Shown here: piece by piece, positions 1 to 64,000 of the stretch
Layout: the number at the start of each line of letters is the position of its first letter
How positions within the stretch are numbered: position 1 is the first letter of the stretch
Assembly (NCBI GenBank): GCA_963846585.1
Contig: CAWJWO010000002.1
Span: 263,592-327,591, forward strand
Direction: 5' to 3'
Length of the DNA stretch: 64,000 nucleotides
Source of the DNA: an uncultured Bacteroidota bacterium
GTDB lineage: Bacteria; Bacteroidota; Bacteroidia; Bacteroidales; JAAUTT01
Notes under the pieces: generated by a model
What the model was told of the DNA's origin: nothing
Database searches by the model: none
What the model saw: only the letters and a program-made list of their open reading frames with translations
Program-made: the position numbers and the translations under genes

Positions 1-507
1 TATAATTGTTCTGGCCTGATCAACCGTTCCGGAAAAGCTATGAAATACACCTGATATATTTTTATTGGATATCTTTTCTCTTAAAATTTCAATTATGTGA
101 TCAAATGACTCACGACAATGTACTACAATTGGAAGCGATAATTCATATGCCCAATCAATCTGCCTGGAGAAAGCTTCTTTTTGTTCCTCTAAAAATTTTG
201 AATCCCAATATAAATCGATACCAATCTCCCCAATAGCTATGAATTTTGAGGAGTGTAAATTGCTGTATAAATTATCTAAATGATAAGAAAAATCTTCCTT
301 TACGTATGTTGGATGTAATCCTATCATTGGGAAACAATTTTCAGGATAACTGATACTTAATTCTAACATAGGTGCCAGTGTGGCAAGTTCTAAATTAGGC
401 ATTAGCATTTTAATAACCCCGCTGGAAAATGCCCTGTTCAAAGTTTCTGAACGGTCCGGTTGATAATCTGACAGGTATAAATGAGTATGCGTATCTATAA
501 AATTCAT
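1..507 (-). CDS. TatD family metal-dependent hydrolase/DNase (3-prime part cut by window edge)
   Basis: Absent from the ORF track because it runs off the window. Reverse translation from the ATG at 505-507 gives MNFIDTHTHLYLSDYQPDRSE...GLHPTYVKED...AIGEIGIDLYWD...LPIVVHCRESFD...GVFHSFSG. These are canonical TatD motifs, and the frame appeared open on a read-through translation back to position 1 (507 nt is exactly 169 codons; not every codon re-verified). Confidence 0.85.
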   Translation of the reverse strand, partial: MNFIDTHTHLYLSDYQPDRSETLNRAFSSGVIKMLMPNLELATLAPMLELSISYPENCFPMIGLHPTYVKEDFSYHLDNLYSNLHSSKFIAIGEIGIDLYWDSKFLEEQKEAFSRQIDWAYELSLPIVVHCRESFDHIIEILREKISNKNISGVFHSFSGTVDQARTII

Positions 508-654
508 CAATTTACCTTTAATAATGCAAACTTACAAAATTTGATGAATTGTTCTTAATAAAAGAAATATTTTAGAGGGACTATTTAAAAAATATTAAAT
601 ATTTTTGATAAAATACCAATTTTTTTGGGGTACATATTATATATTAAATTATTT

Positions 655-1773
655 TTAATTCCCATTAACAAGTTCCGATATTCCTGAAGTTGTTCCAAAC
701 CATATATTATCCTGTTTATCGGCTAAAATTGCCAGAACGGTATTGAATAACAAACCATTATTTGAAGTATAAGTTGTCCACGTAGTTCCATCAAATTTAG
801 AAACTCCTGCATCTGTTCCAAACCATTTGTTGCCATGATGATCAATAGTTACGGAAAAAACATTATTACTAACCAGCCCGACAGTAGTTTTTGCAGAAGT
901 ATTAGCTGTATTATACAATTTCCAGGTTGATGAGTCGACATTAAATTTCAATACCCCAACAGCGGTTCCAAACCATATGTTATTCCGGGCATCAACAACT
1001 GAAGCATAGATAACATTGCCATTTAAAATATTTGTTGTGTAATGTCTTTGTTTGAAATATCCGTCAGAAAATTTAAATACACCCCCTCCCAATGTTCCGA
1101 GAAACATAGTATCGTGAGCAAAAGAAATACATGTTATGGTATCTATTGTCAGTTTTTCCTCTTTGTTATAGTTAAACCATATAGTTTTATTATAAGATCC
1201 ATCATACTTTGGTTGAGATAAGCCACCGTATGTGCTAAACCATTTATTTCCCAAGGCATCAATAATACCTGCCCTGACTGTGTCATTTGCCAGACCATTG
1301 GCTATAGTATAATTTTCCCAGAGTAAAGTATCTTTAATAATAGTTAATGAATCTTTTCCATCATGACCAGTAGGGTCTTTGTAAGGAATTTTTGTAGTAT
1401 CTTTTACCGGTGTATTTAAATTTAAATATAAAACCCCGCCGCCATAGGTTCCAATCCATCCGTTTCCCTGTTTATCAAAGGCTATTGATGTAATAATATT
1501 TTTTGATGTACCATTGGTATCCGCGTTAGTGTATAGTGTCCATTTATTATTACTTACGGAATCAAGCAATATCCCCGTACCTGTTCCAAACCAGATTCTG
1601 CCACTGGAATCCATTGTGATACAATTTACATAAAAGTTTGTCAATCCTCCAACATTCACATAATTATTCCATTTTAAGGAACTACCTGATCCTGAATTAT
1701 TATCTTTCTTACAGGAATATATTATTACTGAAATAAATATCAGGCAAAACAAAAATATATTGTTAATTTTCAT
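655..1773 (-). CDS. Standalone Reg_prop (two-component regulator propeller) repeat lipoprotein
   Basis: 372-aa ORF with signal peptide and lipobox Cys (IIYSCKKD). Repeated beta-propeller blade motif W[FI]GT..G[VIL]..F (WFGTGTGILL, WIGTYGGGVLYL, WFGTAVGVLKF, WFGTDAGVSKFDG, WFGTTSGISEL). No kinase or HTH output domain. Confidence 0.8.
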   Translation of the reverse strand: MKINNIFLFCLIFISVIIYSCKKDNNSGSGSSLKWNNYVNVGGLTNFYVNCITMDSSGRIWFGTGTGILLDSVSNNKWTLYTNADTNGTSKNIITSIAFDKQGNGWIGTYGGGVLYLNLNTPVKDTTKIPYKDPTGHDGKDSLTIIKDTLLWENYTIANGLANDTVRAGIIDALGNKWFSTYGGLSQPKYDGSYNKTIWFNYNKEEKLTIDTITCISFAHDTMFLGTLGGGVFKFSDGYFKQRHYTTNILNGNVIYASVVDARNNIWFGTAVGVLKFNVDSSTWKLYNTANTSAKTTVGLVSNNVFSVTIDHHGNKWFGTDAGVSKFDGTTWTTYTSNNGLLFNTVLAILADKQDNIWFGTTSGISELVNGN

Positions 1774-1820
1774 ACGTAATTGAAGGTTATGTTTTAAGTC
1801 ACAGATTATAGGTAAATTAA

Positions 1821-1951
1821 GTGATTAAGTGATTAAGTGATTAAGTGAAATAAATTTTATAAAAATGAACATATAAACGCATAAACATATAAACCTTATA
1901 AACTTTATAAACCTTATAAACCTCATAAACTCATTTTCAAATTTTCAAATT
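1821..1951. repeat. Intergenic tandem-repeat mosaic: (GTGATTAA)n + (YATAAAC-type 9-mers)n + (ATTTTCA)n
   Basis: 1821-1848 gtgattaa x3.5. 1871-1932 atataaacgcataaacatataaaccttataaactttataaaccttataaacctcataaactc. 1933-1951 attttcaaattttcaaatt. Confidence 0.9.
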
Positions 1952-2996
1952 ATTTTCCAGCTAAAATTTCCGTTACCCCCATTGTAGTACCTATCCATGC
2001 ATTACCTTGTTTATCGCATACAATAGCGTTAACAGTTGTCCCTATAAGTCCATTATCTATAGTATAGGTTGTCCATTGCGCGCCATTAAATTTAGTTACA
2101 CCTCCACCGGTTCCAAACCATGTATTTCCCTTTAAATCGAAGGCAATAGACGTTACCCAAATTGTCCCAAGGCCGTTAATGTTTGCATAGTTTTCCCAAT
2201 GATTGTTTTTAGTATATTCCGACACACCCCCATCCGTTCCAATCCATTTATTTCCCTGGGCATCTATTTCAATACAACTTACTCCGTTATTGACTAAACT
2301 GTCATTTGTTGTGTAAAATTTTTGTATTGTATCTGTTTTATTTTGATACACAGCAACAGCAACCCCATAAATGGTACCAAACCATTTATTACCCTCGGCA
2401 TCTATAGATATGCCATAAGAACGTAAAGTATCTGGTTTTACAACAGTATCAATGAAGTTTGTCCATTGAGTACCATCAAATTTTGAAATTCCAAAATTTG
2501 TTGCTACCCACTTAACTCCTGCATTATCTATTGCAATTGAATAAATACTTAAAGTATCCACTCTGGGATAAGGAATTTTTATAATAGTATCTTTCCCATT
2601 AATGGTATCTGTATTGCTATGAATTTCATGCAAAGTATCCAGAGGAAAGGTCGTTGACCACGATCCATTAAATTCTGTTAATCCGCGTGTAGTGCCAAAC
2701 CATAAATTTCCATTCGGATCAATGGCAATAGTGTGAACAATATTATTAAATAAACCATTTTGAGTATTAGTTTTATTATAAGTTGTCCAGTGAGTGCCAT
2801 CAAATTCAGTTACACCATAATTAGTCCCAAACCATATATTATTGTTTCCGTCAATTGCAATTGCATTAATATAATTTCCAGCCAATCCGCTGGCCGTAGT
2901 ATATGAAGGCCATGCTGAAGTTTTGGTTTTACTGCAGGAAATGCCTATTAATAAAGCTAATCCTGACAAAATAAATTTTAAAACCGTTTTCACCAT
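1950..2996 (-). CDS. Standalone Reg_prop repeat lipoprotein (paralog)
   Basis: 348-aa ORF with lipoprotein signal (LLIGISCSK). Blades WFGTNYGVTEFDG, WFGTTRGLTEFNG, WVATNFGISKFDG, WFGTIYGV, WIGTDGGVSEY, WFGTGGGVTKFNG, WIGTTMGVTEI. Confidence 0.8.
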   Translation of the reverse strand: MVKTVLKFILSGLALLIGISCSKTKTSAWPSYTTASGLAGNYINAIAIDGNNNIWFGTNYGVTEFDGTHWTTYNKTNTQNGLFNNIVHTIAIDPNGNLWFGTTRGLTEFNGSWSTTFPLDTLHEIHSNTDTINGKDTIIKIPYPRVDTLSIYSIAIDNAGVKWVATNFGISKFDGTQWTNFIDTVVKPDTLRSYGISIDAEGNKWFGTIYGVAVAVYQNKTDTIQKFYTTNDSLVNNGVSCIEIDAQGNKWIGTDGGVSEYTKNNHWENYANINGLGTIWVTSIAFDLKGNTWFGTGGGVTKFNGAQWTTYTIDNGLIGTTVNAIVCDKQGNAWIGTTMGVTEILAGK

Positions 2997-3087
2997 AATC
3001 TATATCTGTAACAAAAGTAGTTAAATTTTATAACTCAATGTATTTCCATTTATTGTACAATAAATAAAATGAATATAATGTTTGGAA

Positions 3088-4740
3088 TTATTTAGATTTA
3101 CTAACATATTTCAACCTTAAAATATTAAGAGGATTACCTGAAAACCCTTTTATTGAAATTGGGCAAAAACGGACAGCCTGGTCATAATATAACGGCACTA
3201 TAGCAGCCTCCTGAACAATAATCCCATTCATTTTCCTGTATAATTCAATACGCTGCCGTTGATTACTGCAAATTGTTGCTTTTTCAAAATAACTATCGAA
3301 CAGCATATTTTTAAAATGACTATTGTTAGGGCCTTTAGGGCTGAAATTATGACTGTAAAACAGGGAAAGGTAATTTTCAGCGTCAGGATAATCGGCTATC
3401 CAGGAAGCCCTGTAAAATGATACTTTTGAATTTGCCACCATTTCGCGAAATGTTGCTCCGATACTTACTTCTATTTTCAAAGGGATGCCAACCTGTGCCA
3501 GATCATGTTGTATAAACTCGCATAAATCAAGGTAATCAGAGGTAGTATGCAGGGTGATCTCTGGCAGCCCTTTTCCATCAGGGAATCCGATCTCAGCAAG
3601 AAGTTGCCTTGCCTTATCCGGATTGTAACAATAACCTTCTGTATTCTCAGTATAACCCGGTAATCCTTTTGGTATAATACCCCATAATGCCTGGGTTCCA
3701 CAATTATTACGAAGATATTTCAGCATTTTTGCCCTGTCAAAGGATAAATTAATTGCCTTTCTTAAATTTTTATTCAACATCGGGTTACCCTTTAATTTTG
3801 ACGAATCGAGCATAAAACCTAAATATTCTGTATTTAAAAATGGTGAAACAATCATTCTGAACCTACTGGCATATTTAGGATTTAACTTTCCATTCCGTGT
3901 GATCAATTCATCCTTGTACACTGTTTGTACTCCTGATAAAAAATCGAGGTTACCCTTCATAAATTCAAGAAATTCTGATTGCTTGTCCTTTATAAATGTG
4001 ATCGCTATCGCATCAAGATACGGCAAACAATTACCAGAGGAATCTTTTTCAAAATAATTTGGGTTTTTTATTAATATGAGTTTCTCTCCCTCCTTCCACA
4101 TTTTAAACAGGAAAGGTCCCGACCCTATCGGATGGCTCCTGAAATCGGAGCCAAAATATTCTATTGCCTCGTGTGGTACAATTGATGTGTATGGCATAGA
4201 AAGCAATTCTGTAAAAGCTGCAAATGGTTTTTTCAGGCGGATACCGAACATAGAATCATTAAAAACCTCAAATCCCTTGTCTTTATATGTTTGATTAATG
4301 TTTTCAAATATCCATGATCCGGGTGAAGCAACTGCAGGGTCAATCAGCCTTTTGTAGCTAAATACTACGTCCCGGGATGTTAGTTTTCTTCCTTTGCCTG
4401 ATTGAAATATAGGATTGTTGTGAAAATAAACATCATTTCTCAAATAGAACGTGTACTCAAGTCCATCTTTTGAAATATCGTAATTCCTGGCCAATGAAGG
4501 ATGTATCTTCAATGAATCGTCAATTTCGAAAAGACGGTTAAAAAGCTGGAATACAACCCTCATATGCCTTTCATTGCTGGCAAATGCCGGATCTAATGAA
4601 TTAATCCCCTGCGTTTCGTTATACCTGAAAACAGTTCGTTTGTCATTATACTTTACATTGTAAGAACATGATATACATAGAAATATAATAGAAATAATAG
4701 AAATCTTAATAAGATTCATGTTTTCGAAATATAACTTCAC
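3088..4740 (-). CDS. ABC transporter substrate-binding protein, family 5 (peptide/oligopeptide-binding-like) lipoprotein
   Basis: 550-aa ORF with lipobox FLCISCSY. SBP_bac_5-type segments: FRYNETQGINSLDPAFA, LARNYDISKDGLEYTFYLRNDVYFHN, IKNPNYFEKD, ASWIADYPDAENYL. The start may be the internal Met at 4719. No permease or ATPase gene adjacent. Confidence 0.8.
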   Translation of the reverse strand: MKLYFENMNLIKISIISIIFLCISCSYNVKYNDKRTVFRYNETQGINSLDPAFASNERHMRVVFQLFNRLFEIDDSLKIHPSLARNYDISKDGLEYTFYLRNDVYFHNNPIFQSGKGRKLTSRDVVFSYKRLIDPAVASPGSWIFENINQTYKDKGFEVFNDSMFGIRLKKPFAAFTELLSMPYTSIVPHEAIEYFGSDFRSHPIGSGPFLFKMWKEGEKLILIKNPNYFEKDSSGNCLPYLDAIAITFIKDKQSEFLEFMKGNLDFLSGVQTVYKDELITRNGKLNPKYASRFRMIVSPFLNTEYLGFMLDSSKLKGNPMLNKNLRKAINLSFDRAKMLKYLRNNCGTQALWGIIPKGLPGYTENTEGYCYNPDKARQLLAEIGFPDGKGLPEITLHTTSDYLDLCEFIQHDLAQVGIPLKIEVSIGATFREMVANSKVSFYRASWIADYPDAENYLSLFYSHNFSPKGPNNSHFKNMLFDSYFEKATICSNQRQRIELYRKMNGIIVQEAAIVPLYYDQAVRFCPISIKGFSGNPLNILRLKYVSKSK

Positions 4741-4847
4741 TAATATAACAATTTTGCATAATACAATTATTTATAAATTTGCACATTTGCACATTATCAC
4801 ATCTGCACATAATCTTTATTAATTTTGTAAGAATTGCAAAATCCACT

Positions 4848-6275
4848 ATGCATAAATATTTAAAGCATCCCATTTTTAATGTAATCTCTGAAATAGCAGA
4901 TAAGGAAAATTTGGAAGTATATGTTGTAGGTGGATACGTCAGGGATGCATTATTACACAGATTTTCAAACGACATAGATATAGCTGTTGTAGGTAATGGC
5001 ATAAATTTAGCTAAAAAAGTTGCCAATAAAATTGGAGATAACACCAATGTAACTGTTTTTAAAAATTTTGGCACAGCAATGCTTAAATACATGGGTTGTG
5101 AAATAGAATTCGTTGGAGCCAGAAAAGAATCCTACAGGCTCAACTCACGAAAACCCATAGTTGAAAATGGGACACTTAAGGACGACCAGGAAAGAAGGGA
5201 CTTTACAATAAATGCACTGGCAATTAGCCTGGGTAAAGAAAATTTTGGAGAACTTATTGATCCGTTTGGAGGAATTGATGACTTAAAGAAAAAGATTATC
5301 CGTACACCTCTGGCTCCTGACACCACCTTTTCTGATGACCCGCTTCGTATGATAAGGGCCGTTCGTTTTGCAACACAGCTTAATTTTAATATTGAAGGGC
5401 CGACTTTTGAATCAATAATTAAGAACAATACAAGGATTCAAATAGTATCAAAGGAACGCATTTCTGATGAATTACAAAAAATAATACTTTCACCTAAACC
5501 TTCCCTGGGTTTTCATTTACTAGATCAAAGCGATCTGTTACAATTAATATTTCCTCTTTTAGCAAATCTAAAAGGAGTGGAAGTTATTAATGGACAGTCG
5601 CATAAAGATAATTTTGTTCACAGCCTCAAGGTTCTGGATAATATTTGCAAATTAACTGATAATGTTTGGCTGCGTTGGGCTGCATTATTGCATGATATAG
5701 CTAAACCAATTACAAAAAAATATAATCCGGTACAAGGATGGTCTTTTCATGGACATGAATACCTCGGAGCAAAAATGATCCCTGAAATTTTTAAGGAATT
5801 AAAGCTGCCATTAAATGAGAAAATGAGGTATGTCCAGAAGATGGTGCTATTGCATTTACGTCCAATTGTACTGGCCAACGAAGTAGTAACTGATTCTGCG
5901 GTTCGCAGGTTATTATTCGATGCAGGTGAGGATATAAACGATCTGATGTTCCTTTGTCAGGCGGATATTACTTCAGGCAATAAAGATACAGTAAAAAAAT
6001 ATCTGGCAAATTTCGAATTGGTAAATCAAAAACTAAAAGAATTAGAAGAACATGATACAATTAGAAATTTTCGCCCGCCTATTAATGGCGACGATATAAT
6101 TAAATTTTTTGGAATTAAACCTTGCAGGGAAATAGGAATAATCAAAAACGCTATAAAAGATGCAATATTGGATGGAGTGATATCAAATAATTATGACGAA
6201 GCTTATAAATTTATGATTGAAGCAGCAAGGGGCCTGGGGCTTGAAGTTAAGAACAAGCATAATATTGATTATTGA
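4848..6275 (+). CDS. cca: tRNA nucleotidyltransferase (CCA-adding) / poly(A) polymerase family protein with HD domain
   Basis: GGYVRD...DIDIAV...RRDFTINALA...DPLRMIRAVRFATQLNF head domain plus an HD motif (LLHDIAKP). The track ORF begins at 4779, but the conserved N-terminus MHKYLKHPIF starts at the ATG at 4848. Confidence 0.85.
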   Translation: MHKYLKHPIFNVISEIADKENLEVYVVGGYVRDALLHRFSNDIDIAVVGNGINLAKKVANKIGDNTNVTVFKNFGTAMLKYMGCEIEFVGARKESYRLNSRKPIVENGTLKDDQERRDFTINALAISLGKENFGELIDPFGGIDDLKKKIIRTPLAPDTTFSDDPLRMIRAVRFATQLNFNIEGPTFESIIKNNTRIQIVSKERISDELQKIILSPKPSLGFHLLDQSDLLQLIFPLLANLKGVEVINGQSHKDNFVHSLKVLDNICKLTDNVWLRWAALLHDIAKPITKKYNPVQGWSFHGHEYLGAKMIPEIFKELKLPLNEKMRYVQKMVLLHLRPIVLANEVVTDSAVRRLLFDAGEDINDLMFLCQADITSGNKDTVKKYLANFELVNQKLKELEEHDTIRNFRPPINGDDIIKFFGIKPCREIGIIKNAIKDAILDGVISNNYDEAYKFMIEAARGLGLEVKNKHNIDY

Positions 6276-6276
6276 G

Positions 6277-6292
6277 AACCAGGAACCAGGAT
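6277..6292. repeat. Short (GAACCAG)2 repeat, reverse orientation of the CTTGGYTC module
   Basis: gaaccaggaaccagga immediately after the cca stop codon. Confidence 0.6.
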
Positions 6293-6419
6293 ATAAATCT
6301 TTAGTAATTTAACCTCCGGTTATCTAAATAAAAGACAAGTTAAAATTAAATAATGGTATAAGAAATTAGTAGCTAATACTTCTTAATAAAAGTGATATAA
6401 TTCAACTTATTAATATTTA

Positions 6420-8786
6420 TCATCTCCATTTGAATGTATATGTTACTGACGGTATAATTGGTAATAAACTTCCATATGTAATATGTAGATTGTTAGGTGG
6501 ACCGTCAAAATACATATAAACCGGATTTTTACGGTCATATGCATTAAAAATATCAAAGCTCCACATATGAACCCCATAGCGGTTTCTCGTTTTACGATGA
6601 ATTCCAATATCAAGTCTATGATATGCAGGCAATCTGCAATTATTAAGTGTTGGGTAATAATATATTTGACCATCAAGCGGGCTATTGGTTGTACCAATTA
6701 ACAAATCAGGTACATATTGTTCAACCGGAATAGTAACCGGATAACCTGTACCATAAACCCACATAGCAGATGCATCCCATTTCTCTGAAAATTTATAATT
6801 GACAAAAATATTAAAGTCATTCAAACGGTCATACGAAAAAGGGAAGGTGGTGCCATTGTTCAAATCAGGATAAGTTCTGTCAGAGGAAGATAAAGTATAA
6901 TTTATGCTGCCTGTAATACGTCCATGTTGTTTTTCTATGGATAATTCAATTCCTTTTGCAATTCCTGTGCCTTGAGTAACTTGTTCGTACCATGGAACAA
7001 ATTGAGCAATTATTGATGCTCCGTTTTTATAATCTGTTGTATTATACAACCATTTATAGTAAGTTTCTATTGAAATAAGCAATGTTTTATTCCAATTGAA
7101 AGCTAAACCAATGTTAACCTGATCTGATTTAAGCGGATTTACTCCATTTGTTGCCGGAACCCAGATATCAGTAGGCCAACTAACATTATACATACTTAAA
7201 AGATGCATATATTGAACCATACGTGAACAACCTGTCTTAATAACTAAACCTGGCGAAATGCTATAATTAACAGATAACCTTGGCTCAGGATTAATAATTG
7301 ATTCTGTTTTAGAAATGAATCCACTGAAGCGTATACCTGCATTAATCTTAATTTTAGTATTTGGTTTTATTTCATCCTCAATATAACAATATGGCTCATT
7401 GGCATGAATTATTGCATTCGCGAAAGTGGTATCAGTTGTAGTTTTTAGGTATTGATCATTTTCATTATAATTGTCTTTACCAGGATTAAAAATATGAAAA
7501 GTATTTCCTGCTCCAAATTTTAATAATTGATTATTTGAAAGGGAATATTCAAAATCAGTTTTAGTAATAACATCAGTAATTTGCGAAGAATAATCAGCTA
7601 AATAGTTACGGGAAACAGTATTTGTGTCAAGGATTTCTTTACTGTTGTAGTGTTCCTGGGTAAAATAATTGTATTTACTATATGCTAAAGTGGTGTTTGA
7701 GAAAAGGCTGTTTCCAAAAGTGTGGTTCCATCTGACAGAACCAATCAAATTTCCCCAGCCGGATGTTTCCAGGGTGCTTTCCGTATATTGTTCATTTGTA
7801 CTTATTATTTCATCGTTATTATTTGTATTTTGAATATTGTCTTTTCCCATATAAAAACAAAGGTATATTCGGTCGTGTCTCGAAAATGTGTGGGACATAC
7901 TGGCATTCAAATCATAAAAATAATAGTCAGGAAAACCGGGATCTACGATACCTGATCTTTTAAGAGGTCCAGTAAACAAATCAAAATACGACCTTCTTCC
8001 CGAAATCATAAAGGTTGTTTTATTATTAAATAATGGACCTTGAACAGTAAATCTTGATGAAATAAGTCCAACTGATACTTCAGCTTTTACAATTTTATTG
8101 TTTCCATCAAGACTGCGTACATCTATCACGGATGATGTTCTTCCTCCATATTGAGCGGGAAAATTACCTTTTAGCAGTTCAACATCTTTAACAGCACTAA
8201 CGTTAAAAGCACTAAAAAAACCATATAAGTGGCTTACATTATAAATTGGAACATCGTCCAATAAAAAAAGGTTTTCACCTGCTCCACCACCTCTGACAAA
8301 TATTCCTGCAGAACCTTCTAATCCTCCCTTAATACCAGGCTGACTTTGAATCGATTTTAACAAATCGGCTTCACCTAAAGCAGGAATTGAAGTAAGCAAT
8401 TGAATGGGTATTAACTTAATACCCAATGGTGTATTTTCGTCCCGATTATATTGCGAACCTTCAATAATAACTTCCTGAATTTCACTTACAGGATAAATTG
8501 AAAATAAAACCATTGTATCATGGTCTAATTCCAAATACTTCACCTGAGATTTATATCCAAGATAGGTTGCTTTAAGAGCTAACTTACCTTGAGTAGTGTT
8601 CAAATGGTAAAAACCGAAATTATTAGATATTGTGCCTTTTTTACTAATGCTATCTATAACATAAGCACCTGATATTCTTTCTCCGGTTTTAAGATCTTCA
8701 ATATAACCAGAAATTGAATAATTTTGTGATTTAGCAATTTGAATTATTAATAAAAAGAAAACAAATATTTTGATTTTCATTAACAA
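6420..8786 (-). CDS. TonB-dependent receptor with N-terminal CarboxypepD_reg-like domain
   Basis: 788-aa ORF with signal peptide. Carboxypeptidase-regulatory-like N-domain (YSISGYIEDLKTGERISGAYV), plug segment (GIFVRGGGAGENLFLLDDVPIYN), long beta-barrel with an aromatic C-terminus (YTFKWR). Confidence 0.9.
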   Translation of the reverse strand: MLMKIKIFVFFLLIIQIAKSQNYSISGYIEDLKTGERISGAYVIDSISKKGTISNNFGFYHLNTTQGKLALKATYLGYKSQVKYLELDHDTMVLFSIYPVSEIQEVIIEGSQYNRDENTPLGIKLIPIQLLTSIPALGEADLLKSIQSQPGIKGGLEGSAGIFVRGGGAGENLFLLDDVPIYNVSHLYGFFSAFNVSAVKDVELLKGNFPAQYGGRTSSVIDVRSLDGNNKIVKAEVSVGLISSRFTVQGPLFNNKTTFMISGRRSYFDLFTGPLKRSGIVDPGFPDYYFYDLNASMSHTFSRHDRIYLCFYMGKDNIQNTNNNDEIISTNEQYTESTLETSGWGNLIGSVRWNHTFGNSLFSNTTLAYSKYNYFTQEHYNSKEILDTNTVSRNYLADYSSQITDVITKTDFEYSLSNNQLLKFGAGNTFHIFNPGKDNYNENDQYLKTTTDTTFANAIIHANEPYCYIEDEIKPNTKIKINAGIRFSGFISKTESIINPEPRLSVNYSISPGLVIKTGCSRMVQYMHLLSMYNVSWPTDIWVPATNGVNPLKSDQVNIGLAFNWNKTLLISIETYYKWLYNTTDYKNGASIIAQFVPWYEQVTQGTGIAKGIELSIEKQHGRITGSINYTLSSSDRTYPDLNNGTTFPFSYDRLNDFNIFVNYKFSEKWDASAMWVYGTGYPVTIPVEQYVPDLLIGTTNSPLDGQIYYYPTLNNCRLPAYHRLDIGIHRKTRNRYGVHMWSFDIFNAYDRKNPVYMYFDGPPNNLHITYGSLLPIIPSVTYTFKWR

Positions 8787-8811
8787 AAAATATATTTATT
8801 GATATGGTTTA

Positions 8812-9726
8812 TTAATAAAATACTATAGAATCGCATGAAACACCTGCACCTTCAAATATTCCATATCCTTCCTGTATGTTGGAAAATACCTGTGTAGGTT
8901 CGGCCAATGGGTTATTGTAATTAGTATAATAAAGATTAAGTGATTGGATATATTTAAAATAATCTTCAGTAATGGAATAAAGTTTAAAATAAAGTACCTT
9001 TTTAACAGGTGTATATGTACCGCCATAATCCCAAAAAGGATATCCAATGTCCTTACCATTAATTATTAACCTTGATACATGTGGCTTGCCATTGAAAGTT
9101 TTATCGGAAAATGCAAACCCGGCTAATATTGATCCACTATATAAATATTCTTCTATTGCCGGATCCTGAACTTGGCCATTAGTAGGCATAAAAATTAAAT
9201 AATAGTTTTGTTCGTTTGCCGGATCGTTGAACACTATATCAAATATCATATCCACATTACTTTCATACCAAGGATTTGAGATTATAACGCGAGATGTATC
9301 AACTCGTACAATTTTCACAATATTTGGAATTGTTGTAATGGCTGTAACTTCAGGTTTCCCAAATGCATCGACCTTAATTTTATATTGATAGCCGGGTTTT
9401 GGGTAAAAGAGTTTTGAACTATAATTATATAGTAAATACCCTGCAGAAGAATGATATTTATATGAATAGTTGTAACTAAGTGAATCAAGAAAAGTATTGT
9501 TTTCATAAATCACTGCTTTAGCATTCGTTATTTCAGATAAAGAATTGTTAACTGAAGTGTCTTGAAAAACATAAGCACTGGTAGTTATATTAGCACCAAT
9601 AAGGCTATCTGATGTAAGAAGACTATTTATAACAATTTTTCTACCTGTATCAGGAATATCAATTTTTTCAGGCTGACAGGATAAAAATGTTAAAATAATA
9701 AAAAGATTAAAAATTATTTTATCCAC
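8812..9726 (-). CDS. DUF4249-like lipoprotein (partner of the TonB-dependent receptor)
   Basis: The track ORF is 8812-9804, but its first 26 codons overlap the upstream gene. A GTG at 9724-9726 gives the typical lipoprotein signal (M)DKIIFNLFIILTFLSC. The C-terminal NIQEGYGIFEGAG motif and the position beside a CarboxypepD_reg TonB receptor match my memory of the DUF4249 family. Not verified by search. Confidence 0.6.
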   Translation of the reverse strand: MDKIIFNLFIILTFLSCQPEKIDIPDTGRKIVINSLLTSDSLIGANITTSAYVFQDTSVNNSLSEITNAKAVIYENNTFLDSLSYNYSYKYHSSAGYLLYNYSSKLFYPKPGYQYKIKVDAFGKPEVTAITTIPNIVKIVRVDTSRVIISNPWYESNVDMIFDIVFNDPANEQNYYLIFMPTNGQVQDPAIEEYLYSGSILAGFAFSDKTFNGKPHVSRLIINGKDIGYPFWDYGGTYTPVKKVLYFKLYSITEDYFKYIQSLNLYYTNYNNPLAEPTQVFSNIQEGYGIFEGAGVSCDSIVFY

Positions 9727-9757
9727 TTGTTTTTTATAATGTATTATTTCAATTGAA

Positions 9758-10750
9758 TTAATTACTGCCATTAAGTAATGAAACACCACCGCCTGCAATA
9801 CCAACCCATTTATTATTTTTGGAATCGATACACATGGATAAGATCGGACCTAAATTTGTATATGCTGTCCAAATAGTTCCACCGAATACAGATATTCCAT
9901 CATCAGTTCCAACCCAAATATTACCCCTGGTATCTATAGAAATGCAGTTAACCCGGTCAGATATTAAAGTAAGGCTGTCATTATTTGCTAAACCATTTAT
10001 TTTGTTTTTCGTAAAGGTGATCCAATTTGTGCCGTCAAATTGTGTTACACCATAATTTGTTGTACCAAACCATTTTGTATTATGGGAATCAATGGCAATA
10101 GCAGAAATATTATTTTTTGTCGATCCTGAATAAGTATTCCAATTAGTTCCATCAAATTCTGAAATTCCACCGGATATTGTACCGAACCATTTATTATTTT
10201 GATTATCGATGGCAATAGCAGAAACTTTATTACTTACCAGTCCTTCCTCAGTTGTATAAGTTGTCCAGTTTGTACCATTATATTTTGTAACTCCAGCATC
10301 AGTATACGATAAAAAGGCATATCCAAACCATTTATTTCCCTCTTTATCAATGGCAATTGAAGTAACAGTATCACTTGCTAATCCATCGGATTTGTGGTAA
10401 GTAGTCCATGTGGTACCATTAAATTTAGATAGTCCTCCAAAAGTTCCAAGCCATAGATTATTCAGGGAATCTACAATCATGGCACGGACATTATTATTTG
10501 CCAATCCATTACTTGTAGTATACGTAGTAAAGGTTTTACCATCAAATTTTGATAACCCGTTATAAGTTCCAAACCATTTGTTGCCGTTCAAATCTATGGC
10601 TATAGCCGATACACTAGAATTGACCAATCCATTAATCATATTATAATTTATCCAATTCGTATTGTCTTCCTTTTTGCATGAAAAAACGACAATAACCAAG
10701 GTCAACAAAATAAGTTTTGAATTTTTCATAATTTTTAAAATTAAAATCAC
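9758..10750 (-). CDS. Standalone Reg_prop repeat lipoprotein (third paralog)
   Basis: 330-aa ORF with lipobox VVFSCKKE. Blades WFGTYNGLSKFDG, WLGTFGGLSKFNG, WFGTISGGISEFDG, WFGTTNYGVTQFDG, WVGTDDGISVFGG, WVGIAGGGVSLL. Probable start is the Met at 10729. Confidence 0.8.
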   Translation of the reverse strand: MILILKIMKNSKLILLTLVIVVFSCKKEDNTNWINYNMINGLVNSSVSAIAIDLNGNKWFGTYNGLSKFDGKTFTTYTTSNGLANNNVRAMIVDSLNNLWLGTFGGLSKFNGTTWTTYHKSDGLASDTVTSIAIDKEGNKWFGYAFLSYTDAGVTKYNGTNWTTYTTEEGLVSNKVSAIAIDNQNNKWFGTISGGISEFDGTNWNTYSGSTKNNISAIAIDSHNTKWFGTTNYGVTQFDGTNWITFTKNKINGLANNDSLTLISDRVNCISIDTRGNIWVGTDDGISVFGGTIWTAYTNLGPILSMCIDSKNNKWVGIAGGGVSLLNGSN

Positions 10751-10789
10751 TAATTCATTATAAGGGTAATAATTTATATAATTAATTTA

Positions 10790-10826
10790 AAAAGCCCTTG
10801 TAAATATACAAATTACAAGGGCTTTT
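10790..10826 (-). terminator. Intrinsic terminator-like hairpin after the ChW-like lipoprotein gene
   Basis: aaaagcccttgtaa-atatacaaa-ttacaagggctttt: a 14-bp stem with A/T-run flanks, 14 nt downstream of the stop at 10840. Confidence 0.6.
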
Positions 10827-10839
10827 AAATAAATTATTG

Positions 10840-11721
10840 TCAATATTGTAAAATATAATAAGCGAATGCTTGAAGTTCTATTCCATAAATTCCTGCAATA
10901 TTTCCATCATTAGTCCAGTATTGCCAACCTTTATCTGCCATATGTGCTATATACCAAATATGAAAATTAGGGGTATTAGCAAATGCCATTTGTAATTGAC
11001 AGGTAGGCGCACTATGGTTCTGTGTACCAACAAATTGACTCCATCCATTACTGAAACCATTTGGATTATTATAATACCAGGTCCAATTTGGATTATAATT
11101 TTGATCACATCTCGCATAAATTGAATAAGAAATTGGATATGAAAGTATATTGCTATTTACCCAAAAACCTTCTAATCTTAAACCATCTCCAGTTGTTCCA
11201 ACATATGAAAAATCATTACTAGAGCCCAAAGAAGACGGGTTAATCTCTTCGTTACCGTTTCCTGAACCTCTAAAGGTAGGATAACCAGAACCAACATAAC
11301 CATGTGCTTCAACCCATGCTAGTCCAAAAACTCCACTTACATTCCAAAATGACGCCTTTGTCGTTAAAGGTAATTGCGGTACTGTATCCTTTGATGAAGA
11401 TATTTTTGAAGAATCTATAGGTATGTTTTTAAAAGGACTTATAATAGGTTCTTTCTTGCCCAATGATTTTAAAAACCCTGTGGTAGTATCGTATTGTGCA
11501 ATTACCTGAGCAGCATCAGATGTCCTTCCGTTTTTTAAAAGATTTGCATGAATTGCAAGAATAAGACTAGGATCAAGATATTGGAAAACTCGACCACTAT
11601 CATTTTTTAGAGCAAAAGTGCTGGATTGTATTGATGAATTTGTTTCGGATTTTTTGCAACTTTGCAATCCCAAAAACGTTATAAAAATAACGGCAATAGT
11701 ATAAAAAATTATTTTCTTAAT
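10840..11721 (-). CDS. Putative lipoprotein with ChW-like (hydrophobic-W) repeats; start codon unresolved
   Basis: The track ORF is 10840-11673 (TTG start). The frame stays open upstream to the TAA at 11737-11739 and encodes a perfect lipoprotein signal KKIKKIIFYTIAVIFITFLGLQSC, with no ATG/GTG/TTG. The end at 11721 assumes an ATT start. The C-terminal half shows ChW-like repeats (YIAHMADKGWQYWTNDGNIAGIYGIELQAF; VGTTGDGLRLEGFWV). Confidence 0.5.
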   Translation of the reverse strand: MKKIIFYTIAVIFITFLGLQSCKKSETNSSIQSSTFALKNDSGRVFQYLDPSLILAIHANLLKNGRTSDAAQVIAQYDTTTGFLKSLGKKEPIISPFKNIPIDSSKISSSKDTVPQLPLTTKASFWNVSGVFGLAWVEAHGYVGSGYPTFRGSGNGNEEINPSSLGSSNDFSYVGTTGDGLRLEGFWVNSNILSYPISYSIYARCDQNYNPNWTWYYNNPNGFSNGWSQFVGTQNHSAPTCQLQMAFANTPNFHIWYIAHMADKGWQYWTNDGNIAGIYGIELQAFAYYILQY

Positions 11722-11757
11722 TTTTTTAAATTTAGGTTAATTGTTACAATTTAATTA

Positions 11758-11799
11758 ATGAGATATAGTTTACTGTTGTTGTTTCCACGCCTGGTCTAA
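11758..11799 (+). other. Candidate 13-codon Leu-rich leader ORF ending in the terminator loop
   Basis: ATG AGA TAT AGT TTA CTG TTG TTG TTT CCA CGC CTG GTC TAA translates to MRYSLLLLFPRLV*. The four consecutive Leu codons sit just before the terminator stem, and the stop codon (11797-11799) lies in its loop. Confidence 0.25.
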
Positions 11800-11814
11800 A
11801 CAGGCGTGGTTTTT
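11785..11814 (+). terminator. Orphan plus-strand intrinsic terminator in the 714-bp divergent spacer upstream of the liu block
   Basis: ccacgcctg-gtctaaa-caggcgtgg followed by ttttt: a 9-bp GC-rich stem, 7-nt loop and T5. No annotated plus-strand gene lies upstream. Confidence 0.6.
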
Positions 11815-12146
11815 CATTTTTGGACAGCAGATGAAACTAACTACTGGTTGTTTTAATTACCTAGTAATTGAACAACAATTTAATTTCTTGATCTGTTAAT
11901 TCAAAATTAATTCATTATATTACGTTTTAATAATTTTATAATCTGCTAATTTGGCCTTTCCCAGAATTTGTTATAGTAAATAATTACTCAAAAACTAATA
12001 TGCTATATAAAATATTGAAATATAATGGTCTATTGACAAGAATTACTGTTAACTTTCTCTATCTTGCAATAGACAAATTTTGAATTAAAATTAAATACTA
12101 TTTCTTTGAATTCCAAGAAAAAATAATTAAATTAACGTTAATAATA

Positions 12147-12156
12147 CCCCCCCCCC
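12147..12156. repeat. Homopolymeric C10 tract
   Basis: ataatacccccccccccttatt read directly: ten consecutive C in an otherwise extremely AT-rich spacer, about 230 nt upstream of the liu block. Confidence 0.9.
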
Positions 12157-12247
12157 TTATTATATATAATTGATTATATGTATATTATAAATATTAAGTA
12201 TGATAAATTGAATGATTATATATTAATATTAATTTTATATTAATAAC

Positions 12248-12318
12248 AAAACCTTATAAACCTTATAAACCTTTATTACTTAATCACCTAATCACTTTTT
12301 TTACTTACGACTTACGAC
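12248..12318. repeat. Intergenic tandem-repeat mosaic: (CCTTATAAA)n + (CTTAATCAC)n + (TTACGAC)2
   Basis: aaaccttataaaccttataaaccttta (12248-12274). acttaatcacctaatcact (12278-12296). ttacgacttacgac (12305-12318). Confidence 0.9.
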
Positions 12319-12342
12319 TTTTCAAAATGAACACAATAATAA

Positions 12343-12350
12343 TACATTTG
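12343..12350 (+). promoter_or_regulatory. Possible Bacteroidota -7 promoter box (TAnnTTTG)
   Basis: tacatttg matches TAnnTTTG, 38 nt upstream of the ATG at 12388. No clear -33 TTTG partner. Motif match only. Confidence 0.2.
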
Positions 12351-12387
12351 TTAAATACATATTACCAGATATTTAACAAAGTACTTA

Positions 12388-13995
12388 ATGGAAACTATAA
12401 AATCAAACATAAATACTAAATCCAAAGATTATAATAACAATGTAACTGAATATAAAAAACTCCTTTCTGATTATTATCAGCTTTTGAAAGAAATTCAATC
12501 TGGCGGTGATAATCAGGCGATAGAAAAGCATAAATCGAGAAATAAATTATTAGCCAGGGAACGTATTAATTTATTGGTAGATAATAACACCCCATTCCTG
12601 GAACTTTCATGTTTTGCTTCATTTGGACAATATAACGGAAAATTCCCTTCAGCCGGGATAATAACTGGCATAGGACTGATACATGGCCGCGAAACAATTA
12701 TAGTGGCCAACGATTCCACCGTTAAAGGAGGAACATATATTAAGGAGACTATTCGAAAACATATACGCGCCCAGGAAATTGCACTTGAGAATAAGCTTCC
12801 TTGTATATACCTGGTTGATTCAGGCGGTATATTCCTTCCTGAACAGGCAAAAGTGTTTCCGGACAGGTTCGATTTCGGGAGGATATTCTATAATCAGGCA
12901 CATTTATCTGCTGAGGGTATTCCCCAGATTTCAATAGTCATGGGCTCCTGTACCGCCGGTGGTGCATATATACCTGCAATGAGCGACGAAACTATTATAG
13001 TACGCGGTCAGGGAACTATTTTTTTAGGGGGGCCTCCGCTGGTAAAAGCCGCTACAGGTGAAATTGTTACAGCCGAAGAACTGGGAGGAGCCGAAATACA
13101 TACCTTTTTTTCAGGAGTTGCTGATCATATGGCAGACAATGATCAGCATGCCATTGAAATTTGCCGTAATATTTTTGAGACATTGCCAAAACCGGAAAAG
13201 TTTAACATAGACAGAACAAATTACGAAGAACCGGCTTTCCCATCTGAAGAATTATATGGTATTGTAAATGTGGATTTACGCAAACCTGTGGATCCGAGAG
13301 AAATTATAGCAAGAATTGTAGATGGCAGCAAATTCGCAGAGTTTAAGAGTCTTTATGGAACAACCTTAGTGACCGGTTTCGCAAGAATCATGGGATATCC
13401 TGTAGGCATTGTTGCAAATAACGGGGTTCTGTTCTCAGAATCATCCCTTAAAGGTGCACACTTTGTTGAACTTTGTAATTTCCGAAAAATTCCAATTGTA
13501 TTTTTACAAAATATAACGGGGTTTATAGTTGGCAAACAATATGAAAAAGCTGGCATAGCTCGCGACGGGGCTAAATTTGTACATGCAGTGGCCACTGCAA
13601 CGGTACCTAAGTTTACTATTATTTGCGGAGGTTCTTTTGGTGCGGGGAATTATGCAATGTCCGGCAGAGCGTACGATCCTGCATTCCTGTTTATGTGGCC
13701 AAATGCAAAGATTTCGGTAATGGGTGGCGAGCAGGCAGCTAATGTACTTGTTACAGTAAAGGAGGATCAGTCAAAATCCTCAGGGAAAGCACACAATAAA
13801 GATGAGTTATTAAAATTACATAAAAAAATTATGTCCGGATATAATGAAGAAAGTTCAGCATATTACAGTTCTTCAAGATTATGGGACGATGGTATAATTG
13901 ATCCTGCTGAAACCCGTAAAATATTGGCCCTGTGTATAGAAATAACACTAAACCGTAAGTTCCCCGCTCCAAAAAGTGGAGTGTACAGAATGTAA
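12388..13995 (+). CDS. Methylcrotonyl-CoA carboxylase beta subunit (acyl-CoA carboxyltransferase)
   Basis: 535-aa ORF, collinear with the MCCC2/LiuB type: GGAYIPAMSDETIIVRGQGTIFLGGPPLVKAATGEIVTAEELGGAEIH and GFIVGKQYEKAGIARDGAKFV. Sits in a liu-type gene context. Confidence 0.9.
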   Translation: METIKSNINTKSKDYNNNVTEYKKLLSDYYQLLKEIQSGGDNQAIEKHKSRNKLLARERINLLVDNNTPFLELSCFASFGQYNGKFPSAGIITGIGLIHGRETIIVANDSTVKGGTYIKETIRKHIRAQEIALENKLPCIYLVDSGGIFLPEQAKVFPDRFDFGRIFYNQAHLSAEGIPQISIVMGSCTAGGAYIPAMSDETIIVRGQGTIFLGGPPLVKAATGEIVTAEELGGAEIHTFFSGVADHMADNDQHAIEICRNIFETLPKPEKFNIDRTNYEEPAFPSEELYGIVNVDLRKPVDPREIIARIVDGSKFAEFKSLYGTTLVTGFARIMGYPVGIVANNGVLFSESSLKGAHFVELCNFRKIPIVFLQNITGFIVGKQYEKAGIARDGAKFVHAVATATVPKFTIICGGSFGAGNYAMSGRAYDPAFLFMWPNAKISVMGGEQAANVLVTVKEDQSKSSGKAHNKDELLKLHKKIMSGYNEESSAYYSSSRLWDDGIIDPAETRKILALCIEITLNRKFPAPKSGVYRM

Positions 13996-14341
13996 AAGGA
14001 AAGTAGGCAGAGAATGGAAGAAGGCAGAAGCAGTGGGACATGAAAAGACATGAAAAGACGTGAGACGTGAGACGTGAAAAGAAGACAGAAGGCAGAAGAC
14101 AGAAAAAAGATAAAAGATTTAAGGAAAAAGATTTGAGATTTTAGAATCTAGATTTTAGAATTGAGATTTATAAATATCAATCTGGTAAAATATATTAAAT
14201 CTTAAATCACCAATCGCAAATCTGGAATCTTAAATCAAAGAGTCTTGGCTCATGGTTCTTGGCTCTTGGCTCTGTTTTTACAACCAACAACTAAGCACTA
14301 AGCACTAAGCACTAAGCACTAAGCACTAAGCACTATATAAA
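13996..14341 (+). repeat. Composite mosaic repeat element, copy A (fills the MCCase-beta / hydratase spacer)
   Basis: Module order: purine-rich GGCAGAAG units, (GACGTGA)x3 at 14057-14077, GAAGACAGAAGGCAGAAGACAG, AGATTT/GAGATTT-rich core, agtcttggctcatggttcttggctcttggctctg at 14241-14274, caaccaacaa, then (CTAAGCA)x6 at 14291-14336, then ATG. Collinear with the reverse complement of 34108-34396. Confidence 0.85.
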
Positions 14342-15127
14342 ATGGACACATTCGAAACAATCAAAGTTGAATTAAACGAAAAAGTCGCTACCATTTACCT
14401 AAACAGGCCTGAAATACATAATGCATTTAATCATAAAATGGTACTTGAGATAATTTCTGCACTAAAGTCTGTTGCAGATAATCAAAAACTAAGAGTTTTG
14501 GTAATTCGTGGCAATGGAAAATCTTTTTGTTCCGGGGCTGACTTAAACTGGATGAAGGAAGTTGTTGAATTCGATTTTGAAAAAAATTACAATGAAAGTC
14601 TGTTATTAGCTAATTGTTTCCAAACGATTTATCATTTCCCTGTACCGGTAATTTCTTTTGGACATGGCTCAGTAATTGGTGGCGGTAATGGATTTCTGGC
14701 TACCTCAGACTTTGCAATATGTACTAAAAATACTCATTTTGCATTTACTGAAGTAAATATCGGGTTGGTGCCGGCTGTAATTTCCTATTTTATTATCAGG
14801 CGTATGGGAATAAATAAAACTAAAGAATTAATGCTCTCCGGACAACAATTCAATGGAATTGAAGCTGAACATTGGGGGCTTGTAAATTATGCGATTGACG
14901 AGTCTGATACTGAGAATTTTATAAAATCCACTATCCAAAGATTAATTGAAAAAAGTCCACAGGCGTTAAAAAGAACAAAAAATTTACTTAATAACAATGA
15001 TTTATTATTCGATGAAAATGCATTTTTAAAAGAATCGGCAATTATAATTTCTCAGGCACGTGTTTCAAAGGATGGGCAGGAAGGAATGCGATCATTTTTA
15101 GAAAAAAGACGGCCGGTATGGGATTAG
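14342..15127 (+). CDS. Enoyl-CoA hydratase/isomerase family protein (methylglutaconyl-CoA hydratase by context)
   Basis: 261-aa crotonase fold: IYLNRPEIHNAFN, GNGKSFCSGADLNWM, FGHGSVIGGGNGF, EGMRSFLEKRRPVW. Lies between the two MCCase subunit genes. Confidence 0.85.
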   Translation: MDTFETIKVELNEKVATIYLNRPEIHNAFNHKMVLEIISALKSVADNQKLRVLVIRGNGKSFCSGADLNWMKEVVEFDFEKNYNESLLLANCFQTIYHFPVPVISFGHGSVIGGGNGFLATSDFAICTKNTHFAFTEVNIGLVPAVISYFIIRRMGINKTKELMLSGQQFNGIEAEHWGLVNYAIDESDTENFIKSTIQRLIEKSPQALKRTKNLLNNNDLLFDENAFLKESAIIISQARVSKDGQEGMRSFLEKRRPVWD

Positions 15128-15179
15128 AATGAACTAATCAGGCAAAGTCTTGTTCAGATGATGCCTATAGTATCCCAAA

Positions 15180-17174
15180 ATGTTAAATTTTAGTAAAATA
15201 TTAATAGCAAACCGGGGAGAAATTGCACGGAGAATAATTCGTACAGCCCGCGAAATGGACTACAAATGTGCAGTTATTTATTCTTCCGGGGAAATAAATG
15301 CTGATTTTGTATCCGAAGCTGATGAAGCATACGATTTAGGTAATGGCAACATTCATGAAACTTACCTCAATATAACAAAAATAATTGACATTGCCCTCAG
15401 AAACGGGATTCAGGCAATTCATCCCGGTTATGGCTTTTTATCTGAAAATTATAAGTTTGCAAAAGCTTGCGAAGAAAATAACATTGTATTTATTGGGCCA
15501 ACAAGTGAAAATATAAAATTGATGAGCCAAAAAACTGCAGCCCGTGAATTTGTAAAATCACTGGGAATTCCACTTTTGGAGTCAGTTCAGGGAAACAGTC
15601 CGGAAGAATTATTGAAAAAGTCAGGGAAACTTAAATATCCTGTTATAGTAAAGGCAGATACCGGTGGTGGTGGCAAAGGCATGCAAATAGTTAAAAAACC
15701 TGAAGAACTATCAAAAATACTTGAAATTTCCCAACGGGAAGCTTTGGCATATTTTGGTGATTCAAATGTTTATCTGGAAGAATATCTTGAATATCCCCGA
15801 CACATAGAAGTTCAGATATTAGGTGATTGTTATGGCAATATTATTCATCTTTACGAAAGGGAATGTACAATTCAAAGGAGACACCAAAAAATTATTGAAG
15901 AAGCTCCTTCTCTTTGCCTGTCAGATAATTTAAGAAATAAACTGTTGGAGGCATCCTTGACTATTGCCCGGAAAATGAAGTATTTGAATGCCGGAACAAT
16001 TGAGTTTTTGGTTGATGAAAATCAGAATTTCTATTTCCTCGAAATGAATACCAGAATTCAGGTCGAACATCCGGTTACTGAAAAAATTACGGGAATAGAC
16101 CTGGTCAGGGAACAACTGAATATTGCTTCCGGAAACCGGCTTAATTTTAAACAGGAAGATATTTCGGTCAATGGCCATGCTATAGAAAGCCGTATATATG
16201 CTGAAAACCCTTTTAATGAATTTTTGCCTTCAGTGGGATCAGTAATAAAATATCAGGAACCAACAGGCAGGTCTGTAAGAATTGATTCTGCATTATCAGG
16301 CCCTGCCCTGATATCTTCGGATTTTGACCCAATGATTGCCAAGGTAATCTCAGGTGATTTGAACAGGGAAAGCGCCAGGCTTAACCTTATCAGGTTTCTG
16401 CAGCAATATATTATACATGGAATTGATACAAATATTCCATATCTGATTGAGATTTTAAATAATCCAGGATTTATACAAAACTCATATTCAACATCATTTT
16501 GTAAAGATTCCAAAAATATGCTTCAGGCTTCGTATATTAAAAAAATGCATGGATTATCTATAGAACTTATAACTGCCGCTTTCCTGATTTTTACTTTCCC
16601 GTTTTTAATAAATCATGTCAATACAAATGATAACAGGGTATGGAAAAGTTTAGGATATTGGAGAAATATAATGGTTACAGAAATAAATATATTGGATGTC
16701 AATTATAACATAACATTTAAAAAGCAAGGCACAGATAACTTTACATTTTGTATTAATGAAAAAGTCCCGTTACTGGTGAAAGGCCGGGAAAAGAACGGAA
16801 GGGTAGATTTTTTATTCTCCGGTCAAAGACATGTAGCTTTTATTTCATCTTTAAGTGATATTTATTATTTATCTATTAATGGAAATACATATACAATCCG
16901 GCGTAATGATATCACAAAAACAAAATTTGTAAAAGAAAGCGGCCTGAATTCATTTAACCAACAAAACAAGATATTGGCCACCATAAATGGCAAGATTATA
17001 AAAATGAATGTAAAAATGAATGAAAAAGTAAACAAAGGAGATATATTAATGGTTGTTGAATCAATGAAAATGGAAAACTACATTCTTGCTCCTAAAGGGG
17101 GAAAAATCACTAATATTTGTGTTAACACAGGTGACCTGGTAAAAGGCAGGGATGTGTTGGCCATTTTAACGTAA
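15180..17174 (+). CDS. Methylcrotonyl-CoA carboxylase alpha subunit (biotin carboxylase + BCCP domain)
   Basis: 664-aa ORF. Biotin carboxylase N-terminus KILIANRGEIARRIIRT, ATP-grasp GGGGKGM, EMNTRIQVEHPVTE, and a C-terminal biotinyl-lysine motif VESMKMEN. Confidence 0.9.
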   Translation: MLNFSKILIANRGEIARRIIRTAREMDYKCAVIYSSGEINADFVSEADEAYDLGNGNIHETYLNITKIIDIALRNGIQAIHPGYGFLSENYKFAKACEENNIVFIGPTSENIKLMSQKTAAREFVKSLGIPLLESVQGNSPEELLKKSGKLKYPVIVKADTGGGGKGMQIVKKPEELSKILEISQREALAYFGDSNVYLEEYLEYPRHIEVQILGDCYGNIIHLYERECTIQRRHQKIIEEAPSLCLSDNLRNKLLEASLTIARKMKYLNAGTIEFLVDENQNFYFLEMNTRIQVEHPVTEKITGIDLVREQLNIASGNRLNFKQEDISVNGHAIESRIYAENPFNEFLPSVGSVIKYQEPTGRSVRIDSALSGPALISSDFDPMIAKVISGDLNRESARLNLIRFLQQYIIHGIDTNIPYLIEILNNPGFIQNSYSTSFCKDSKNMLQASYIKKMHGLSIELITAAFLIFTFPFLINHVNTNDNRVWKSLGYWRNIMVTEINILDVNYNITFKKQGTDNFTFCINEKVPLLVKGREKNGRVDFLFSGQRHVAFISSLSDIYYLSINGNTYTIRRNDITKTKFVKESGLNSFNQQNKILATINGKIIKMNVKMNEKVNKGDILMVVESMKMENYILAPKGGKITNICVNTGDLVKGRDVLAILT

Positions 17175-17178
17175 AAAA

Positions 17179-17357
17179 GTGCTTAGTGCTTAGTGCAAAG
17201 TGCATAGTACAGCAATATGCCGGCATTAAAAGCCTTCAAAAAATAACGTGCTAAAATAGTGAATTTAATATTATAAAAACAAGTCACATAAGAAGATTAT
17301 ACAACATTACAACATTACAACATTACAACATTACAACATTTACAACTTTACAACATT
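17179..17357 (+). repeat. TAGTGCW array (17179-17210) and (ACAACATT)n array (17301-17357)
   Basis: gtgcttagtgcttagtgcaaagtgcatagtac starts 5 nt after the MCCase-alpha stop. acaacatt x5 followed by tacaactttacaacatt lies 43 nt upstream of the ACAD start. Confidence 0.9.
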
Positions 17358-17399
17358 AAAATTTTTATAATATAATATATATTAATACACCCCTTATAT

Positions 17400-18545
17400 A
17401 TGGATATTTATTCAAATGGTGCTCATGAGACGTTAAGACAAAAAGTTAAAAATTTTGCTGAAAATGAAGTTCGGCCCAAGGCACGTGAACTGGATGAAAA
17501 AGAACAATTTTCTCCTGAATTGAGCCTTAGAATGGGTGAACTGGGGTTATTCGGGCTTACAATTCCAAAAAAATACGGGGGACAGGGATATGATTATCTT
17601 TCATTAATTATAGCTGTGGAAGAACTTGCCAGGGTGGATAGCTCCCAGGCAGCCATTTTAGCCTCACATAATTCGCTTGGTATTGGTCCAATATATAATT
17701 ACGGAACTGAGGAACAACGCAAAAAGTATTTACCACAACTTTGTAATGGAAAAGCACTTTGGGCCTTTGGACTTACTGAAAACAATGCCGGATCAGATTC
17801 CCGCAGTACCGAATCCATCGCCTTATTAGATAACGATCATTGGATTATAAACGGAACAAAGATTTTTATTTCCAACGCTTCTGCACCAATTTCGGCTGGC
17901 GTTACTATCCAGGTAATTACTGGCCAAAACGATGGGCAAAAAGAGCTTTCCACAATTATTGTTGAACAGGGAACAAAGGGATATCGTGCCGAAAAAATTC
18001 ATGGAAAAATGATGTGGCGCGCCATCGATACTGCACGTTTGTATTTCGATAATGTAATTGTTCCTAAAGATAATTTATTGGGAGGATTAGGCAAAGGATC
18101 GGGGATTATGCTTGAAACTTTAGATTCAGGCAGATTATCAATAGCAGCTATGGGACTCGGTTTAGCAACCGGAGCCTTCGAAATGGCTATGAATTATTCA
18201 CATAAACGATGGCAATTTGGAAAACCTATTGCCAAATTTCAATCTATTGGCTTCAAATTAGCAGATATGGCTACCAAAATAGAACTGGCAAGAAATATAC
18301 TTTATAAAGCATGCTGGCTTAAAGATTCTAACCAACCTTTTGCAAAAGAAGCTGCCATGGCAAAACTATATTGTTCCGAAATTGCAAAAGAAATTGCTGA
18401 TGAATCACTTCAAATACATGGAGCCTATGGACTAATGCGCGAATACGATATTGAACGGTTTTACCGCGATCAAAGATTATTGCAAATTGGTGAAGGTACT
18501 TCAGAAATACTGAGAATAGTTATATCAAAACATCTTGGAATATAG
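17400..18545 (+). CDS. Acyl-CoA dehydrogenase (isovaleryl-CoA dehydrogenase-like by context)
   Basis: 381-aa ORF with ACAD motifs: WAFGLTENNAGSD, QFGKPIAKFQ, ERFYRDQRLLQIGEGTSEI. Substrate cannot be assigned from sequence alone. Confidence 0.85.
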   Translation: MDIYSNGAHETLRQKVKNFAENEVRPKARELDEKEQFSPELSLRMGELGLFGLTIPKKYGGQGYDYLSLIIAVEELARVDSSQAAILASHNSLGIGPIYNYGTEEQRKKYLPQLCNGKALWAFGLTENNAGSDSRSTESIALLDNDHWIINGTKIFISNASAPISAGVTIQVITGQNDGQKELSTIIVEQGTKGYRAEKIHGKMMWRAIDTARLYFDNVIVPKDNLLGGLGKGSGIMLETLDSGRLSIAAMGLGLATGAFEMAMNYSHKRWQFGKPIAKFQSIGFKLADMATKIELARNILYKACWLKDSNQPFAKEAAMAKLYCSEIAKEIADESLQIHGAYGLMREYDIERFYRDQRLLQIGEGTSEILRIVISKHLGI

Positions 18546-18549
18546 AATT

Positions 18550-18580
18550 TAGTGCATAGTGCTTAGTGCATAGTGCTTAG
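18550..18580 (+). repeat. TAGTGCW heptamer array
   Basis: tagtgcatagtgcttagtgcatagtgcttag, 5 nt after the ACAD stop. Confidence 0.9.
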
Positions 18581-18848
18581 GAGTAAGAGATTAGTATATT
18601 TATAAATTTTAAAACATTTTAATAGACTTGTAACTTGAAACCAGTAACTATTTACATACTACTTACTAATGCGAATTAAGAGTTAAAATATTTATACTTA
18701 TTATCTAATAATTAGCAGAATATCATTTACATTAGCCAACTTTAACCCCAACCCCTTAAAAAGCATAGCCGTCAGGTTATGTCTATATAGAGCAGAATGA
18801 TAGATATTTAGTGTAAATGTAATAAAATATTAGTGTAATTAAGAGCGT

Positions 18849-19337
18849 ATGTCAACGACTGGATTTGTATATATTATGACCAATAAGAACAAAACAACTT
18901 TATATATTGGGGTTACAAACAATTTATGCAGAAGAATACATGAGCATAAAAATCATTTGATAAATGACACTTTTACAGATAAGTACAATATTGAATACTG
19001 TATTTATTACGAAGAATTTCAATATTTTGATTTGGCAATACAAAGAGAAAAAGAATTAAAAAAGTGGAACCGTCAAAAGTTTATTTCGAGTGACGCGAGA
19101 AAACTCAAGATTAACAAAAAGAACCCCGAATGGAAAGTGCTGGTAACAGAGCGTGGCTTTGTTCGGAATAATAAATCATTTTCTCAACATGTTTCGGACA
19201 TAGTCAATGAATTACAACCAATTAAAGAGATTCCTCCCTGCGGTCGGAATGACGACCAGCAGAATTGTGGCGTTGCTGGAGGTGAAGAGAGTGCGGCAAA
19301 GCCGCACTCTCTTCACCTCCAGCTCTCTGACCAATAA
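18849..19337 (+). CDS. GIY-YIG nuclease family protein (COG2827-like) with atypical C-terminal extension
   Basis: N-terminal GFVYIMTNKNKTTLYIGVTNNLCRRIHEH...YYEEF...AIQREKELKKWNR is the GIY-YIG core. The last roughly 60 codons run through a GC-rich hairpin region and are probably not a native domain. A 9-codon in-frame insert (ISSDARKLK, about 19082-19108) overlaps a repeat-motif copy at 19080-19106. Confidence 0.75.
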   Translation: MSTTGFVYIMTNKNKTTLYIGVTNNLCRRIHEHKNHLINDTFTDKYNIEYCIYYEEFQYFDLAIQREKELKKWNRQKFISSDARKLKINKKNPEWKVLVTERGFVRNNKSFSQHVSDIVNELQPIKEIPPCGRNDDQQNCGVAGGEESAAKPHSLHLQLSDQ

Positions 19338-19369
19338 CGACAGTCATTTCGAGCGAAGCGAGAAATCTC
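19227..19369 (+). other. GC-rich compound stem-loop region at the 3-prime end of the GIY-YIG ORF
   Basis: The outer 27-nt arms 19227-19253 (gagattcctccctgcggtcggaatgac) and 19343-19369 (gtcatttcgagcgaagcgagaaatctc) are 22/27 complementary. They enclose a 6-bp hairpin (19256-19279) and a perfect 23-bp stem (19275-19323). Confidence 0.6.
19275..19323 (+). other. Perfect 23-bp inverted repeat with a 3-nt loop
   Basis: gctggaggtgaagagagtgcggc-aaa-gccgcactctcttcacctccagc read directly. GC-rich, inside an AT-rich locus. Confidence 0.9.
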
Positions 19370-19514
19370 AAATAAAGTATTATAATTGTATATAAGCATT
19401 TTACAAGCGTTAACCTGACGGCTATGCCTTTTTAAGGGGTTGGGGTTAAAAAATACTAAAATGAATAAATATTGTCTTGAATAATTATAACAATAATTAA
19501 ATCCTTAATTCGCA

Positions 19515-19535
19515 TTACGACTTACGACTTACGAC
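19515..19535 (+). repeat. (TTACGAC)x3 array
   Basis: ttacgacttacgacttacgac ends 7 nt before the fni ATG. The same unit occurs at 12305-12318 and 61692-61705. Confidence 0.9.
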
Positions 19536-19542
19536 TAAATTT

Positions 19543-20535
19543 ATGAATGATAGAAAAAAGGACCATATTGAACTGGCTTTGCAAGCTCAAACCTGCAAAA
19601 ATGAATTAGATATCAGGTTTGACTATGAACCATTATTGGCTGCTCATCCTAAAGGTGGGTTACCTTCATTTAATTTTCTTGGAAAAACTTTCCGTGCTCC
19701 TTTATGGGTATCCAGCATGACAGGTGGAACGAAAACAGCTGCTAATATTAACAGAAACCTCGCCATGTCATGTAAAGAATTCGGTTTCGGGATGGGTCTG
19801 GGTTCCTGTCGTGTACTTATTGACAATGATGATTATTTTGGAGATTTTAACGTTCGTGATATTATTGGCGATGATTTGCCTTTGTTTGCCAACCTGGGAA
19901 TTTGCCAGGTTGAACAACTTATTGAGAACGGAAAAACAGAAAAAATCATAAGATTGCGTGAAAAGCTGCGGGCAGACGGGTTAATAATACATGTTAATCC
20001 ATTGCAGGAATGGTATCAAAAAGAAGGAGATAAATTAAAATATCCTCCAATTGAGACAATTAAAAAATTGATTGACAAAACAGATATGCCTCTGATTGTT
20101 AAAGAAGTAGGTCAAGGTATAGGCCCGGCAAGCCTCAGTGCTTTATTTAAATTGCCACTTGCAGCAATTGAATTTGCCGCATTTGGAGGAACTAATTTCT
20201 CGAAACTTGAACTTATGCGTAATTCTTCGCAATTGAATGAAATTTTTGAACCTCTTACGAAAGTTGGAATGGATGCATTTCAAATGCTTGAAATTGTCAA
20301 TAATATTGTCAATACAGAAAAAAATCCCGGGTGTAATCAAATTATTATTAGTGGCGGGATTAACTCATTTTTAGACGGGTATTACCTGGTACAAAAGTCA
20401 CTTTTACAGGCTGTTTATGGACAGGCATCTTCAATGCTAAAATATGCTAAGGAAGATTATGTACAATTGCAATCTTATATTTCTCAACAAATCAAAGGGC
20501 TGGAGATAGCTTATGCCTTTTTACGAATAAAGTAA
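19543..20535 (+). CDS. fni: Type 2 isopentenyl-diphosphate delta-isomerase (FMN-dependent)
   Basis: 330-aa ORF: RKKDHIELAL, PLWVSSMTGGT, IVKEVGQGIGP, AAFGGTNF, typical of IDI-2. Confidence 0.9.
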   Translation: MNDRKKDHIELALQAQTCKNELDIRFDYEPLLAAHPKGGLPSFNFLGKTFRAPLWVSSMTGGTKTAANINRNLAMSCKEFGFGMGLGSCRVLIDNDDYFGDFNVRDIIGDDLPLFANLGICQVEQLIENGKTEKIIRLREKLRADGLIIHVNPLQEWYQKEGDKLKYPPIETIKKLIDKTDMPLIVKEVGQGIGPASLSALFKLPLAAIEFAAFGGTNFSKLELMRNSSQLNEIFEPLTKVGMDAFQMLEIVNNIVNTEKNPGCNQIIISGGINSFLDGYYLVQKSLLQAVYGQASSMLKYAKEDYVQLQSYISQQIKGLEIAYAFLRIK

Positions 20536-20554
20536 TTGAATTAAATTCATTTAC

Positions 20555-21862
20555 ATGCAAAGAAATATTGTAAACGGTTTCTCAAAGCTAACCAAGGAAG
20601 AAAAAATTGAATCCTTATCAGGTATCCTTAACTTGCCAATGCTTAATGAAAAATTAAAATCATTCTGGCATAATACAAATCAGCAACTTTTCGATGAGTT
20701 TAGCGAAAATTCAATCTCCAACTATTATTTGCCCTATAGTATTGCTCCAAATTTCCTGATTAATGAAACTATCTGCCATATACCTATGGTAACTGAAGAA
20801 AGTTCAGTTGTTGCTGCAGCTGCAGCTGCAGCTAAATTTTGGTTTCATAATGGAGGTTTTAAGGCTGATGTTATATCTATGCAAAAATCCGGCCATGTAC
20901 ACTTTATTCTTTCTGGTGATAAACAAATTTTGTTTAACCATTGGACAATGCTTAAAAACGTGTTCCATCAAAACATAAAATCCATTAATTCCAATATGAT
21001 AAAACGGGGAGGCGGCGTGTTGGATATCAGTCTTGAAGATTGTACCTCATTGCTGAAAGATTATTGCCAGATATCGGTAACTTTTGATACGGTCGACTCA
21101 ATGGGTGCTAATTATATAAATTCTATTCTGGAACAAATAGCTTTAACCCTGTGCAATTATTGTTCTGAGAATTTATTAAATCAGGTACATTGTCAGGTGA
21201 TAATGTCAATACTTTCTAATTATACTCCAAATTGTAAAGTAATATGCAAAGTTGAAGCTCCCGTTTCAGTTTTTAATAAAAACGAAATGGGTATATCCAC
21301 TGCAGGATTTATCGAAAAATTCTTAATTGCCATTCGTATAGCGGAATCGGATATATACAGATGTGTAACTCACAACAAAGGAATAATGAATGGCATAGAT
21401 GCAGTTTTATTAGCTACCGGCAACGATTTTAGAGCCGTTGAAGCCGATGTACACGCTTATGCATCACGAACCGGTAAATATTCATCATTATCATTTGCTG
21501 ATGTGGAGGATGGTATATTTAAGTTTAATTTAGAATTGCCAATGAATATAGGTGTTATCGGAGGTGCGACTTCCCTTCATCCTTTAGCCGCCTTGTCACT
21601 TGAAATTCTTGGAAATCCTGATGCCAGACAATTAATGATGATTATTGCTGCAGCAGGTTTGGCTACTCATTTCTCAGCAATAAAAGCTTTGGTTACTGAA
21701 GGGATTCAGAATGGCCATATGAAAATGCACATAATTAATATATTACATCAAATGCATGCAACCGAAGAGGAGAAAAAAGAAGTTTATAAATGGTTCGAAA
21801 ACAAAACAATTACTTTTAATGAAGTTATCGAACTATTGAATAACCTTCGAAAGAATATATAA
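20555..21862 (+). CDS. Hydroxymethylglutaryl-CoA reductase, class II
   Basis: 435-aa ORF: ENSISNYYLPYSIAPNFLIN...IPMVTEESSVVAAAAAAAKFW, DSMGANYINS, HNKGIMNGIDAVLLATGNDFRAVEA, and the GHMKMH C-terminal motif. Confidence 0.9.
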   Translation: MQRNIVNGFSKLTKEEKIESLSGILNLPMLNEKLKSFWHNTNQQLFDEFSENSISNYYLPYSIAPNFLINETICHIPMVTEESSVVAAAAAAAKFWFHNGGFKADVISMQKSGHVHFILSGDKQILFNHWTMLKNVFHQNIKSINSNMIKRGGGVLDISLEDCTSLLKDYCQISVTFDTVDSMGANYINSILEQIALTLCNYCSENLLNQVHCQVIMSILSNYTPNCKVICKVEAPVSVFNKNEMGISTAGFIEKFLIAIRIAESDIYRCVTHNKGIMNGIDAVLLATGNDFRAVEADVHAYASRTGKYSSLSFADVEDGIFKFNLELPMNIGVIGGATSLHPLAALSLEILGNPDARQLMMIIAAAGLATHFSAIKALVTEGIQNGHMKMHIINILHQMHATEEEKKEVYKWFENKTITFNEVIELLNNLRKNI

Positions 21863-21875
21863 CTCATATTGTTTA

Positions 21876-22811
21876 GTGATAATTTCCGCCAAATCATATT
21901 ATTCCAATGGAAAACTCCTGTTAACCGGTGAATATCTTGTAATGTACGGCGCTAAAGCGTTGGCAATTCCTGTAAAATTTGGTCAATCAATTAGTATTAC
22001 TGAACATTCCGGAGATAATAAATTGGTTTGGGTAGCTAAAGAATATGGAAAAAATTGGTTTAAAGCAGTTTTTTCTTCCAAAACGCTTACTGTTGAAGAA
22101 TATTCAGATATACAAATTGTAAAACGTTTGCAGAAGATTATAAATGAGGCAAAATTATTAAACCAACAATTTATTAAAGAAGATTCCGGTTATTTGATTG
22201 AAACAAATTTAAACTTTAACAGATACTGGGGGTTGGGTACAAGTTCAACATTAATATCCAATATTGCCCTTTGGGCAAATATTGATCCATTTTGGCTTAA
22301 CCGGAAAGTTTCAAATGGATCAGGTTACGATATTGCCTGTGCTGAATCGGCATCATCAATTATTTATCAACTCAATAAACAAATTCCTGTCATTAAAAAT
22401 GTCTCTTTTAATCCAATATTCAGGGACAAAATATATTTTATATACCTTGAGAAAAAACAAGATTCCGCTGCCAGTATAGAAATCTTAAATCAAAAACAAT
22501 CATTATTTTTAAAAGAAATAAAACAAATATCTGACCTGACGGAAAAGTTTTTAAATGCCGGCTCAATTGAAGAAGTTATCCCTGTTATTAAGGCTCATGA
22601 AACAATCATCAGTTCACTATTAAATATCCCTGCTATTCAAAATACATTATTCCCGGATTTTACAGGTATAATAAAATCTCTTGGTGCCTGGGGCGGAGAT
22701 TTTATTATGGCAATTTCTTCAATGAATAAAAATTCGGTTGAACAATACTTCAGGGATAAGGGTTTCCCTGTAATAATACCTTTTGACGAAATGGTACTGA
22801 ATAGTGCTTAG
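21876..22811 (+). CDS. GYDIA-family GHMP kinase (putative phosphomevalonate kinase of the Bacteroidota MVA pathway)
   Basis: 311-aa ORF with GTG start. GKLLLTGEYLVMYGAKALAIPV, GHMP motif GLGTSSTLISN, and the signature GSGYDIACA. The last two codons and the stop lie inside the TAGTGC repeat array. Confidence 0.7.
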   Translation: MIISAKSYYSNGKLLLTGEYLVMYGAKALAIPVKFGQSISITEHSGDNKLVWVAKEYGKNWFKAVFSSKTLTVEEYSDIQIVKRLQKIINEAKLLNQQFIKEDSGYLIETNLNFNRYWGLGTSSTLISNIALWANIDPFWLNRKVSNGSGYDIACAESASSIIYQLNKQIPVIKNVSFNPIFRDKIYFIYLEKKQDSAASIEILNQKQSLFLKEIKQISDLTEKFLNAGSIEEVIPVIKAHETIISSLLNIPAIQNTLFPDFTGIIKSLGAWGGDFIMAISSMNKNSVEQYFRDKGFPVIIPFDEMVLNSA

Positions 22812-22867
22812 TGCATAGTGCATAGTGCATAGTGCTTAATGATTAGTGCTAAATGATTAGTGCTTAG
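22802..22867 (+). repeat. TAGTGCW heptamer array (about 9 units, degenerate at the distal end)
   Basis: tagtgcttagtgcatagtgcatagtgcatagtgcttaatgattagtgctaaatgattagtgcttag. Contains the stop codon of the GYDIA kinase gene. Confidence 0.9.
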
Positions 22868-22901
22868 AACATATTATTTATATATATTAGTTAACAACAT
22901 T

Positions 22902-23990
22902 ATGAGCTTAATGTCAGCTAAATCTGTTAAATACTCCTATTTGCCAAAAGAAAGTACAGGCAAGGTTACATGGCGATGCCCTTCAAACATAGCCCTTATT
23001 AAATATTGGGGGAAACAGGAACAGCAGTTGCCCTTAAACCCTTCCTTAAGTTTCACATTAAATAATTCTTACACCGAAACATCTGTTGAATATGAATATA
23101 TTGAAGATTCTGCAGCACCTCGGATACATTTTATTTCGGATGATATAGATGGCTATTTATTTGAAAAAAGAGTTAAAGAATTTATTAAAAGCCTTATTAT
23201 AGATATTCCTGTTTTGCAAAAGATGAATCTGATTATCCATTCGAAAAATAATTTTCCACATTCTGCAGGCATTGCATCATCTGCTTCAGCTTTTGGTTCA
23301 TTAGCCTTATGTTTATGTTACATAGAAAACCTTGTGACAGGATCACTTAACGGATCAATGGATTTTTTCCGGAAAGCTTCATATATTTCCAGATTAGGTT
23401 CAGGCAGCGCATGCAGGTCTATATATGGAGGTTTTGTAAGTTGGGGGTCAATTGAAGAATATCCTGAATTTTCAAATTTATTTGCCCAACCTCTTCCGTT
23501 TGAAATACATCCTGTCTTTAAAGGTACACATGACACTATATTAATTGTTTCCTCTAAGAAGAAAAAACTTTCAAGCAGCGCCGGACACAATTTAATGGTA
23601 AAACATCCATACGCTTATGGCCGGTATGAGCAGGCTAAACAAAATTATGTATTATTATTAAAGTCGTTACAAAATGGTGACATGGTTAACTTTATAAAAA
23701 TTGTTGAAAATGAGGCCCTCAGCCTACATGCACTTTTGTTTTCTTCTGAAGGTGGGCATATTTTATTAAAACCGGAAAGCATAATGATAATTGATAAAAT
23801 TGTTAATTTCCGGATGGCATCGGATATTCCTGTATGTTTTACTATAGATGCCGGCCCAAATTTACATATAATTTATCCCCTGAAATATAAAGATAAGGTT
23901 TCAGCATTTATTCAATCTGAACTATTAATTTATTGTGAAAATTCAAAATACATTGATGACCAAATAGGAAACGGCCCTGTAAAACTATGA
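22902..23990 (+). CDS. mvaD: Diphosphomevalonate decarboxylase
   Basis: PSNIALIKYWGK, NFPHSAGIASSASAF, LGSGSACRSIYGGFVSW, FTIDAGPNLHI. The track start at 22860 (GTG) lies inside the repeat array, so the ATG at 22902 is more plausible. Confidence 0.9.
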   Translation: MSLMSAKSVKYSYLPKESTGKVTWRCPSNIALIKYWGKQEQQLPLNPSLSFTLNNSYTETSVEYEYIEDSAAPRIHFISDDIDGYLFEKRVKEFIKSLIIDIPVLQKMNLIIHSKNNFPHSAGIASSASAFGSLALCLCYIENLVTGSLNGSMDFFRKASYISRLGSGSACRSIYGGFVSWGSIEEYPEFSNLFAQPLPFEIHPVFKGTHDTILIVSSKKKKLSSSAGHNLMVKHPYAYGRYEQAKQNYVLLLKSLQNGDMVNFIKIVENEALSLHALLFSSEGGHILLKPESIMIIDKIVNFRMASDIPVCFTIDAGPNLHIIYPLKYKDKVSAFIQSELLIYCENSKYIDDQIGNGPVKL

Positions 23991-24940
23991 GGAAATTTTC
24001 TGAGGTTTATCCTAAATTGCTTTTGCTGGGTGAATATAGCATCCTGCTGGGAGGGAATGCCTTAACATTGCCTTTGAGAATATTTAATGCACAATTTGAT
24101 TTTTTAATTAAGGCAAATGATACAGAGGCAGCCATAAGATCGAATAGAATTTTAAAAAATTTTTTAAAATTCATTCGTGGCAATGAATTAATTATTAATA
24201 ATATAAATTTTACTCGCCTTGCCAGTGATATCAATAATGGTTTATATGTAAAATCCAATATTCCGACCGGATACGGGCTTGGCAGCTCCGGATCAGTATG
24301 TGCCGCAATTTTGAAATCATATTCTAAAATTAAATTACCTGCTAAAATATCTCAAATTGAAACATTCAGAATAAAGTCAATTTTAGCCTCAATGGAATCG
24401 TTTTTTCATGGAATAAGTTCAGGAATAGATCCTTTAGCCTGTTATTTCAACTGTTCAATTCTTATAAAAGATACATCAATTGCAAGCCTGCATAATTTGT
24501 GTTTGCCAAAAACCCATATGTTTTTACTTGATTCGGATATTCAAAGAAATAGCCAGTTATTGATAGAAACCTTTACCGATGATTATAAGGATCAGGAATA
24601 TAAAATGTCCTTTAATAAAGACTACATTCCATATGTTAACAGTTTAATTGATACAATTATTGATTTTAATTATAATAAAAAGTATGATCATATTAAGAAC
24701 CGTAATAACTATTATAATTTATGGGAAGGCCTGTCTATTCTTCAATTTAAATTCTTTAATAAAATGATCCCTGATAATATACTGCCTTTATGGGAATCAG
24801 GATTAAATTCAGGTTTGTATTTTCTTAAATTACTGGGTGCTGGAGGTGGTGGTTACTTTTTAGGATTTACCAATAATAAAATTAAAACCGAAACATTCCT
24901 GGCTAATAATGGCTATAAGTTAATATGGCCGGAATTATGA
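23987..24940 (+). CDS. mvk: Mevalonate kinase (Bacteroidota-type GHMP kinase)
   Basis: 317-aa ORF overlapping the upstream stop (ATGA coupling). KLLLLGEYSILLGGNALTLP, GHMP motif PTGYGLGSSGSVCAA, C-terminal LGAGGGGYFLGF. Confidence 0.7.
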   Translation: MRKFSEVYPKLLLLGEYSILLGGNALTLPLRIFNAQFDFLIKANDTEAAIRSNRILKNFLKFIRGNELIINNINFTRLASDINNGLYVKSNIPTGYGLGSSGSVCAAILKSYSKIKLPAKISQIETFRIKSILASMESFFHGISSGIDPLACYFNCSILIKDTSIASLHNLCLPKTHMFLLDSDIQRNSQLLIETFTDDYKDQEYKMSFNKDYIPYVNSLIDTIIDFNYNKKYDHIKNRNNYYNLWEGLSILQFKFFNKMIPDNILPLWESGLNSGLYFLKLLGAGGGGYFLGFTNNKIKTETFLANNGYKLIWPEL

Positions 24941-24952
24941 AGATTAATTTTA

Positions 24953-25072
24953 AAATTTGAAAATGTGTAAATTTGAAAATGCAACCTGTAACCTGAAATA
25001 TGTAACCTGTAACCTGCAACTAAGCACTATGCACTAAACACTATGCACTATGCACTATGCACTATGCACTAT
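24953..25072 (-). repeat. Mosaic: (AATTTGAAAATG)x2 + (AACCTGT)n + CTAAGCA/CTATGCA array
   Basis: 24953-24981 has two aatttgaaaatg copies. 24983-25019 aacctgtaacctgaaatatgtaacctgtaacctgc. 25020-25072 ctaagcactatgcactaaacactatgcactatgcactatgcactatgcactat, overlapping the stop of the minus-strand HAMP-GAF gene. Confidence 0.9.
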
Positions 25073-26718
25073 TTCTTGTTCATTTTCTTTTGCATACCTT
25101 CCAAAGCAAGTTTAAGCTCCTCTTCCTTTCTTGATGATTGTTCCTGAGTTGCCCTTAGTTCTTCCATATTCTGACGCATTTCTTCTTCCTGGGATGCAAG
25201 CTCTTCTGCCTGAATACGTGATTGTTCCAAAAGTTTTGTAGTTTGAATATTTATTTTTACAGTTGATAAGGTACCGGCAATACTATCGGCAATTTTCTCA
25301 ATAAATTCAATCTGGTATGCCTGGATATCTTCAAAGGAAGCTAATTCAATAACTCCAAATACATTATCATTCATAGCCAGTGGTACCAATAATAAACTTT
25401 TAGGATTGGCAGTACCCAACCCTGATGTTATATTGATGTAGTTATCAGGTATATCGGTTAGATAAATTGTTTCATGTTCCTTAATACACCTGCCGACTAA
25501 ACCTTCTCCCATTTCTAAGTTTTTTTGAAGATATTTTTTATGATTATAAGCATAACATGCAAGCATTTCAATATAAATATGATTGGGATCACCGTCATTT
25601 ACAATGAAAATACCACCCTGATTGGCATCAAGGTATTTTACCAGGTTACTGATAATATTATAAGATAAAATATCCAGTTTATCATTGTTCTTTCTAAGTA
25701 TATCGCTGAATTTTGCTATTCCTGACGATGCCCAGTTTCTATGTTCATCTTCCAGTTTTCTTTTCGTATCTTCAATAGCTGCCGCCTTTAAATCATCACG
25801 CATCCGCAATAATGAATTTCCTAAAACATCTTCTTCACTAAGAGGATTAAACTGGCTGTTATAATTTCCTCTCCCAATCTCAAGGGCAAAGGAAGATAAA
25901 TTTTTTAACCCGTACACTAATTGATTCATTGCCTTCGACATTTCTCCAATTTCATCCCGGCCTTCTTTAAATTTATCTTTAGGCAACACTCCACGGCTCA
26001 TTGATAGAAGTATATTTTTTATAAATGTCAGAGGAACAACTAATCCCCTGATTGTAATATTGGCAATTATCAAAGATATAATAATCAAAGCGATACAAGT
26101 ATAAATAATATTCTTTTTCAATTGAATGAATGATTTGTCAATTTCAGAAGTGGCGGTTACAACATTATGCTGTTCAATGTTTATCAATGATTCGAGCTGT
26201 AATTCAATTTTAGCAGTTAAAATTCCAATTAAACCACTATCAGAAACCATATTAAAAATTTTAACCATTTCAGAATGATTATTTGATATTGAACTATCAT
26301 AGAATAATTCTATAATTTCATTATGTAACCTGAATAAAGTATCAGAAATTGTACTGCAAATATTATTAAGTTTCTGCCTTTCAATTTCGTCCAATTGATC
26401 AGATATATTCATCAAATCTTTTTTTATCCCCGGGAAAATTGTTTTATGAAGATCAACTAACTTTTGTTTATCAGAATTATCATTATGCTCACCTGAACTG
26501 ACAAGGTTTTTTATAAGTAATTTAGAATTAACAATTTCTACTTTTACACTATTTAGCAAAAACCTTGAAGGCTGGTATACTGTATTAACCTGATCGTTAA
26601 TACTCCTGGCCTTATCTAACACACTACTAATTATTACTGCATTAATTATCAGGGCTAAAGTAATTATTCCAAAGCCCAGGCTAATCCTGGCAGAAATTTT
26701 TATGTTAAATTTGTTCAT
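25069..26718 (-). CDS. Membrane sensor protein with HAMP and GAF domains, no recognisable output domain
   Basis: 549-aa ORF with an N-terminal TM segment, a periplasmic region and a second TM segment. HAMP (VPLTFIKNILLSMSRGVLP...EIGEMSKAMNQLV), GAF (DANQGGIFIVND...GEGLVGRC...VPLAMNDNVFGVIELASF), then a coiled-coil tail (QAEELASQEEEMRQNMEELRATQEQ) and stop. Confidence 0.7.
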   Translation of the reverse strand: MNKFNIKISARISLGFGIITLALIINAVIISSVLDKARSINDQVNTVYQPSRFLLNSVKVEIVNSKLLIKNLVSSGEHNDNSDKQKLVDLHKTIFPGIKKDLMNISDQLDEIERQKLNNICSTISDTLFRLHNEIIELFYDSSISNNHSEMVKIFNMVSDSGLIGILTAKIELQLESLINIEQHNVVTATSEIDKSFIQLKKNIIYTCIALIIISLIIANITIRGLVVPLTFIKNILLSMSRGVLPKDKFKEGRDEIGEMSKAMNQLVYGLKNLSSFALEIGRGNYNSQFNPLSEEDVLGNSLLRMRDDLKAAAIEDTKRKLEDEHRNWASSGIAKFSDILRKNNDKLDILSYNIISNLVKYLDANQGGIFIVNDGDPNHIYIEMLACYAYNHKKYLQKNLEMGEGLVGRCIKEHETIYLTDIPDNYINITSGLGTANPKSLLLVPLAMNDNVFGVIELASFEDIQAYQIEFIEKIADSIAGTLSTVKINIQTTKLLEQSRIQAEELASQEEEMRQNMEELRATQEQSSRKEEELKLALEGMQKKMNKK

Positions 26719-26728
26719 ACCACATAAA

Positions 26729-26877
26729 TTAGTTGTTAGTTGTTAGTTGTTAGTTGCTAGTTACAATAATTTATCAAATATTAAATTTAATGGAATTTAA
26801 TAAATCCTTTACGATTAATCAAAAATAAATTAAATAAACCTATAATAACCTAATAAACCATTACAACTTTTACAACC
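26729..26877 (+). repeat. (TTAGTTG)x5 array (26729-26764) plus degenerate AAACC/TACAAC units (26836-26877)
   Basis: ttagttgttagttgttagttgttagttgctagttac lies 10 nt from the minus-strand start at 26718. aaacctataataacctaataaaccattacaacttttacaacc abuts the patB-like stop. Confidence 0.85.
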
Positions 26878-28042
26878 TCTCAACAGCATTTTTAACCCTA
26901 TCAAGAGCTTCTCTTAATACAGACTGAGGACATCCGATATTAATGCGCATAAAGCCATCGCCTCCGGGACCAAAATCGGTTCCCCTCGATAAGCCTGCTT
27001 TTGCTTTTTGTACAAAAAAATTATTTAGGTCTCCTGCCTTGTTTTTAAGATAATTACAATCAAGCCACACTAAATATGTCCCTTCCAAACGAATTACCTT
27101 AATATCCTTAATATATTCATCTATAAAGGATTTTACAAATATGTAATTGTTCTCAATGTATTCCAGCATTTGTCCAAGCCATTCTTCCCCTTTACTGTAT
27201 GCCGCCTCAAGTGCAATATTACCAAATATATTCCCACTGGTAAGATGCAAACTTTTAGGAATTTGTTCAAATCTTTTCCTCAATCCTGCATCGGATATAA
27301 TTGCAACCGAACTTGCCAGCCCTGCAACATTAAATGTCTTGCTTGGTGCCATGCTTGTAACCGTAATACTATCAAGTTCTTTTGAAATAGAAGCAAATGG
27401 AGTATGGATATTGCCTTTTATAATAATATCGGAATGTATTTCATCTGAAAAAACAACAAGGTTATGTTTTAAACATATATCTCCGAGGGCAATTAGTTCT
27501 TCCCGTTTCCATACCCTTCCAACCGGGTTATGCGGACTACATAGAATCAGAAGTTTTGCTTTATCATCTATAAGGGATTCAAGATTTTCCAGATCCATAT
27601 TATAATTGCCGTCCTGATATTTAAGCTGGTTATACAAAATAAGCCTGTTATGATCTTTTATAGCAGTAAAAAACGGAAAATAAACAGGTACCTGTATTAT
27701 GATTTTATCACCCGGATCAGTATATGCCAATACTGCAAAATTAATAGCTGATACAACTCCCGGCGTAAAGGAAATCCATTCAGGCTGAATTGTCCATCCG
27801 AAACGACGTTCCATCCAATTAACTACGGATTGATCATATCCTTCCGATTTTATTGAATACCCTAAAATTTCATGTTCAGCCCTTTTCCTGATAGCCTGCA
27901 TAATAAAATCAGGCGTCCTGAAATCCATGTCAGCTACCCAAAGTGGTAAAATATCATCAGTCCCAAAATATCTTAACCTGCCATCATGTTTAAGCGAATT
28001 TGTTCCTTTTCTATTTAAAATCTCGTCAAAATTGTATACCAT
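26870..28042 (-). CDS. PatB/MalY-family PLP-dependent C-S lyase (cystathionine beta-lyase-like aminotransferase class I/II)
   Basis: 390-aa ORF: RKGTNSLKHD, LPLWVADMDF, CSPHNPVGRVW, SMAPSKTFNVAGL (PLP lysine), MRINIGCP. Confidence 0.85.
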   Translation of the reverse strand: MVYNFDEILNRKGTNSLKHDGRLRYFGTDDILPLWVADMDFRTPDFIMQAIRKRAEHEILGYSIKSEGYDQSVVNWMERRFGWTIQPEWISFTPGVVSAINFAVLAYTDPGDKIIIQVPVYFPFFTAIKDHNRLILYNQLKYQDGNYNMDLENLESLIDDKAKLLILCSPHNPVGRVWKREELIALGDICLKHNLVVFSDEIHSDIIIKGNIHTPFASISKELDSITVTSMAPSKTFNVAGLASSVAIISDAGLRKRFEQIPKSLHLTSGNIFGNIALEAAYSKGEEWLGQMLEYIENNYIFVKSFIDEYIKDIKVIRLEGTYLVWLDCNYLKNKAGDLNNFFVQKAKAGLSRGTDFGPGGDGFMRINIGCPQSVLREALDRVKNAVERL

Positions 28043-28067
28043 ATTTTTTAATTTTTAACAAATGTAA

Positions 28068-28877
28068 TTGAAAAAAATGTTGCAGTTTTACCGGATGAAT
28101 TATGTGACCCCTAAAAAAAGCCTGGGACAGCATTTCCTGAAGGACCGGAATATTGCCCAAAAAATTGTGTCTGGCATACTGCCCGGTAACATAGCAACTG
28201 TTTTAGAAATCGGTCCCGGAATGGGTATACTTACAGGATTCCTCTTGGAAAACCCTGCCTATACTACCTATGCAGTTGAAATAGACCGTGAATCAATAAA
28301 TTATCTTTCTGCTAACTATCCGGAAATTACAAACAGGATAATTTCAGGAAATTTTCTGGACCTTGAACTTTCGGAAATTGTTCCAATCCCAATGATAATT
28401 ATTGGCAATTTCCCCTATAATATAGGATCTCAAATTTTTTTTAAAATATTGGATAACAAAAATATAGTTCAGCAAGTAGTATGTATGGTGCAGAAGGAAG
28501 TAGCTGAGCGCATTGCCTCAAGGCCATCCTCCAGGACCTATGGAATTTTAAGCGTGTTGCTGCAGGCGTTTTATAATATAGAATATCTTTTTACCGTGAA
28601 CGAACATGTTTTCTCTCCTCCCCCTAAAGTAAAATCAGCTGTTATAAGGCTTACAAGAAACAATACCAAAGAATTGGCATGTGATGAAAGGCTATTTTTT
28701 AAAGTAGTTAAAACTTCATTTAACCAGCGGCGAAAAACCATTCATAATTCCTTGAAAAGTATAGTGAAAGAACATCCCGAAAATGATATTTTCCGTAAAA
28801 GGCCAGAACAATTGAATGTTGCTGAATTTGTTACATTAACAAATATAGTTAATCAGTGCTTAGTGCATAGTGCTTAG
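28068..28877 (+). CDS. rsmA: 16S rRNA (adenine1518-N6/adenine1519-N6)-dimethyltransferase
   Basis: PKKSLGQHFL, LEIGPGMGILT, GNFPYNIGSQI, FNQRRK. The real start is probably an ATG at 28077 or 28095. The last six codons (CLVHSA) and the stop are encoded by the TAGTGC array. Confidence 0.9.
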   Translation: MKKMLQFYRMNYVTPKKSLGQHFLKDRNIAQKIVSGILPGNIATVLEIGPGMGILTGFLLENPAYTTYAVEIDRESINYLSANYPEITNRIISGNFLDLELSEIVPIPMIIIGNFPYNIGSQIFFKILDNKNIVQQVVCMVQKEVAERIASRPSSRTYGILSVLLQAFYNIEYLFTVNEHVFSPPPKVKSAVIRLTRNNTKELACDERLFFKVVKTSFNQRRKTIHNSLKSIVKEHPENDIFRKRPEQLNVAEFVTLTNIVNQCLVHSA

Positions 28878-29028
28878 TTGTTGGTTGTTAGTTGTTAGTT
28901 GTTAGTTGTTGGTTGTTAGTTTTTAGTTGTTGGTTGTTAGTTGTTAGGAAATTATACAACCTTTACAACCTTTACAACCTTTACAACCAATTTCAATTTT
29001 ATAAACCTTATAAACCAATTTTCAAATT
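28855..29028 (+). repeat. Four-module mosaic: TAGTGCW, (TTAGTTG)~10, (TACAACCTT)x3.7, (TTATAAACC)x2
   Basis: 28855-28877 agtgcttagtgcatagtgcttag. 28874-28947 ttagttgttggttgttagttgttagttgttagttgttggttgttagtttttagttgttggttgttagttgttag. 28955-28988 tacaaccttx3+tacaacc. 28999-29016 ttataaaccttataaacc. 29017-29028 aattttcaaatt. Confidence 0.9.
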
Positions 29029-29135
29029 ATCTCAATGAAATATTATAAAAGTTTGATTTAACGAAACAATTGTCATAAACTTTTATATTTTTGAAACTTT
29101 GTTTGAAAATTAAGTATAAAAAATATAACTTAAGA

Positions 29136-30044
29136 ATGAAACCAACATTATTAATACTGGCCGCAGGAATGGGAAGCCGTTATGGCAGCCTGAAACAGGT
29201 AGATCCTGTTGGACCATCGGGTGAAACTATATTGGAATATTCAGTTTACGATGCTATAAGGGCAGGTTTTGGAAAAGTTGTTTTCGTTATCAGAAAGGAC
29301 CTGGAAAAAGATTTTAAAGAAATATTTATTCTAAAATTACAAAAACATATAGATGTTAGTTATGTGTTTCAGGAATTAGATATGGTCCCAAAAGGTATTC
29401 CGATCCCTGTTGATAGAGTAAAGCCTTGGGGCACAGGACATGCAGTATTAGTTGCATCTTCAAAAATAAAAGAACCATTTGCTGCTATAAATGCTGATGA
29501 TTATTATGGTGTTGATGCTTACAAAAAGATGTCTGTTTACCTGTCGGGACTTGGCAATTCAGAATCAACCTATGCAATGGCCGGTTTTGACCTCAACAAT
29601 ACGCTTTCTGAACATGGATTAGTGTCCCGTGGCATTTGTGAAATTGATAAAAACTCCTTTTTAAAAACTGTAGCAGAACGGTCAAAAATTGGCCGTGATA
29701 ATAATGGTGTAGGTTATCAGGATGAAAACGGAAAGTTTGTTTATGTTGATGAAAAATCAATAGTTTCAATGAATTATTGGGGATTTACACCTATGTTTTT
29801 TTCGCAGCTTGAAGAACAATTTCATTCTTTTATTTCAGCAAACTTTAGTAATCTTAAAGCGGAAATCTTTCTGCCAATGGTCATTGACGATCTTATAAAA
29901 TCTAAGATTGCAAAAGTTAAGGTATTACATAGTTCCGATCTTTGGTGTGGAGTAACCTATAAAGAAGACAAGCCTCTGGTAGTAACTAAAATTAAAGATT
30001 TGGTCAATGCAGGGGTCTATCCGAAGAATCTTTGGCTGGAATAG
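29136..30044 (+). CDS. Sugar-phosphate nucleotidyltransferase family protein (NTP_transferase fold)
   Basis: N-terminal LILAAGMGSRYGSLKQ glycine-rich NTP loop, then KPWGTGHAV and INADDYYG. The track ORF starts at 29091, but the ATG at 29136 gives the conserved N-terminus. Confidence 0.7.
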   Translation: MKPTLLILAAGMGSRYGSLKQVDPVGPSGETILEYSVYDAIRAGFGKVVFVIRKDLEKDFKEIFILKLQKHIDVSYVFQELDMVPKGIPIPVDRVKPWGTGHAVLVASSKIKEPFAAINADDYYGVDAYKKMSVYLSGLGNSESTYAMAGFDLNNTLSEHGLVSRGICEIDKNSFLKTVAERSKIGRDNNGVGYQDENGKFVYVDEKSIVSMNYWGFTPMFFSQLEEQFHSFISANFSNLKAEIFLPMVIDDLIKSKIAKVKVLHSSDLWCGVTYKEDKPLVVTKIKDLVNAGVYPKNLWLE

Positions 30045-30186
30045 TGATGAGGTGATTAAGTGATTAAGTGATTGAGTGATTGAGTAATTAATATTATAAT
30101 TAAAATAAACCTTATAAACCTTATAAACCTTATAAACCTCATAAACGAATAAACTAATATACCTTATCAATTTACAATTTACAATT
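30044..30186. repeat. Mosaic: (GTGATTRA)x6 + (CTTATAAAC)n + (CAATTTA)x2.7
   Basis: 30044-30091 gtgatgaggtgattaagtgattaagtgattgagtgattgagtaattaa. 30105-30154 ataaaccttataaaccttataaaccttataaacctcataaacgaataaac. 30168-30186 caatttacaatttacaatt. Confidence 0.9.
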
Positions 30187-30191
30187 ATCCA

Positions 30192-31832
30192 ATGAGCAAT
30201 TTATCTTATTCAAACGGAATCAGTTCTATCCCTTTAAAGGGAGAAACAATTAGCGAATGTTTACGGAAGACAATTGAAAAATATGGTCATCGCGAAGGAT
30301 TAGTAGTCGTTTCACAGAATTACAGGGCAACCTACCTTGAGCTGTGGGAACAGATAGAGGAAGTTGCTAAAAGTTTATTAGCCTATGGCATTAAGAAGGG
30401 AGACAGGGTGGGGATATGGGCCCCAAACCGGTTTGAATGGGTATTGGTTCAATTTGCAACCGCTCGTATTGGAGCTATAATGGTTAACATTAATCCTGCC
30501 TATAAATCGTCGGATTTGAAATATGCCCTTGAACAAAGTAAAGTTAACCTTTTGATAACTGCACACTATTTCCGGAAAACCGATTATGTTGAAATATTAA
30601 ACCATATCAGGCCGGAATGCGAATATCCATATCGTACGATTATTCTTGAAAAAGATTGGGAAAAATTCATTCTGGCAGGTAAAAAAATATCTGAAATAGA
30701 GCTTTCAGAACGTGAAAATAATTTACAATTCGACGACCCTATTAACATTCAATATACTTCGGGAACAACAGGGTTCCCAAAAGGTGCAACCTTATCCCAT
30801 CATAACATTCTTAATAACGGGTTTTTTATAGGTGAACGAATGTTATTCAGCGAAAATGACAGGGTTTGTATTCCGGTGCCTTTTTATCATTGCTTTGGTA
30901 TGGTGTTGGGAAACATGGCATGTATAACACATGGTTCATGTATGGTAATTCCAGGTGAGTTTTTCGAACCTGAATCAGTGTTAAAAACTGTTGAAGATGA
31001 GAAATGTACGGCATTATACGGTGTCCCTACAATGTTTATTGCCGAACTTGAGAATCCCAATTTCAATAAATATATTTATTCCACACTCCGGACAGGTATT
31101 ATGGCAGGTTCCCCCTGTCCTATTGAAACAATGAAACAGGTAGTCAGCAAAATGCATATAAGCCAGGTAACAGTGTGTTATGGTATGACAGAAACTTCAC
31201 CCGTATCTACACAAAGTTTTGCCGATGATATTATTGATAAAAGAGTATCTACAGTTGGGAAAGTCCATCCCCATCTTGAAATAAAAATTATTGATCCTGA
31301 ATCAGGATATATAGTCCCGGTCGGACAGAGGGGTGAAATATGCACCCGCGGCTATTCAGTTATGATAGGTTATTGGGATATGCCTGAAGAAACTGCTAAT
31401 GTAATTGATCGGAACCGGTGGATGCATACCGGTGATTTAGGCGTTATGGACGAAGAAGGATATGTTAAAATTGTAGGACGTGCAAAGGATATCATTATTC
31501 GTGGCGGGGAAAATATTGCTCCCCGGGAAATTGAGGAATTTTTGATGACACATCAGGCCATATCCGATGTTCAGGTAATTGGTGTCCCTGACGCTAAATA
31601 CGGTGAGGAAGTAATGGCCTGGGTTCAACTGCGTTCAGGTTTTGAAGTTACATTTGAAGAACTTCACGAATATTGCAAAGGACAAATTGCCACCTATAAA
31701 ATACCAAAATACTGGAAGTATACTGATCAATTTCCAATGACCATAAGTGGCAAAGTAAGAAAAATAGAAATGCGTGAAATATCAATTAAAGAATTAGGGC
31801 TGCAGGATGCAGCAGATATCTTAACAGCTTGA
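30192..31832 (+). CDS. AMP-binding acyl-CoA synthetase (medium/long-chain fatty-acid--CoA ligase-like)
   Basis: 546-aa ORF: AMP motif [57 protein letters not shown]. Confidence 0.85.
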
Positions 31833-31877
31833 TTTTTACTGATACTAACTAATTCCAGTTCTGATAAATTTAACCTT

Positions 31878-33590
31878 ATGAACAACAAGAATTGGAAAAT
31901 AAAATCTCCGGGCAGTATATCATCATTAGAACATTTAATAAATGTTTTAGGGGTTGACAGAACTATTGCAAATCTTCTTGTTAAAAGAGAAATTACTTCA
32001 TTTGAAGAAGCTAAAGCCTTTTTCAGGCCAGATTTATCGCTGTTACATGACCCGTTTTTAATGAAAGACATGGATACTGCGGTTAACCGGATTAGCCTGG
32101 CAATTGAAAATAATAGAAAAATACTTATTTACGGGGATTATGATGTCGATGGCACTACTTCAGTAGCAATGGTTTATTCATTCTTTAAAAAATTAACAAG
32201 GGAAATACTTTATTATATTCCAAACCGTAATTCGGAAGGTTATGGAATATCTTTTAAAGGAATCGAATATGCTGTTGAAAATAATGTAGACCTGATTATA
32301 TCTCTGGATTGTGGCATTAAAGCAATTGAAAAAGTAAGTTACGCGAAAAAAAACAATATAGACTTTATAATCTGCGATCATCACTATCCTGGCGACATCC
32401 TGCCTGATGCAATGGCTGTGCTTGATCCTAAACGCACTGACTGTTTATATCCCTACAAGGAGCTATCCGGTTGCGGAGTAGGATATAAATTATTACAGGC
32501 TTATTGTATAAGCAAACAAATATCTCTGGATGTACTGGAAAATTTTCTTGATTTGGTTGCTGTCAGTATCGCCTCTGATATAGTGCCCATAACCGGTGAA
32601 AACAGGATTTTAGCTTATTTCGGATTAATTCAGCTTACCAAATCCCCTTGTCCCGGATTAAAATCAATTATAAAAATTTCCGGTCTTGAAAGCAAAGAAA
32701 TTACCATTGATGATATTGTATACAAAATAGGGCCCAGGATCAATGCTGCAGGAAGAATTGAAAATGGCATAAAGGCAGTGGAATTATTGGTTTCAGATGA
32801 CGAAGAACACGCTTTTTCATTGGTTGGCAAAATCGATAATTATAATAATACACGAAAAAACATTGACAGTAATATTACCGCGGAAGCACTGAAAATAATA
32901 GTTAATGATCCAAATTTAAAGGAAAACAATTCCATTGTATTGTTCAACCCAAACTGGCACAAAGGTGTTATTGGTATTGTAGCATCGCGGTTAATTGAAT
33001 ATTATTACAGGCCTACAATTATACTTACTGAATCAAACGGCTTGGCGTCAGGTTCGGCACGTTCGGTGGAAGGTTTTGATCTTTACAGGGCTATTTCCGC
33101 GTGCAGTGACTTATTGGAAAATTTTGGCGGACACATGTTTGCAGCCGGGTTAACACTTAAGGTTGAAAATGTGCCTGCCTTTAAGGAAAGGTTTGAGAAA
33201 GTAGTGTCCTCCACAATTAAATGGGATCAGTTGGCTCCAACAATCGAAATTGATGATGAAATTGAATTAAAGGATATTACTTTAAAATTCTACCGTATTT
33301 TAAAACAATTCCAACCTTTTGGGCCGGGTAATTTGTCGCCGGTATTTCTTACAAAAAACGTATCAGATAATGGAAGTGCCAGGATTGTCGGAAATAATTC
33401 CGACCACCTGAAACTTGAACTTATACAGGAATCTGACCCTTTTCATAAATACCCGGCAATTGCATTTCAAATGTCAGAACATTTTAGCTATATCAAAAAC
33501 GGGAATCCTTTTGATATTTGCTATTCAATTGAAGAAAATGCATACAGGGGAAAAACCACACTTCAATTGCGGTTAAAAGACATAAAATAA
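31878..33590 (+). CDS. recJ: Single-stranded-DNA-specific exonuclease RecJ
   Basis: 570-aa ORF with DHH-family motifs: IYGDYDVDGTTS, SLDCGI, ICDHHYP, GGHMFAAG. Confidence 0.9.
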   Translation: MNNKNWKIKSPGSISSLEHLINVLGVDRTIANLLVKREITSFEEAKAFFRPDLSLLHDPFLMKDMDTAVNRISLAIENNRKILIYGDYDVDGTTSVAMVYSFFKKLTREILYYIPNRNSEGYGISFKGIEYAVENNVDLIISLDCGIKAIEKVSYAKKNNIDFIICDHHYPGDILPDAMAVLDPKRTDCLYPYKELSGCGVGYKLLQAYCISKQISLDVLENFLDLVAVSIASDIVPITGENRILAYFGLIQLTKSPCPGLKSIIKISGLESKEITIDDIVYKIGPRINAAGRIENGIKAVELLVSDDEEHAFSLVGKIDNYNNTRKNIDSNITAEALKIIVNDPNLKENNSIVLFNPNWHKGVIGIVASRLIEYYYRPTIILTESNGLASGSARSVEGFDLYRAISACSDLLENFGGHMFAAGLTLKVENVPAFKERFEKVVSSTIKWDQLAPTIEIDDEIELKDITLKFYRILKQFQPFGPGNLSPVFLTKNVSDNGSARIVGNNSDHLKLELIQESDPFHKYPAIAFQMSEHFSYIKNGNPFDICYSIEENAYRGKTTLQLRLKDIK

Positions 33591-33612
33591 TAATGTCTTC
33601 TTTTCTAATAAC

Positions 33613-34107
33613 TTAAGACATTTTCAGGTAAGTAATAAAGGAATATGGATACATATGCCTTTCATCCATAGGATGCTCCTCTGATTCTATAATTTTCCAA
33701 TTTTCAGGATCAATTTCAGGGAAAAAAGTATCTGCTTTAAAGGTCGAATGTACTTTAGTAATATATAGCTTCTGTGCAAGGGGGTAAAATTGTTTATATA
33801 CCGATGCTCCGCCACAAATAAAGTTTTCCTTCTGATCATCACATTTTAACATAACATCCTCGATAGAATAAGCCATTAAACAATTATCGATCTGTTCTCC
33901 GGGCCGGTCACTGATTACTATATTGACCCTTCCAGGCAGAGGCCGGAATGGCAATGAATAATATGTATTTTTACCCATAATAATAGTATGTCCGCCTGTA
34001 ATTCTTTTAAATCGTTTTAAGTCTTCCGGCAGATGCCAAAGTAGTTTGTTGTCCTTTCCTATTGCATTGTTTTCATCAATAGCTGCTATTATGGATATCC
34101 TTTTCAT
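33613..34107 (-). CDS. folA: Dihydrofolate reductase
   Basis: 164-aa ORF: ISIIAAIDENNAIGKDNKLLWHLPEDLKRFKRIT, GHTIIMGKNTY, GRVNIVIS, GGASVY. Confidence 0.9.
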   Translation of the reverse strand: MKRISIIAAIDENNAIGKDNKLLWHLPEDLKRFKRITGGHTIIMGKNTYYSLPFRPLPGRVNIVISDRPGEQIDNCLMAYSIEDVMLKCDDQKENFICGGASVYKQFYPLAQKLYITKVHSTFKADTFFPEIDPENWKIIESEEHPMDERHMYPYSFITYLKMS

Positions 34108-34396
34108 TATAAAATAGTGATTAGTGCTTAGTTGTTAGTTGCAAAAACAGAGCCAGGAGCCAAGAACCAGGAGCCAAGACTTTATGATGATTCTAGATTT
34201 AATATTTTAATAGTCTTTCTAAATTGTAAATCTTAAATCTCAAATCTGGAATCTCAAATCTTTTATCTTTTTTCTGTCTTCTGCCTTCTGTTTTCTGATT
34301 GCTGTCTTCTTTTCACGTCTCACGTCCCACGTCTCACGTCCCATATCTTGGTCTTGGTTCCTGGCTCTTGGCTCTTGGTTCCAACCTGAAATTACA
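34108..34396 (-). repeat. Composite mosaic repeat element, copy B (fills the thyA / folA spacer)
   Basis: The reverse complement reads ggaaccaagagccaagagccagg..., (GACGTGR)x4, gaaaagaagacag...cagaaggcagaagacagaaaaaagataaaagatttgagatt..., aagtcttggctcctggttcttggctcctggctctgtttttgcaactaacaactaagcactaatcacta, then the ATG of folA. This is collinear with copy A. Confidence 0.85.
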
Positions 34397-35191
34397 TTAA
34401 ATCGAAATCTCTCCTTTTATATGCGGATGCGGACTATAATTTTCAAGTATAAAATCATCGAATTTGAAATCAAAAATAGATTTTACTTCGGGATTCAGCT
34501 TAAGTTTTGGCAATGGCCTTGGATCCCTTGTTAACTGAAGGATAACCTGCTCAACATGATTAAGGTAAATATGAGCATCGCCTAAAGAGATAATAAGTTC
34601 CCCAGGCTGAAGATCTGTTACCCTTGCAACCATATGCAAAAGAAATGCATATGAAGCAATATTAAATGGTACCCCCAAAAACACATCAGCACTTCGTTGA
34701 TACATCTGACAAGATAATTTTCCGTCACCAACATAAAACTGGAACAGAATATGACAGGGTGGCAGTGCCATATTATCAAGTTCGCCGACATTCCATGCAC
34801 TTACAATATGCCTTCTCGAATCAGGATCTTTTTTAATTGATTCAATAACTTTCGAAATCTGGTCAATATGCTGTCCGTTAGCAGTTGGCCATGATCTCCA
34901 TTGGTGGCCATAGATTGGGCCAAGATTGCCGAGATCATCTGCCCATTCATCCCAAATTGTTATGCCATTTTCATTAAGATATCGGGTATTTGTAGATCCT
35001 TGCATAAACCATATCAATTCGTGTAAAATCGATTTTATATGCAACTTCTTAGTAGTAAGCAATGGGAAACCTTTGGATAAATCGAATCGCATCTGGTACC
35101 CAAAAATGCTGATAGTGCCTGTACCGGTCCTATCAGTCTTTTTTATCCCTCTGGCAAGTACATGGTCAAGTAAATCAAGGTATTGCTTCAT
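34397..35191 (-). CDS. thyA: Thymidylate synthase
   Basis: 264-aa ORF: [54 protein letters not shown]. Confidence 0.95.
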
Positions 35192-35246
35192 GTAGTAAAT
35201 TAGTTATTATTGTTCACTAAAATGTAAAATAAATAAAATTTTACGA

Positions 35247-35771
35247 CTAATTAAAGTGGTTATCTATTCTGATTACTCTAAGTACATTATTCCGAAAAAT
35301 AAAATACATCGAATTAATTGCCTTCCCTGAGGTTAAACGAATTGTATCCTCATTGCCAACAGGCAAATCCAAAAAACATTTTTGAAAATCCCTGCGGCAG
35401 ATACCAACTTTTATCCCATTACGCAATACTATCCTGGAATCATATATATTTCCGGCAATAAATAGCTCTCTTTCATAAGCTTTATATACAAATAATTCCG
35501 ATCTTTTTTTATAAAACCTGAAAATTGAATCTGTTTGAGTAGGGATAAGCCTGTTTTTAATTGTATAAACCTTCATTTTATAACACGGCCTTAAATAAAT
35601 ATTAAAATTTTTAACTGTTGGATCGTAATTAAAAGGGGAAAGTACGAGTTGAGCCATTTTGATGGGAAAATTGTCCGAAACAGGAACCATTTTCATATGG
35701 CAAGTCAGGCACCCAGGATATAAAAAACCGGATAAACATGCAATAAACAGTATTTTAAAGAATTTTATCAT
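35247..35771 (-). CDS. Hypothetical secreted protein
   Basis: 174-aa ORF with an N-terminal hydrophobic signal (ILFIACLSGFLYPGC). No family recognised. Confidence 0.45.
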   Translation of the reverse strand: MIKFFKILFIACLSGFLYPGCLTCHMKMVPVSDNFPIKMAQLVLSPFNYDPTVKNFNIYLRPCYKMKVYTIKNRLIPTQTDSIFRFYKKRSELFVYKAYERELFIAGNIYDSRIVLRNGIKVGICRRDFQKCFLDLPVGNEDTIRLTSGKAINSMYFIFRNNVLRVIRIDNHFN

Positions 35772-35934
35772 GCGAATATTTTTATTTATATTAACCAGGT
35801 TTTAAATTATTATTTTTATTCAATAAGGAACAAATATCATATATTACAATGAAAAAAATCAGGATGTTGCTAAATAAATATTAAAATGTTAAAAAAATAT
35901 CTGTAAAAAATTAATCTTTAACCTTTCAAAGTTT

Positions 35935-35942
35935 TATATTTG
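35935..35942 (+). promoter_or_regulatory. Possible Bacteroidota -7 promoter box (TAnnTTTG)
   Basis: tatatttg lies 18 nt upstream of the ATG at 35960. Motif match only. Confidence 0.2.
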
Positions 35943-35959
35943 AGAGAATTATTCTTGCA

Positions 35960-36538
35960 ATGAAGCACTCTGGATATTTACTTTTGTTTTTTTTTACCAG
36001 TTTTTGTTCAGGCTTAACCGCCCAGGATGTTACGATTAACGTTGATACTATAAAAAGTAGCTGTGATCAGGCTACATTCAAATTTACATTTACTATTACA
36101 CCTCTCCCTGCAAATATTACTTCCATCTTGTGGGATTTTGATAACGGCATTACTGTTAATGATAGTACTATTTCTCCAACAGTTCCATATGTTCATAGCG
36201 GAACCTATCATATTAAACTTTGGATTAACAAAACAGATTCTGCCGAAGCGACTATTAAAATTCCACCTTGTCTTTTTGTACCTAATGTTTTTACGCCAAA
36301 TGGAGGCAATGTAAACGATCAATTAATAATTACCTATCTTGGGGATGGTTTAATATCATTTAAGGTATTTACACGATCAGGGATTATGATTCTCAATACT
36401 GAAGGGAAAAATATCACCTGGGATGGCCGGCTGGAATCAGGCGTAATAGTTGATCCCGGAATATATTATTACATTATTGAAGGGGTAGGTTCGTCAATAC
36501 CTTTTTCAAAAAGAGGGTTTTTCTATGTTTTCTATTAA
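35960..36538 (+). CDS. PKD-domain protein with T9SS type-B (gliding-motility-associated C-terminal) sorting domain
   Basis: Signal peptide, PKD-like WDFDNG...GTYHIKL, and a C-terminal VPNVFTPNGGNVNDQLII...WDGR...PGIYYYII motif typical of the CHU_C / TIGR04131 sorting domain. Confidence 0.75.
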   Translation: MKHSGYLLLFFFTSFCSGLTAQDVTINVDTIKSSCDQATFKFTFTITPLPANITSILWDFDNGITVNDSTISPTVPYVHSGTYHIKLWINKTDSAEATIKIPPCLFVPNVFTPNGGNVNDQLIITYLGDGLISFKVFTRSGIMILNTEGKNITWDGRLESGVIVDPGIYYYIIEGVGSSIPFSKRGFFYVFY

Positions 36539-37269
36539 GAGAATGTAATTAACGATATAACAACATATAATATAAAAATTAACGGTACTGCTAAATACTG
36601 AAAAAAAACAATAAGCAGCAAGGATAATGTTATTAATATATACCTTGATATATTATCGCGAAACGAAACATTTTTAAATTTCATTGAAATCATTGGAAGT
36701 TCCGAAACAAGCAAAAATGAGAGTATAAGAATTAATGGAATTAAAAACCAAACATTTATAATTGTGCTACCAATAAAATTATTACTTCTCATTACCAAAG
36801 GTATCGAAGCAATTAAAAAAGCGTTAGCCGGAGTTGGTAATCCTATGAATGAGTTAACCTGTCTCTGATCGATGTTAAATTTTGCCAGCCTTAAGGCTGA
36901 AAATACGGTAATAATAAAAGCACTGCTTACTTGAATGTTTTCATTAATATTGCCAGTGTTGAATTGAAATCCGGGATTCGATTTTTTGACTGCCATTATT
37001 AACAATTGAAACATAATTGCTGATGGTGCCAAACCAAAACTTATCACATCGGCAAGGGAATCCAAAGATTTTCCAAATTCAGAATAAACTTTTAGCATCC
37101 GTGCCGTAAATCCATCCAAAAAATCAAATAATCCAGCCAGAAATATTAAAATTGATGCTATTAACAGATTATTGCCAAATGCACAAACTATTGCAAGAGA
37201 TCCGGATAATAAGTTTAATGATGTTATAAAGTTAGGTACCTGCCTGATTATCGATTGAATGGACTTCAT
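36535..37269 (-). CDS. pssA: CDP-diacylglycerol--serine O-phosphatidyltransferase (CDP-alcohol phosphatidyltransferase family)
   Basis: 244-aa polytopic ORF carrying the CDP-alcohol motif DFLDGFTARMLKVYSEFGKSLDSLADVISFG. Confidence 0.8.
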   Translation of the reverse strand: MKSIQSIIRQVPNFITSLNLLSGSLAIVCAFGNNLLIASILIFLAGLFDFLDGFTARMLKVYSEFGKSLDSLADVISFGLAPSAIMFQLLIMAVKKSNPGFQFNTGNINENIQVSSAFIITVFSALRLAKFNIDQRQVNSFIGLPTPANAFLIASIPLVMRSNNFIGSTIINVWFLIPLILILSFLLVSELPMISMKFKNVSFRDNISRYILITLSLLLIVFFQYLAVPLIFILYVVISLITFS

Positions 37270-37301
37270 AGAATAAAATTTGCCACAAAGTTAAACTATA
37301 A

Positions 37302-37373
37302 ATTGATTATTGAATATTGAATATTGAATATTGAAATATTTAGTCTTGGTTCCTGGCTCTTGGCTCTTGGTTC
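37302..37373 (+). repeat. (ATTGAAT)x5 array and CTTGGYTC module
   Basis: 37302-37337 attgattattgaatattgaatattgaatattgaaat. 37342-37373 agtcttggttcctggctcttggctcttggttc, the same module as 14241-14274 and 34347-34382. Confidence 0.9.
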
Positions 37374-37440
37374 TAATATTATTTAACAGATTTTAATAAT
37401 CTATTTTGAATTAATTCCTTATATTTAAACGATTTTTTAA

Positions 37441-37881
37441 ATGCGTAACTATCATAAAATTATGAAGATTGCCGTCGATTTTGATGGAACTATTGTTGAA
37501 CATAAATTTCCTGACATTGGTGAAGAATTGCTGTTTGCAATAGAAACTTTAAAAGAATTACAGCGTCAGCAACACCAGATAATCCTGTGGACTTTCCGAT
37601 CAAACAAGGAATTGGACGAGGCTGTGGAATATTGCAGTCGTCGTGGTTTAGAATTTTATGCTGTTAACAAAAATTTTCCTGAAGAAGTTTTTGATGATAC
37701 AATTAGTCGTAAAATAAATGCTGATCTGTATATAGATGATCGTAACCTGGGTGGATTTCCAGGTTGGAGCGTTGTCTTCGAAATGATACAAAATGGTATG
37801 TCTCTGGAGCCATATCAAAAAGAACTATCCGATAAAAAAAAGCCCTTTTCCGGCATATTTAAAGGCCTTTTTAGTACTTAA
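37441..37881 (+). CDS. Small HAD-like hydrolase (DxDGT motif), function unknown
   Basis: MKIAVDFDGTIVEH (a HAD motif I-like sequence), LWTFR, YIDDRN. Probable start is the ATG at 37462. Confidence 0.5.
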   Translation: MRNYHKIMKIAVDFDGTIVEHKFPDIGEELLFAIETLKELQRQQHQIILWTFRSNKELDEAVEYCSRRGLEFYAVNKNFPEEVFDDTISRKINADLYIDDRNLGGFPGWSVVFEMIQNGMSLEPYQKELSDKKKPFSGIFKGLFST

Positions 37882-37882
37882 T

Positions 37883-37985
37883 TATAAGAGGTTTATAAGG
37901 TTTATAAGGTTTATATTAATTATAATATTTTTCACTTAATCACTTAATCACCTCATAACTTAATCATTTAATCACCTAATCACTC
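37883..37985. repeat. Mosaic: (GGTTTATAA)x3 + (CACTTAAT)~6
   Basis: 37883-37915 tataagaggtttataaggtttataaggtttata. 37933-37985 cacttaatcacttaatcacctcataacttaatcatttaatcacctaatcactc. This is the reverse-complement arrangement of the blocks at 1821-1932 and 30044-30154. Confidence 0.9.
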
Positions 37986-37996
37986 ATATATTAAGA

Positions 37997-39106
37997 TTGA
38001 AAACTCTTTTACTAAAAACCTTTTGTACAATAATATTTATTGTATCAGTTGCTTCATCATGTAACAGGAACACACCTAACTCCTCGGATAATTCAGGTAC
38101 CCAAAATGAAAAAAGAACACTGCCCAAATCAAAAATTCATTTTATATTACCATTAAAAAATTCAACATGCAAATCGGGCAATAAACTAATTTTTCAGGTT
38201 GAACTTGCTGATAATGATTTATTTCCCGATTCAATAGAATTTCTTATAGATGGTAAAACAACCGGATCAGTTAAAAGTGTAACAGAGCCTTTTACCGTAC
38301 TGACAGATGGACTTAAAATGGGAACCAGAAATGCAGAAGCTATAGCCTTTTTCAAGGGAAACCGCAAAGATTTTGCAAATATTGTTTTTAAAATATTTGC
38401 CCCATCCCCTCCGGTTAACTATAATTATAATATTATTGAAATATTCCCTCATGACATTAACGCCTTCACTCAGGGACTTATATATGAAGATGGATTTATT
38501 TTTGAGGGAACAGGAGAATACACTCAATCTACATTGAGAAAAGAAAAATTAAGTTCAGGTGAATTGATCCTTTCAATAAATTTACCATCTGATGTTTTTG
38601 GTGAAGGTGTTACGGCGTTTGATGACAAATTAATACAACTAACATGGAAAGAACAAGTTGCTTTTATTTATGATAAAGCTACCTTTAAATTGATTAACAA
38701 ATTGCATTATCCAATAAAAGAAGGCTGGGGTATTACTTATGATGGCAAAAACCTTATTATGAGCGATGGTTCTGCTTATCTTTACTATCTGAAAAAAGAA
38801 GACATGTCAGAAGTCGACAGGCTTGAAGTATCCGATGATAAGGGCCCTGTTGAAAAATTAAATGAATTGGAATATATAAATGGTGAAATATGGGCTAATG
38901 TCTGGCAAACAGATTACATAATCAGAATTAATGCCAAAAATGGTGCAGTAAATGGAAAACTGGATCTTTCCGGCTTATTAAAGGCAAAAGACAGGCATCC
39001 TAATACAGATGTACTTAATGGCATAGCATTTATACCTCAAACCAATCATTTAATTGTAACCGGCAAGAATTGGCCTAAGCTATTTGAAATATCCGTCCAT
39101 AAATAG
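37997..39106 (+). CDS. Glutaminyl-peptide cyclotransferase (beta-propeller type) lipoprotein
   Basis: TTG start and lipobox VASSCN. FPHDINAFTQGLIYEDGFIFEGTGEYTQSTL, FGEGVTAFDDKLIQLTWKE, EGWGITYDGKNLIMSDGS, LNELEYINGEIWANVW. Confidence 0.85.
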   Translation: MKTLLLKTFCTIIFIVSVASSCNRNTPNSSDNSGTQNEKRTLPKSKIHFILPLKNSTCKSGNKLIFQVELADNDLFPDSIEFLIDGKTTGSVKSVTEPFTVLTDGLKMGTRNAEAIAFFKGNRKDFANIVFKIFAPSPPVNYNYNIIEIFPHDINAFTQGLIYEDGFIFEGTGEYTQSTLRKEKLSSGELILSINLPSDVFGEGVTAFDDKLIQLTWKEQVAFIYDKATFKLINKLHYPIKEGWGITYDGKNLIMSDGSAYLYYLKKEDMSEVDRLEVSDDKGPVEKLNELEYINGEIWANVWQTDYIIRINAKNGAVNGKLDLSGLLKAKDRHPNTDVLNGIAFIPQTNHLIVTGKNWPKLFEISVHK

Positions 39107-39291
39107 TGTTTGTCTATTCGGTTATTTTTAATAACTTTATTGAAAAGATGTTGAAAAGATGTTAATAACTCGAATTTTATTGTTTATAATTGAATCGGCA
39201 TCTTACCGTATTATTAATGAATGGATGTTAATTTTGCGACGATCTTAATTTAGAAAATAATTAAACCATTATAAACCAGAAATTTAAAAAG

Positions 39292-40089
39292 ATGTCAAAA
39301 GTAATCGCATTGGCAAATCAAAAGGGTGGTGTTGGAAAAACAACTACTGCTATTAATCTGTCAGCAAGTTTGGCTGTACTTGAAAAAAAAATATTGCTAA
39401 TAGATGCTGATCCACAGGCGAATGCAACTTCAGGCCTGGGTTTTGACATCCGATCCATCAAGGCTAGTATTTATGATTGCCTTATTGATGGTTTAGACCC
39501 TAAAGAAATAGTCCTGAAATCAGAAATACCTGGCCTTGATCTTATTCCTTCTCATATTGACCTGGTTGGTGCAGAGATTGAAATGGTAAACCTGCCGGAC
39601 CGTGAAAAAATTTTAAAACGTGTAATTGCTAAAATAAAAGACGATTATGATTATGTATTGATAGATTGTTCTCCATCATTAGGATTAATAACTGTTAATG
39701 CCCTAAGTGCTGCAAATTCTGTTATAATTCCCGTGCAATGTGAATATTTTGCACTTGAAGGTTTGGGTAAACTTCTCAATACGATAAAATTTATTCAGAC
39801 CAGGTTAAACACTTCACTTGAAATTGAAGGTTTCCTTTTAACCATGTATGACGCCCGCTTACGTTTAAGTAACCAGGTAGTTGATGAAGTTACAAAGCAT
39901 TTCCAACAAATGGTATTTAAAACATTGATCCAACGCAATATAAAACTTAGTGAATCACCAAGCTTTGGTAAACCTGTAATTCTTTACGACGCGAGTTCTA
40001 CCGGGTCAATTAATTACCTTAATATGGCAAAGGAATTCCTCCAAAAGAATGAAGAATCTGTACACAGTACTGAAAAAGTATTTAATTGA
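39292..40089 (+). CDS. parA: Chromosome partitioning ATPase ParA/Soj
   Basis: Deviant Walker A NQKGGVGKTTTAINL, then LIDADPQANAT, IDCSPSLG, PSFGKPVILYD. Confidence 0.9.
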   Translation: MSKVIALANQKGGVGKTTTAINLSASLAVLEKKILLIDADPQANATSGLGFDIRSIKASIYDCLIDGLDPKEIVLKSEIPGLDLIPSHIDLVGAEIEMVNLPDREKILKRVIAKIKDDYDYVLIDCSPSLGLITVNALSAANSVIIPVQCEYFALEGLGKLLNTIKFIQTRLNTSLEIEGFLLTMYDARLRLSNQVVDEVTKHFQQMVFKTLIQRNIKLSESPSFGKPVILYDASSTGSINYLNMAKEFLQKNEESVHSTEKVFN

Positions 40090-40109
40090 TAAAACCACTT
40101 TAATTTAAA

Positions 40110-41081
40110 ATGGCTGTTAAAAAAAGTGCATTGGGTAGAGGTTTAAGTGCTTTAATCGAAGATGCCAATGAGGGTAAAAAACGCGGTAACAACGATTCTT
40201 TCAGCGATATTGATATTAACCTGATAGAAGTGAATCCTTTTCAGCCACGCAAAACTTTCGAAGAGGATGCATTACAGGATCTTGCCGTATCAATTCGTGA
40301 ATTGGGTATTATCCAACCAATTACAGTTAGAAAATCAGATGCCAATAAATACCAGTTAATAACAGGTGAACGTAGGCTACGTGCATCACAGTTGGCAGGA
40401 TTAACTGCAATTCCTGCATATATCAGAATCGCCAACGATCAGGCAATGCTTGAATTGTCTCTTGTTGAAAACATCCAGAGGGAAGATCTTGATGCTATTG
40501 AAATAGCCATAAGTTTTCAGAGATTGATAGAAGAATGCAACCTCACCCAGGAAGATCTAAGCGAAAGGGTTGGGAAAAAACGTGCTACAGTATCCAATTA
40601 TCTGAGACTATTAAAACTACCCGCCGAAATGCAGATAGCAATCAGAAACCGCAAAATCTCAATGGGGCACGCCAGGGCTATCATTAATGTCGATTCAGAA
40701 ACTGAACAAAAAAACCTTTTCCATAAAATTTTGGATGAGGGGCTTTCTGTCAGACAGGTTGAAGATATCGTTAGGTCTATATCAACAGTGAGGGAATCTG
40801 ATTCTGCATTACAAAATAATATTATTGCTGACGAAACATCAGTTCAAAATACTGCTGTATCAGAAAATGTCACCGGAGAATCAATTAAAACAGGGCCAAA
40901 GAAAAAGTTCCCTGATGAAACTTTAAAGGATTACAGTAATTTTCAAAGCAAGTTGCGTAACCATTTTAATGTTAAAGTTGAGGTAACGCGCAATAATAAT
41001 GGCGCTGGTAAAATAGTTATCCCTTTTAATTCTGATGATGAATTATCCAGGATTATTAATATCCTTGAATCAAAAGAATAG
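40110..41081 (+). CDS. parB: Chromosome partitioning protein ParB/Spo0J
   Basis: ALGRGLSALI, NPFQPRK, IQPITVRK, ITGERRLRAS, and the HTH segment LTQEDLSERVGKKRATVSNYLRLLKLP. Confidence 0.9.
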   Translation: MAVKKSALGRGLSALIEDANEGKKRGNNDSFSDIDINLIEVNPFQPRKTFEEDALQDLAVSIRELGIIQPITVRKSDANKYQLITGERRLRASQLAGLTAIPAYIRIANDQAMLELSLVENIQREDLDAIEIAISFQRLIEECNLTQEDLSERVGKKRATVSNYLRLLKLPAEMQIAIRNRKISMGHARAIINVDSETEQKNLFHKILDEGLSVRQVEDIVRSISTVRESDSALQNNIIADETSVQNTAVSENVTGESIKTGPKKKFPDETLKDYSNFQSKLRNHFNVKVEVTRNNNGAGKIVIPFNSDDELSRIINILESKE

Positions 41082-41150
41082 TGCATAGTGCATAGTACTT
41101 AGTGCATAGTTCACATTACTAGCAACTAGCAACTAACAACTAACAACTAA
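41079..41150. repeat. TAGTGCW array (41079-41114) followed by CAACTAR array (41119-41150)
   Basis: tagtgcatagtgcatagtacttagtgcatagttcac begins with the parB stop codon. ctagcaactagcaactaacaactaacaactaa ends 6 nt before the next start. Confidence 0.9.
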
Positions 41151-41156
41151 TTTGAA

Positions 41157-41864
41157 TTGCTAATAATAAAGACGAAATATTTACTTACAATCCTTATAAT
41201 AATATTAGTTGCTGCAATTCCTGCAACAGGCCAGAATAATAATCAGGTATCCCAAGACACTATAACTGTTGGCAGTGACACTACTTCAACAGAAACAGAC
41301 ACTACGTCAATAGTTTACAGACATAACCCTGCCAGGGCAGCTTTCCTGTCAGCAGTTGTACCCGGACTTGGCCAAATATATAACGGAAAGGGTTTGTTCT
41401 GGCGATTGCCTGTACTATATGCCGGAATTGCTGTTGAAGTTTATGTTATATCTTACATGAATACTCAATACCAAAATTTTCATTCAGCTTATGTTAACTA
41501 TACAACATATATTAATAATCTTGGAGGCAATACTTATAACCCTGTTTATGTATATAAGATGCTTTCAAGCCTTGGTATTATTTCTTTAAGTACAATATCT
41601 GAATACGGCCTAAACGGAAATACAAGCATTATTTCAACTCTTAAAGTAAATAATGATTCATATAAGCAATGGCTCGATTTAAATGTAATCATAATGGCAG
41701 GTATCTATTTTTTAAATATTATAGATGCTACAGTTACCGCTTATTTTTTTGACTATAACATCTCAGATGACCTTACGCTAAAAATTCGTCCTGCCATATT
41801 AAATAATTCAATTACAAATATTGGAACCTTAGGACTGAAAATTTCGTTTAACCTGCGTAAATAA
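41157..41864 (+). CDS. DUF5683-like membrane protein
   Basis: 235-aa ORF (TTG start) with PARAAFLSAVVPGLGQIYNGKGLFWRLPVLYAG. The position directly after parAB matches conserved Bacteroidota synteny as I recall it. Confidence 0.65.
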   Translation: MLIIKTKYLLTILIIILVAAIPATGQNNNQVSQDTITVGSDTTSTETDTTSIVYRHNPARAAFLSAVVPGLGQIYNGKGLFWRLPVLYAGIAVEVYVISYMNTQYQNFHSAYVNYTTYINNLGGNTYNPVYVYKMLSSLGIISLSTISEYGLNGNTSIISTLKVNNDSYKQWLDLNVIIMAGIYFLNIIDATVTAYFFDYNISDDLTLKIRPAILNNSITNIGTLGLKISFNLRK

Positions 41865-41872
41865 AATGAATT

Positions 41873-43399
41873 ATGTCTATGATAAAATTATACTTTACTG
41901 CAATAATTCTCTGGTTTTTTGGAATTACAATAAATGCCCAGGTTGATGATACACTGATTAATAATATACCATTTATTAATGCCGACAAGAATATTGATAG
42001 CCTGATCAGGAATATGTTTGCACAGGAACCTGCGCACGGAGATAGTGCCCTTCCTGTTGATATAGATACTACTCAGAACATTATAACAGATATTCCTGAT
42101 TCAGTTTATATTGACAGAATAAAAAGAATACCATCAGCAATTAGTTTTACATACAATGAAGTTGTAAAACGCTATATAGAGGTATATACAATTAAAAAAC
42201 AGGATAAACTGCAGGAAATGTTAGGATTGAAAGATTATTATTTCCCCATGATTGAAGAAATTCTGGATTCATATGGCATACCTCTGGAATTAAAATATTT
42301 ATCTGTAATAGAATCAGCTTTAAATCCCAGGGCAGTATCAAGAGCCGGGGCAACAGGTTTATGGCAATTTATGTACCATACCGGCCGTTTATATAACCTT
42401 ACAATAAATTCGTTCGTTGATGAACGCCGCGACCCTGTTTTAGCTACCAGGGCTGCTGCAAAATATCTTAAAGACGCGTATTATGTTTATAACGACTGGG
42501 TATTAGCCATTGCAGCCTATAACTGTGGCGCAGGCAATGTTAACAGGGCAATTCACAGATCCGGAGGAAAATCAAATTATTGGGATATATATCCTTTTTT
42601 ACCCCGTGAAACAAGGGGATACGTTCCGGCTTTCATAGCCGCTGCCTATTCAATGACATACTATAAGGAACATGGGCTTTCCCCTGTTATTTCATATATG
42701 CCGCCAAATACGGATACTGTAATGATTAACGAAAACCTTCATTTACAACAAATCTCTGATGTAATGCATATACCCCTTCAACAACTTATAGAACTTAACC
42801 CGCAATATAGGTTAAATATTATACCTGGCAGGTATTCAGCTTGCCCATTGCGCCTTCCCGATAATCTGACAAATCAATTTATTGATTTACAGGATTCAAT
42901 ATTAAAATATAAACACGATGTCTTTTTCTCAGGCGATTTTAAAATAGTTAATCCTTCGTATTTTAAATATGGCCGGTATGCAACTGCAATACCTTCAAAA
43001 AATATGCTTAAACTTATTTACACTGTTAAATCAGGAGATAACCTCGCAGGTATTGCCGCAACATATAAAGTCAGGATTAACGATTTACGTTATTGGAATG
43101 ATATTTCCCGCAATAATATAAAAACAGGTCAACATTTGATTGTTTATATACCTAAAAAACAATTAAATGATAATAATACAATTTCAAAAACCTCACCAGA
43201 TACGATGATTCCGGTTAAAGGTAACATGAATGAAATTGACGGATTCATTTATTACCAGGTAAAAAATGGCGACAGCCTTTGGAAAATCGCTAATCAATTT
43301 CCTGGTGTATCTGATTTGGATATTATAAAATGGAATAATATATCCAGGCCAGACAAAATTAAACCGGGGCAAACTATAAAAATTAAAAAGATAAACTAA
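41873..43399 (+). CDS. Lytic transglycosylase (SLT domain, MltD-like) with C-terminal LysM domains
   Basis: SLT catalytic region LSVIESALNPRAVSRAGATGLWQFM...AAYNCGAGNV. Two LysM-like repeats (YTVKSGDNLAGIAATYKVRINDLRYWN; YQVKNGDSLWKIANQF...IIKWNN). Confidence 0.85.
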   Translation: MSMIKLYFTAIILWFFGITINAQVDDTLINNIPFINADKNIDSLIRNMFAQEPAHGDSALPVDIDTTQNIITDIPDSVYIDRIKRIPSAISFTYNEVVKRYIEVYTIKKQDKLQEMLGLKDYYFPMIEEILDSYGIPLELKYLSVIESALNPRAVSRAGATGLWQFMYHTGRLYNLTINSFVDERRDPVLATRAAAKYLKDAYYVYNDWVLAIAAYNCGAGNVNRAIHRSGGKSNYWDIYPFLPRETRGYVPAFIAAAYSMTYYKEHGLSPVISYMPPNTDTVMINENLHLQQISDVMHIPLQQLIELNPQYRLNIIPGRYSACPLRLPDNLTNQFIDLQDSILKYKHDVFFSGDFKIVNPSYFKYGRYATAIPSKNMLKLIYTVKSGDNLAGIAATYKVRINDLRYWNDISRNNIKTGQHLIVYIPKKQLNDNNTISKTSPDTMIPVKGNMNEIDGFIYYQVKNGDSLWKIANQFPGVSDLDIIKWNNISRPDKIKPGQTIKIKKIN

Positions 43400-43401
43400 A
43401 A

Positions 43402-43512
43402 TAGTGCTTGGTTCATAGTGCTTAGTGCATAGAAGTTGTAAAGGTTGTAGGGGTTATAGAGGTTGAAGAGGATGTAAAAATACAACTTTACAACTTTTAC
43501 AACCTTTACAAC
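43402..43512. repeat. TAGTGCW array (43402-43432) and inverted TACAACCTT arrays (43435-43512)
   Basis: tagtgcttggttcatagtgcttagtgcatag. Then gttgtaaaggttgta (43435-43449) is perfectly complementary to tacaacctttacaac (43498-43512), with degenerate units between them. Confidence 0.9.
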
Positions 43513-43537
43513 TATATAACCATAATACTTTTCAAAT

Positions 43538-45040
43538 ATGAAGCCCTTGCATGTTTTCATTTTTGGCTTTTGCGTTTTCATAATTTTAGCTTCTATTTCA
43601 CTGATATTTAATAATCATCCCCCTGAATTATTAGGATATACGTTTAATGTGCCTCCCTTTTCAATAAATAATTATAAAACCAAATACAAGGATATTTCAC
43701 AAATCATTAAACTTTCAAAAATCATTTCGGATACAACCACAATCTGCAAACCTGATTCATTAAAATCAATTACTAAAAAACTTCCCCAAAACACAAGGAC
43801 TACATATAAATATTCAAAATCAGGAATAAATGCAGATAGTATCCGCTATATTATTCGTGAAATTGAATTCCCTGATGGCCAGGATACTTTATTATACCCA
43901 TTTTTCAGACAATTAGGCAATTTACAGGAAAACAATAAATTAATCAGAATTTTGCATTATGGTGATTCCCAAATTGAAGGTGACAGAATAACTTCATACT
44001 TAAGAAATCAATTGCAAACTCAGTTCGGAGGAAACGGAACAGGCCTTTTACCAATTATTGCTGCAAACCCGTCATCAATGTCGTATGTATATAAGACATC
44101 AGGTAACTGGACTAAATATTCTCCCTTTCAACCATCTTCAACAGATATACATTTTAATAAATACGGGGCACTTATTTGTTTTGCCAAAATGAATGAAACT
44201 TCCGTATTTTCAGAAAAAGATAAGGATATAGAGGGATGGATTAATTTACAACATTCGAATTTACCATATCCCTTAACAGGAAATTTTCAGGTATGCCGTG
44301 TGTTTTATGGGTTTAATAAATCTCCAATGATCATTGAACTTGATCAGAAAAAACAATTGCTTGATGCAGAACTTTATGAAGCTTCGCCTGGTTTAAGTGT
44401 TGCCCAATGGATTGTTCATTGGCCTGTAAACGATTTAACTGTTAAAATTAAAACCAACGCTTCTCCTTATGTTTTTGGAATAGCTCTTGATGGAAAAAAT
44501 GGTATTGCGGTTGATAACATACCTTTAAGGGGAAGTTCAGGACTTGAATTCACTAAAATGGACCTGACGTTTCTTCATGAGTTTTATAAATTACTTAATG
44601 TTAAATTATTAATTCTTCAGTTTGGTGTCAATATTGTTCCATATGTAACTGATAATTATGATTATTACAAAAAGAATTTCATTCAGCAATTGAAATTATT
44701 AAAAGTGTATAATCCTGATATTTCTATTATAGTAATTGGCGTGAGCGATGTATCAAGAATTGGGAAAAATGGATATGAATCCTATCCGAATATTGAAAAA
44801 ATCAGAAATGCTCAAAAAAAAGCTGCATTTGAAACAGGTTGTGCATTTTGGGATAGCTTTGAAGCTATGGGGGGCAACAATTCCATGCCCAGCTGGGTAT
44901 TTGCCAACCCACCGTTAGCCCAGAAGGATTTTATACACTTCAATACAACCGGTGCAAAAATTATCGGGGAAATGTTCTATCGTTCCTTCATTAAAGAGTA
45001 TACCAATTTTACTGATTATAATAAAGCAATAACTCCTTAA
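43538..45040 (+). CDS. SGNH/GDSL-like hydrolase or acyltransferase family protein (partner of MBOAT)
   Basis: 500-aa ORF with an N-terminal TM segment. Block I-like ILHYGDSQIEGDR, then QFGVN and a DFIHFN (DxxH-like) block near the C-terminus. Sits 4 nt upstream of the MBOAT gene. Confidence 0.55.
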   Translation: MKPLHVFIFGFCVFIILASISLIFNNHPPELLGYTFNVPPFSINNYKTKYKDISQIIKLSKIISDTTTICKPDSLKSITKKLPQNTRTTYKYSKSGINADSIRYIIREIEFPDGQDTLLYPFFRQLGNLQENNKLIRILHYGDSQIEGDRITSYLRNQLQTQFGGNGTGLLPIIAANPSSMSYVYKTSGNWTKYSPFQPSSTDIHFNKYGALICFAKMNETSVFSEKDKDIEGWINLQHSNLPYPLTGNFQVCRVFYGFNKSPMIIELDQKKQLLDAELYEASPGLSVAQWIVHWPVNDLTVKIKTNASPYVFGIALDGKNGIAVDNIPLRGSSGLEFTKMDLTFLHEFYKLLNVKLLILQFGVNIVPYVTDNYDYYKKNFIQQLKLLKVYNPDISIIVIGVSDVSRIGKNGYESYPNIEKIRNAQKKAAFETGCAFWDSFEAMGGNNSMPSWVFANPPLAQKDFIHFNTTGAKIIGEMFYRSFIKEYTNFTDYNKAITP

Positions 45041-45044
45041 AATA

Positions 45045-46595
45045 TTGCATAAAGTTATTTGGATGAAAAGTAACATTTTCTACATAGTGTTAAGCCAGCT
45101 CTCTTATGATCCGTCTTCTCCTATGCTGTTTACCAATATATCGTTCTGGTTGTTCTTTCTTATTGTTTTGCTTGGATATTCAATAATTTATAAGAATTTA
45201 GCTTTAAGGAATGGTTACCTGTTGTTCGTAAGCCTTTTTTTCTATTATAAGTGCAGTGGCATATTCGTATGGCTGTTGGTAATTTCAATTATAACAAATT
45301 ATTTCATCGGTATTGGAATTGCACACAGCTCGAAAAAATTTATCAGGAAACTATATGTTGTTCTGGGGATAATATTATGTATAGCCTTATTATCGTATTT
45401 TAAGTATACCGGATTTTTTATCGAATGTTGGAACAGGATTTTCAATACCAATTACAGTGTAATAAATTATATTGCTATATGGGCCAATCAAATTGATAAA
45501 ACCTCGCACTTCGATATCAACACAATCATACTACCGGTGGGTATTTCATTTTATACATTTCAGGCATTAAGCTATTTGATTGATCTATATCGATATAGGA
45601 CTAAGCCTGCTAAAAATATAATCGATTTTGGGTTTTATAAATCTTTTTTCCCTCAAATAGTATCAGGGCCAATTGTCAGGGCTGCCGAGTTTATCCCTCA
45701 AATTTACAAAGGCTATGCAATTACAAACAGGGAAATGGGACATGCATTATTTTTAATTATAAATGGATTAATTAAAAAAATGATCATTTCTGATTATTTA
45801 TCCTTAAATTTTGTGGATAGAATTTTCGATAGTCCGCTTAGTTATTCGGGGTTCGAAAATTTATTGGGAGTTTACGGGTATGCTATTCAAATCTATTGTG
45901 ATTTTTCAGGTTACACTGATATAGCTATTGGAATTGCCCTGTTGTTAGGATTCAGGATACCAATCAATTTTAATTCCCCCTATAAAGCTGCAGATCTCAC
46001 AGATTTCTGGAGACGCTGGCATATATCTTTATCCTCCTGGCTGCGTGATTATCTGTATATTCCATTGGGAGGAAACAGAAAAGGCAAAATAATTACTAAC
46101 TTAAACCTGTTGATTACAATGTTGATTGGTGGATTATGGCATGGAGCAAATATAAGGTTCCTAATCTGGGGTGCTTTGCATGGAATTGGCTTAATAATAA
46201 ATAAGTTATGGCAAAAAATATTTGGAAATAAAAAATCCGTAAGGAGATTAAGAAAGTTCATTTATCAATTCTTAACATTCCAGTTTGTAACATTCGCATG
46301 GATATTCTTCAGAAGCCAAAACCTGCCTAATGCATTTCAAATTATCAATCAAATTGTACATCATTTTCAGTTTCAGCTGATACCTGATATAATACAAAGT
46401 TATCCTGCCATTATTACAGTTTTATTTGCAGGTTTTGTAATGCACTGGTTACCTTATTCCATAAAAGAAAAATACAGAGGATGGTTTATTAAAACGCCAA
46501 TTTATGTAAAAGCAATTATTACCATCATGGCAGTTATTCTAATTGTTCAGGTTAAATCTTCAGTTTTACAGCCATTTATATATTTTCAATTTTAG
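45045..46595 (+). CDS. MBOAT family O-acyltransferase (AlgI/DltB/PatA-like)
   Basis: Polytopic ORF with [38 protein letters not shown] and GLWHGA (catalytic His). The true start may be the ATG at 45063 or 45123 ([12 protein letters not shown]). Confidence 0.85.
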
Positions 46596-47452
46596 CCCAG
46601 ATAACCTTTCAGCAATTTGCTTCGGGAAGTATGGCGCAATCGGCGAATAGCTTTTTCTTTAATCTGTCGCACCCGTTCCCGTGTCAATCCAAATTTCTCC
46701 CCTATCTCTTCAAGAGTCATTTCCTGAATCCCAATACCAAAAAATAATTTTATAATATCACGTTCCCGTTCAGTAAGGGTAGCTAATGCCCTGTCAATTT
46801 CCCTGCTGAGCGACTCATTAATAAGACGGCGGTCAGCATTAGGAGAATCATTATTTATTAAAACATCAAGCAAACTATTATCTTCTCCTTCGACAAATGG
46901 AGCATCTACAGAAACATGCCTTCCTGATACGCGCAATGTGTCAGCTACTTTTTCCTTTGGAAGTTCAAGGACATCAGCCAGTTCTTCAGGTGAAGGCGTA
47001 CGTTCGTTCTCCTGTTCAAATTTTGAAAAGGCTTTATTTATTTTATTCAGCGATCCTACCTGGTTTAAAGGCAGACGAACTATTCTGGATTGTTCTGCCA
47101 ATGCCTGCAAAATAGATTGACGAATCCACCAAACTGCGTATGAAATAAATTTAAATCCACGAGTTTCATCAAATTTTTCTGCTGCTTTAATCAAACCAAG
47201 GTTTCCTTCATTTATTAAGTCGGGAAGACTAAGCCCTTGGTTCTGATATTGTTTAGCCACAGATACCACAAAACGTAAATTTGCCCTGGTTAATTTTTCA
47301 AGAGCAGCCCTGTCACCCTTTTTAATTCGTTGAGCTAATTCAACTTCTTCTTCTACAGTAATTAATTCTTCTTTACCTATTTCCTGCAGATATTTATCAA
47401 GCGAAGCGCTTTCTCTGTTTGTAATTGATTTTGTGATCTTTAATTGTCTCAT
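46592..47452 (-). CDS. rpoD: Primary RNA polymerase sigma factor (sigma-70 family, Bacteroidota SigA type)
   Basis: 286-aa ORF. Region 2 [35 protein letters not shown], region 4.2 [28 protein letters not shown]. Confidence 0.92.
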
Positions 47453-47530
47453 TTCCCGCGATCAGAATTTTGTGCGAATTTAGGCTATTTTAATATATAA
47501 TTCAACATATATTATACAAATAAGTTCGAT

Positions 47531-47555
47531 AAAAAAAGGCCTGCCCAGGCAAGCC
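47531..47555 (-). terminator. Intrinsic terminator between htrA and rpoD
   Basis: Minus-sense ggcttgcc-tg-ggcaggcc followed by ttttttt (plus strand aaaaaaaggcctgcccaggcaagcc). GC-rich stem plus U7. Confidence 0.65.
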
Positions 47556-47558
47556 CTA

Positions 47559-47700
47559 TTTTAGTTTTTAGTTGTTGGTTGCTAGTTGCTAGCTGCTAAA
47601 GGTCATTTATGCAATATTTAATTTATTTGGAATGCATTAAAATATAAAAATATAATCGAATAAATATTTAATTAACTAACAACCATCAACTAACAACTAA
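47559..47700. repeat. Inverted TTAGTTG / CAACTAA arrays bracketing an 82-nt AT-rich loop (htrA-rpoD spacer)
   Basis: 47559-47599 ttttagtttttagttgttggttgctagttgctagctgctaa. 47672-47700 ttaactaacaaccatcaactaacaactaa. The arms 47561-47589 and 47672-47700 are 25/29 complementary. Confidence 0.85.
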
Positions 47701-47701
47701 A

Positions 47702-49183
47702 TTACACTCCAAATGCATAATATGCAAGTACCCCATTCGGATATACACCTTCAATTAATACACCACCTTTAAATCCGGATAATTCATTTTTTACATCTTC
47801 TGTAGAATAAACAGGGTGATTATTTATTTTAGTGATAATAAAACCTTTTTGAACACCTTCATCCTTTAATTTGCCCTGAGCAAGGTTTAGCACTTTAACC
47901 CCTGACTTAATTCCCAGTTTATGTTTTTCAGCGGAGGACACTTCACCCAATTGAGCTCCTAAAAGGGATAATTCTTCATCATTTGATGTAATAATTTTGG
48001 TATTTCCTTCCATATTACGTAAGATAACTGATATTTGTTTCCTTTTATTATCCTGCATTATTACTAAATCGACTTTATCCTTTGGACGAAAACGGCTTAT
48101 CTGTTCCTGTAATTCAGAAGTGCTGTTTACATTTACATTATTAACTGATAAAATAATATCCCCCTCTTTTATCCCTGCGGCTTCGGCAGCTCCATCCTTA
48201 GCAATTCCGGCAACATAAACTCCCTCAATCTTATCAAGTTTTTTATCGCGCAGCAAATCTTCATCAATATCTTTTATTGAAACTCCCAACAATGCTCTTT
48301 GAACTTTTCCATATTCAATTATATCGGAAGCAACTTTTTTTACAATAGATACAGGTATAGCGAAGGAATTACCAATATAACTACCTGTTGGAGAAGCTAT
48401 AGCTGTATTAATTCCGATAAGTTCCCCTTTAGTGTTTACCAAAGCCCCGCCACTATTGCCAGGGTTAACAGCAGCATCTGTCTGGATAAACGATTCAATT
48501 GCATAATTTCCCCTTTTATCATTTCTATCACTAAGAATATTAAGATTCCTGGCCTTAGCACTTACAATCCCTGCAGTTACCGTTGAAGTAAGATTATATG
48601 GATTACCAACTGCAAGTACCCATTCACCAACTTTAATATCATCTGAATTTCCATAAGTTATATATTGAAGATTGGATTCATCAATTTTTAAAACTGCAAT
48701 ATCGCTATCCGGATCCCTGCCAATGACTTTGGCCGTATAAGTGTGTTTATTATTAAGAGTAACTTCAACCTTATCAGCTTCATCAATAACATGATTGTTT
48801 GTTATAATATATCCATCAGCCGAGATAATAACTCCTGATCCAAAACCAGATACCGGTTGTGGTTTTTCCTGAAAATTCCTTTCGCCAAAGAAAAAATCGT
48901 AAAAAGTACCGCCTGATGTAACATTTTGAACTGAAGTTGTCTTTACATGAACCACTGCATGGACAGTTTTATCTGCAGCATATGTAAAGTCAAGGCAATT
49001 GCCATTAGTACCTGTTGACAGCTGTGTCAAATGAGGGTATTGGGGTTGTTCTGCAGAAATAATAACAGGCTTACGAACAAATTTTGAATAAATAAATACT
49101 GTGATAAGGCATGTAGCCAATATCATCAAAAATAATCCTCCCGGATTCTGGATTTTCCTATTGATAAATAATGAAGTTTTCAT
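47702..49183 (-). CDS. htrA: HtrA/DegP/DegQ-family periplasmic serine protease with two PDZ domains
   Basis: Catalytic triad context TNNHVI, DIAVLKI, GNSGGALVN, followed by two PDZ-like segments. Confidence 0.9.
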   Translation of the reverse strand: MKTSLFINRKIQNPGGLFLMILATCLITVFIYSKFVRKPVIISAEQPQYPHLTQLSTGTNGNCLDFTYAADKTVHAVVHVKTTSVQNVTSGGTFYDFFFGERNFQEKPQPVSGFGSGVIISADGYIITNNHVIDEADKVEVTLNNKHTYTAKVIGRDPDSDIAVLKIDESNLQYITYGNSDDIKVGEWVLAVGNPYNLTSTVTAGIVSAKARNLNILSDRNDKRGNYAIESFIQTDAAVNPGNSGGALVNTKGELIGINTAIASPTGSYIGNSFAIPVSIVKKVASDIIEYGKVQRALLGVSIKDIDEDLLRDKKLDKIEGVYVAGIAKDGAAEAAGIKEGDIILSVNNVNVNSTSELQEQISRFRPKDKVDLVIMQDNKRKQISVILRNMEGNTKIITSNDEELSLLGAQLGEVSSAEKHKLGIKSGVKVLNLAQGKLKDEGVQKGFIITKINNHPVYSTEDVKNELSGFKGGVLIEGVYPNGVLAYYAFGV

Positions 49184-49308
49184 TTTTTCTGATTTAATTA
49201 CAAAATATTACAGGTAAACTACAAAATAACTGCCATATTTTTGTATTTAATGATTAATTAACAATATTTAACAGGGAGATACTATTATGAAGCTTTAGAT
49301 TGATATAC

Positions 49309-49416
49309 GTTTATAAGATTTATAAGGTTTATAAGGTTTATAAATTTATGTGTTTATTTGTTTAGTGTTTATATTAAATTCCATAAACTTTATAAACTCT
49401 ATAAACTTCATAAACC
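49309..49416. repeat. Inverted GTTTATAAG / ATAAACT arrays (gyrB-htrA spacer)
   Basis: 49309-49373 gtttataagatttataaggtttataaggtttataaatttatgtgtttatttgtttagtgtttata. 49381-49416 ccataaactttataaactctataaacttcataaacc. Confidence 0.85.
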
Positions 49417-49473
49417 AACTATTCATTTGTAATAGTAATTTTATTTACAAATTTTGTCCATCTGCAAATCGTT

Positions 49474-51513
<2,040 letters not shown>

Positions 51514-51589
51514 TTAAAGCAACGTAAAGATAACAAAATACCCTGTTAATACGACTTATTTTACAGTCATATTGTTGTTAAATTATTAA

Positions 51590-52705
51590 CTATTTTACTT
51601 CCCAAAAACCTGACTCATTCCTTCGTATTTTATCTGCGGTTAAAATCCTGGGATTATTATAAAGCTGTGTTAATTTTTCATTATTGTTGCCAAAATGGTT
51701 AATAAAATATCCCCAAACCATAAACCATGTCCAGTTGGTTTGCATTTTTAAAACAGTATCTGATGGGAACTGCCCTATTTCACCTAATCCGACAGGCTTA
51801 TTTTTGCCAAGGCTGACCAAATCGTCCTGATGGCTTTGTTTATAATCAGCACGGTAAACATCAGCTGCAAGAACATCTACCCATTCATTCCCGGGATAAA
51901 AAAGAGAGTAATCATATGCTTCATCTCCGGCTATCTGACGGGGAGCATTGGCATCCCATACCCATATCAGATTATTGAGCTTATTTTGTTTTGTAAAATA
52001 TTTATACATCATAATCCACAGGCGTTTAAAACCCTTGTCACCTTTATGGTTACACCACCAAAACCAGACCCCATTCATTTCATGGTAAGGTCTCCAAAGC
52101 ACAGGAACCTTGGCATCACGGAGCTGTAGCAGGTAGCCGGCAATCATATCTGCCTGCTTTTTCCAAGCCAAATTAAGTCTTGTACCTTCAGTAACCAATG
52201 AATCGAAGGTTGCCTTATCAGGACGGTTTTCCATAGCCCAAACCGATGAACCGTTGCAGGAATCGCCTTCAGTCGGAAAACAATGGTGCCACATTAACGT
52301 TACAATTTTCCCGGACCGGTATTGTTTTATTGCTTCTTTAACCATGGCATCACGCAATTTCAAAGGGCTTATTCCATTAAATTGTATTGTAAGCATCGGG
52401 TCATTTAGGTTAAGCGGGCCACAATGATGATAATTCTTTGCAGTTTCTCCCTCAACGTTAAAACTGAAATCGCAACCCCAGACAGCAGGTTCCTTTGAAG
52501 TTATTTTCTTAACCGAATCGCTGTATGCAGTAGGACTGGCTATAAAATTATGCTGACCGGCAAGTATGTACTTTCCTCTGATTTGAGTAAGAAATTTTAA
52601 AAGGTTCTTTGCCTCTTGGGATTTTTCAACTTTTTTGCATTCGTTGACTTTGCAACTTCCGATAATTAAAGCTAACCCAAGTATTACAAGTGATATACTT
52701 TTCAT
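51590..52705 (-). CDS. Glycoside hydrolase family 26-like (beta-mannanase-like) lipoprotein
   Basis: Lipobox IIGSCK. VLWRPYHEMNGVWFWW resembles the GH26 catalytic-acid block RPxHEMNGxWFWWG. Confidence 0.7.
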   Translation of the reverse strand: MKSISLVILGLALIIGSCKVNECKKVEKSQEAKNLLKFLTQIRGKYILAGQHNFIASPTAYSDSVKKITSKEPAVWGCDFSFNVEGETAKNYHHCGPLNLNDPMLTIQFNGISPLKLRDAMVKEAIKQYRSGKIVTLMWHHCFPTEGDSCNGSSVWAMENRPDKATFDSLVTEGTRLNLAWKKQADMIAGYLLQLRDAKVPVLWRPYHEMNGVWFWWCNHKGDKGFKRLWIMMYKYFTKQNKLNNLIWVWDANAPRQIAGDEAYDYSLFYPGNEWVDVLAADVYRADYKQSHQDDLVSLGKNKPVGLGEIGQFPSDTVLKMQTNWTWFMVWGYFINHFGNNNEKLTQLYNNPRILTADKIRRNESGFWEVK

Positions 52706-53000
52706 TGTGTTCTTTATCTATTGTTTGTATGAGTCTTAATAAACCTCTACAATTTAAATAAATAAACCTGAAATTGCAAACTTTGCTAAAGTCTTTACAT
52801 TATTATCAATGATTTCTATGTTCCTTGAAGAAGTCAAATTTTTAATAATAATATCCCGATTAATACTAATTAATCTAACGTATTTTGAAAATTTCAGCAA
52901 TTTTATCAGTTCCTTTAAATAACATAAATATTATCAGGACAATAATACCCCAAAGGGGTATTAGCAACGCCCAGTGATATGAATTAATATATAAATTTAT

Positions 53001-53600
53001 GCCCTGAAAGGGCCTAAGAAACAGCACAGGGCAACGCCCTGTGAAATATTGTGAATACAATGCCACAATCATTATCAAAAGTCTATGTACATATTATATT
53101 TAGTACAAAGAACAGGCAAAATCTTATTGATGACAACATTGAAAATTCATTGCATGATTATTTGGGAGGTATTTGCAAAGGATTAGAGTGTAATCCTGTC
53201 AAAATTGGTGGACATAAAGAACATGTACATATACTATGTCTTTTATCTCGTAAAGTGGCTCAAATGAATTTGGTTGAAGAACTAAAAAAACAATCTTCCA
53301 AATGGATCAAAACGAAAGATAACGTATATTCAAATTTTTACTGGCAGGATGGATATGGTATTTTTTCAATTAATCCTAATCAAACGGATATAGTTATTGA
53401 ATATATTGAGAAGCAACATGAACATCATAAAAATAATAGTTTCCAGGTAGAATTCCGTGATTTTCTAAATAAATATAATGTCGGATATGATGAACGTTAT
53501 GTTTGGAATTAGGCTGATTCCCCTTCAGGGCTTAAAATTCTGATTTGCCAATTTGTTCACAGGGCGTTGCCCTGTGCTATTGATTATGCCCTTTCAGGGC
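53001..53600 (+). mobile_element. RAYT gene with flanking REP-like GC-rich hairpins in inverted orientation
   Basis: The left hairpins gccctgaaagggc (53001-53013) and agcacagggcaacgccctgtgaa (53023-53045) recur as exact reverse complements on the right: ttcacagggcgttgccctgtgct (53556-53578) and gccctttcagggc (53588-53600). An extra hairpin, taccccaaaggggta, lies at 52946-52960. Confidence 0.7.
53060..53512 (+). CDS. REP-associated tyrosine transposase (RAYT) / IS200-like Y1 transposase
   Basis: VYVHIIFSTKNRQNLI, GGHKEHVHILC (HUH motif), and FYWQDGYGIFSI with the catalytic Tyr region. The track ORF starts at the GTG at 53051. Confidence 0.85.
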   Translation: MPQSLSKVYVHIIFSTKNRQNLIDDNIENSLHDYLGGICKGLECNPVKIGGHKEHVHILCLLSRKVAQMNLVEELKKQSSKWIKTKDNVYSNFYWQDGYGIFSINPNQTDIVIEYIEKQHEHHKNNSFQVEFRDFLNKYNVGYDERYVWN

Positions 53601-53630
53601 AAATGCGAATTGCCACTAACAACTAGCAAT

Positions 53631-55316
53631 TTACAAAGAATAACTCAGCCCTGCCATCAAATTAAATCTCTGTGAAGGATACTGGTTCCAGACATAATAC
53701 TTTGATGCTGTGAAATTATTCAAATGCAGCCAAAAAGATAAAATTTTGGTATACCTGTATTCTGCGCCAAGATTAAAATCAAGTACTGAGGGCATAACTT
53801 TATAATTCCCATCAGGAATATACGGAAAATCTCTGGAGTAAATTTTGGCATATCGCTTTCCAAGTTCCAAAATATCAAAGTTTACAAGTATTTTATTACC
53901 AAGGTTATATTTTGCCGAGAATGTAGCATCTGATTTTGGTTTTTGCCAGGCATATTGCTGTTGAAACATTTGGTACTGATATATATTGATTTTAGCAGCA
54001 AACGACAATTCTGTTGAAAAATCGTAACTGGCATCAAGCGTTAATGTTAACTGGTTTGCATTATCATATACTACATTGAAATGGTTTTGCAAAACAGTAG
54101 CAGCGTCATTTACATAAAAGTATTGATTTGTGAATTGAGAATAATCAAATTTTAAATTATAGGAAACCTTTGAAACTAAACTGCCTTTAATTCCACCGTA
54201 TAATGATAACCGGTCGTTAGAGTTTTTTACTAGCAAATCGGGTAGTATAAAGGGATTTTCCGTTGCAATATTCTGATAACTATGATTAATGTCTTTACCA
54301 TAAATGCCAATGAAAGGCAGTAATATATTTTTAACTACAACAAACTGGAAATCTGCCATCGGATAAAGTCTTAGGGAAACTGTATTCATTTGATCTTCAA
54401 AAGTAATATTTAATCCCAGTTTAAGGCGGTATTCTTCATTTGAGAAACAGACCGAAGGATATATCACTAACAATGAATTTACAGCACCTGTAGAATCAAG
54501 TGTTTTGTCCCGGTGCAACTGGTCAAAACTTAAATCAAGATCAAACAATTTATTTGCATATAGTTGGGAAAACTTAGCATTCAGGTTTAAATCATTTTCT
54601 ACATGGTTAAACCTGTCCTGAAAATAATCATACTTAATATCTCCATGATAATTCAATCTTGATGAGTCGGAGTGAAATGATTGAATACCGGCTTTTATAT
54701 CAGCCAAAAAGTAATTTTGACGAATATTGCCTTTCTGTAAAATAGTATCAATTTGAGGATTGGAACCATAATCATACACAGTATTGCTTCGAACACCGCC
54801 TTCTGCAAATATACAGGACTCACCGATAAATTTTTTACCAAATACTGTTGCAGAAGCATTGGAATATCCGGCAAATACACTTTGATTATTATCCAAAGTA
54901 ATAGCACCCGATGAAGATTGGTAATCCAATTTAGCACCAGCACTATATTTCCTGGAGCGTAAAGTATTCAAATACAGTTCAGCCATGGGAGTTTGATAAT
55001 TCCCCAGTCCCAATATCAAATATCCGTTGTAAAGCTTCGATAAAGGCATATTGAGCATTTTGGCTGCATTAATTTGTGAAACCTCATACTCGGTATTAAT
55101 CATCACAGGCACAACGTTATATTGAAAAGATGGCTTAACGGTAGTTGAATCATTAATTATTGGGAGAACATTTAATTTTTTGGCATCTGCAACTGAAGGC
55201 TGGTATGGTTGCACAACTTCAACTTCCTTCTTTATTGTTGCCTGGCTAAATACCTCTCCAATACTTATAATACTGAAAATAACGATTAATACTATATTAA
55301 TTGTTTGTTTTGTCAT
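53631..55316 (-). CDS. Putative outer-membrane beta-barrel protein (hypothetical)
   Basis: 561-aa ORF with signal peptide (VIFSIISIGEVFSQA). Alternating-hydrophobic strands throughout and a C-terminal LMAGLSYSL beta-signal-like end. No family recognised. Confidence 0.5.
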   Translation of the reverse strand: MTKQTINIVLIVIFSIISIGEVFSQATIKKEVEVVQPYQPSVADAKKLNVLPIINDSTTVKPSFQYNVVPVMINTEYEVSQINAAKMLNMPLSKLYNGYLILGLGNYQTPMAELYLNTLRSRKYSAGAKLDYQSSSGAITLDNNQSVFAGYSNASATVFGKKFIGESCIFAEGGVRSNTVYDYGSNPQIDTILQKGNIRQNYFLADIKAGIQSFHSDSSRLNYHGDIKYDYFQDRFNHVENDLNLNAKFSQLYANKLFDLDLSFDQLHRDKTLDSTGAVNSLLVIYPSVCFSNEEYRLKLGLNITFEDQMNTVSLRLYPMADFQFVVVKNILLPFIGIYGKDINHSYQNIATENPFILPDLLVKNSNDRLSLYGGIKGSLVSKVSYNLKFDYSQFTNQYFYVNDAATVLQNHFNVVYDNANQLTLTLDASYDFSTELSFAAKINIYQYQMFQQQYAWQKPKSDATFSAKYNLGNKILVNFDILELGKRYAKIYSRDFPYIPDGNYKVMPSVLDFNLGAEYRYTKILSFWLHLNNFTASKYYVWNQYPSQRFNLMAGLSYSL

Positions 55317-55344
55317 AATATCCTATTTTACTGTATTTTAATTA

Positions 55345-55520
55345 GAACCATGAACCAATAATTAGTGCTTAGTGCCCAGTGCTTAGTGCTTAGTAAATAA
55401 AGTATAAACATTGGAAATAATAATACTCTTTTTTAGCCCTGTATTCCAATATCATTTATCCTCATGTAAATATCATAATATTCAACTTCTAAGCACTAAG
55501 CTCTATGCACTATGCACTAT
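55345..55520. repeat. Inverted TAGTGCW / CTAAGCA arrays bracketing a 94-nt loop (TPR gene to beta-barrel gene spacer)
   Basis: 55362-55394 ttagtgcttagtgcccagtgcttagtgcttagt. 55489-55520 ctaagcactaagctctatgcactatgcactat. The arms are 27/32 complementary. gaaccatgaaccaa lies at 55345-55358. Confidence 0.85.
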
Positions 55521-58500
55521 TTCTTCACGTCCACTTCAATATCCTGTTGTTTTTCCTTTACCTGCGAACCTGTATATTGTGAAACAAGCTTGTCATGTTT
55601 TACTTTTGCTTCGGTTTTAATCCCGTCATTATTATTTTCGTAGTAATCAAGAATGCTTTGCAGCGTATTTACTGCCTGAAATTCATCGTTACGGTCAACA
55701 TAAATATCGCTGAGCAAAATAAAACTCTTGCCAAGCCAATATTGATAAGGAGTATTTTTATCAATGAAATTCATAATTTCTTTTTGGGCGTCGTCCTTTT
55801 TATTTTCATCGTAATACAATTTTGCCAACAGGTATTTGCATTCTGAACCTTCTTTACTTTTCAAATCTTTGGCAACCAACTTCAGTTCCTCTGCAGCTGA
55901 TGTCGTATTGTTGTTTTCAAGATACGATTTTGCCATAATGTAATGAGCTTCCCTGTAAATTTCCCCGGGTAGGTTTTCATAAAGAAGCAGTGCTTTTGCA
56001 CTTACAATTGCATTATCGGAATTTGAAAGCTTAAAATTACAACGCATCTGTCCCAGTCTGGCTTCCATCACATTGCTCTTTATTTCAGCTTCAGTTTCCA
56101 AGCGTTTATATAGTTCCAATGCTTTGGCAAAATTTTCCTTTTCGAAATAAATACCTGCTGCAACAAATAATGATTGCTCGGTAAATATATTACGCGAGGC
56201 TGAAATAACATATTCATACCCCTTTAAGGCCTCATCCTGTTTATGATTTTTATTGTTGCAATCGGCTATGTAGAAATTGGCATTCAGAATAAAATTTCCA
56301 TTTTTGTATTTTTCAAGGTATTTTGAAAATTGTTGTATTGATTTTTCACAGTCTCCACTCATATAAATATTTTCAGCTGAAGAATATGTCAAGGAATCCT
56401 GTTCGGAGAGCCTTAAGTTTGAACTTTGTCCTTTACTTTCAAGGTAAGCAAAATAAGTATCAATATCATTTTTATCAACATAAACAGATTTTAATCCAAT
56501 ATATGCATCATGCGATTCAGGTGTACCCGGGAACTGATCAATTACTTTTTTATAGGCAGCAATAGCTTCTGATTGTTTATCCTGATTAAAATAAATAAGG
56601 CCTAATTGAAGATAAGCTTTTGCAACATAACTGCTTATTGAAAACTCATTGATAATTCTATAAAAAGTCCTTATAGCCTGATCATTCAAATTAAGGGTCA
56701 CATATGCCCTGCCAAGTTCAAATAATGCGTGGTCAACATATAAAGATTTCGGATAATCCTTCATCAACTCATTCAGAAAATTTACCTTTTTTTCCGGCCT
56801 GTTTACTAAACCAAGTGAAAATGCTTTTTGAAAGAGAGAATAATCGGAATCAGCTGCTTTTAAGTTTATTGCTTTTTCATAATTTTCAATCGCAACCCAA
56901 TATGATTGTTTCATGAAATAGCAATCTCCTATACGGTTATATGCATCAGCAATTGTTTTTCCTTTTGTATTTTTCTGCAGGTCAGTATAGCGCCGGAACC
57001 AGTCGAGTGCTTCGTCAAACTTATTAAGATTAAACCAGGAATAAGCAATATTATAGTCAACAAAATTGTATTCGTTAAGATTTGCCGCCAGTGGATAAGT
57101 AATAAAGCGGTTATACGTTTCTATTGCCTCTGAATAATTATGTAGCCTGTAATTTGCCTCTCCTTTCCAATAATATGAACGTGCTGCAATTTCTTTATCA
57201 AACTCTTCATATTCAAGAGATTTATCGAATAACAAAATTGATGTATCAAATTTCTGATTATTAATAAGCTCTAACCCTCTGAAAAAAGCAATATGCTGAT
57301 AAGCTTTTCTTACGCTATTGTCCTTTATTTTAATTTTTTGAAGCGATTCAAGTGCTGCACGGTAGTTTTTTGTTGTCATATAAGCCATCATCAGATAGTT
57401 ATATGCCATATCGCTTCTATTTGAGTGAGGATAAAGCTTAAGATACTCGTTAAATGCTTTTACAGCTTCATTAAATGGCGATAACGATAATTCGTAAGTC
57501 GAAACTGCATAATAATATAATGCATTTTCCTTAATATCAGGGTCAAAATCCATTGAAGATGCCGAAGAAAATGCAAGGCGTGCTTTTTGTATGTCGCTGT
57601 TATGTATGTAACAATCAGCTAAATGATACAATGCATTCTGGCTTAGGGCTGTATTTACCAATGTTATTGGTTCAAAATTCCTGATCGCATTGTCATAATC
57701 ATCAGCTTTATAATAGGCAAAAGCAAGTTGATACCGATCTTCAGGGGTCATTGATTTCGCCTTTTCAGCAAATTTTTCCAGGTATGGGAGTGATTCCTTA
57801 AATTTGCCGAGACGATAGTACGATTCTCCGATTATCCTCGACATTTCTGCTACCCTTTTTTCGACCACAGAATCGAGTAAGGGTGGTGCATACTCTACAA
57901 CTTTATCATACTTTTTTTGCAGGAAATAAATTTGTGCAATATAATACGGTACAATTGATGCAAATGTCTCATCATCACGAAGCCTTAGAAATCCTTCAAG
58001 GGCAGTTTCGTAATTTTTTTGTTCATACGCTATATGTGAATAATAATATAAGGCTGCAGAAGTATATTTTGTATCAATATCCTTAATTTCATAAAAGTTT
58101 AACCTGGCTTTTTCGAAATTTTTATCCATAAAATAACAATAACCTGATTCGAAATGATATTCTGCCAGTTGATCACTATTAAGTTTATGTACATCCACTT
58201 TTTCGAACCATTCAGCAGCTCTTTTAAATTTTTTGTTGTTATACTCGTAGTGTGCCAAATTAAAATAAGCATCATTCACTTTACAATTTGCAGGATTTGA
58301 AGAGATAAAACTGGTAATCCGTTTCACTGCATCAGGATTAAAAAGTTCCATTGCACATAACGAGGCATAATATTCTGCCGTGGCTTTAGTTTCGGAATTA
58401 ACCAACGCTTCCTTTTTAATGACAACATCAAAATAATGCTGAGCAGCCACATATTTTTGTTTTTCAAACAATTCCAAACCTTCCTTCAAATTCTGGTCAG

Positions 58501-58591
58501 GTAACGAATAAAATAAGCTTTTTTGAGCATATATGCCTGTAACCAAAAAATTAAACAGGATCAATATTAGAAAAATTCTATTTACTATCAT
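55517..58591 (-). CDS. Large secreted tetratricopeptide-repeat protein
   Basis: 1024-aa ORF with signal peptide (LILFNFLVTGIYAQ). More than 15 TPR-like A..Y..A...Y repeats along the whole length. The stop codon is the first unit of a TAGTGC array. Confidence 0.8.
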   Translation of the reverse strand: MIVNRIFLILILFNFLVTGIYAQKSLFYSLPDQNLKEGLELFEKQKYVAAQHYFDVVIKKEALVNSETKATAEYYASLCAMELFNPDAVKRITSFISSNPANCKVNDAYFNLAHYEYNNKKFKRAAEWFEKVDVHKLNSDQLAEYHFESGYCYFMDKNFEKARLNFYEIKDIDTKYTSAALYYYSHIAYEQKNYETALEGFLRLRDDETFASIVPYYIAQIYFLQKKYDKVVEYAPPLLDSVVEKRVAEMSRIIGESYYRLGKFKESLPYLEKFAEKAKSMTPEDRYQLAFAYYKADDYDNAIRNFEPITLVNTALSQNALYHLADCYIHNSDIQKARLAFSSASSMDFDPDIKENALYYYAVSTYELSLSPFNEAVKAFNEYLKLYPHSNRSDMAYNYLMMAYMTTKNYRAALESLQKIKIKDNSVRKAYQHIAFFRGLELINNQKFDTSILLFDKSLEYEEFDKEIAARSYYWKGEANYRLHNYSEAIETYNRFITYPLAANLNEYNFVDYNIAYSWFNLNKFDEALDWFRRYTDLQKNTKGKTIADAYNRIGDCYFMKQSYWVAIENYEKAINLKAADSDYSLFQKAFSLGLVNRPEKKVNFLNELMKDYPKSLYVDHALFELGRAYVTLNLNDQAIRTFYRIINEFSISSYVAKAYLQLGLIYFNQDKQSEAIAAYKKVIDQFPGTPESHDAYIGLKSVYVDKNDIDTYFAYLESKGQSSNLRLSEQDSLTYSSAENIYMSGDCEKSIQQFSKYLEKYKNGNFILNANFYIADCNNKNHKQDEALKGYEYVISASRNIFTEQSLFVAAGIYFEKENFAKALELYKRLETEAEIKSNVMEARLGQMRCNFKLSNSDNAIVSAKALLLYENLPGEIYREAHYIMAKSYLENNNTTSAAEELKLVAKDLKSKEGSECKYLLAKLYYDENKKDDAQKEIMNFIDKNTPYQYWLGKSFILLSDIYVDRNDEFQAVNTLQSILDYYENNNDGIKTEAKVKHDKLVSQYTGSQVKEKQQDIEVDVKK

Positions 58592-58619
58592 AATAAGTAA
58601 TTAAAGTAGAACCTCAAGA

Positions 58620-58669
58620 TTAGTTGTTAGTTACTAGTTGTCAGTTGTTAGATGTCAGTTGTTGGTTAC
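58620..58669 (+). repeat. (TTAGTTG)-type array, about 7 degenerate units
   Basis: ttagttgttagttactagttgtcagttgttagatgtcagttgttggttac, 29 nt from the minus-strand start at 58591. Confidence 0.85.
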
Positions 58670-58856
58670 TTTTTGTAAAAATAAAGATTAATTAAACAAC
58701 GTAAGAAAAGCTTTATTCATTTATATTAACATAAAATTGTTAACTATATTATCTAAACTTTTGTTAAAGATCATTATATTAATCAAAACTCTTGTTAAAC
58801 TTGTATATTAATAGCCAGATATTTTGATATTATTTGAATATTTATTTTAGTATTAA

Positions 58857-60764
58857 ATGAAAGCCATAACCGACCTTTTCGAAGAAAGCACAAATAAATA
58901 CAGCAAAAATGTATTTATGTGGGAAAAAAAAGGAGGTATTTACGAACCTGCAACTTACCAAAAAATTAAAGAACAGGTATATTGGTTTGCTGCAGGTTTG
59001 ATATCACTTGGAATTCAAAAAGGTGACAGAATAGCCCTGCTATCTGAAGGAAGAAATGATTGGATGGTAAGTGAACTCGGGATTTTATATGCTGCAGGGG
59101 TTAATGTTCCGATATCTGTTAAATTGAACGAACCGGATGAAATTAAATTCCGGCTTGAACATTCCGGGGCACGTATGGTTATTGTATCAAATCAGCAGGC
59201 CGGAAAAATTGCTAAAATAAAGAATGATTTGCACCAGATTGAAAAAATTATTCTTATTGACAATATCGAAGAACCTACTGAAAGGGATATATTATTTTCT
59301 GAGGTAATTCAATCGGGAATTGAATATCTTAAACAACAACCTGATAAATTTAAAGAAAGATGGCAATCGGTTTCAGGTGAAGATATTGCAAATATCTGTT
59401 ACACTTCAGGCACTGTAGCCGACCCTAAAGGTGTTATATTAACTCACCGCAACTATACAGCTAATGTAGAACAGTCCCTTACACTTATGAATATACCGGA
59501 ATACTTTATTTCATTAGTAATATTGCCATGGGACCATGCATTTGCACATACTGTAGGATACGTGTTAATGGCCAGCGGTGCAGGTATAGCTTCCGTTCAG
59601 ATTGGTAAAACTCCTATGGACACCTTAAAAAATATTCCGGCAAATTTGAAAGAAATAAAACCACACTTACTATTAAGCGTACCTTCCCTTGCCAAAAATT
59701 TTAAAAAACAAATCGAAAAAGGCATCAGGTCAAAAGGTAAAATTATGTTTTCCTTGTTCAGATGGGGATTGTCAGTAGCATATTTTTATAATGGTATTGG
59801 CTGGAATAAGGGGAAAGGAATCCGTTTTTATCTTAAACCATTATTATTTATATTTGACAAATTGATTTTCTCAAAGGTTCGACTGGTTTTTGGTGGTAAT
59901 TTGGAATTCTTTGTAGGTGGAGGGGCATATCTTGATATAGAATTGCAACGTTTCTTTTATGCAATAGGAATACCAATGTACCAGGGATATGGCTTATCAG
60001 AATCATCACCGGTAATTTCAAGTAATTCAGCAGAAAGACATAAACTTGGATCATCCGGTTACCTGATAAAAAACCTTGATTTACTTATATGTGATGATAC
60101 CGGGAAACAATTACCTTTAGGCGAAAAAGGTGAAATAGTAGTAAGGGGTGAGAATGTAATGGCAGGTTATTGGAAAAACCCTGAGACAACTGCCCTTACA
60201 CTTAAAGACGGTTGGTTATACACAGGAGATTTAGGTTCGATGGACAAAGATGGTTATCTGTTTGTTTATGGCCGGTTTAAAAGTTTGCTTATTTCAGATG
60301 ATGGAGAAAAATATAGCCCCGAAGCTATGGAGGAAACATTTGTATCCCATACTCCGTTTATTGAACAATGTATGTTATACAATTGCCAGAATAAATACAC
60401 TATCGCTTTAGTGGTTCCGTCGAAAGAAGCATTCAATAATTGGAAGCTAAGGCAGTCTGCTCATTTTCATGAAAAGGAATATACAGTTTCGGAATCATTA
60501 AAACATTTTGAAGAAGTTTTTTTAGAATATCGTACAGGTAAAAAATTAAGCCATATGTTCCCGCAACGATGGTTACCAGCTGCTGTTGGAATATTGCCTG
60601 AAGCATTCACTGAAGATAACCAAATGTTGAATAGTACTATGAAAATGGTAAGAAGCAAAATTACAGAGAAATATAGCGGACTTATAAAATTTCTCTATAC
60701 ACCGGAAGGCAAAAACATTTGCAACGACCGGAATATTAAAAATTTTGAAAAATTTATGTCATGA
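58857..60764 (+). CDS. AMP-dependent synthetase/ligase (long-chain acyl-CoA synthetase-like)
   Basis: 635-aa ORF: ICYTSGTVADPKGVILTH, QGYGLSESSP, TGDLGSMDKDGYLFVYGRFKS. Confidence 0.85.
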   Translation: MKAITDLFEESTNKYSKNVFMWEKKGGIYEPATYQKIKEQVYWFAAGLISLGIQKGDRIALLSEGRNDWMVSELGILYAAGVNVPISVKLNEPDEIKFRLEHSGARMVIVSNQQAGKIAKIKNDLHQIEKIILIDNIEEPTERDILFSEVIQSGIEYLKQQPDKFKERWQSVSGEDIANICYTSGTVADPKGVILTHRNYTANVEQSLTLMNIPEYFISLVILPWDHAFAHTVGYVLMASGAGIASVQIGKTPMDTLKNIPANLKEIKPHLLLSVPSLAKNFKKQIEKGIRSKGKIMFSLFRWGLSVAYFYNGIGWNKGKGIRFYLKPLLFIFDKLIFSKVRLVFGGNLEFFVGGGAYLDIELQRFFYAIGIPMYQGYGLSESSPVISSNSAERHKLGSSGYLIKNLDLLICDDTGKQLPLGEKGEIVVRGENVMAGYWKNPETTALTLKDGWLYTGDLGSMDKDGYLFVYGRFKSLLISDDGEKYSPEAMEETFVSHTPFIEQCMLYNCQNKYTIALVVPSKEAFNNWKLRQSAHFHEKEYTVSESLKHFEEVFLEYRTGKKLSHMFPQRWLPAAVGILPEAFTEDNQMLNSTMKMVRSKITEKYSGLIKFLYTPEGKNICNDRNIKNFEKFMS

Positions 60765-61321
60765 AAATATACACCAAAACCGGTGATAAAGGCAAAACAT
60801 CACTAATAGGCGGTCAAAGAGTTTCTAAAAATCATATTCGTATTGAGGCATACGGAACAATTGACGAGTTAATGTCAAATATTGGTTTTGTGAGGGATAA
60901 TAATTTAAACCCTGAAATAAATATAATTCTCCTTGAAATCCTTGACAGGTTAATGAGTTGCGCTTCAATCCTGGCTACAGATGTTGAAAATATTAATATT
61001 AATATTCCCGAAATATTTCAATCAGATATCGAATTTCTTGAAAAAGAAATAGATAAAATGGATTCGGAACTTAATCCTTTAACTTCATTTATTCTTCCAA
61101 CCGGACATCCGTTGGTATCCGGTTGCCATATTGCAAGATGTGTTTGCCGTCGGGCAGAACGTATCATAATTATGGTTGCCGAAAATTTCTATGTGGCTGA
61201 TAATGTTATAAAATATATGAACCGTCTGAGTGATTACCTGTTTGTTCTTGCAAGAAAATTTACAAAAGATTTGAATGTAGAAGAAATTCCATGGCATCCC
61301 AGGTTGCAAATTCAAAAATAA
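60761..61321 (+). CDS. ATP:cob(I)alamin adenosyltransferase, PduO type
   Basis: MKIYTKTGDKGKTSLIGGQRVSKNHIRIEAYGTIDEL and ARCVCRRAER...LNRLSDYLFVLAR. The start overlaps the upstream stop (ATGA). Confidence 0.9.
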   Translation: MKIYTKTGDKGKTSLIGGQRVSKNHIRIEAYGTIDELMSNIGFVRDNNLNPEINIILLEILDRLMSCASILATDVENININIPEIFQSDIEFLEKEIDKMDSELNPLTSFILPTGHPLVSGCHIARCVCRRAERIIIMVAENFYVADNVIKYMNRLSDYLFVLARKFTKDLNVEEIPWHPRLQIQK

Positions 61322-61381
61322 TTTATAATTTCAGGCAACAGTAATAATATATATCTTATTAAATATTAAATCGTTAGCCTT

Positions 61382-61603
61382 ATGTACTGGACTTTAGAAT
61401 TAGCCTCAAAGCTTGAAGATGCTCCCTGGCCTGCAACCAAGGAAGAATTAATTGATTTTGCAATAAGGTCTGGCGCACCGATGGAAGTTATTGAAAACCT
61501 TCAGGAAATAGAAGATGAAGGGGAAATATATGAGAGTATTGAAGATATTTGGCCCGATTATCCAAGCAAAGATGATTTCTTTTTTAATGAAGACGAATAC
61601 TAA
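61382..61603 (+). CDS. DUF2795-like small protein
   Basis: 73-aa ORF: APWPATKEELIDFAIRSGAPMEVIENLQEI with an acidic tail, matching my recollection of DUF2795. Confidence 0.65.
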   Translation: MYWTLELASKLEDAPWPATKEELIDFAIRSGAPMEVIENLQEIEDEGEIYESIEDIWPDYPSKDDFFFNEDEY

Positions 61604-61712
61604 TAGTGCTTAGTGCATAGTGCTTAGTGCATAGTGCTTAGTGTTTAGTAATTATTTTACAAACTGAAACCTGTAAATTATGACTAATTACTTACGACTT
61701 ACGACTTACTAC
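61604..61712. repeat. TAGTGCW array (61604-61648), AACCTGT-like remnant, (TTACGAC)x2 (61692-61705)
   Basis: tagtgcttagtgcatagtgcttagtgcatagtgcttagtgtttag starts right after the DUF2795 stop TAA. aaactgaaacctgtaaatt follows. ttacgacttacgac, flanked by degenerate units, abuts the stop of the minus-strand OstA-like gene. Confidence 0.9.
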
Positions 61713-63235
61713 TATTCTTTCCAGATAAATATGTCATCCGGATTTAAAGGCCTGATATTTTCATACCATTTAAAATCTTTTAATAACAGATCGTTACCTG
61801 ATAATTCATATGGAGGATAGAAAGTTCCTGAAACACTGTTTATAAATGTAATTATAGTAGGTTTTCTATCCTTAAGCAAAATATTAATTTCCGAACTTTC
61901 AGTTTTTTTTACACCTGACAACTCAGTAGAATCACCATTTTCATAAGCAAAATATATAGTTTGGCCATTTCCTTTCACAAACATTTTATAAAGTTCATTA
62001 TGTTTATCGAAATATCCTGTCATATTGCGTCCTTTTATTTGCTGGAAGCGTATCGAGTCGGCCTGTGAAATCAGAAACGCCGACTTTCTAAGTTCCATTT
62101 TATCAATGCGTTGATGATGAGTTATAAGGTCAATATGCTCGGCAGTCAGTTGAGTTTTACCTGTCCATAATATTGGTTCTCTGAAAAGTTGCAAAATTGA
62201 ATCCTTAAAAGAGTAAAACATTGAATCACACTTGCCCTGTAGATCTTTACGGTAAAATTTTACATGATAATATGCTTTTACAAATTTAAAAGTATCAGTA
62301 TTTTCTACAAACACTCCCGATCGGATTGTATCTGCATGCATAAAAAGGGAATCATTATCATCAACCTGAATCATCATAGCCTTTATAGTAACTACTGCCG
62401 TTTTCTTTATCCGGTTATAAACAGCATAATCGCCACAAATTAAAATATTTTGTGTTGTGTCAATAATAACTGTATTAGTGTAGGCCCTTCCAATACCTGT
62501 AAGCTTTTCATAATACAAAGTGTCACTGTCTATTATCTGATCTTTGCTTTTCATCCAGGCATTTTGCCTAAGTAATGCTATCCCTGTAGTGGTATTATAC
62601 CATCCTTTTTCGCAATATATTGAATCATTTTCATTCCCTATCATATTCGTAGGTCCTACAAAATAGGCTGTTTTAATAGATGTGTTATAGTTCATGCTAT
62701 CAGTGAGAACCACCCCCTGAGGATTTGTTTCTACAACATTTTTTTTAAAAAATGCAAACTTTGTATTTTTATTATATGTGCCCAGATCACTTACAATATG
62801 ATCATCTCCGTCTATAATTATTCCTTTTGAAGGATAATTTGCAATTCCTGTTTTAATATTATAGAATATAGTATGTGTAGTGAGAGTGGTATTATCGTCT
62901 ACCATAACCACATCACCCGAGAGCTCGGCGATATGATTAATTGCAACATAATGCATTACCTTTCCGGTAATTGTCGTCTTACCTTCCTTTGGAATGATTC
63001 TGATATTACTAAAAGCATCAAAATCCTTATTTGGATATAAATATGCACTATCACAATACATAGTTGTTGAATTATCTATAAAAATGACATTCCCAACAAG
63101 ACGTTGAAGATCAACGCCATCTTTTTTAAATCCTTCCATATAACCAGCTTTATAATCAATCTTGGTTTGCGGAAAAACTGAAAAGCTTATCACAAATAAA
63201 AAAGTGAGGAGACAATAAAAACCTCTGATAATCAT
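61712..63235 (-). CDS. OstA-like (LptD N-terminal / LptA fold) repeat protein
   Basis: Repeated L.GNV.F....T.Y.DSA.Y-type beta-jellyroll segments (LVGNVIFIDNSTTMYCDSAYLY; LSGDVVMVDDNTTLTTHTIFYN). The start at the ATG at 63233-63235 gives the signal MIIRGFYCLLTFLFVISFSVFPQ and removes the overlap with the upstream gene. It lies directly after a SurA-like PPIase, as in lptD-surA synteny. Confidence 0.6.
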   Translation of the reverse strand: MIIRGFYCLLTFLFVISFSVFPQTKIDYKAGYMEGFKKDGVDLQRLVGNVIFIDNSTTMYCDSAYLYPNKDFDAFSNIRIIPKEGKTTITGKVMHYVAINHIAELSGDVVMVDDNTTLTTHTIFYNIKTGIANYPSKGIIIDGDDHIVSDLGTYNKNTKFAFFKKNVVETNPQGVVLTDSMNYNTSIKTAYFVGPTNMIGNENDSIYCEKGWYNTTTGIALLRQNAWMKSKDQIIDSDTLYYEKLTGIGRAYTNTVIIDTTQNILICGDYAVYNRIKKTAVVTIKAMMIQVDDNDSLFMHADTIRSGVFVENTDTFKFVKAYYHVKFYRKDLQGKCDSMFYSFKDSILQLFREPILWTGKTQLTAEHIDLITHHQRIDKMELRKSAFLISQADSIRFQQIKGRNMTGYFDKHNELYKMFVKGNGQTIYFAYENGDSTELSGVKKTESSEINILLKDRKPTIITFINSVSGTFYPPYELSGNDLLLKDFKWYENIRPLNPDDIFIWKE

Positions 63236-63239
63236 GTGA

Positions 63240-64000
63240 TTAAAAAGATGTTTTAAACCATTCGTCAGATTTGAAAGTACATGATCTGAAAGAATTATCG
63301 ATATGAATAAAGGTATTTTTCCTTTTTTCCGAGTACCAATTATTGATAATTTCCTGCCGCTTATTAATTTTTGCCAATTCCTCAATACGGCTATAATCCT
63401 GTTTTAAATTAGCAAGGTGTGCTTCAGAAGATGATAAAATTTTAATTATTTTAAAATATACAATCCCGTTTTTATCTCTTGATTCATATGAATTTGATAT
63501 TTCTTCCACTTTAAGCGATTTTATAGCATTATAATCAGCAGGAGAAATCTGTTCAGTTTCAAATTTATTATCGCCTGTACCCTGATTTACTAATATCCCC
63601 TTATTAAACCTCGATTCCTGGTCCATGGAATATTTAGCCACTGCTTTCTCAAAGGATATGGAATCTAATCGAATTAAATTAGCAATACTATCGAGAAAAT
63701 GTTTTGTTTTTATAACTGCATCGTAGTCAGGCTTTGGTTTCATTAAAATATGCCGGGTGTTAATCCTGTCTCCTTTTTTTTCAATTAGTTGTATTAAGTG
63801 CAAACCCATCTCAGATTCTATTACGTGAGAAACATCACCGGGATTATTAAGCGAGAAGGCAGCTTTTGCGTAGCCAGGATCAAGTTCAAATTTTGTGAGG
63901 AACCCCACCTCTCCGCCATGTTTAGCAGATCCTTCATCTTCAGAATAAAGGGTAGCTAATGTTGCAAATCTCTCACCATCAATAATTCGTTTACGCATTT
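63240..64000 (-). CDS. PpiC-type peptidyl-prolyl cis-trans isomerase (SurA-like), 5-prime part cut by window edge
   Basis: Parvulin segment FATLATLYSEDEGSAKHGGEVGF...GDVSHVIESEMGLHLIQLIEKKG. The frame is open to the window end. Confidence 0.8.
   Translation of the reverse strand, partial: MRKRIIDGERFATLATLYSEDEGSAKHGGEVGFLTKFELDPGYAKAAFSLNNPGDVSHVIESEMGLHLIQLIEKKGDRINTRHILMKPKPDYDAVIKTKHFLDSIANLIRLDSISFEKAVAKYSMDQESRFNKGILVNQGTGDNKFETEQISPADYNAIKSLKVEEISNSYESRDKNGIVYFKIIKILSSSEAHLANLKQDYSRIEELAKINKRQEIINNWYSEKRKNTFIHIDNSFRSCTFKSDEWFKTSF

Follow-up and report, generated by a model that had tools for sequence, protein, structure and literature searches.

The two intergenic spacers considered here come from an uncultured Bacteroidota bacterium and lie in a 64-kb window, by which we mean the whole 64,000-nucleotide stretch of DNA that was analysed. 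Spacer A (346 bp; 13996-14341, + strand) separates a carboxyl transferase gene (12388-13995) from an enoyl-CoA hydratase gene (14342-15127) within an operon of leucine catabolism, whereas spacer B (289 bp; 34108-34396, - strand) lies within an operon of thymidylate and folate synthesis, downstream of the thymidylate synthase gene thyA (34397-35191, -) and upstream of the DHFR gene folA (33613-34107, -). These gene identities, proposed in a preliminary description of the same DNA, agree with Pfam, and the genes flanking A show no similarity to those flanking B by BLASTN.

When A was searched against the whole window by BLASTN, the sole long match was B (A61-312 against 34334-34115; E 6e-40, 155 bits), the remaining matches being single repeat modules of no more than 72 bits. 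In a gap-aware global alignment of A with the reverse complement of B, 212/234 aligned positions are identical (90.6%), and the maximal exact matches fall in one order: a block of 25 nt (14064-14088 = 34302-34326, -), one of 36 nt (14085-14120 = 34256-34291, -), and after them exact matches of 15, 13, 11, 11, 13, 13 and 16 nt, arranged alike in both spacers. The two longest blocks are non-periodic and span junctions between modules, so that the collinearity goes beyond the sharing of low-complexity units, and every shared block quoted in the preliminary description is found in the order given there. Its placing of the 5' end at the upstream stop codon does not hold, however: the homology opens with TGGGAC, at the 38th nucleotide of A and the 53rd of B, so that 37 nt of A and 52 nt of B (a (GAGCCAA)n arm) precede it and are private to each copy. 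Given this collinear identity and the exact non-periodic blocks, A and B share descent, beyond their common repeat units. Could they instead have been built independently, from a common pool of heptamers under the same polarity rules and without any copying? The (AGCACTA)n, (CAACTAA)n and (TCTTGGC)n modules do recur across many spacers, under a common grammar in which units poor in C follow stops and units poor in G precede starts; however, the exact blocks cross module junctions, 7-8 further blocks keep an identical order in addition to the overall identity, and no other array-rich spacer of the window approaches the score of B against A, so that such convergence is highly improbable and effectively refuted by the junction identities.

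Equally improbable is that repeat-induced collapse or chimerism during metagenome assembly made the second copy. The source is indeed a metagenome-assembled genome, short-read contigs break within the arrays, and the middle ~190 nt of A are without independent confirmation; yet A and B differ by ~9% and several indels, each with a private flank joined to unique genes, and all of B recurs without a difference in a second assembly, L002, made from another sample. Three runs provided short-read contigs that exactly match the gene-proximal ends of both copies (119 nt at the start and 35 nt at the end of A, and the final 76 nt of B), and one of these contigs (L121) ends inside the common 36-nt block, which is what one expects of a sequence that the genome contains twice and of a sample with both copies.

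Spacer A opens with its private part (13996-14032, +), a purine-rich sequence (AAGGAAAGTAGGCAGAGAATGGAAGAAGGCAGAAGCAG) that does not align to B. Its likeness to the start of the orthologous 107-bp spacer in a relative, L122 (GAAATGGAGGAAGGAAGGCAAAGGAAGG), suggests that it is probably the ancestral spacer of the carboxylase-hydratase locus; a run of 12 nt within it (AGAAGGCAGAAG) also matches a module inside the composite. Copy A of the composite follows (14033-14307, +; 14034-14320 as an nhmmer profile match), homologous to 34115-34344 (-) by BLASTN and global alignment. It begins with purine-rich, C-poor arrays (14037-14108, +), resolved by TRF into (GACATGAAAA)2.7, (AGACGTG)3.1 and (AGAAGAC)3.6 and including the 25-nt block, and continues through the 36-nt junction block (14085-14120, +; ACAGAAGGCAGAAGACAGAAAAAAGATAAAAGATTT), which is identical in A and B, into a central, AU-rich and imperfect hairpin (14130-14236, +; a predicted fold) made of an (AGATTTN)n arm, a loop and an (NAAATCT)n arm. 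TRF arrays in this region run from 14129 to 14169 and from 14195 to 14237, and the word CAAATCTGGAATCT of the 3' arm (14217-14230) also occurs in the relative L007. Next comes a (TCTTGGC)n array (14241-14279, +; TRF row 14243-14273), which has exact blocks in common with B and ends in the conserved junction TGGCTCTGTTTTT, and finally a G-poor leader (14281-14341, +) composed of CAACCAACAAC, an (ACTAAGC)6.6 array (TRF row 14290-14335, 100% matches) and TATAAA abutting the hydratase ATG (14342). The leader has an A at -3 of this ATG and is mostly unpaired in the minimum free energy (MFE) fold.

The composite of spacer B (34115-34344, -) holds the same modules in the same order. Upstream of it lies B's private 5' arm (34346-34382, -), (GAGCCAA/GGAACCA)n, which is the inverted complement of B's own 3' (TCTTGGC)n at 34150-34181 and has no equivalent in A. 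The 3' arm of the predicted central hairpin (34185-34256, -) has been shortened by a deletion of ~23 nt, and the 5' arm keeps AGATTCCAGATTTG, the complement of the CAAATCTGGAATCT word that is retained in the 3' arms of A and L007. The junction and G-poor leader (34108-34155, -) consist of TGGCTCTGTTTTT and then GCAACTAACAACTAAGCACTAATCACTATTTTATA, abutting the folA ATG (34107); the MFE fold leaves the last 29 nt unpaired, and an A again stands at -3. An isolated (TCTTGGY)n module some distance away (37336-37376, +; TRF row 37344-37374) matches B13-54 at 92.9% over 42 nt by BLASTN and is not a copy of the composite. TRF finds at least seven arrays in A and at least six in B, of period 7 with ~3-6.6 copies, and these arrays together with the alignment bear out the view of a non-coding, two-copy, collinear composite of tandem-unit modules, most of them heptameric.

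Such arrays are a common feature of the window, which contains 35 TRF rows of period 7 with at least 2.5 copies. Of the 6427 intergenic bp, 1750 (27%) lie in arrays of period 7-9, versus 192 of 56917 coding bp (0.3%), and 21 of the 32 spacers hold at least one such array. The preliminary description had missed this context, in which the tract belongs, as one case among others, to a genome-wide system of repeats. The arrays are polar: (TAGTGCW)n reads in the sense direction in all eight arrays lying within a few nt of annotated stop codons, and arrays of the same family that adjoin start codons read AGCACTA in 3/3 cases; (TTAGTTG)n is likewise sense at 2/2 stops, its complement CAACTAA being read at 6/6 starts. 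A further (TAGTGCW)n array, at 61604-61652, follows the apparent stop of a small unannotated ORF. Base composition follows the same rule, by which C is scarce in the units after stops and G in those before starts, with G<C in the 40 nt before the start of 22/29 genes and G>C after the stop of 22/29 (p = 0.008 each), and the G and C counts along both composites switch in the same sense. The preliminary description was right that A and B share one orientation relative to their genes, but with two sites this has a chance of 0.5 and is not in itself proof of a constraint; rather, the constraint is real and is shown by the polarity of the arrays across the window, and the conserved orientation of the composite is that of a tract which follows array polarity. 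Indeed, an inverted copy would place G-rich, structure-prone sequence before a start codon, which would be a reason for the orientation to be kept. We also considered a repeat vocabulary common to many phyla, since more than 110 contigs, belonging to many phyla and with a GC content of 29-74%, contain (TAGTGCW)x4, and rejected it as generic heptamer-array background: TAGTGCW has 9 matches in IMG/VR, and three composition-matched control heptamers gave comparable counts of 5, 14 and 4.

Are A and B, then, two of many copies of a non-autonomous mobile element, a MITE-like or BOX/BIME-like mosaic inserted in a fixed orientation? Their dispersal between unrelated gene pairs, with 91% identity in the tract and dissimilar flanking genes, would suit such an element, as would the patchwork of filled and empty thyA-folA sites among relatives, in several of which the check for empty sites found the two genes overlapping or 17-49 nt apart. 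B also has inverted terminal arrays (34346-34382 versus 34150-34181), and other loci of this genome and of a relative have individual modules, for example GGGACGTGAAAA and TCTTGGY. However, the dispersed MITE-like or BIME-like element of the preliminary description does not survive a closer look at its ends and copies. The segment common to A and B starts with TGGGACRTGA and ends with AGCACTA followed by AT-rich sequence; these ends are not complementary, the global alignment revealed no terminal inverted repeats there, and B's 5' arm, which carries one of the inverted arrays, is missing from A. No direct repeat brackets the common segment in either copy, no duplicated target emerges from comparison with the empty or short thyA-folA sites (the TAATG overlap of L006 and the 49 nt of L165), and the ends are ragged, inside repeat arrays. 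Built of tandem 7-nt units, the tract has no REP-type, ~35-nt imperfect palindromes in alternating orientation. Only two copies of the composite occur within the 64-kb window, and an nhmmer profile of A, B and L007 found no third in the window or in the other DNA compared. The junction pattern TGGCTCTGTTTTTNCAACNAACAAC had no match in GTDB representative genomes, the source genome not being among them; GACAGAAAAAWKGATWWAAGATTT matched, in JGI metagenomes, the known ortholog and two unrelated chance sequences, one of them inside a coding region; and neither pattern had a match in IMG/VR. The source genome lies outside the scanned GTDB, JGI and IMG/VR collections, and the copy count is that of the 64-kb window. 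Finally, the sole Y1 transposase gene of the window (Y1_Tnp, 53051-53512) is flanked by 46-nt inverted repeats, GC-rich palindromes (CACAGGGCAACGCCCTGTG) that within the window occur only at this gene and are unrelated to the composite. Taken with the points in its favour, we regard a mobile element as unlikely.

The folding of the tract raises a different possibility. The core hairpin of A is predicted at -29.3 kcal/mol (z = -4.3 against dinucleotide shuffles), with z = -4.3 for that of L007 and z = -2.0 for that of B. Folded as a whole, spacer B is predicted at -77.4 kcal/mol (z = -5.2), its private 5' arm pairing with the (TCTTGGC)n array in a long outer stem; for the whole of spacer A, the fold does not reach significance (z = -1.3). 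On the antisense strand the hairpin is just as stable, folding showing no consistent asymmetry between sense and antisense, and it therefore gives no specific pointer to a role at the level of RNA rather than of DNA. The Bacteroidota -7 box (TAnnTTTG) is absent from both spacers and is present 45 nt upstream of the first gene in the carboxylase cluster; the genes on either side of A, and those on either side of B, are probably co-transcribed, judging from the sequence. A scan for sigma-70 promoters and intrinsic terminators found none of the latter, and its promoter matches were set aside, as this model is not applicable to Bacteroidota.

Perhaps, then, the tract acts as a specific cis-regulatory RNA, structured and selected for its fold, which was recruited to two operons as, for instance, an attenuator, a processing site or a protein-binding leader. 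A central hairpin is predicted in A, in B and in the ortholog with 75% FolA identity, at z = -4.3 in two of the three; placement between probably co-transcribed genes is conserved, as is the tail before the ATG (CACTAT, an A/T-rich stretch and A at -3). Yet the hairpin is made of complementary tandem arrays, in which the homogenisation of repeats preserves pairing without selection, and its antisense counterpart is just as stable; part of one arm is deleted in B, and several relatives are without the tract. Leucine catabolism and thymidylate/folate synthesis have no obvious common regulatory logic. Rfam covariance models gave no match at gathering thresholds and no family on the sense strand at E<=1, where the only match was a meaningless one to a snoRNA on the antisense strand of B; a covariation test would need more than the three sequences available. 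We consider an RNA of this kind doubtful.

The two sites were also compared among relatives. In the relative metagenome-assembled genome GCA_964513035.1, a 207-bp thyA-folA spacer has the same layout and shares the words GACAGAAAAA, GATTTAAGATTT and CAAATCTGGAATCT; its carboxylase-hydratase spacer is of 107 bp, lacks the composite and starts with a sequence resembling the private 5' part of A. Other relatives have carboxylase-hydratase spacers of 79 and 169 bp with different arrays, and thyA and folA that overlap (TAATG) or are separated by 17, 25 or 49 nt. The window and a relative with 75% FolA identity have the thyA-folA tract, which relatives at 80%, 76%, 70% and 69% lack, a patchiness which fits ancestral presence with loss and, equally, repeated gain.

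The reading that we favour, and hold to be probably correct, is that the composite represents paralogous copies within a genome-wide intergenic array system, copied between spacers by a recombination-type event and acting as an intercistronic hairpin and leader. The copy at the thyA-folA site would be the older one, and copy A, to judge from the spacers compared, is most likely a lineage-specific, recombination-type copy. It may have arisen in the lineage of the window by homology-driven copying, whether ectopic gene conversion, recombination or template switching during replication, and not by transposase-mediated insertion. Such copying could have been seeded by modules already common to both spacers, namely, to the left, a GAAGGCAGAAG-type module rich in purines and, to the right, AGCACTA units near the start codon, the pointer to this mechanism being solely these shared flanking modules. 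Thereafter, A and B would have diverged by ~9% substitution and by gains, losses and deletions of repeat units.

What might such a tract do? On this favoured reading of two copied array tracts, we posit that it is transcribed within the operon mRNA and separates genes that in relatives overlap or lie 17-49 nt apart. Its middle is predicted to form an AU-rich hairpin in the mRNA, which in B would be enclosed by a GC-richer outer stem ending at a U-run, and either hairpin or stem could slow 3'-exonucleolytic decay or partly stop transcription. The last ~60 nt would serve as a G-poor, A/C-rich, AUG-free and unpaired leader with A at -3, suited to the Shine-Dalgarno-blind ribosomes of Bacteroidia; in Bacteroidetes, mRNA structure and an A at -3 tune the initiation of translation, and AUG is depleted in the vicinity of starts (Baez 2019, PMC6847099). 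Any such function would be dispensable, considering the partial loss of the 3' arm in B and the absence of the tract from most relatives.

How does the composite compare with known repeats? The BOX elements of Streptococcus pneumoniae, with their boxA-boxB(n)-boxC organisation, consist of boxes of 45-59 nt, have defined A and C terminal modules and occur in more than 100 copies per genome. They resemble the composite in being modular, non-coding and intergenic, with variable internal tandem modules between partly complementary ends and a predicted stem-loop in the transcript; indeed, internal unit numbers vary between A and B. However, the composite is built of 7-nt microarrays and is known from two copies, whose 3' end is conserved and whose 5' ends are unlike. 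REP sequences and BIMEs are made of ~35-nt imperfect palindromic units in alternating orientation, and the cognate RAYT is a Y1 transposase flanked by the same repeat. The composite shares with them its place between genes that are probably co-transcribed, its mosaic build and potential hairpins that could stabilise the upstream mRNA, but has neither REP palindromes nor alternating pairs and is unlinked to the Y1 transposase of the window. With MITEs it shares a small size, the lack of coding capacity, AT-richness and presence at some orthologous sites and absence from others; in contrast to them, it has no terminal inverted repeats common to both copies and no target-site duplication, and no unit-length family was detected in the DNA compared.

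The composite is instead of the same kind as the long simple sequence repeats (LSSRs), or heptamer direct repeats, which were known before from Bacteroidetes, cyanobacteria and Beggiatoaceae; in cyanobacteria, STRR heptamers were reportedly described by Mazel and colleagues in 1990. The tract has the head-to-tail units of 5-11 nt (typically 7), the intergenic restriction, the orientation tied to start and stop codons and the lineage specificity of LSSRs. As with the known heptamer repeats, the 7-nt units stand in tandem almost only between genes, with several unit families per genome; they lie forward within a few to ~40 nt of starts and as the reverse complement just after stops; the orthologous spacers of close relatives are short and repeat-free (here, some also carry other arrays); and short-read contigs end within the arrays. 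This polarity rule, in which intergenic heptamer repeats ahead of start codons are in forward orientation and those behind a stop codon are reversed, was described for the Bacteroidetes genome of Flexibacter litoralis in a study that also summarises the LSSRs of Mrazek et al. 2007 (MacGregor 2015, PMC4679880). The same study reports orthologous spacers free of repeats in close relatives, and near-identical intergenic assemblages of heptamer repeats in Elizabethkingia (MacGregor 2015, PMC4679880), which are multi-array like ours; there, however, the flanking ORFs are themselves similar, whereas here the composite is duplicated between spacers with unrelated flanking genes. It further differs from LSSRs in being an ordered composite of ~250 bp with at least six array types and conserved non-periodic junctions, its arrays forming nested inverted pairs that are predicted to be able to fold into a hairpin. 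The units also differ, being GACGTGA, GAAGACA, AGATTTN, TCTTGGC, CAACTAA and AGCACTA here as opposed to the TAACTGA-type repeats (MacGregor 2015), and literature searches for specific units (AAGCACT and others) gave no match. We could speculate that the composite belongs to an unrecognised class of polarity-constrained, intercistronic heptamer-array cassettes, which spread as ordered units via homology at shared modules and convert coupled or overlapping gene pairs, such as thyA-folA, into hairpin-separated, independently initiated cistrons. We think this quite improbable; were it true, operon expression in the Shine-Dalgarno-blind Bacteroidia would have been rewired genome-wide.

Although catalogued in several phyla, intergenic heptamer arrays are still open as to their function and mode of spread, and they break short-read assemblies exactly at gene boundaries. 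The locus offers a natural experiment in this regard, with the same ~250-bp tract in two unrelated operons and dated empty, short and filled states in relatives. If the tract decouples genes and supplies a structure-free leader, the polarity of the arrays would be tied to the Shine-Dalgarno-independent initiation of Bacteroidia; if it does not act in this way, it would stand as a well-documented case of repeat-mediated copying between spacers.

The two spacers lie in DNA of ~33% GC, assigned by its closest protein matches to an uncultured Bacteroidota/Bacteroidales metagenome-assembled genome, and the gene calls made around both in the preliminary description were upheld by Pfam. Spacer A (346 bp, 13996-14341) separates a carboxyl transferase gene of the MCCase beta type (12388-13995) from an enoyl-CoA / methylglutaconyl-CoA hydratase gene (14342-15127), followed by genes for a biotin carboxylase with a biotinyl domain (15180-17174) and an acyl-CoA dehydrogenase (17400-18545). 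Spacer B (289 bp, 34108-34396) lies on the opposite strand to this carboxylase cluster (-), between the thymidylate synthase (34397-35191) and dihydrofolate reductase (33613-34107) genes. A C10 homopolymer (ataccccccccccttatt) stands at 12140-12160, within the 714 bp that precede the carboxyl transferase gene; it may mark a tract liable to slippage or a homopolymer error of long-read sequencing.

The sole long match of spacer A in the window is B (A61-312, E 6e-40, 155 bits; BLASTN with low-complexity filtering off), the remaining matches being single repeat modules of at most 72 bits each. The proposed collinearity of A and B is real: in a gap-aware global alignment 212 of 234 aligned positions are identical (90.6%), and the maximal exact matches follow the same order. 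An exact 25-mer (14064-14088 = 34302-34326 minus) and an exact 36-mer (14085-14120 = 34256-34291 minus) each span a non-periodic array junction. The differences are mainly whole repeat units gained or lost: (ACTAAGC) is present in 6.6 copies in A and about 2 in B, the 10-nt unit GACATGAAAA is found in A only and an 18-nt insert in B only, and one hairpin arm of B is shortened by a ~23-nt deletion. The homologous part opens with TGGGAC, reached 38 nt into spacer A and 53 nt into spacer B, after stretches private to each (37 and 52 nt); the copies do not, as had been described, begin just after the upstream stop codon.

In the orientation of its neighbouring genes, the shared tract or composite (14033-14307 in A, 34115-34344 in B) has an identical module layout in both spacers. 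C-poor, purine-rich arrays, (GACGTGA)n and (GAAGACA/GGCAGAAG)n, form its 5' end, followed by an A-rich junction, an (AGATTTN)n arm, a loop and a complementary (NAAATCT)n arm, a (TCTTGGC)n array with TGGCTCTGTTTTT at its end and, at the 3' end, a G-poor tail, CAACYAACAAC(TAAGCAC)n, separated from the ATG by 5-7 A/T bases. Pairing of the AGATTT and AAATCT arms gives a predicted hairpin (against dinucleotide shuffles, z = -4.3 for A, -2.0 for B). B has an additional 5' arm, (GAGCCAA)n at 34346-34382, predicted to pair with its own (TCTTGGC)n array in a long outer stem, and the fold of the whole spacer reaches -77.4 kcal/mol (z = -5.2); spacer A, in which this arm is missing, has no significant fold over its full length (z = -1.3). 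Sense and antisense strands fold about equally. A search of the spacers against Rfam gave zero matches, and no tRNA, canonical intrinsic terminator or plausible ORF was found in them, in keeping with the non-coding character first ascribed to the composite.

Could the duplication have arisen in assembly? The support of other assemblies makes this unlikely: a further assembly from the same population (L002, ENA ERZ25039501 contig_21778) is identical across the whole of B, the gene-proximal ends of A and B are matched by short-read contigs from three runs, and one short-read contig (L121) ends inside the 36-nt block common to both, as expected of a block present twice in the sample. L002 is 100% identical over 30613-35817; past that point it reads into a DDE transposase gene instead (L002:1-1290), which indicates a putative IS insertion or rearrangement polymorphism at ~35817, beside the thyA cluster. 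The idea of a dispersed, MITE-like or BIME-like element finds no support, as the shared segment does not end in inverted repeats, no flanking duplications were found in A or B, and a profile of A, B and a relative's diverged composite (L007) detected no further copy in the window or the other sequences compared. Junction patterns gave 0 matches in GTDB representative genomes and in IMG/VR, and only the known ortholog in JGI metagenomes, the source genome being absent from all three collections. BOX and BIME elements resemble the composite in modularity and hairpin formation, but it departs from both, and from MITEs, in those defining features that could be compared. Independent assembly of A and B from shared units is excluded by their identical non-periodic junctions. 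On present evidence, the composite is a real, orientation-consistent, two-copy, non-coding tract and not a dispersed element of the MITE or BIME kind.

Elsewhere in the window, a 153-aa transposase of the Y1 (IS200/RAYT) type (53051-53512; Pfam Y1_Tnp, NCBIfam IS200/IS605) is flanked by 46-nt inverted repeats (53000-53045, 53556-53601) containing GC-rich palindromes, and 53000-53601 looks like an IS200-type or RAYT-like unit; the palindromes are unrelated to the composite and found nowhere else in the window. The acyl-CoA dehydrogenase gene is followed, before the next gene, by an ORF of 162 aa with a GIY-YIG domain (18849-19337), on either side of which stand the arms of a 39-nt inverted repeat (18741-18779, 19411-19449) and, farther out, more inverted repeats. 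In a relative (L126) the next called gene begins only ~65 nt past the dehydrogenase gene, too close to accommodate such an ORF, which suggests that 18741-19449 is a small inserted cassette.

The composite belongs to a genome-wide array feature, counted here over the 64-kb window. TRF returned 115 rows in 64 kb, with period 7-9 arrays covering 1750 of 6427 intergenic bp (27%) against 192 of 56917 coding bp (0.3%); at least one array occurs in 21 of the 32 spacers of at least 40 bp, period 7 being dominant. Their placement follows gene polarity. All eight (TAGTGCW)n arrays at annotated stops are in the sense direction and within a few nt of the stop codon, and a ninth (61604-61652) follows the apparent stop of a small unannotated ORF; the complement, (WGCACTA)n, precedes start codons (3/3), (TTAGTTG)n follows stops (2/2) and (CAACTAA)n precedes starts (6/6). 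Across 40 nt before starts, G is rarer than C in 22 of 29 informative genes (p = 0.008), and across 40 nt after stops it is more frequent in 22 of 29 (p = 0.008). Counts of G and C show both composites passing from G-rich to C-rich sequence, with the same direction in each. The shared gene-relative orientation of A and B, previously read as a constraint on the element, thus holds but is what the general array polarity predicts, and two copies alone would amount to a coin toss.

Arrays in this boundary grammar lie at 17175-17204, 18550-18577, 22802-22864, 25023-25071(-), 28854-28943, 41079-41150, 43402-43515, 47561-47700, 55363-55519 and 61604-61652. (TAGTGCW)n and (TTAGTTG)n sometimes provide the stop codon itself, and spacers with both members of a complementary pair form a spacer-wide hairpin (e.g. 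55317-55516, 47453-47701). A second recurring composite, (AGTGATTA)n joined to (ATAAACCTT)n, occupies at least four spacers (1816-1930, 30043-30146, 12249-12296 and, reverse-complemented on the + strand, 37889-37984), its array order obeying the stop-side/start-side rule in every copy; reuse in this genome thus extends to other two-module combinations.

The nearest known kind is the class of intergenic heptamer direct repeats, or long simple sequence repeats. In Bacteroidetes, such repeats run forward before starts and reverse after stops, with several arrays per spacer, repeat-free orthologous spacers in close relatives, contig ends inside repeats and, in Elizabethkingia, near-identical intergenic assemblages (MacGregor 2015, PMC4679880). 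These features match what is seen in the window and its relatives; particular to the composite are its fixed order with conserved junctions, its duplication between spacers with unrelated flanking genes, and the nested inverted arrangement of its arrays. (TAGTGCW)x4 occurs in >110 contigs from many phyla, at GC 29-74%. A repeat vocabulary common to many phyla was considered and dropped, three composition-matched control heptamers having 5, 14 and 4 IMG/VR matches against 9 for TAGTGCW. This cross-phylum occurrence is general background of bacterial heptamer arrays, which agrees with a statement cited in MacGregor 2015 that heptanucleotides are the most abundant repeat class in most genomes. 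In some distant phyla (Planctomycetota and other MAG contigs: L038, L072, L082, L101, L112), (AAGCACT)n directly adjoins (AACCAAG)n and (AACTAAG)n; these units also occur in the window, and the control heptamers make single arrays generic background.

Among relatives, thyA and folA overlap (TAATG) in L006 (FolA identity 76%), and their spacer measures 17 nt in L010 (69%), 25 nt in L166 (70%), 49 nt in L165 (80%) and 207 nt in MAG GCA_964513035.1 (L007-L009; 75%). The 207-bp spacer is laid out like B, with a GACAG-rich start, (GATTTAA)n, (TTAAATC)n and ...CACTAAGCGCTATTTTAAAATG; its core hairpin has z = -4.3, and it shares words with A and with B. CAAATCTGGAATCT is common to this spacer and A only, with its complement still in B's 5' arm, so B lost the segment after A and B separated. 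The carboxylase-hydratase spacer of the same MAG is 107 bp long and without the composite, its start resembling A's private 5' part; in two other relatives it is 79 bp, with AAGCACTAACAACTATGCAC at the end before the ATG, and in another 169 bp of unrelated (ATGACAA)n arrays. Given this other content, the composite at A is most likely a gain in the window's lineage, and the thyA-folA copy appears to be older, or at least common to another species. Gene boundaries in relatives also hold arrays of their own: units like GGGACGTGAAAA, resembling the composite's 5' module, overlap the end of a poly(A) polymerase-like gene in L122 (2071-2117), and the carboxylase-hydratase spacer of L126 (3853-3910) is filled with (GACAAAT)8, with an indel difference between strains L126 and L127.

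A and B are paralogues of a single tract in which heptamer arrays follow a set order, copy A most likely having arisen by homology-driven copying between spacers, through ectopic gene conversion or template switching. Modules already in both spacers may have seeded the copying, since A's private 5' part holds AGAAGGCAGAAG, a 12-nt match to the composite interior, and AGCACTA-type units stand beside the hydratase start codon in relatives.

What might such a tract do? Spacers A and B contain no Bacteroidota -7 box (TAnnTTTG), whereas several genes that open an operon, the carboxyl transferase gene among them, have one 23-63 nt upstream, so the tract is probably transcribed as part of the operon mRNA. 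The tail of the tract is poor in G, free of AUG and largely unpaired in predicted folds, with an A at -3, matching the determinants by which Bacteroidetes initiate translation without Shine-Dalgarno pairing (Baez 2019, PMC6847099). B's hairpin is enclosed by a predicted outer stem ending at a U-run. Most relatives are without the tract and one arm is eroded in B, so a function can be suggested only tentatively: given the match to initiation determinants, the tract would serve as a leader that replaces translational coupling by independent initiation, and its hairpin may affect the decay of the mRNA or read-through, in the manner of REP hairpins in the operons of enterobacteria.

Follow-up and report, generated by a model that had tools for sequence, protein, structure and literature searches.

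A 665-bp unit with inverted ends and a putative Ssn-type GIY-YIG nuclease gene, inserted within a dispersed hairpin repeat

The locus and its two pairs of inverted repeats

The 64-kb window, by which is meant the whole stretch of DNA that was analyzed, contains a co-directional run of metabolic genes from 12388 to 24940 with a carboxyltransferase, an enoyl-CoA hydratase, a biotin carboxylase, an acyl-CoA dehydrogenase (ACAD), fni, an HMG-CoA reductase, MVD and a kinase. A gene for a GIY-YIG protein lies between ACAD and fni (Table 1) and is the sole interruption of this ~12.5-kb cluster, as an earlier note made from the sequence had described. The synteny is identical in relatives L172-L175, yet ACAD and fni overlap by 4 nt in L172 and are 92 nt apart in L173-L175, against 997 nt in the window. 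The junction is therefore unoccupied in these relatives, which is the empty site that the earlier note had proposed looking for. Pfam Acyl-CoA_dh domains are present on the ACAD gene in L002. Heptamer arrays of the host lie outside the interrupting DNA on both sides; arrays of this type make up 23% of the intergenic DNA of the window.

Two pairs of inverted repeats enclose the GIY-YIG gene. The arms of the inner pair (18741-18779 and 19411-19449) form a 39/40-nt repeat of 97.5% identity with one indel, and the outer 23 nt, TTTAACCCCAACCCCTTAAAAAG, match perfectly between the arms. With up to 3 mismatches this 23-mer has 2 sites in the 64-kb window, which are the two arms, compared with 0 expected from shuffles. 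The outer pair, TAATGCGAATTAAG, is a perfect and unique 14-nt repeat with an expectation of 0.04. It extends imperfectly to ~38 nt, with an alignment score of 40 against a best of 36 in 1000 shuffles. Both pairs are beyond chance, and the 38/39-nt repeat with one indel bracketing the open reading frame (ORF), the perfect 14-nt repeat further out and the ORF itself, all reported in the earlier note, are confirmed.

The 39-nt repeat is a composite. Only its inner 18 nt, GCATAGCCGTCAGGYTAA, qualify as the true terminal inverted repeat (TIR) of a 665-bp element, and not the whole repeat as had been supposed. Two inverted, pre-existing copies of a host repeat, here called M, supply the outer 23 nt as well as the 14-nt outer repeat. 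The position of the element between two inverted M copies generates the conspicuous nested repeats of 39 and 14 nt.

Other candidates for the ends were rejected. TTAA followed by CCCCAACCCC, read as a terminus plus target duplication, is the start of the dispersed host repeat; the TTAA belongs to M, and the sister copies instead duplicate 8 bp, CTTAAAAA. Nor is the 18-nt CCCCAACCCC motif the element's own end. There is no GIY-YIG gene within 8 kb at 82 of the 84 loci with the motif in GTDB genomes, and at neither of the remaining two is it adjacent; in L178 and L180 the left side of the element adjoins GTTATAGCCCC, not CCCCAACCCC. Likewise, the 14-nt outer repeat is not an independent nested element but the far end of the same long-M repeat.

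Table 1. Features of the ACAD-fni interval and its neighboring genes (positions in the window)
Feature	Position	Strand	Details
ACAD, left neighbor	17400..18545	+	ends the leucine-catabolism block
Host heptamer tandem array (TAGTGCA/TAGTGCT), outside the element	18549..18580	.	TRF
Left arm, left part of 'long-M'	18667..18762	+	outer 14-nt repeat 18667-18680; M core TTAACCCCAACCCCTTAAAAA 18742-18762
CTTAAAAA, 8 bp of the M hairpin	18755..18762	+	present as direct repeats on both sides of sister copies
Mobile unit proper, 665 bp	18763..19427	+	TIR, conserved 5' leader, putative Ssn-type GIY-YIG gene, 3' hairpin module, TIR
Left TIR GCATAGCCGTCAGGTTAT	18763..18780	+	conserved at both ends, all copies
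GIY-YIG ORF, 162 aa	18849..19337	+	Pfam PF01541, E = 1.2e-15, residues 5-76
In-frame SRM-like sequence inside the ORF	19078..19107	+	net +18 nt; KFISSDARKLKI replaces KKEDLI
SRM-like unit GTCGTCATTCCGACCGCAGGGAGGAATCTC	19226..19255	-	relaxed SRM pattern; overlaps conserved C-terminal codons
Perfect 23-bp GC-rich hairpin, 3-nt loop	19275..19323	.	DNA fold -31.7 kcal/mol, z = -10.5
SRM-like unit GTCATTTCGAGCGAAGCGAGAAATCTC	19341..19369	+	relaxed SRM pattern
Right TIR (reverse complement GCATAGCCGTCAGGTTAA)	19410..19427	-	conserved at both ends, all copies
Right arm, 'long-M' reversed	19428..19517	-	extra C 19428; TTTTTAAG 19429-19436; GGGTTGGGGTTAA; outer 14-nt repeat 19504-19517
Host heptamer array (TTACGAC x3), outside the element	19515..19536	.	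TRF
fni (type 2 isopentenyl-diphosphate isomerase), right neighbor	19543..20535	+	first mevalonate-block gene; named from homologue sources

A multicopy unit within the M hairpin

Copies of the unit that are 98.1-100% identical to that of the window are present in five further contexts (L176-L181), and in all of them the homology stops exactly at the bases corresponding to 18763 and 19427, giving the ends GCATAGCC...GGCTATGC. Between L177 and L178, which are unrelated loci, there are 0 mismatches over 665 bp. A sixth further copy, L087, is older and its ends have decayed. Others come from different samples (L169-L171), and these more distant copies (L087, L169, L170 and L171) have the same ends as the window unit. 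As in insertion sequences, there are multiple copies at unrelated sites, here six contexts in one ENA sample series at 98-100% identity. The further copies that the earlier note had suggested seeking thus exist, in at least six unrelated gene contexts of the same metagenome series. On these copies and on the empty site in relatives, two conditions by which the note would have had it refuted, the mobile reading holds. In this series the protein has at least 24 variants at 90% identity or more. From the shared samples, the shared heptamer arrays and the near-identity, we infer that all the copies are in one genome. The short-read contig L001 starts at 19431, at the junction of unit and flank, as expected because the unit is multicopy. 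Additionally, a composite of ~850 bp recurs, since window positions 18663-19508 align with L179 at a different locus.

The unit has the defined ends of an insertion sequence, with GCATAGCCGTCAGGYTAA at both ends of all copies, and the GIY-YIG gene is its sole ORF. The earlier view that this gene sits in a discrete unit with terminal inverted repeats is borne out, at 665 bp and with sharp common ends. The left TIR of the window has a 1-nt deletion relative to the sister copies. Each TIR contains a small hairpin, which in the left one is TAGCC-GTCA-GGYTA; its positions are paired in 95.7% of cells, compared with 4-57% for slid controls. It pairs well, but a single compensatory change is too little covariation to demonstrate selection on the structure. 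A MITE would be a short TIR element without a coding gene, whereas the ORF of this unit is conserved. Elements that share these ends but have no ORF occur as well, such as L026 313-617 (305 bp), also in an M hairpin, and further isolated ends are found in L034, L042 and L046. Among viral contigs no match to the 18-nt TIR was found.

M is a host repeat of ~100 nt, common in Bacteroidota, that is dispersed in many Bacteroidales genomes, mostly without the GIY-YIG gene. The left arm in the window is 82% identical over 120 nt to the left flank of L176/L177 and ~92% identical to that of L179, and its M core TTAACCCCAACCCCTTAAAAA agrees with the consensus of 94 copies from GTDB genomes. In the right arm GGGTTGGGGTTAA completes the M stem and core, and this arm is the same right flank that is seen in L178, L180 and L179.

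Each intact sister copy is inside one M hairpin, CCCCTTAAAAAGGGG, with an 8-bp direct duplication of CTTAAAAA on either side. The junctions read CCC-CTTAAAAA-unit-CTTAAAAA-GGGGCTATAAC in L176/L177 and, in reverse complement, GCCCC-TTTTTAAG-unit-TTTTTAAG-GGGTTGGGGTTAA in L178 and L180/L181, while L170 and L171 have diverged forms of the same arrangement. Removal of the unit and one repeat restores exactly the M consensus tTTAACCCCAACCCCTTAAAAAGGGGCtATAAc, which had been derived independently from the 94 copies in GTDB genomes. The direct duplication of CTTAAAAA/TTTTTAAG is present in L176, L177, L178, L180 and L181; it is absent from the window copy and from L179, where the flanks are inverted. 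Since all M copies are identical at this point, a duplication made at each insertion is indistinguishable from one made once and then copied by recombination.

The flanks of the window copy are inverted M halves with an extra C. Two origins were considered for these chimeric flanks. Copies inserted in opposite directions may have recombined, or the element may have entered an M doublet, with the rest of the palindrome lost afterward; given the extra C at 19428, the doublet origin is the better fit. By its near-identical copies in unrelated contexts, the duplicated 8 bp and the unoccupied junction in relatives, the 665-bp element has been recently mobile.

The GIY-YIG protein and the 3' hairpin module

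The protein has the catalytic domain of the GIY-YIG superfamily with its conserved Tyr (GIY), Tyr (YIG), Arg and Glu. In an alignment of 22 homologues Y19, G21, R28, R29, E32, H33 and E67 are invariant and Y8 is nearly so. There are more than 1000 homologues, typically of 126-135 aa. The family-conserved coding sequence ends at ~19253 (residue 135, '...EIPPCGRND'), after which the frame continues across the downstream hairpins, and this read-through gives the window ORF its 162 aa. Substitutions across the copies are biased to the third codon position. The PDB sequence search gave no match for the protein and NCBIfam has no specific family for it, and the AlphaFold model from the 22-sequence alignment had a mean pLDDT of 52, too low for a fold search.

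Ten proteins whose genes have strict SRM hairpins on both sides share 46-56% identity with it over ~95 residues. These relatives are of 88-128 aa, mostly 94-104 aa. By sequence, the protein appears to belong with the Ssn nucleases, a family that cuts ssDNA beside SRM hairpins (PMC11893778); the cleavage that characterizes the family is site-specific and spares dsDNA and RNA. The subfamily here differs from a single-domain protein of ~94 aa in its coding extension beyond residue 95, a conserved addition of ~35 aa, and its conserved length is 126-135 aa.

The SRM-like sequence inside the window ORF is a direct repeat of 19346-19369. It is absent from most homologues and from the near-identical copy P0249/L179, and the 6-aa insertion that it causes falls in a near-invariant stretch. 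Compared with L087 there are 12 non-synonymous and 7 synonymous codon changes, as under relaxed constraint. The window copy has no direct duplication, and with the 1-nt deletion in the left TIR and the 6-aa insertion in the protein it may be inactive.

The 3' module contains the GC-rich hairpin and an SRM-like unit on each side of it, and these two convergent units can enclose the hairpin in one long stem (z = -11.4). In L087-L092, L096 and L098 there is a hairpin at the same place with a different sequence. The loop of the GC-rich hairpin is AAA, TTT or AAT, depending on the copy. The minus-orientation SRM-like unit is found at the same position in L087-L092, L096, L098 and L169-L170. The strict SRM pattern, HGTCWYN(0-2)YYVSBRHN(0-5)WNVSBRGN(0-2)RNCYNB, has 0 matches in the window, and the units are therefore called SRM-like, by their letters only. 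Relaxed matches are at 19229-19253(-), 19343-19367(+) and 19083(+), all from the 3' half of the gene onward. With standard DNA parameters the SRM-like units fold weakly.

Mobilization and comparison with known systems

What moves the unit? We think it rather probable that 18763-19427 is one copy of an IS-like 665-bp element with 18-bp TIRs and an Ssn-type gene, which inserts into the M hairpin with an 8-bp duplication through nicking by its own nuclease and completion by the host. The element would enter the short M hairpin, CCCCTTAAAAAGGGG, and duplicate 8 bp; its nuclease may make staggered nicks in both strands of the extruded, single-stranded hairpin, and host repair or ligation would finish the integration. 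The ~850-bp composite of the element and two inverted M copies would have landed between ACAD and fni. The place of the element inside the hairpin of a common repeat suggests that this recently described nuclease family might mobilize itself. GIY-YIG enzymes hydrolyze DNA, and to our knowledge no strand-transfer, rejoining or transposition chemistry has been found for the fold. The integration step is without an assigned enzyme because GIY-YIG enzymes have no known joining activity. More tentatively, and with more doubt than confidence, Ssn-type GIY-YIG nucleases could be the mobilizing enzymes of an unrecognized prokaryotic IS class of ~0.65 kb, with hairpin-bearing inverted ends, a REP-like hairpin target, staggered nicking of both strands and 8-bp duplication.

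Or, is the element a non-autonomous passenger, with a conventional transposase (e.g. DDE) acting in trans on the GCATAGCCGTCAGGYTAA ends and the Ssn nuclease carried as cargo, for instance for addiction, defense or recombination control? A TIR of 18 bp together with a duplication of 8 bp is what DDE transposition classically leaves, and GIY-YIG enzymes are not known to join DNA; the ORF-less elements and isolated ends mentioned above also speak for a passenger. However, none of the seven contexts examined has a called transposase gene within 2.5-5 kb, the unit itself having none besides the GIY-YIG protein, as the earlier note remarked, and no partner element with these ends was found among 181 loci or in viral contigs. 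Insertion in a hairpin suits a nuclease specific for ssDNA and hairpins, and the gene family is itself a constant partner of flanking hairpin repeats across bacteria (PMC11893778). We regard the passenger explanation as unlikely. Homing, in which the nuclease breaks an empty M hairpin and repair copies an occupied M so that the unit and a duplication made once spread by recombination through the M family, is more improbable still. GIY-YIG enzymes are the classic homing nucleases, the multicopy target provides identical flanks, and the same 8 bp are duplicated at all occupied sites; moreover the units (98-100%) are more uniform than the long-M arms (~92%, window against L179), as gene conversion predicts. 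Yet outside the unit the flanks share only ~11-23 nt of M core, short for RecA-type repair, after which the sequences diverge immediately (62-82% in most pairs), and the unit is in both orientations relative to M (L176 against L178/L180), which is unexpected from one donor.

Two further explanations fare worse. One is domestication of an immobile Ssn gene to serve the host, for example in the control of recombination or transformation as proposed for Neisseria ssnA (Chenal et al. 2025, PMC11893778), with REP-like repeats accumulating around it; in other genomes M is indeed abundant irrespective of the gene. This is very improbable in the face of 665-bp copies that are identical and end sharply at the same bases in unrelated loci, the duplicated target, the absence of the unit from the ACAD-fni junction of relatives and the many close protein variants in one sample series. 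The slightest chance is given to an RNA device, in which pairing of the long arms in the transcript would sequester the ORF, as the earlier note had suggested, or else regulate it or act as an insulator within the operon. If transcribed, a 39-bp helix would form, and the 3' module folds strongly. In the sister copies, however, the outer 23 nt are not complementary between the sides, leaving only the 18-bp TIR, and the arms diverge independently with no compensation seen between left and right. Searches of Rfam with gathering and E-value thresholds, for the window and six M-bearing loci, gave only chance microRNA-like hairpin matches and no family.

The nearest known systems are Ssn proteins with their NTS/SRM repeats (SsnA of Neisseria meningitidis; cd10448; PMC11893778), which share with the element a small GIY-YIG protein of the same sequence family, hairpin units of the form GTCATTYC...GRAATC with the gene, and an IS-like architecture. 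The earlier statement that small COG2827-type GIY-YIG genes with flanking inverted repeats are uncharacterized is out of date, since the Ssn family with its flanking hairpin repeats and IS-like gene architecture is the subject of Chenal et al. 2025 (PMC11893778); mobility was only hypothesized there, and terminal repeats and target duplications were not described. Here mobility is evident. Unlike in the Ssn systems, the SRM-like units fail the published pattern and do not flank the gene on its two sides but both lie downstream around the GC hairpin, and the unit has separate 18-bp TIRs, an 8-bp target duplication and a defined target in the M hairpin. Our literature search found the Ssn paper and no report of a bacterial GIY-YIG element with target duplication.

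REP/RAYT systems and REPINs are similar in having a single nuclease gene with short palindromic repeats, inverted doublets and high copy number. RAYTs, which are HUH Y1 enzymes, usually stay immobile in a single copy, and it is their REPs that multiply. Here the protein is GIY-YIG, not an HUH Y1 protein with its REPs on both sides; it is the unit with the gene that is multicopy, and M, the abundant repeat, is the target, unrelated in sequence to the unit's own hairpins. IS elements such as IS1397 and ISKpn1 target REP sequences, and others have this habit as well. Their insertion is site-specific, into extragenic palindromic repeats with a short target duplication, as is seen here (for REP-targeting IS elements see Tobes and Pareja 2006, PMC1525189). 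They encode DDE transposases of 1-1.5 kb, in contrast to the single ~130-aa GIY-YIG nuclease of this unit.

IS200/IS605 elements are likewise very small, with subterminal hairpins and recognition of DNA based on single strands or hairpins, but they use an HUH transposase with a covalent intermediate and have neither TIRs nor target duplication. The opening of a target by the GIY-YIG nuclease of a selfish element is known from homing endonucleases of the I-TevI type and from Penelope-like retroelements. The former have a separate DNA-binding domain, are intronic or free-standing and are without TIR and target duplication; the latter need reverse transcriptase.

The locus is apparently the first clear Ssn case with exact ends and terminal repeats, and it adds target duplication, a specific target in the hairpin of a dispersed repeat and identical copies at unrelated sites. 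If the Ssn nuclease does mobilize the element, it would represent a fifth nuclease chemistry of bacterial transposition beside the DDE, HUH, serine and tyrosine enzymes, and would explain the hairpin repeats that flank Ssn genes across bacteria. The M hairpin, the 18-bp ends and the SRM-like units are defined substrates for testing transposition driven by a ~130-aa GIY-YIG protein. For annotation, a long inverted repeat around a gene may consist of a short true terminus and inverted copies of a target repeat.

A multicopy element inserted in a hairpin repeat

A run of genes for leucine catabolism and the mevalonate pathway, all in one direction, is broken by a GIY-YIG ORF (162 aa; Pfam domain, E = 1.2e-15) lying between two pairs of inverted repeats, as the earlier note had described. 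The inner pair is 39/40 nt long with one indel, and its outer 23 nt (TTTAACCCCAACCCCTTAAAAAG) pair perfectly and match no other site in the window, even allowing three mismatches. The second pair (TAATGCGAATTAAG) is perfect over 14 nt and extends imperfectly to about 38 nt, with an alignment score that beats 1000 of 1000 shuffles. The same note's proposal of a mobile element stands in substance, the unit being multicopy with inverted ends. Its anatomy, its target duplication and the claim that it is uncharacterised need correction.

At 90% identity, the cluster that includes the window protein contains 24 variants; many of these come from long contigs in the same ENA sample series. Taking the window, locus L087 and the loci of three of these variants, the unit is found in six unrelated contexts (Table). 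The units are 98.1-100% identical and most pairs of flanks 62-82%, the exception being the window and L179 (85-90%), and heptamer arrays characteristic of this organism are present at all these loci. Judging by the junctions at L176-L178, L180 and L181, each unit lies within a single M hairpin; its orientation there varies, and the same 8 bp are duplicated each time. Removal of the unit and one 8-bp repeat recovers the independently derived M consensus. Diverged versions of this arrangement are present at L170 and L171, from other samples. The data show a discrete element that is multicopy and has inverted ends. It targets a specific hairpin, is flanked by a fixed duplication and has spread very recently, and the gene for an Ssn-type nuclease is the only one it carries. 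A small hairpin in each unit end is paired in 95.7% of cells, with one compensatory change only.

Gene order from the carboxyltransferase to the GAF gene is unchanged in the nearest relatives, whose fni is 71-74% identical. The ACAD-fni gap is a 4-nt overlap in L172 and 92 nt in L173-L175, versus 997 nt in the window. The site is empty at the level of the family, not as a strain-level polymorphism. In addition, the short-read contig L001 (Logan ERR11523656), identical to the window, starts exactly at the junction of unit and flank, which gives a separate line of evidence that this sample contains the unit more than once.

Coordinates, contexts and junctions of the element and associated sequences (bracketed 8 bp are duplicated)
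Feature	Locus	Position	Detail
Element	window	18763-19427	665 bp
Arms of inner inverted repeat	window	18741-18779; 19411-19449
Outer 14-nt pair	window	18667-18680; 19504-19517
GIY-YIG ORF	window	18849-19337
In-frame SRM-like sequence	window	19078-19107
Relaxed SRM-like units	window	19083(+); 19229-19253(-); 19343-19367(+)
Loop of GC hairpin	window	19298-19300
Extra C	window	19428
Composite in common with L179	window	~18663 to 19508
Start of contig L001	window	19431
Example tandem arrays	window	14037-14335; 17178-17358; 18549-18580; 19515-19536; 22798-22867; 28855-29030; 34150-34378
Context	window		ACAD / fni
Context	L087		Mrr-like nuclease / YjeF
Context	L176, L177		hypothetical gene (next to hemerythrin) / nitroreductase
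Context	L178		TonB-dependent receptor / ABC transporter
Context	L179		hypothetical / esterase
Context	L180, L181		acetyltransferase / hypothetical
Junctions	L176/L177		CCC[CTTAAAAA]GCATAGCC...GGCTATGC[CTTAAAAA]GGGGCTATAAC
Junctions	L178, L180/L181		GCCCC[TTTTTAAG]GCATAGCC...GGCTATGC[TTTTTAAG]GGGTTGGGGTTAA
Hairpin module upstream of gene	L089	~1630-1790
Hairpin module upstream of gene	L090	1-147
P0101 gene	L088	5001-5390
ORF-less elements or isolated ends	L026; L042; L046; L034	313-617; ~1844; 123-241; 931-948
M inverted doublet	L022	1522-1600
M tandem copies	L053	5785-6012	105-nt spacing
M example	L056	5828-5914

Composite flanks of the window copy

The outer motif of the window arms, TTAACCCCAACCCCTTAA, is present at 84 GTDB-genome loci, nearly all of them in MAGs of Bacteroidales or Bacteroidota; among the matches listed, a single genome has as many as a dozen copies. 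Its usual form is the short hairpin tTTAACCCCAACCCCTTAAAAAGGGGCtATAAc, which we named M. None of these M copies adjoins a GIY-YIG gene, and a search of six M-bearing loci found no Rfam family covering M. Unlike the outer motif, the inner 18 nt (GCATAGCCGTCAGGYTAA) bound every gene-unit copy on both sides. The window arms are a composite of the 18-nt ends of the element and the M motif. On the left, the window copy borders the left part of M, forward; on the right, after one extra C, it borders the right part, reversed. This makes the 18-bp ends look extended to 39 nt. The left flank is homologous to that of L176/L177 out to TAATGCG, which indicates that M is about 100 nt in this organism and that the 14-nt "second" repeat is the far end of M on both sides.

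L179 has the entire composite in common with the window, including the extra C, so this composite of about 850 bp is also present at two loci; the M arms are about 92% identical and the units inside 98%. The chimeric flanks could have come from insertion into an M doublet, such as that at L022, with the palindromic remainder lost afterwards, or from recombination between copies. The window copy may be crippled, given its terminal repeat deletion, inverted flanks, 6-aa insertion and relaxed constraint versus L087.

ORF-less elements or isolated ends with the same 18-nt terminal repeat were seen in a different Bacteroidales MAG (DATBXH01), where they likewise adjoin M hairpins. These may be MITE-like derivatives.

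The nuclease and its possible role in mobilisation

The Ssn family was defined as small single-domain GIY-YIG proteins (cd10448) that cleave single-stranded DNA beside hairpin repeats, NTS/SRM (CGTCATTCCCGCGMAVGCGGGAATCYRG). Such repeats are near 71% of Ssn genes and on both sides of 42%; the repeat-gene-repeat arrangement "is identical to" IS architecture, and an analogy with REP/RAYT was drawn, mobility not being shown (Chenal et al. 2025, PMC11893778). In a set of 80 metagenome loci that encode relatives of the window protein, ten genes have strict, inverted SRM hairpins on both sides. The window protein is 46-56% identical to these ten proteins, and on this resemblance would belong with Ssn. 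The strict SRM pattern has no match in the window. Three relaxed SRM-like units are present, all in the 3' half, and the last two bracket a perfect 23-bp GC hairpin. This module is behind the gene throughout the subfamily, with differing hairpin sequences. The 3-nt loop is AAA, TTT or AAT among otherwise identical copies (L169, L176, L178, L179), and in distant copies (L087, L088-L092) both stem arms have changed with pairing still perfect. This suggests that hairpin-templated correction or structural selection may act on the hairpin. At L089 and L090, which hold more distant subfamily members, the SRM-like(-)/GC-hairpin/SRM-like(+) module is both upstream and downstream of the gene, without a GCATAGCC-type end; element architecture therefore varies within the subfamily.

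Over 1000 proteins are homologous to the window protein (E < 1e-5), most of them encoded on metagenome contigs of Bacteroidota. Identity is 60-91% for the closest, whose length is typically 126-135 aa; many are on contigs of just 0.6-1.3 kb, the pattern of repeated DNA in short-read assemblies. Family conservation reaches about residue 135 ("EIPPxGRND"), and the last 27 codons of the window ORF are read-through into the downstream hairpins. Across five DNA copies, substitutions favour third codon positions, with a bias in the extension that is weaker than that in the catalytic domain; the gene is apparently under purifying selection. The window copy has a 6-aa in-frame insertion, KFISSDARKLKI replacing KKEDLI in a near-invariant stretch, and the inserted stretch duplicates a hairpin-like unit also found just 3' of the gene. 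The insertion is absent from the otherwise near-identical P0249 (L179), so this 18-nt indel is recent and polymorphic. Most copies of this organism's nuclease gene have this in-frame SRM-like sequence. In a 5.3-Mb genome (ENA ERZ21878447), the gene of another subfamily member, P0101, is located within a type I restriction-modification operon, with hsdM on one side, the Bro-N, hsdS and hsdR genes on the other, and the same module behind it.

Does the nuclease move the element? We infer that it would nick the extruded M hairpin on both strands (its relatives cut single-stranded DNA beside hairpins only), that the stagger of the nicks across the hairpin apex would give the 8-bp duplication, and that host functions would join the ends. 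GIY-YIG enzymes are hydrolases, which makes this proposal weak at the joining step. The element might instead be moved by a transposase in trans, or reach M by recombinational homing; ORF-less elements with the same ends, such as that at L026, fit either. The ends, target, duplication and evident mobility are new here, beyond the published Ssn work. That a GIY-YIG nuclease mobilises the elements of a new IS class is a possibility and, if true, the more exciting one.

M repeats and tandem arrays

Many Bacteroidales/Bacteroidota MAGs (L003-L086) carry the M repeat (TTAACCCCAACCCCTTAAAAAGGGGCTATAAC) as a multicopy family of single copies, inverted doublets and tandem copies. A second, related hairpin, GTTAGCCCTCCTTTTTAAGGAGGGTTGGGAGGT, is often paired with it.

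The window contains 57 tandem arrays with units of 7-9 nt that differ in nearly every array, including TAGTGCT, TTAGTTG, TCTTGGC, ACTTACG and ATAAACCTT. They occupy 23% of its intergenic DNA and almost no coding DNA, with at least one array in 21 of the 33 intergenic gaps over 40 nt. Similar arrays are present in L087 and L176-L181, and also directly after M repeats in other Bacteroidales MAGs.

Follow-up and report, generated by a model that had tools for sequence, protein, structure and literature searches.

The GIY-YIG gene at this locus reads at its 3' end into a set of GC-rich hairpins, and the question is whether these hairpins belong to the protein, act as RNA, or form a DNA site for the nuclease encoded beside them. 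The window is the whole stretch of DNA that was analyzed, 64,000 nucleotides from an uncultured Bacteroidota bacterium. The GC enrichment described in the initial annotation is confirmed, with 54.5% GC in 19227-19369, whereas the ORF core has 30% and the window as a whole 34%. We consider it likely that the ORF encodes an Ssn-family GIY-YIG nuclease and that the 27-nt motif is its cognate SRM recognition hairpin, a judgement that includes the module and cassette scheme described below. The features of the locus are as follows.

18667..18692, partner 19492-19517, no strand: outer inverted repeat; left-flank similarity to two related loci (L083 and L084) reaches about here
18741..18763, no strand: left half of the palindromic target repeat T, TTTAACCCCAACCCCTTAAAAAG
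18764..19426, plus strand: 663-bp cassette of gene and module, with terminal inverted repeats; the same unit is found in other contexts
18764-18780 and 19410-19426: terminal inverted repeats of the cassette, CATAGCCGTCAGGTTA(A) and TTAACCTGACGGCTATG, 17 bp, perfect
18849..19337, plus strand: ORF of 162 aa, with GIY-YIG core, Bacteroidota extension and read-through tail
19080..19106, plus strand: degenerate SRM copy in the ORF, TTTATTTCGAGTGACGCGAGAAAACTC, 5' GTC missing
19227..19253, minus strand: SRM copy, GTCATTCCGACCGCAGGGAGGAATCTC, plus-strand translation EIPPCGRND
19275..19323, no strand: central GC-rich hairpin, perfect 23-bp stem, loop AAA, from inverted repeat and DNA fold
19343..19369, plus strand: SRM copy, GTCATTTCGAGCGAAGCGAGAAATCTC, whose anatomy agrees with the NTS (PMC11893778)
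19427..19450, no strand: right half of the palindromic target repeat T, CCTTTTTAAGGGGTTGGGGTTAAA

Nuclease gene, motif and three-hairpin module

The single-domain GIY-YIG proteins of cd10448, ~94-95 aa in size, are site-specific ssDNA nucleases, Ssn (Chenal et al. 2025, Nat Commun 16:2388; PMC11893778). They bind the NTS repeat CGTCATTCCCGCGMAVGCGGGAATCYRG solely as ssDNA and cut just upstream of it; the 5' GTC of the repeat is most important for cutting and the 3' C for binding (PMC11893778). In the ORF, core residues ~5-95 form an Ssn-like GIY-YIG nuclease domain (Pfam PF01541, E = 1.2e-15), followed to about residue 126 by an extension of ~35 aa that is conserved among Bacteroidota members and contains no recognized domain; the remainder is a tail translated from the repeat module. 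Homologues show the same layout of a ~130-aa core and tails of varying length. The ~95-aa core aligns end to end, and the extension and the variable tail are additions of the Bacteroidota members. A consensus-like 95-aa query retrieved more than 8000 single-domain relatives, none of them a named Neisseria protein. As a stand-in for SsnA in the protein comparison we used P0241, a 95-aa betaproteobacterial protein that has 43% identity to the ORF protein over its full length (E = 5e-25) and whose gene has canonical NTS repeats on both sides, both fitting the published NTS/SRM pattern. Residues Y8, Y19 and E67 of the ORF protein are invariant or nearly so in alignments of 27 and 55 sequences, and correspond to the catalytic Y6, Y17 and E64 of Neisseria meningitidis (Nm) SsnA. 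The protein is predicted to bind and cleave ssDNA.

Structure comparison placed the fold nearest to UPF0213, Slx1 and the UvrC N-terminal domain, and Foldseek against the PDB returned generic GIY-YIG folds only, with weak E-values. A PDB sequence search gave no match, NCBIfam gave sub-threshold matches to GIY-YIG-containing families only, PADLOC found no credible defence-system match, and neither a plasmid collection (blastn) nor a phage collection (tblastn) contained a match. The AlphaFold2 model of the C-terminal extension is of low confidence, too low for interpretation.

The 27-nt motif reads GTC-ATTYCGAGC-GAA-GCGAGRAAT-C, and its general form is GTC, ATTYC-GA-NC, a GNA loop, GN-GA-GRAAT and C, with two sheared-type G.A pairs in the stem. 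Among 131 copies, conservation is 97-99% at G1, T2 and C3 and 98% at C25, and hairpin pairs 7-21, 11-17 and 12-16 covary (e.g. CG 81, GC 48, AT 32). The G.A and A.G stem pairs are kept in 164 and 171 of 180 copies, respectively, and 73% of loops are GNA. The motif therefore retains the NTS determinants: a hairpin-forming palindrome with GTC on its 5' side and C on its 3' side. None of 300 Bacteroidota copies, nor any site in the window, fits the published SRM pattern HGTCWYN(0-2)YYVSBRHN(0-5)WNVSBRGN(0-2)RNCYNB, because the A of the G.A pair falls at a B (not A) position; recognition is therefore extrapolated here to a variant hairpin. The same pattern does recover the canonical NTS and both repeats in another locus, L087. 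Taken together, the motif is most likely the Bacteroidota counterpart of the NTS/SRM, as a distinct variant.

The association between gene and motif is close. Altogether, 266 of 300 motif copies lie at most 1 kb from a GIY-YIG gene, a zone that makes up 18% of the DNA examined, and 55 of 72 related loci (76%) have at least one copy; copies homologous to 19227-19253 occur at the 3' end of ssn-like genes in 33-55 of the 72. Independent Bacteroidota-type metagenome DNA (642 kb) yielded a single weak match. A degenerate motif pattern finds exactly three sites in the 64 kb of the window (none expected), and as all three are confined to one locus, the motif is not dispersed within the window, contrary to the initial annotation.

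Two of these copies, at 19227-19253 and 19343-19369, are complementary at 22 of 27 positions and the third is identical to the right arm at 22 of 27, both as originally described. The third copy, within the ORF, has a PWM score of 21, compared to 47 for each of the other two. It is found in the window lineage only and probably represents a decayed SRM that lost its GTC. The sequence gain noted earlier at this place is real, although it is not a clean insertion of nine codons: relative to the related locus L086, 18 nt (6 codons) have been gained net, and the adjoining 13 nt have been replaced.

Beside ssn-like genes across Bacteroidota the motif is part of a tripartite module, in the order minus-strand SRM, long perfect GC-rich hairpin and plus-strand SRM, with the 5' GTC ends of both SRMs pointing toward the central hairpin. 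In the window, the perfect 23-bp stem with its 3-nt loop is present as annotated (19275-19297/19301-19323), and as DNA it has -31.7 kcal/mol (z = -11.3). Equivalents of the central hairpin occur in 52 of 57 modules, with a median of 18 bp and the tip GGCGGC-NNN-GCCGCC, and compensatory changes were found at 18 of 19 of its stem pairs.

The compound hairpin that the initial annotation drew, with the two arms enclosing the inner stem, is the predicted fold in the window but not a conserved one. As RNA, 19220-19375 takes the nested form at -80.9 kcal/mol (z = -9.85); DNA parameters likewise give this form, with the arm-arm fold as the predicted minimum, and the isolated SRM hairpins, at nearest-neighbour energies of -1.9 and -3.4 kcal/mol, are weak and not more stable than shuffles. 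In contrast, RNAalifold returned three separate hairpins for 50 modules from other Bacteroidota. In this three-hairpin form, the modules show strong compensatory change: 90.3% of cells are paired (71.7% in shuffles), double-change cells number 312 (98 in shuffles), and the covariation score is 0.488, compared to 0.152 in shuffles, none of 500 of which reach 0.488, and 0.10-0.15 in slid controls. Arm-arm pairing, tried as a conserved structure, was rejected, with 84.8% of cells paired (83.3% in shuffles) and pairing broken at covarying positions in 25-33 of the 50 modules.

In the mechanism that we propose, a region made single-stranded by replication, transformation or conjugation would present one correctly oriented SRM hairpin per strand, beside the central hairpin. 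On the model of N. meningitidis SsnA, we expect the nuclease to bind the SRM and to make a nick a few nucleotides to its 5' side, in the stretch that separates it from the central hairpin; for the plus-strand SRM of the window the nick is predicted at ~19336-19341. The central hairpin and the inverted SRM arrangement lack an explanation in current knowledge of Ssn.

The 663-bp cassette and its mobility

In the window lineage, gene and module would travel together as a 663-bp unit with terminal inverted repeats, which would insert at the center of a dispersed REP-like palindrome and duplicate a 10-bp target. The unit occurs in at least four genomic contexts (the window, L083/L084, L085 and L001) and in both orientations. 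Its L083 and L085 copies lie between 10-bp direct repeats, which the window copy lacks. The palindrome, T, is found uninterrupted, as an empty target, at least 120 times in metagenome contigs, and the cassette sits at its center. The inverted repeats, the duplications, the empty targets and the two orientations constitute direct sequence evidence that the ssn cassette moves, whichever enzyme is responsible. The terminal inverted repeats, target duplication and multiple contexts of the cassette are signs of an insertion sequence or MITE. The outer inverted repeat may be a shell element. Tandem copies of T in two loci (L114 and L127) were considered as CRISPR-like arrays and rejected on account of their identical 'spacers'.

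The sole ORF of the cassette encodes the GIY-YIG protein, with no recognized transposase (DDE, HUH, or serine/tyrosine recombinase). Terminal inverted repeats together with target duplication classically indicate a DDE transposase, as in IS elements. Accordingly, one explanation makes the cassette a non-autonomous, MITE-like passenger: a DDE transposase from elsewhere would act on the 17-bp repeats, and the nuclease and SRM module would be cargo with no part in transposition. We give this explanation slightly less than an even chance. The perfect 17-bp repeats and the 10-bp duplication suit it, as does the lack of resemblance between these repeats and the SRM; moreover, six other lineages have no outer terminal inverted repeats around the gene, which makes the cassette structure an add-on of the window lineage. 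However, no partner IS with such inverted repeats (CATAGCCGTCAGGTTAA ends) was found in the window or in 207 loci, and the ORF is intact with pN/pS ~0.3.

Alternatively, the cassette could represent a new kind of autonomous mobile element. The Ssn-type GIY-YIG protein would drive its mobility, the SRM/central-hairpin module would serve as cis-acting site, and insertion would be targeted to the loop of the REP-like palindrome. We regard this as unlikely. If true, Ssn/SRM cassettes would constitute a class of hairpin-dependent transposable or homing elements, and the clustering of SRMs at ssn genes would be accounted for.

DNA, RNA or protein as the nature of the module

Among the candidates first proposed for the hairpin region, a nuclease recognition or cleavage site fits best, since the motif matches the NTS/SRM anatomy (PMC11893778). 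The terminator candidate is not supported: there is no T-run, CTCTCTGACC follows the stem, and 18500-19600 contains no terminator-like site. A guide-like or regulatory RNA is likewise disfavored by the rarity of G-U pairs, the GNA triloops and tandem G.A pairs, and the finding that Nm SsnA does not bind RNA (PMC11893778).

In its fullest form, the RNA explanation holds that the module acts as a stable 3'-UTR that terminates or protects the nuclease mRNA, or as a small or guide RNA. Such a role would agree with a module that is co-transcribed with the ORF and overlaps it, yet modules are also seen upstream of genes and away from them. The extreme stability of the RNA fold (z = -9.85) and the strong hairpin covariation also point this way, but the pairs that are kept do not: G-U accounts for 2.4% of 1060 stem pairs, and T-G departures in the SRM stem are as rare as C-A ones (8 and 7). 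C-G-closed GNA triloops and tandem G.A pairs typify stable DNA hairpins, as known from the d(GCGAAGC) literature. Together with the near absence of G-U pairs, these features point to DNA over RNA. A strand asymmetry of the central hairpin, whose 5' arm is 69% purine on the gene strand, would favor a transcript; against one stand the missing T/U tract and an Rfam scan at E <= 1 that gave chance matches only (mir-483, 24.6 bits compared to a gathering score of 60). All things considered, an RNA role appears very unlikely.

The remaining explanation concerns the protein. The ORF does extend across both the left arm and the central stem, as annotated, and 'EIPPxGRND' recurs in orthologues, which on the surface resembles a tail kept at the amino acid level; codon pattern and tail lengths contradict coding, and the recurrence is explained by conservation of the DNA motif. 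For instance, entropy across 52 frame-0 copies is 0.40 at codon position 3, compared to 0.66 at the first position and 0.72 at the second, and variation tracks the hairpin anatomy, being highest in the loop, lower in the covarying stem and lowest elsewhere. Tails range from 0 to ~300 residues among homologues. The reading favored in the initial annotation, a structured nucleic-acid element and not a functional protein tail, is supported for this region, and EIPPCGRNDD... is to all appearances an incidental read-through into the module. That the tail is instead a true C-terminal EIPPxGRND repeat domain, with the DNA motif a by-product of coding repeats, is extremely improbable: frame 0 is used in 38 of 58 loci, tandem periods of the SRM(-) are divisible by 3 in 30 of 38 distinct cases and ORFs stay open for up to 425 codons, but codon position 3 is the least variable, the motif also occurs in the other two frames (DSSLRSE*, providing a stop), in both orientations and upstream of and far from genes, proteins more than 90% identical have lengths of 87, 138, 143, 156 and 162 aa, and the spacer peptides are not conserved. 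The predominance of SRM(-) array periods that are multiples of 3 nevertheless hints at some reading-frame constraint.

Comparison with Ssn and other hairpin-repeat systems

To our knowledge, Ssn are the only known site-specific endonucleases that cut ssDNA exclusively. They are under development as ssDNA tools, and any further nuclease-motif pair may offer a new specificity. The hairpin of the Bacteroidota pair is recognizably different in its tandem G.A pairs and its GNA triloop. Since the published search pattern misses this hairpin, the reach of the Ssn family is probably underestimated, and the main text of the Ssn paper makes no mention of Bacteroid* (PMC11893778). The two systems agree in the core and catalytic residues of their small GIY-YIG protein and in an oriented hairpin repeat of 25-28 nt built from GTC, an ATTCC... 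stem, ...GGAAT and C. In both, the repeat is concentrated at the nuclease's own gene, at 76% of loci here compared to the 71% of ssn homologue genes that are flanked by SRMs (PMC11893778). They differ in that the Bacteroidota stem has its tandem G.A pairs and GNA triloop, the copies form inverted pairs around a conserved long GC hairpin, and the ORF continues into the repeats. Furthermore, characterized Ssn enzymes have 94 aa and no extension, whereas the Bacteroidota proteins have ~130 aa with a conserved C-terminal one, and the Bacteroidota repeats are not genome-wide (one weak match in 642 kb of unrelated DNA), in contrast to hundreds per Neisseria genome.

NIMEs are Neisseria repeat units flanked by inverted dRS3/NTS, and BIMEs are enterobacterial clusters of REPs. 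As in our modules, inverted short hairpin repeats bracket another unit, and copy number varies with tandem expansion, in keeping with general knowledge of these elements and the discussion in PMC11893778. In the Bacteroidota, the bracketed unit is always a perfect hairpin of ~18-23 bp with a GGCGGC tip, and the modules stay near the nuclease gene.

An analogy with REP-RAYT and IS200/IS605 was proposed by the authors of the Ssn paper, who also asked whether the gene-plus-repeat unit is, or formerly was, a mobile element (PMC11893778). Here too an enzyme gene is flanked by ssDNA hairpins which the enzyme would recognize, although the enzyme is of the GIY-YIG type and not an HUH/Y1 transposase, and IS200/IS605 elements lack the terminal inverted repeats and target duplication that the cassette has. 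The cassette bears on the question of mobility: what is new here is that gene and module in the window lineage occur together as a 663-bp unit, which ends in 17-bp terminal inverted repeats and lies within a REP-like palindrome, with target duplications of 10 bp. IS1397 and ISKpn1 are IS3-family elements that insert into REP palindromes by means of their own DDE transposase. The cassette resembles them in its site-specific entry, in either orientation, at the center of a dispersed palindromic repeat, and differs in encoding a GIY-YIG protein only.

Repeat module at the nuclease gene

The ORF at 18849-19337 (+) encodes a 162-aa protein in which residues 5-76 form a GIY-YIG domain (E = 1.2e-15). 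Its homologues, of which the search returned more than 1000, have a common core of ~130 aa and, after it, tails of widely differing length. The 95-aa betaproteobacterial protein P0241, our stand-in for Nm SsnA and the cd10448 model in protein comparison, is 43% identical to the window protein over its full length (E = 5e-25). Residues Y8, Y19 and E67 are conserved as equivalents of the catalytic Y6, Y17 and E64. The pN/pS of the core relative to the cassette copy in L001 equals 0.30 on 21 differences only; tentatively, the nuclease core looks functional.

A degenerate-pattern scan of the 64-kb window for the 27-nt motif returned exactly three sites, with none expected from shuffles; inverted-repeat detection returned the perfect stem between two of them:

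19083-19106 (+), motif match inside the ORF
19227-19250 (-), motif match in the left arm
19275-19297/19301-19323, perfect 23-bp stem with a 3-nt loop
19346-19369 (+), motif match in the right arm

The initial annotation had correctly reported the stem, the three motif copies and the elevated GC content (54.5% at 19227-19369; ORF core 30%, window 34%). It had also called the motif dispersed, whereas in the window the three copies form one locus. The peptide ISSDARKLK, attributed to an ORF insertion associated with a motif copy, is indeed the 27-nt motif translated. However, this is not a clean 9-codon insertion: compared with L086, the closest homologue without the copy, the ORF gained a net 18 nt (6 codons) and the next 13 nt were overwritten.

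Adjacent (-) and (+) motif copies are separated by a conserved distance of 78-89 nt. The central hairpin between them has at least 12 pairs in 52 of 57 distinct modules (median 18) and is almost always perfect, with a 3-nt loop and a conserved tip, GGCGGC-NNN-GCCGCC, while the remaining stem is free to vary with compensation. RNAalifold resolved a 50-module alignment into three separate hairpins, in which 90.3% of cells are paired (71.7% in shuffles) and 312 cells are changed on both sides (98 in shuffles). The compensatory changes that the initial annotation proposed to look for are present, with a covariation score of 0.488 versus 0.152 in shuffles (0/500 reach the observed value) and 0.10-0.15 in slid-partner controls. 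The nested fold suggested earlier is the predicted minimum for 19220-19375 with RNA parameters (-80.9 kcal/mol, z = -9.85) and with DNA parameters, but its long-range arm-arm helix is not conserved across the 50 modules: pairing is 84.8% versus 83.3% in shuffles, and the helix is disrupted at covarying motif positions in 25-33 of them.

G-U pairs make up 2.4% of 1060 central-stem pairs, a scarcity that favours constraint at the DNA level, or a process that homogenises palindromes, over RNA structure. Of the proposed structured RNA or DNA element, the three covarying hairpins remain, but the RNA option is disfavoured. In the near-identical copies of L083-85, one stem pair changed from T-A to G-C through T>G in one arm and A>C in the opposite arm, and the loop reads AAA in the window (19298-19300), TTT in L086 and AAAT in L083. 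Across lineages, the loops read GAA or TTC, i.e. GNA on either strand. At locus L009 (10531-10647), a stretch of N within the central hairpin is surrounded by runs of 25+ G and C, which probably reflects faulty assembly or scaffolding at a hairpin.

Motif conservation was assessed on 131-180 distinct copies from 80 Bacteroidota genome loci. Positions G1, T2, C3 and C25 are 97-99% conserved, and the stem covaries at pairs 7-21, 11-17 (CG 81, GC 48, AT 32) and 12-16. Positions 9.19 and 10.18 are G.A and A.G in 164/180 and 171/180 copies, respectively, and 73% of copies have GNA loops. DNA hairpins of unusual stability classically show C-GNA-G triloops, e.g. d(GCGAAGC), and tandem sheared G.A pairs.

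Most motif copies (266/300) are no more than 1 kb away from a GIY-YIG gene, a zone comprising 18% of the DNA examined, and 642 kb of metagenome DNA picked for an unrelated repeat gave one weak match; the variant is therefore confined to nuclease loci. Among 72 loci with enough flank, 55 contain a motif copy and 33 have the (-)/(+) module at the gene 3' end. An array without a gene occurs in L006 (14550-15203; 12 motif copies and three central hairpins), where the closest GIY-YIG gene is 4.2 kb away; L023 and L052 hold smaller solo modules.

Coding status of the C-terminal tail

Homologue tails consist of three translated elements of the module:

'EIPPxGRND' repeats, the left arm translated
'GGxAA...' stretch, the central hairpin translated
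'VISSEARNL' or 'VIPNE...' repeats, the right arm translated

Some homologues end in 'DSSLRSE*', the identical DNA motif in a different frame with a stop codon from the motif. Since the tails are built from the same DNA elements in different frames, the architecture is family-wide and defined at the DNA level.

The initial annotation doubted the EIPPCGRNDD... tail as functional protein and named its conservation in orthologous proteins as counter-evidence. The EIPP frame (frame 0) does recur, in 38/58 loci, but codon position 3 is the least variable among 52 distinct frame-0 copies (0.40 bits; position 1, 0.66; position 2, 0.72). Variation in these copies instead tracks hairpin anatomy (loop 1.19, covarying stem 0.78, rest 0.39), and proteins over 90% identical end at 87, 138, 143, 156 or 162 aa. 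From these patterns we conclude that the tail is tolerated read-through, in agreement with the original doubt. Some reading-frame constraint is hinted at by the spacing of tandem (-) copies (L002-L081; e.g. L023 10430-10772, L006 10405-10480), whose periods are 42, 45, 48, 51, 54 or 63 nt: periods are divisible by 3 in 30/38 distinct locus-period cases, arrays upstream of genes included, versus just 11/22 cases for (+) arrays.

Mobile cassette and its target

The gene and module lie within a 663-bp unit (18764-19426) ending in 17-bp inverted repeats, CATAGCCGTCAGGTTA(A) and TTAACCTGACGGCTATG. Copies 91-98% identical occupy four unrelated gene neighbourhoods (the window, L083/L084, L085 and L001), and the window and L083/L084 contexts belong to a single assembly. 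Direct repeats of 10 bp (ccttaaaaag and ctttttaagg) border the unit in L083 and L085, and deleting the unit with one repeat restores one 33-bp sequence, agttatagcccctttttaaggggttggggttaa, in opposite orientations. Halves of this ~33-bp palindromic repeat, AACCCCAACCCCTTAAAAAGGGGCTATAAC, flank the cassette at 18741-18763 and 19427-19450. No empty copy was found within the window, and at least 120 uninterrupted occurrences were found in peat, lake and wetland metagenome contigs (L088-L207). Together, the terminal repeats, direct repeats, rebuilt target and uninterrupted copies are standard sequence evidence that the unit transposes into a specific palindromic target. The window flanks of 10-11 bp are inverted rather than direct (ccttaaaaag / cctttttaagg; 18754-18763 versus 19427-19437), possibly through recombination between oppositely oriented copies or a target-loop flip.

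Six other gene lineages show no terminal repeats of this type, which makes the cassette specific to the window lineage. The terminal inverted repeats, together with a duplication of 10 bp, point to a DDE transposase that acts in trans as the mover; no partner element for the cassette ends was seen in the window or the 207 comparison loci. The target has the look of a Bacteroidota repeat family of the REP/BIME type: it is often paired, ~25 nt away, with a related palindromic unit, GTTAGCCCTCCTTTTTAAGGAGGGTTGGGAGG, in the style of REP elements, and sometimes forms tandem arrays (period 48-49 in L114, 105 in L127).

The cassette and both halves of its target lie inside an outer 26-nt inverted repeat (18667-18692 / 19492-19517, 85% complementary), which may represent an outer MITE-like shell; ~75 bp of left-flank similarity to L083/L084 extends to this repeat. 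The element has heptamer tandem repeats close by on either side (TAGTGCA x4.4, 18549-18580; TTACGAC x3.1, 19515-19536), and L083 and L084 carry similar runs in their right flanks (CTTCTGT, CATCTTT). Many MAG contigs break off no more than a few hundred bases past the nuclease gene (L011, L023, L048, L052, L053, L060, L074, L079), and some genomes are multi-copy (Fux382_bin47, at least 7; PG1894_40, at least 4). Short-read assembly probably fails at the repeat modules.

Relation to the Ssn system

The cd10448 'Ssn' proteins are ~94-aa single-domain GIY-YIG proteins acting as site-specific ssDNA endonucleases (Chenal et al. 2025, PMC11893778). SsnA of N. meningitidis binds the NTS hairpin repeat CGTCATTCCCGCGMAVGCGGGAATCYRG as ssDNA only and in one orientation only, and cuts a few nt upstream of it; cutting depends most on the three nt 5' of the palindrome (GTC), and binding on the C just 3' of it. 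'Ssn-related motifs' (SRM) lie near 71% of homologue genes (PMC11893778).

The window motif, GTC-ATTTCGAGC-GAA-GCGAGAAAT-C-TC, shares the NTS anatomy, and repeats fitting the published NTS/SRM pattern flank the P0241 gene on both sides (L087). By this analogy and the 43% identity to P0241, the nuclease recognition or cleavage site is the favoured candidate of those first listed: the window nuclease would bind and cleave ssDNA at the motif, with a nick around 19336-19341. The window finding appears to be explained by the published Ssn system and is therefore not categorically new. In L087 (2917-2944, 2962-2990, 3290-3352), the canonical NTS copies have a second, divergent NTS-like repeat, CGTCGTCCTCGCGAAGGCGGGGAC, beside them on the other strand.

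However, the published SRM pattern fits 0/300 Bacteroidota copies, although that regex does match canonical NTS and the L087 repeats. The NTS/NTS-like pair in L087 is convergent, whereas Bacteroidota motif pairs are divergent, and, in contrast to Neisseria NTS, the Bacteroidota motif keeps to nuclease loci. Five features set the Bacteroidota system apart as a distinct variant: motif chemistry, module architecture, the protein extension, repeat confinement to the gene and mobile-cassette packaging. The cassette bears on a question that the discoverers of Ssn raised.

Follow-up and report, generated by a model that had tools for sequence, protein, structure and literature searches.

The STRR heptamer repeats were described in cyanobacteria decades ago, and long simple sequence repeats (LSSR) were reported in 2007; 23S rRNA has had its S23p/IVS proteins on record since the early 1990s. 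To our knowledge, neither the heptamer repeats nor the S23p/IVS proteins have an accepted function. Convergent pairs of GGGAATC heptamer arrays occur in Xanthomonas campestris and X. citri, where 70-75 such pairs per genome represent potential stem-loops, and Nostoc possesses GGGGAYT arrays (Rehm et al. 2015, PMC4692102). In Geobacter metallireducens, paired sites on opposite strands consist of three to five tandem units of 7-9 nt at variable spacing (Aklujkar et al. 2009, PMC2700814). Reports of convergent heptamer pairs as such already exist for Xanthomonas and Geobacter. LSSR, cyanobacterial STRR and TAACTGA repeats are mainly heptamers, intergenic, sporadic among phyla and oriented with respect to start codons (Mrazek et al. 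2007 via PMC4679880; MacGregor 2015). In Coxiella burnetii, the intervening sequence (IVS) within 23S rRNA measures 428-444 nt, carries an S23p ORF and is closed by a 28-bp terminal stem which RNase III cuts in the middle; ORF-bearing IVS exist in Leptospira and Brucella as well (Warrier et al. 2016, PMC4990558).

Here, a window of 64,000 nt, i.e., the whole stretch of DNA analysed (contig CAWJWO010000002.1, positions 263,592 to 327,591), from an uncultured Bacteroidota bacterium was investigated, which contains four inverted pairs of tandem arrays (Table 1). A preliminary description had located these pairs correctly, and alignment gave arms of 28-37 nt at 82-87% complementarity in all four pairs, with loops of 8-95 nt. 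Likewise, the genes on the two sides of each of the four gaps were confirmed to be co-directional, TRF resolved all arms into tandem heptamers or nonamers, and the GC hairpin with T7 following pair 2 in minus sense was seen. The assumption that the hairpins span whole intergenic regions applies approximately to pairs 1 and 4, each of which fills most of its gap, but not to pair 2, which occupies the stop-proximal 60%, or pair 3, which takes up the middle third. The strong folding expected for the sense RNAs was obtained for all four pairs: the predicted long stems form at -34.6 to -57.4 kcal/mol (-40.8 kcal/mol for pair 1 with its short loop), with z-scores of -4.5 to -5.8 and none of 200 shuffles being as stable. 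Their length, AT-richness, loops of up to 95 nt and missing U-tract set these structures apart from intrinsic terminators. Pair 2 is assigned to the htrA 3' UTR because the canonical terminator beyond it is conserved in the closest congener (G012), and its TTAGTTG-family arm is the 3' arm in the minus-sense transcript. In pair 4, the TAG of the TPR gene stop codon opens the unit TAGTGCA of the C-rich arm, read in minus sense. The htrA upstream region contains a TTATTTTG box similar to the Bacteroidetes -7 promoter element (alignment by eye). No ORF was found in the loops of the four pairs, and scanning the window against Rfam and for tRNAs gave no match, rRNA included.

Table 1. Positions of the inverted array pairs and neighbouring features in the window; a dot marks features listed without strand, and percentages refer to complementarity of the arms.
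Feature	Position	Strand	Details
Unpaired TAGTGCW heptamer array	43401..43432	+	1 nt past SLT/LysM gene stop codon (TRF)
Pair 1, core arms	43435-43449 / 43498-43512		15/15 complementary
Pair 1, extended match	43434-43461 / 43486-43513		28 nt, 82%
Pair 1, G-rich arm	43434..43478	.	nonamer AGGTTGTAN, ~5 units
Pair 1, C-rich arm	43481..43513	.	nonamer TACAACYTT, ~4 units
Canonical GC hairpin and U7 terminator	47531..47555	-	beyond pair 2 in minus sense; kept in G012
Pair 2, arms	47557-47587 / 47674-47704		31 nt, 87%; 86 nt in between
Pair 2, G-rich arm	47557..47598	.	G-rich on +; TTAGTTG family
Pair 2, C-rich arm	47674..47704	.	C-rich on +; touches htrA stop codon (ORF end 47702)
htrA upstream region	49184..49276	-	conserved with G012, outside pair 3 (by-eye alignment of sense sequences)
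Pair 3, arms	49309-49341 / 49383-49415		33 nt, 82%
Pair 3, first arm	49309..49349	.	nonamers TTTATAAGR, G>C on + strand
Pair 3, second arm	49383..49415	.	nonamers ATAAACYYY
Pair 4, arms	55357-55393 / 55489-55525		37 nt, 84%; 95 nt in between
Pair 4, G-rich arm	55357..55394	.	G-rich on +; TTAGTGC x4.7; 40 nt from 561-aa gene start codon
Pair 4, C-rich arm	55489..55525	.	C-rich on +

Three other public assemblies are identical or 99.9% identical in sequence, with no difference within any array, and the pairs are therefore not an assembly artefact. A scan of JGI metagenomes yielded relatives at 33% only. The single orientation in four independent assemblies also speaks against the idea that the inverted arms are recombination sites flipping the intervening segment as a phase-variable promoter switch, comparable to the invertons of Bacteroides. 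Such a switch would suit the unique AT-rich segments of 40-95 nt between the inverted repeats and the Bacteroidales host, but it is hardly credible with arms matching at only 82-87%, the conserved htrA upstream region lying outside pair 3 and no recombinase gene adjacent to the pairs.

Genome-wide, 2402 short tandem arrays were counted, predominantly of period 7 (1550), followed by periods 8 (430) and 9 (283). A typical array comprises about five units (4-5), and more than 50 unrelated unit families are present in this genome of 34% GC. Although 86.6% of the genome is coding, 89% of the arrays have their midpoint outside ORFs. The arrays follow a mirror rule: in 45 of the 54 unit families, the strand read outward from the gene edge features more G than C, and this in all four gene arrangements. 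Polarity is consistent in 87% of the arrays, reaches the same 87% on the stop side and weakens farther from the gene edge. The resemblance to Xanthomonas and Nostoc (PMC4692102) is evident, as the heptamer arrays there contain about four units, are mostly intergenic and lie near or overlap stop codons; moreover, all four pairs show the Xanthomonas type of arrangement, with one unit on opposite strands in close distance and the G-rich copy leading. Genome-wide, the G>C arm is on the left in 111 of 135 pairs. Unlike those systems, which feature a single G-tract family interpreted via G-quadruplexes (G4), more than 50 families unable to form G4 are found here, at about ten times the load, in a Bacteroidales genome of 34% GC and with a link to PF05635 gene cassettes. 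Units such as TAGTGCW, TTAGTTG, ATAAACCTT and TACAACCTT contain no G-tracts while obeying the same polarity rule, and G4 formation can therefore not be its cause, which removes the explanation given for the Xanthomonas pattern. As in LSSR and STRR, the arrays consist of head-to-tail units of 5-11 nt, are mainly intergenic and most commonly heptameric; the reports on LSSR and STRR deal with single direct arrays and do not describe mirror polarity at the two gene edges, pairing or a cassette link.

The paired tandem units of 7-9 nt on opposite strands are shared with Geobacter metallireducens, where the sites were read as binding sites of a regulator, number only tens of copies and have no associated gene reported (PMC2700814). 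Paired sites on double-stranded DNA to which a nucleoid protein or global regulator binds, as proposed there, would agree with the opposite-strand arrangement of tandem-repeat sites, their variable spacing and the mean of about five units per array here. Nevertheless, as many regulators would be needed as there are unrelated unit families (more than 50), the sites lie closer to stop codons than to promoters, and congeners with the same genes lack them, which makes this reading highly improbable.

The pairing of arrays was assessed by comparing the left half of each gap with the reverse-complemented right half of the same or of a different gap. At a pairing score of >=14, 232 of 2061 gaps scored within themselves vs 46 with halves from different gaps, and chance therefore does not account for the inverted pairs. 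Overall, about 160-230 gaps hold such a pair, about five times the between-gap control, and same-family pairing between neighbouring gaps amounts to 3-4%, with the within-gap rate being about threefold higher. Where a gap holds two pairs, 31 are nested vs 10 crossed. Hence, these numbers weigh against a formation without any element, in which slippage creates arrays independently at gene edges and hairpins arise by accident when one family occupies both edges of a gap. The orientation would then be filtered by composition, i.e., by leaders poor in G that precede start codons and by a strand beyond stop codons that is poor in C and rich in stops. In favour of this, the 20 nt upstream of start codons in the array-poor congener G012 show a GC skew of -0.28, polarity declines with distance from the gene edge, many arrays have no partner, and paired arms are independent in length and unit variants. 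The same congener, however, shows no skew after stop codons, where polarity here is nevertheless 87%, and the excess of within-gap pairing, the nested order and the PF05635 genes enclosed by arms of the same build are not expected from slippage, which is thus considered improbable. The independence of the arms counts against the preliminary description, which had named independently varying arm lengths between strains as a refutation: over 135 pairs, compared across loci rather than strains, the length of one array shows no correlation with that of its partner (Spearman -0.01). Likewise, arms are no more complementary to their own partner than to partners from other gaps. The lengths of the two arms have changed independently since insertion. 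A fixed 31-mer as the AACCAAG arm was ruled out, as its variant positions are near 50%. No clear age gradient was seen in the arrays, whose purity is near-constant with distance from the gene edge, with a marginal gradient within arrays.

The closest congener is syntenic at this locus, and all four pairs are missing there: the orthologous gaps measure 26, ~200, 107 and 55 nt, compared with 138, 249, 290 and 200 nt for pairs 1-4. The pairs thus represent lineage-specific inserts, and they lie beside conserved promoter and terminator signals, with both the rpoD terminator and the sequence upstream of htrA retained in this congener. The unpaired TAGTGCW array next to pair 1 is missing from the 26-nt gap as well. 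The elements occupy either former operon gaps of 26-55 nt or the space from a stop codon to conserved signals belonging to the gene that follows, and the sequence comparison shows that they arrived after the lineage split from the closest sampled congener. Three consecutive TAGTGCW units give 460 matches in this genome; 11 of the 12 congeners contain no match. No target-site duplication was evident against the gaps of the closest congener, a comparison limited by the strong divergence of the flanks.

These findings are relevant for the possibility, raised in the preliminary description, that the stems serve as selected RNA structures located between cistrons or in 3' UTRs, where they would confer stability on the upstream mRNA or guide its processing in the manner of REP/BIME elements in enterobacteria. 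The strong predicted hairpins point in this direction, as does the enrichment of pairs downstream of genes, with 19% of convergent, 11-13% of co-directional and only 3.6% of divergent promoter gaps holding one. Moreover, pair 2 lies between a stop codon and a conserved terminator, a layout that recurs in the Bacteroidota genome L040, and canonical terminators are rare in the genome (5-14% of gaps). A replacement of canonical terminators by the pairs was rejected, as terminators are only slightly rarer in gaps with pairs. On the other hand, divergent gaps exhibit the same polarity and arrays, and the fast lineage-specific growth to more than 2000 arrays is unlike conserved regulators. Due to uncorrelated arm lengths, unmatched partners, unique loops and the absence from the closest congener at all four orthologous sites, the stems are not regarded as conserved regulators, and selection for RNA structure is judged unlikely.

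A different origin is suggested by the PF05635 genes (23S rRNA intervening-sequence protein, Avd-like), six of seven of which are enclosed by array arms in the order X...rc(X); of ordinary genes, only about three lie between arms oriented like this. The six cassettes are 422-528 nt long, have arms of 20-48 nt and belong to six different abundant unit families, including the TAGTGCW of pair 4. Host ORFs lie within 8 nt on both sides of three PF05635 elements and on one side of two more. Armed PF05635 copies exist in congeners too, and in the unrelated Bacteroidota genome G031 at least seven of nine examined copies are armed, with the dominant units GAATTGT and GCTAGTGT among the arms. In size, terminal inverted repeats and a PF05635 ORF in the loop, the six cassettes correspond to the Coxiella IVS, and the terminal inverted repeats of the four pairs likewise form a stem of IVS-type length (~25-30 bp). 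In contrast to IVS, the elements are located between protein genes rather than in helices 25 or 45 of 23S rRNA, their arms are tandem repeats, and the four pairs have no ORF. It is considered probable that the four pairs belong, as copies lacking a gene, to a class of hairpin inserts whose full-size members bear the PF05635 gene. The gene-bearing cassettes each exist only once, giving no indication that they transposed recently. No second copy of the loops of pairs 2-4 exists in the genome, which led to the rejection of a mobile element with a conserved core (MITE) for these pairs. No PF05635 gene remnants were found in the loops of gene-less pairs, weak matches being translated arrays; together with the unique loops of pairs 2-4, descent from gene-bearing copies is thus unsupported. 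None of the cassettes in this genome uses the unit family of pair 1, 2 or 3; a cassette with the pair 1 nonamer occurs in the congener G008.

In this proposed element class, both arms are short tandem arrays of a single unit family, invariably X...rc(X), with the G-rich arm leading, and the full-size copies of 422-528 nt hold the gene of a four-helix-bundle protein in the loop, built like an ORF-bearing 23S rRNA IVS. This protein is the sole candidate partner of the elements. Since transcription units contain pairs 1, 2 and 4, the transcripts of these pairs should be bound to fold into imperfect duplexes of 25-37 bp, which are probable RNase III substrates like the IVS stems. Cleavage would separate or destabilise the flanking cistrons. 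RNA processing is plausible, because RNase III cuts IVS stems of similar length (PMC4990558) and the genome encodes RNase III (rnc). The elements are probably selfish or neutral passengers, tolerated chiefly downstream of genes, and not selected regulators. Hundreds of inserts of 100-250 nt in former operon junctions and 3' UTRs demand care in operon and terminator predictions. Moreover, two long-unexplained bacterial features, tandem-repeat arrays and S23p/IVS-type genes, are linked, as the dominant repeat families are the PF05635-enclosing arms in this and a second, unrelated Bacteroidota genome. Since the arms enclose PF05635 genes, the function of both repeats and proteins becomes testable.

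The structural likeness to REP/BIME elements put forward in the preliminary description goes further than could be foreseen there: dispersed intergenic palindromes are present, and the arm types also flank single-copy PF05635 genes, just as REPs surround their RAYT gene. The features that define membership are nevertheless absent. As in REP/BIME and REPIN-RAYT systems of Proteobacteria, hundreds of copies are scattered between genes, both singly and in inverted doublets, a repeat type surrounds its own single-copy gene, and effects at the mRNA level seem plausible. A REP unit, however, is a GC-rich imperfect palindrome of 20-40 nt, whereas the arms here are direct, AT-rich and not self-complementary, and the gene they enclose encodes no Y1 transposase. 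A bolder and rather unlikely extension would regard the PF05635 proteins as cognate array partners, REPIN-RAYT-like without a transposase, with each paralogue binding about five of its own units as single-stranded DNA or RNA and promoting their seeding or maintenance. The solved homologue forms a pentamer. If true, cognate binding would explain why arrays typically have 4-5 units, why there are so many families, how mirror polarity arises and why ORF-bearing rRNA IVS exist, and each paralogue would promote its repeat at both gap edges. Strict co-evolution of protein and arm unit gained only loose support, as protein similarity tracks the arm family only loosely. Within the genus, PF05635 copy number is not in step with array load (11 copies in G001, two in G012), and these two points also weigh against the element class proposed above. 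The copy number of Y1_Tnp genes across the genus does not match array load either, and a Y1/RAYT transposase was rejected as driver, with one copy here vs 0-8 in array-poor congeners. The only Y1_Tnp gene (53051-53512) carries different, GC-rich inverted repeats of 46 nt on its flanks.

The four inverted array pairs that the preliminary description had placed in the window are present at the positions it assigned to them, with arms built of tandem heptamers or nonamers and with co-directional genes on both sides of every pair. Folding of the sense RNA yielded the expected long stems in all four regions, none of 200 shuffles being as stable. An assembly artefact can be ruled out by three other public assemblies, which are identical or 99.9% identical; no close relative turned up among metagenome contigs. 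The loop sequences of pairs 2-4 each occur only once in the genome.

Features of this genome and of its closest congener, G012 (window coordinates unless a contig, C, or a further DNA stretch, L, is named)
Feature	Coordinates	Arms or content	Flanking genes	Gap here / in G012 (nt)	Fold energy (kcal/mol)	z-score
Pair 1	43435-43449 / 43498-43512	core 15/15; extends to 28 nt at 82%	SLT/LysM to GDSL	138 / 26	-40.8	-4.7
Pair 2	47557-47587 / 47674-47704	31 nt at 87%	HtrA to RpoD	249 / ~200	-49.7	-5.8
Pair 3	49309-49341 / 49383-49415	33 nt at 82%	GyrB to HtrA	290 / 107	-34.6	-4.5
Pair 4	55357-55393 / 55489-55525	37 nt at 84%	TPR protein to 561-aa protein	200 / 55	-57.4	-5.0
Composite module (examples)	13996-14341; 34108-34396					
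PF05635 frame	C7:498609-499049 (L142)	AAGGCAG arms				
G012 locus with direct repeat	L093:12307-12410	27 nt, taattaaacgaatcttttgaaaag x2	htrA to rpoD			
IS200-like Y1 transposase gene	53051-53512	PF01797, E=3e-24				
Repeats around Y1 gene	53000-53045 / 53556-53601	46 nt, inverted, 91% complementary				
GIY-YIG nuclease gene	18849-19337	PF01541				
Locus of GIY-YIG gene with its inverted repeat	18546-19542	ccccaaccccttaaaaag...				
AAGAAAAGGCCAATTT ... AAACTTGGCCTTTTCTT family	C1:229729-229834; C3:261837-261940; C7:157101-157204; C7:272223-272403; C7:326445-326572					

Such arrays occur throughout the host genome, a Bacteroidales genome of 4.07 Mb and 34.5% GC, in which TRF returned 2243 rows of period 7, 832 of period 8 and 749 of period 9. 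Once overlaps were removed, 2402 arrays remained with a mean of about five units, 89% of them intergenic and belonging to more than 50 unit families, the most frequent being AGTTGTT, AGTGCTT/GCATAGT, AAAATTTG, AACCAAG/AACCAGG and ATAAGGTTT. Successive arrays tile some gaps end to end. Contig C2 contains at least six copies of one composite module, which are about 250 nt long, 73-76% identical and uniform in the order of their arrays: AACCAAG type, GACGTGA, AGAAGAC, AAAAGAT, AGATTTK, loop, AAATCTN, CTTGGTT type and ACTAAGC. Nearly every family is split by orientation, one form lying in the left half of gaps and its reverse complement in the right half, under all four arrangements of flanking genes. 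Starting at the closest gene edge and reading away from it in the 5' to 3' direction, one meets a single form of the unit, X, in 87% of arrays. Of the 54 families, 45 have an X with more G than C and four an X with more C than G. The outermost arrays adjoin the genes (median distance to stop codons -3 to +5 nt, to start codons 6-40 nt), and polarity weakens beyond about 100 nt from the gene edge. In the array-poor G012, a GC skew of -0.28 was found in the 20 nt upstream of start codons and none downstream of stop codons; thus, a general leader constraint could account for the polarity on the start side, but not for that on the stop side.

The same geometry is known from the GGGAATC arrays of Xanthomonas, which comprise about four units near or overlapping stop codons (Rehm et al., 2015; PMC4692102), the G-rich strand being the coding one downstream and the non-coding one upstream of genes, with 70-75 convergent pairs per genome (PMC4692102). 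Likewise, paired tandem-repeat sites have been described in Geobacter (Aklujkar et al., 2009; PMC2700814) and oriented TAACTGA arrays by MacGregor (2015; PMC4679880). The elements described here lack defining features of REP/BIME elements, to which the pairs had been likened, of MITEs (a conserved internal sequence) and of intrinsic terminators.

Pairing within gaps was assessed by reverse-complementing the right half of every gap and scoring the left half against it, a comparison which is blind to asymmetric pairs, including pair 2. The gene calls come from a crude longest-ORF map. Scores of at least 14 were obtained for 232 of 2061 gaps; halves drawn from different gaps gave 46, and comparisons between neighbouring gaps reached this score in 3-4% of cases. 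Both arms were arrays in 164 of the 232 paired gaps (median arm 26 nt, median loop 98 nt), and pairs were found in 19% of convergent, 11-13% of co-directional and 3.6% of divergent gaps. Where gaps contained two pairs, 31 were nested and 10 crossed. Across loci of this one genome, rather than across strains as the preliminary description had proposed, the array lengths of partner arms were uncorrelated (Spearman -0.01, n=135 pairs), and arms matched their own partner no better than same-family partners from other gaps.

Among the 12 same-genus genomes compared, G012 is the closest (GyrB 94%, mean protein identity about 72%) and fully retains the gene order. Its four orthologous gaps contain no arrays. 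Two stretches that adjoin the inserted blocks are conserved: the sequence upstream of htrA with its TTATTTTG box, and the region before rpoD with terminator and promoter. It follows that the pairs were inserted either between a stop codon and signals already in place or into gaps that used to be of operon type. The array density of G012 is about one sixth of that found here, and three consecutive TAGTGCW units, present 460 times in this genome, are absent from 11 of the 12 congeners. In the place of pair 2, G012 features an unrelated direct repeat, and the stretch between stop codon and terminator in the htrA-rpoD gap appears to be a turnover hot spot in both species.

The genome also encodes seven PF05635 proteins (23S_rRNA_IVP; above the curated cut-off, Pfam-confirmed), whose nearest solved structure is 2GSC, the Xanthomonas S23p, and whose family shares homology with Avd, a protein of diversity-generating retroelements (PMC10053308). 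Six of the seven genes are enclosed by array arms in the order X...rc(X), each by a different but abundant family (ACTAGGG, AACCAAG, TAGTGCW, AAGTCGT, AAGGCAG/AAGACAG and AAAATTTG), whereas ordinary genes are bracketed in the reverse sense, rc(X)...gene...X, with only about three in the cassette orientation. The cassettes, each single-copy, measure 422-528 nt, and their arms lie within 8 nt of host ORFs on both sides in three cases and on one side in two more. At about 430-530 nt, their arm-PF05635 ORF-arm build matches the Coxiella 23S rRNA intervening sequence. Armed copies occur in the congeners G005, G006, G008 and G011, while the G012 copy is unarmed. GAATTGT arrays abound in G031, an unrelated Bacteroidota genome showing the same polarity rule; at least seven of the nine PF05635 genes examined there are armed, the dominant units of that genome being among the arms. 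Protein similarity tracks arm type only loosely, no PF05635 remnants were found in gene-less loops of the genome, and the literature search returned no published link between PF05635 genes and such arrays. In one cassette with AAGGCAG arms the PF05635 frame extends into the array, so that the predicted N-terminus (TEDRGQKTENRKTEDRK) would consist of translated repeat units; the actual start codon may lie further downstream.

Most likely, the cassettes and the four pairs form one element class, with the pairs as gene-less members. The stems of three pairs must be transcribed, since pair 2 precedes a terminator that is conserved and pairs 1 and 4 occupy what were once operon junctions. The genome encodes RNase III, and transcribed stems would likely lead to cleavage or changed stability of the flanking cistrons. 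We argue that the stems are passengers rather than conserved regulators, since congeners lack them and since partner arms vary independently in length and show no complementarity specific to each other.

None of the five array-bearing genomes checked (this one and G031-G034) has the hairpin nuclease subunit SbcD (TIGR00619), nor does the array-poor G012; it is present in eight of the 12 congeners and in G036. As the genomes of this comparison are few, partly incomplete, non-independent and grouped by the array feature itself, the absence is a lead only; loss of SbcCD might permit long inverted repeats. A simple genome-wide scan for canonical intrinsic terminators, with a GC-rich stem and a T-run, detected them in just 5-14% of the gaps that lie downstream of a gene. 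The Y1 transposase gene and its flanking repeats, each containing two small GC-rich palindromes, constitute a genuine REP/RAYT-like unit (53000-53601) unrelated to the tandem arrays. The GIY-YIG nuclease gene lies within a different inverted repeat, which is flanked by a TAGTGCA array at one end and by a TTACGAC array at the opposite end. Besides, AAGAAAAGGCCAATTT ... AAACTTGGCCTTTTCTT marks a recurrent family of inverted repeats that are not arrays; in most copies the spacer has a constant length of 70 nt, and the family could represent a further small element or else a structured RNA.
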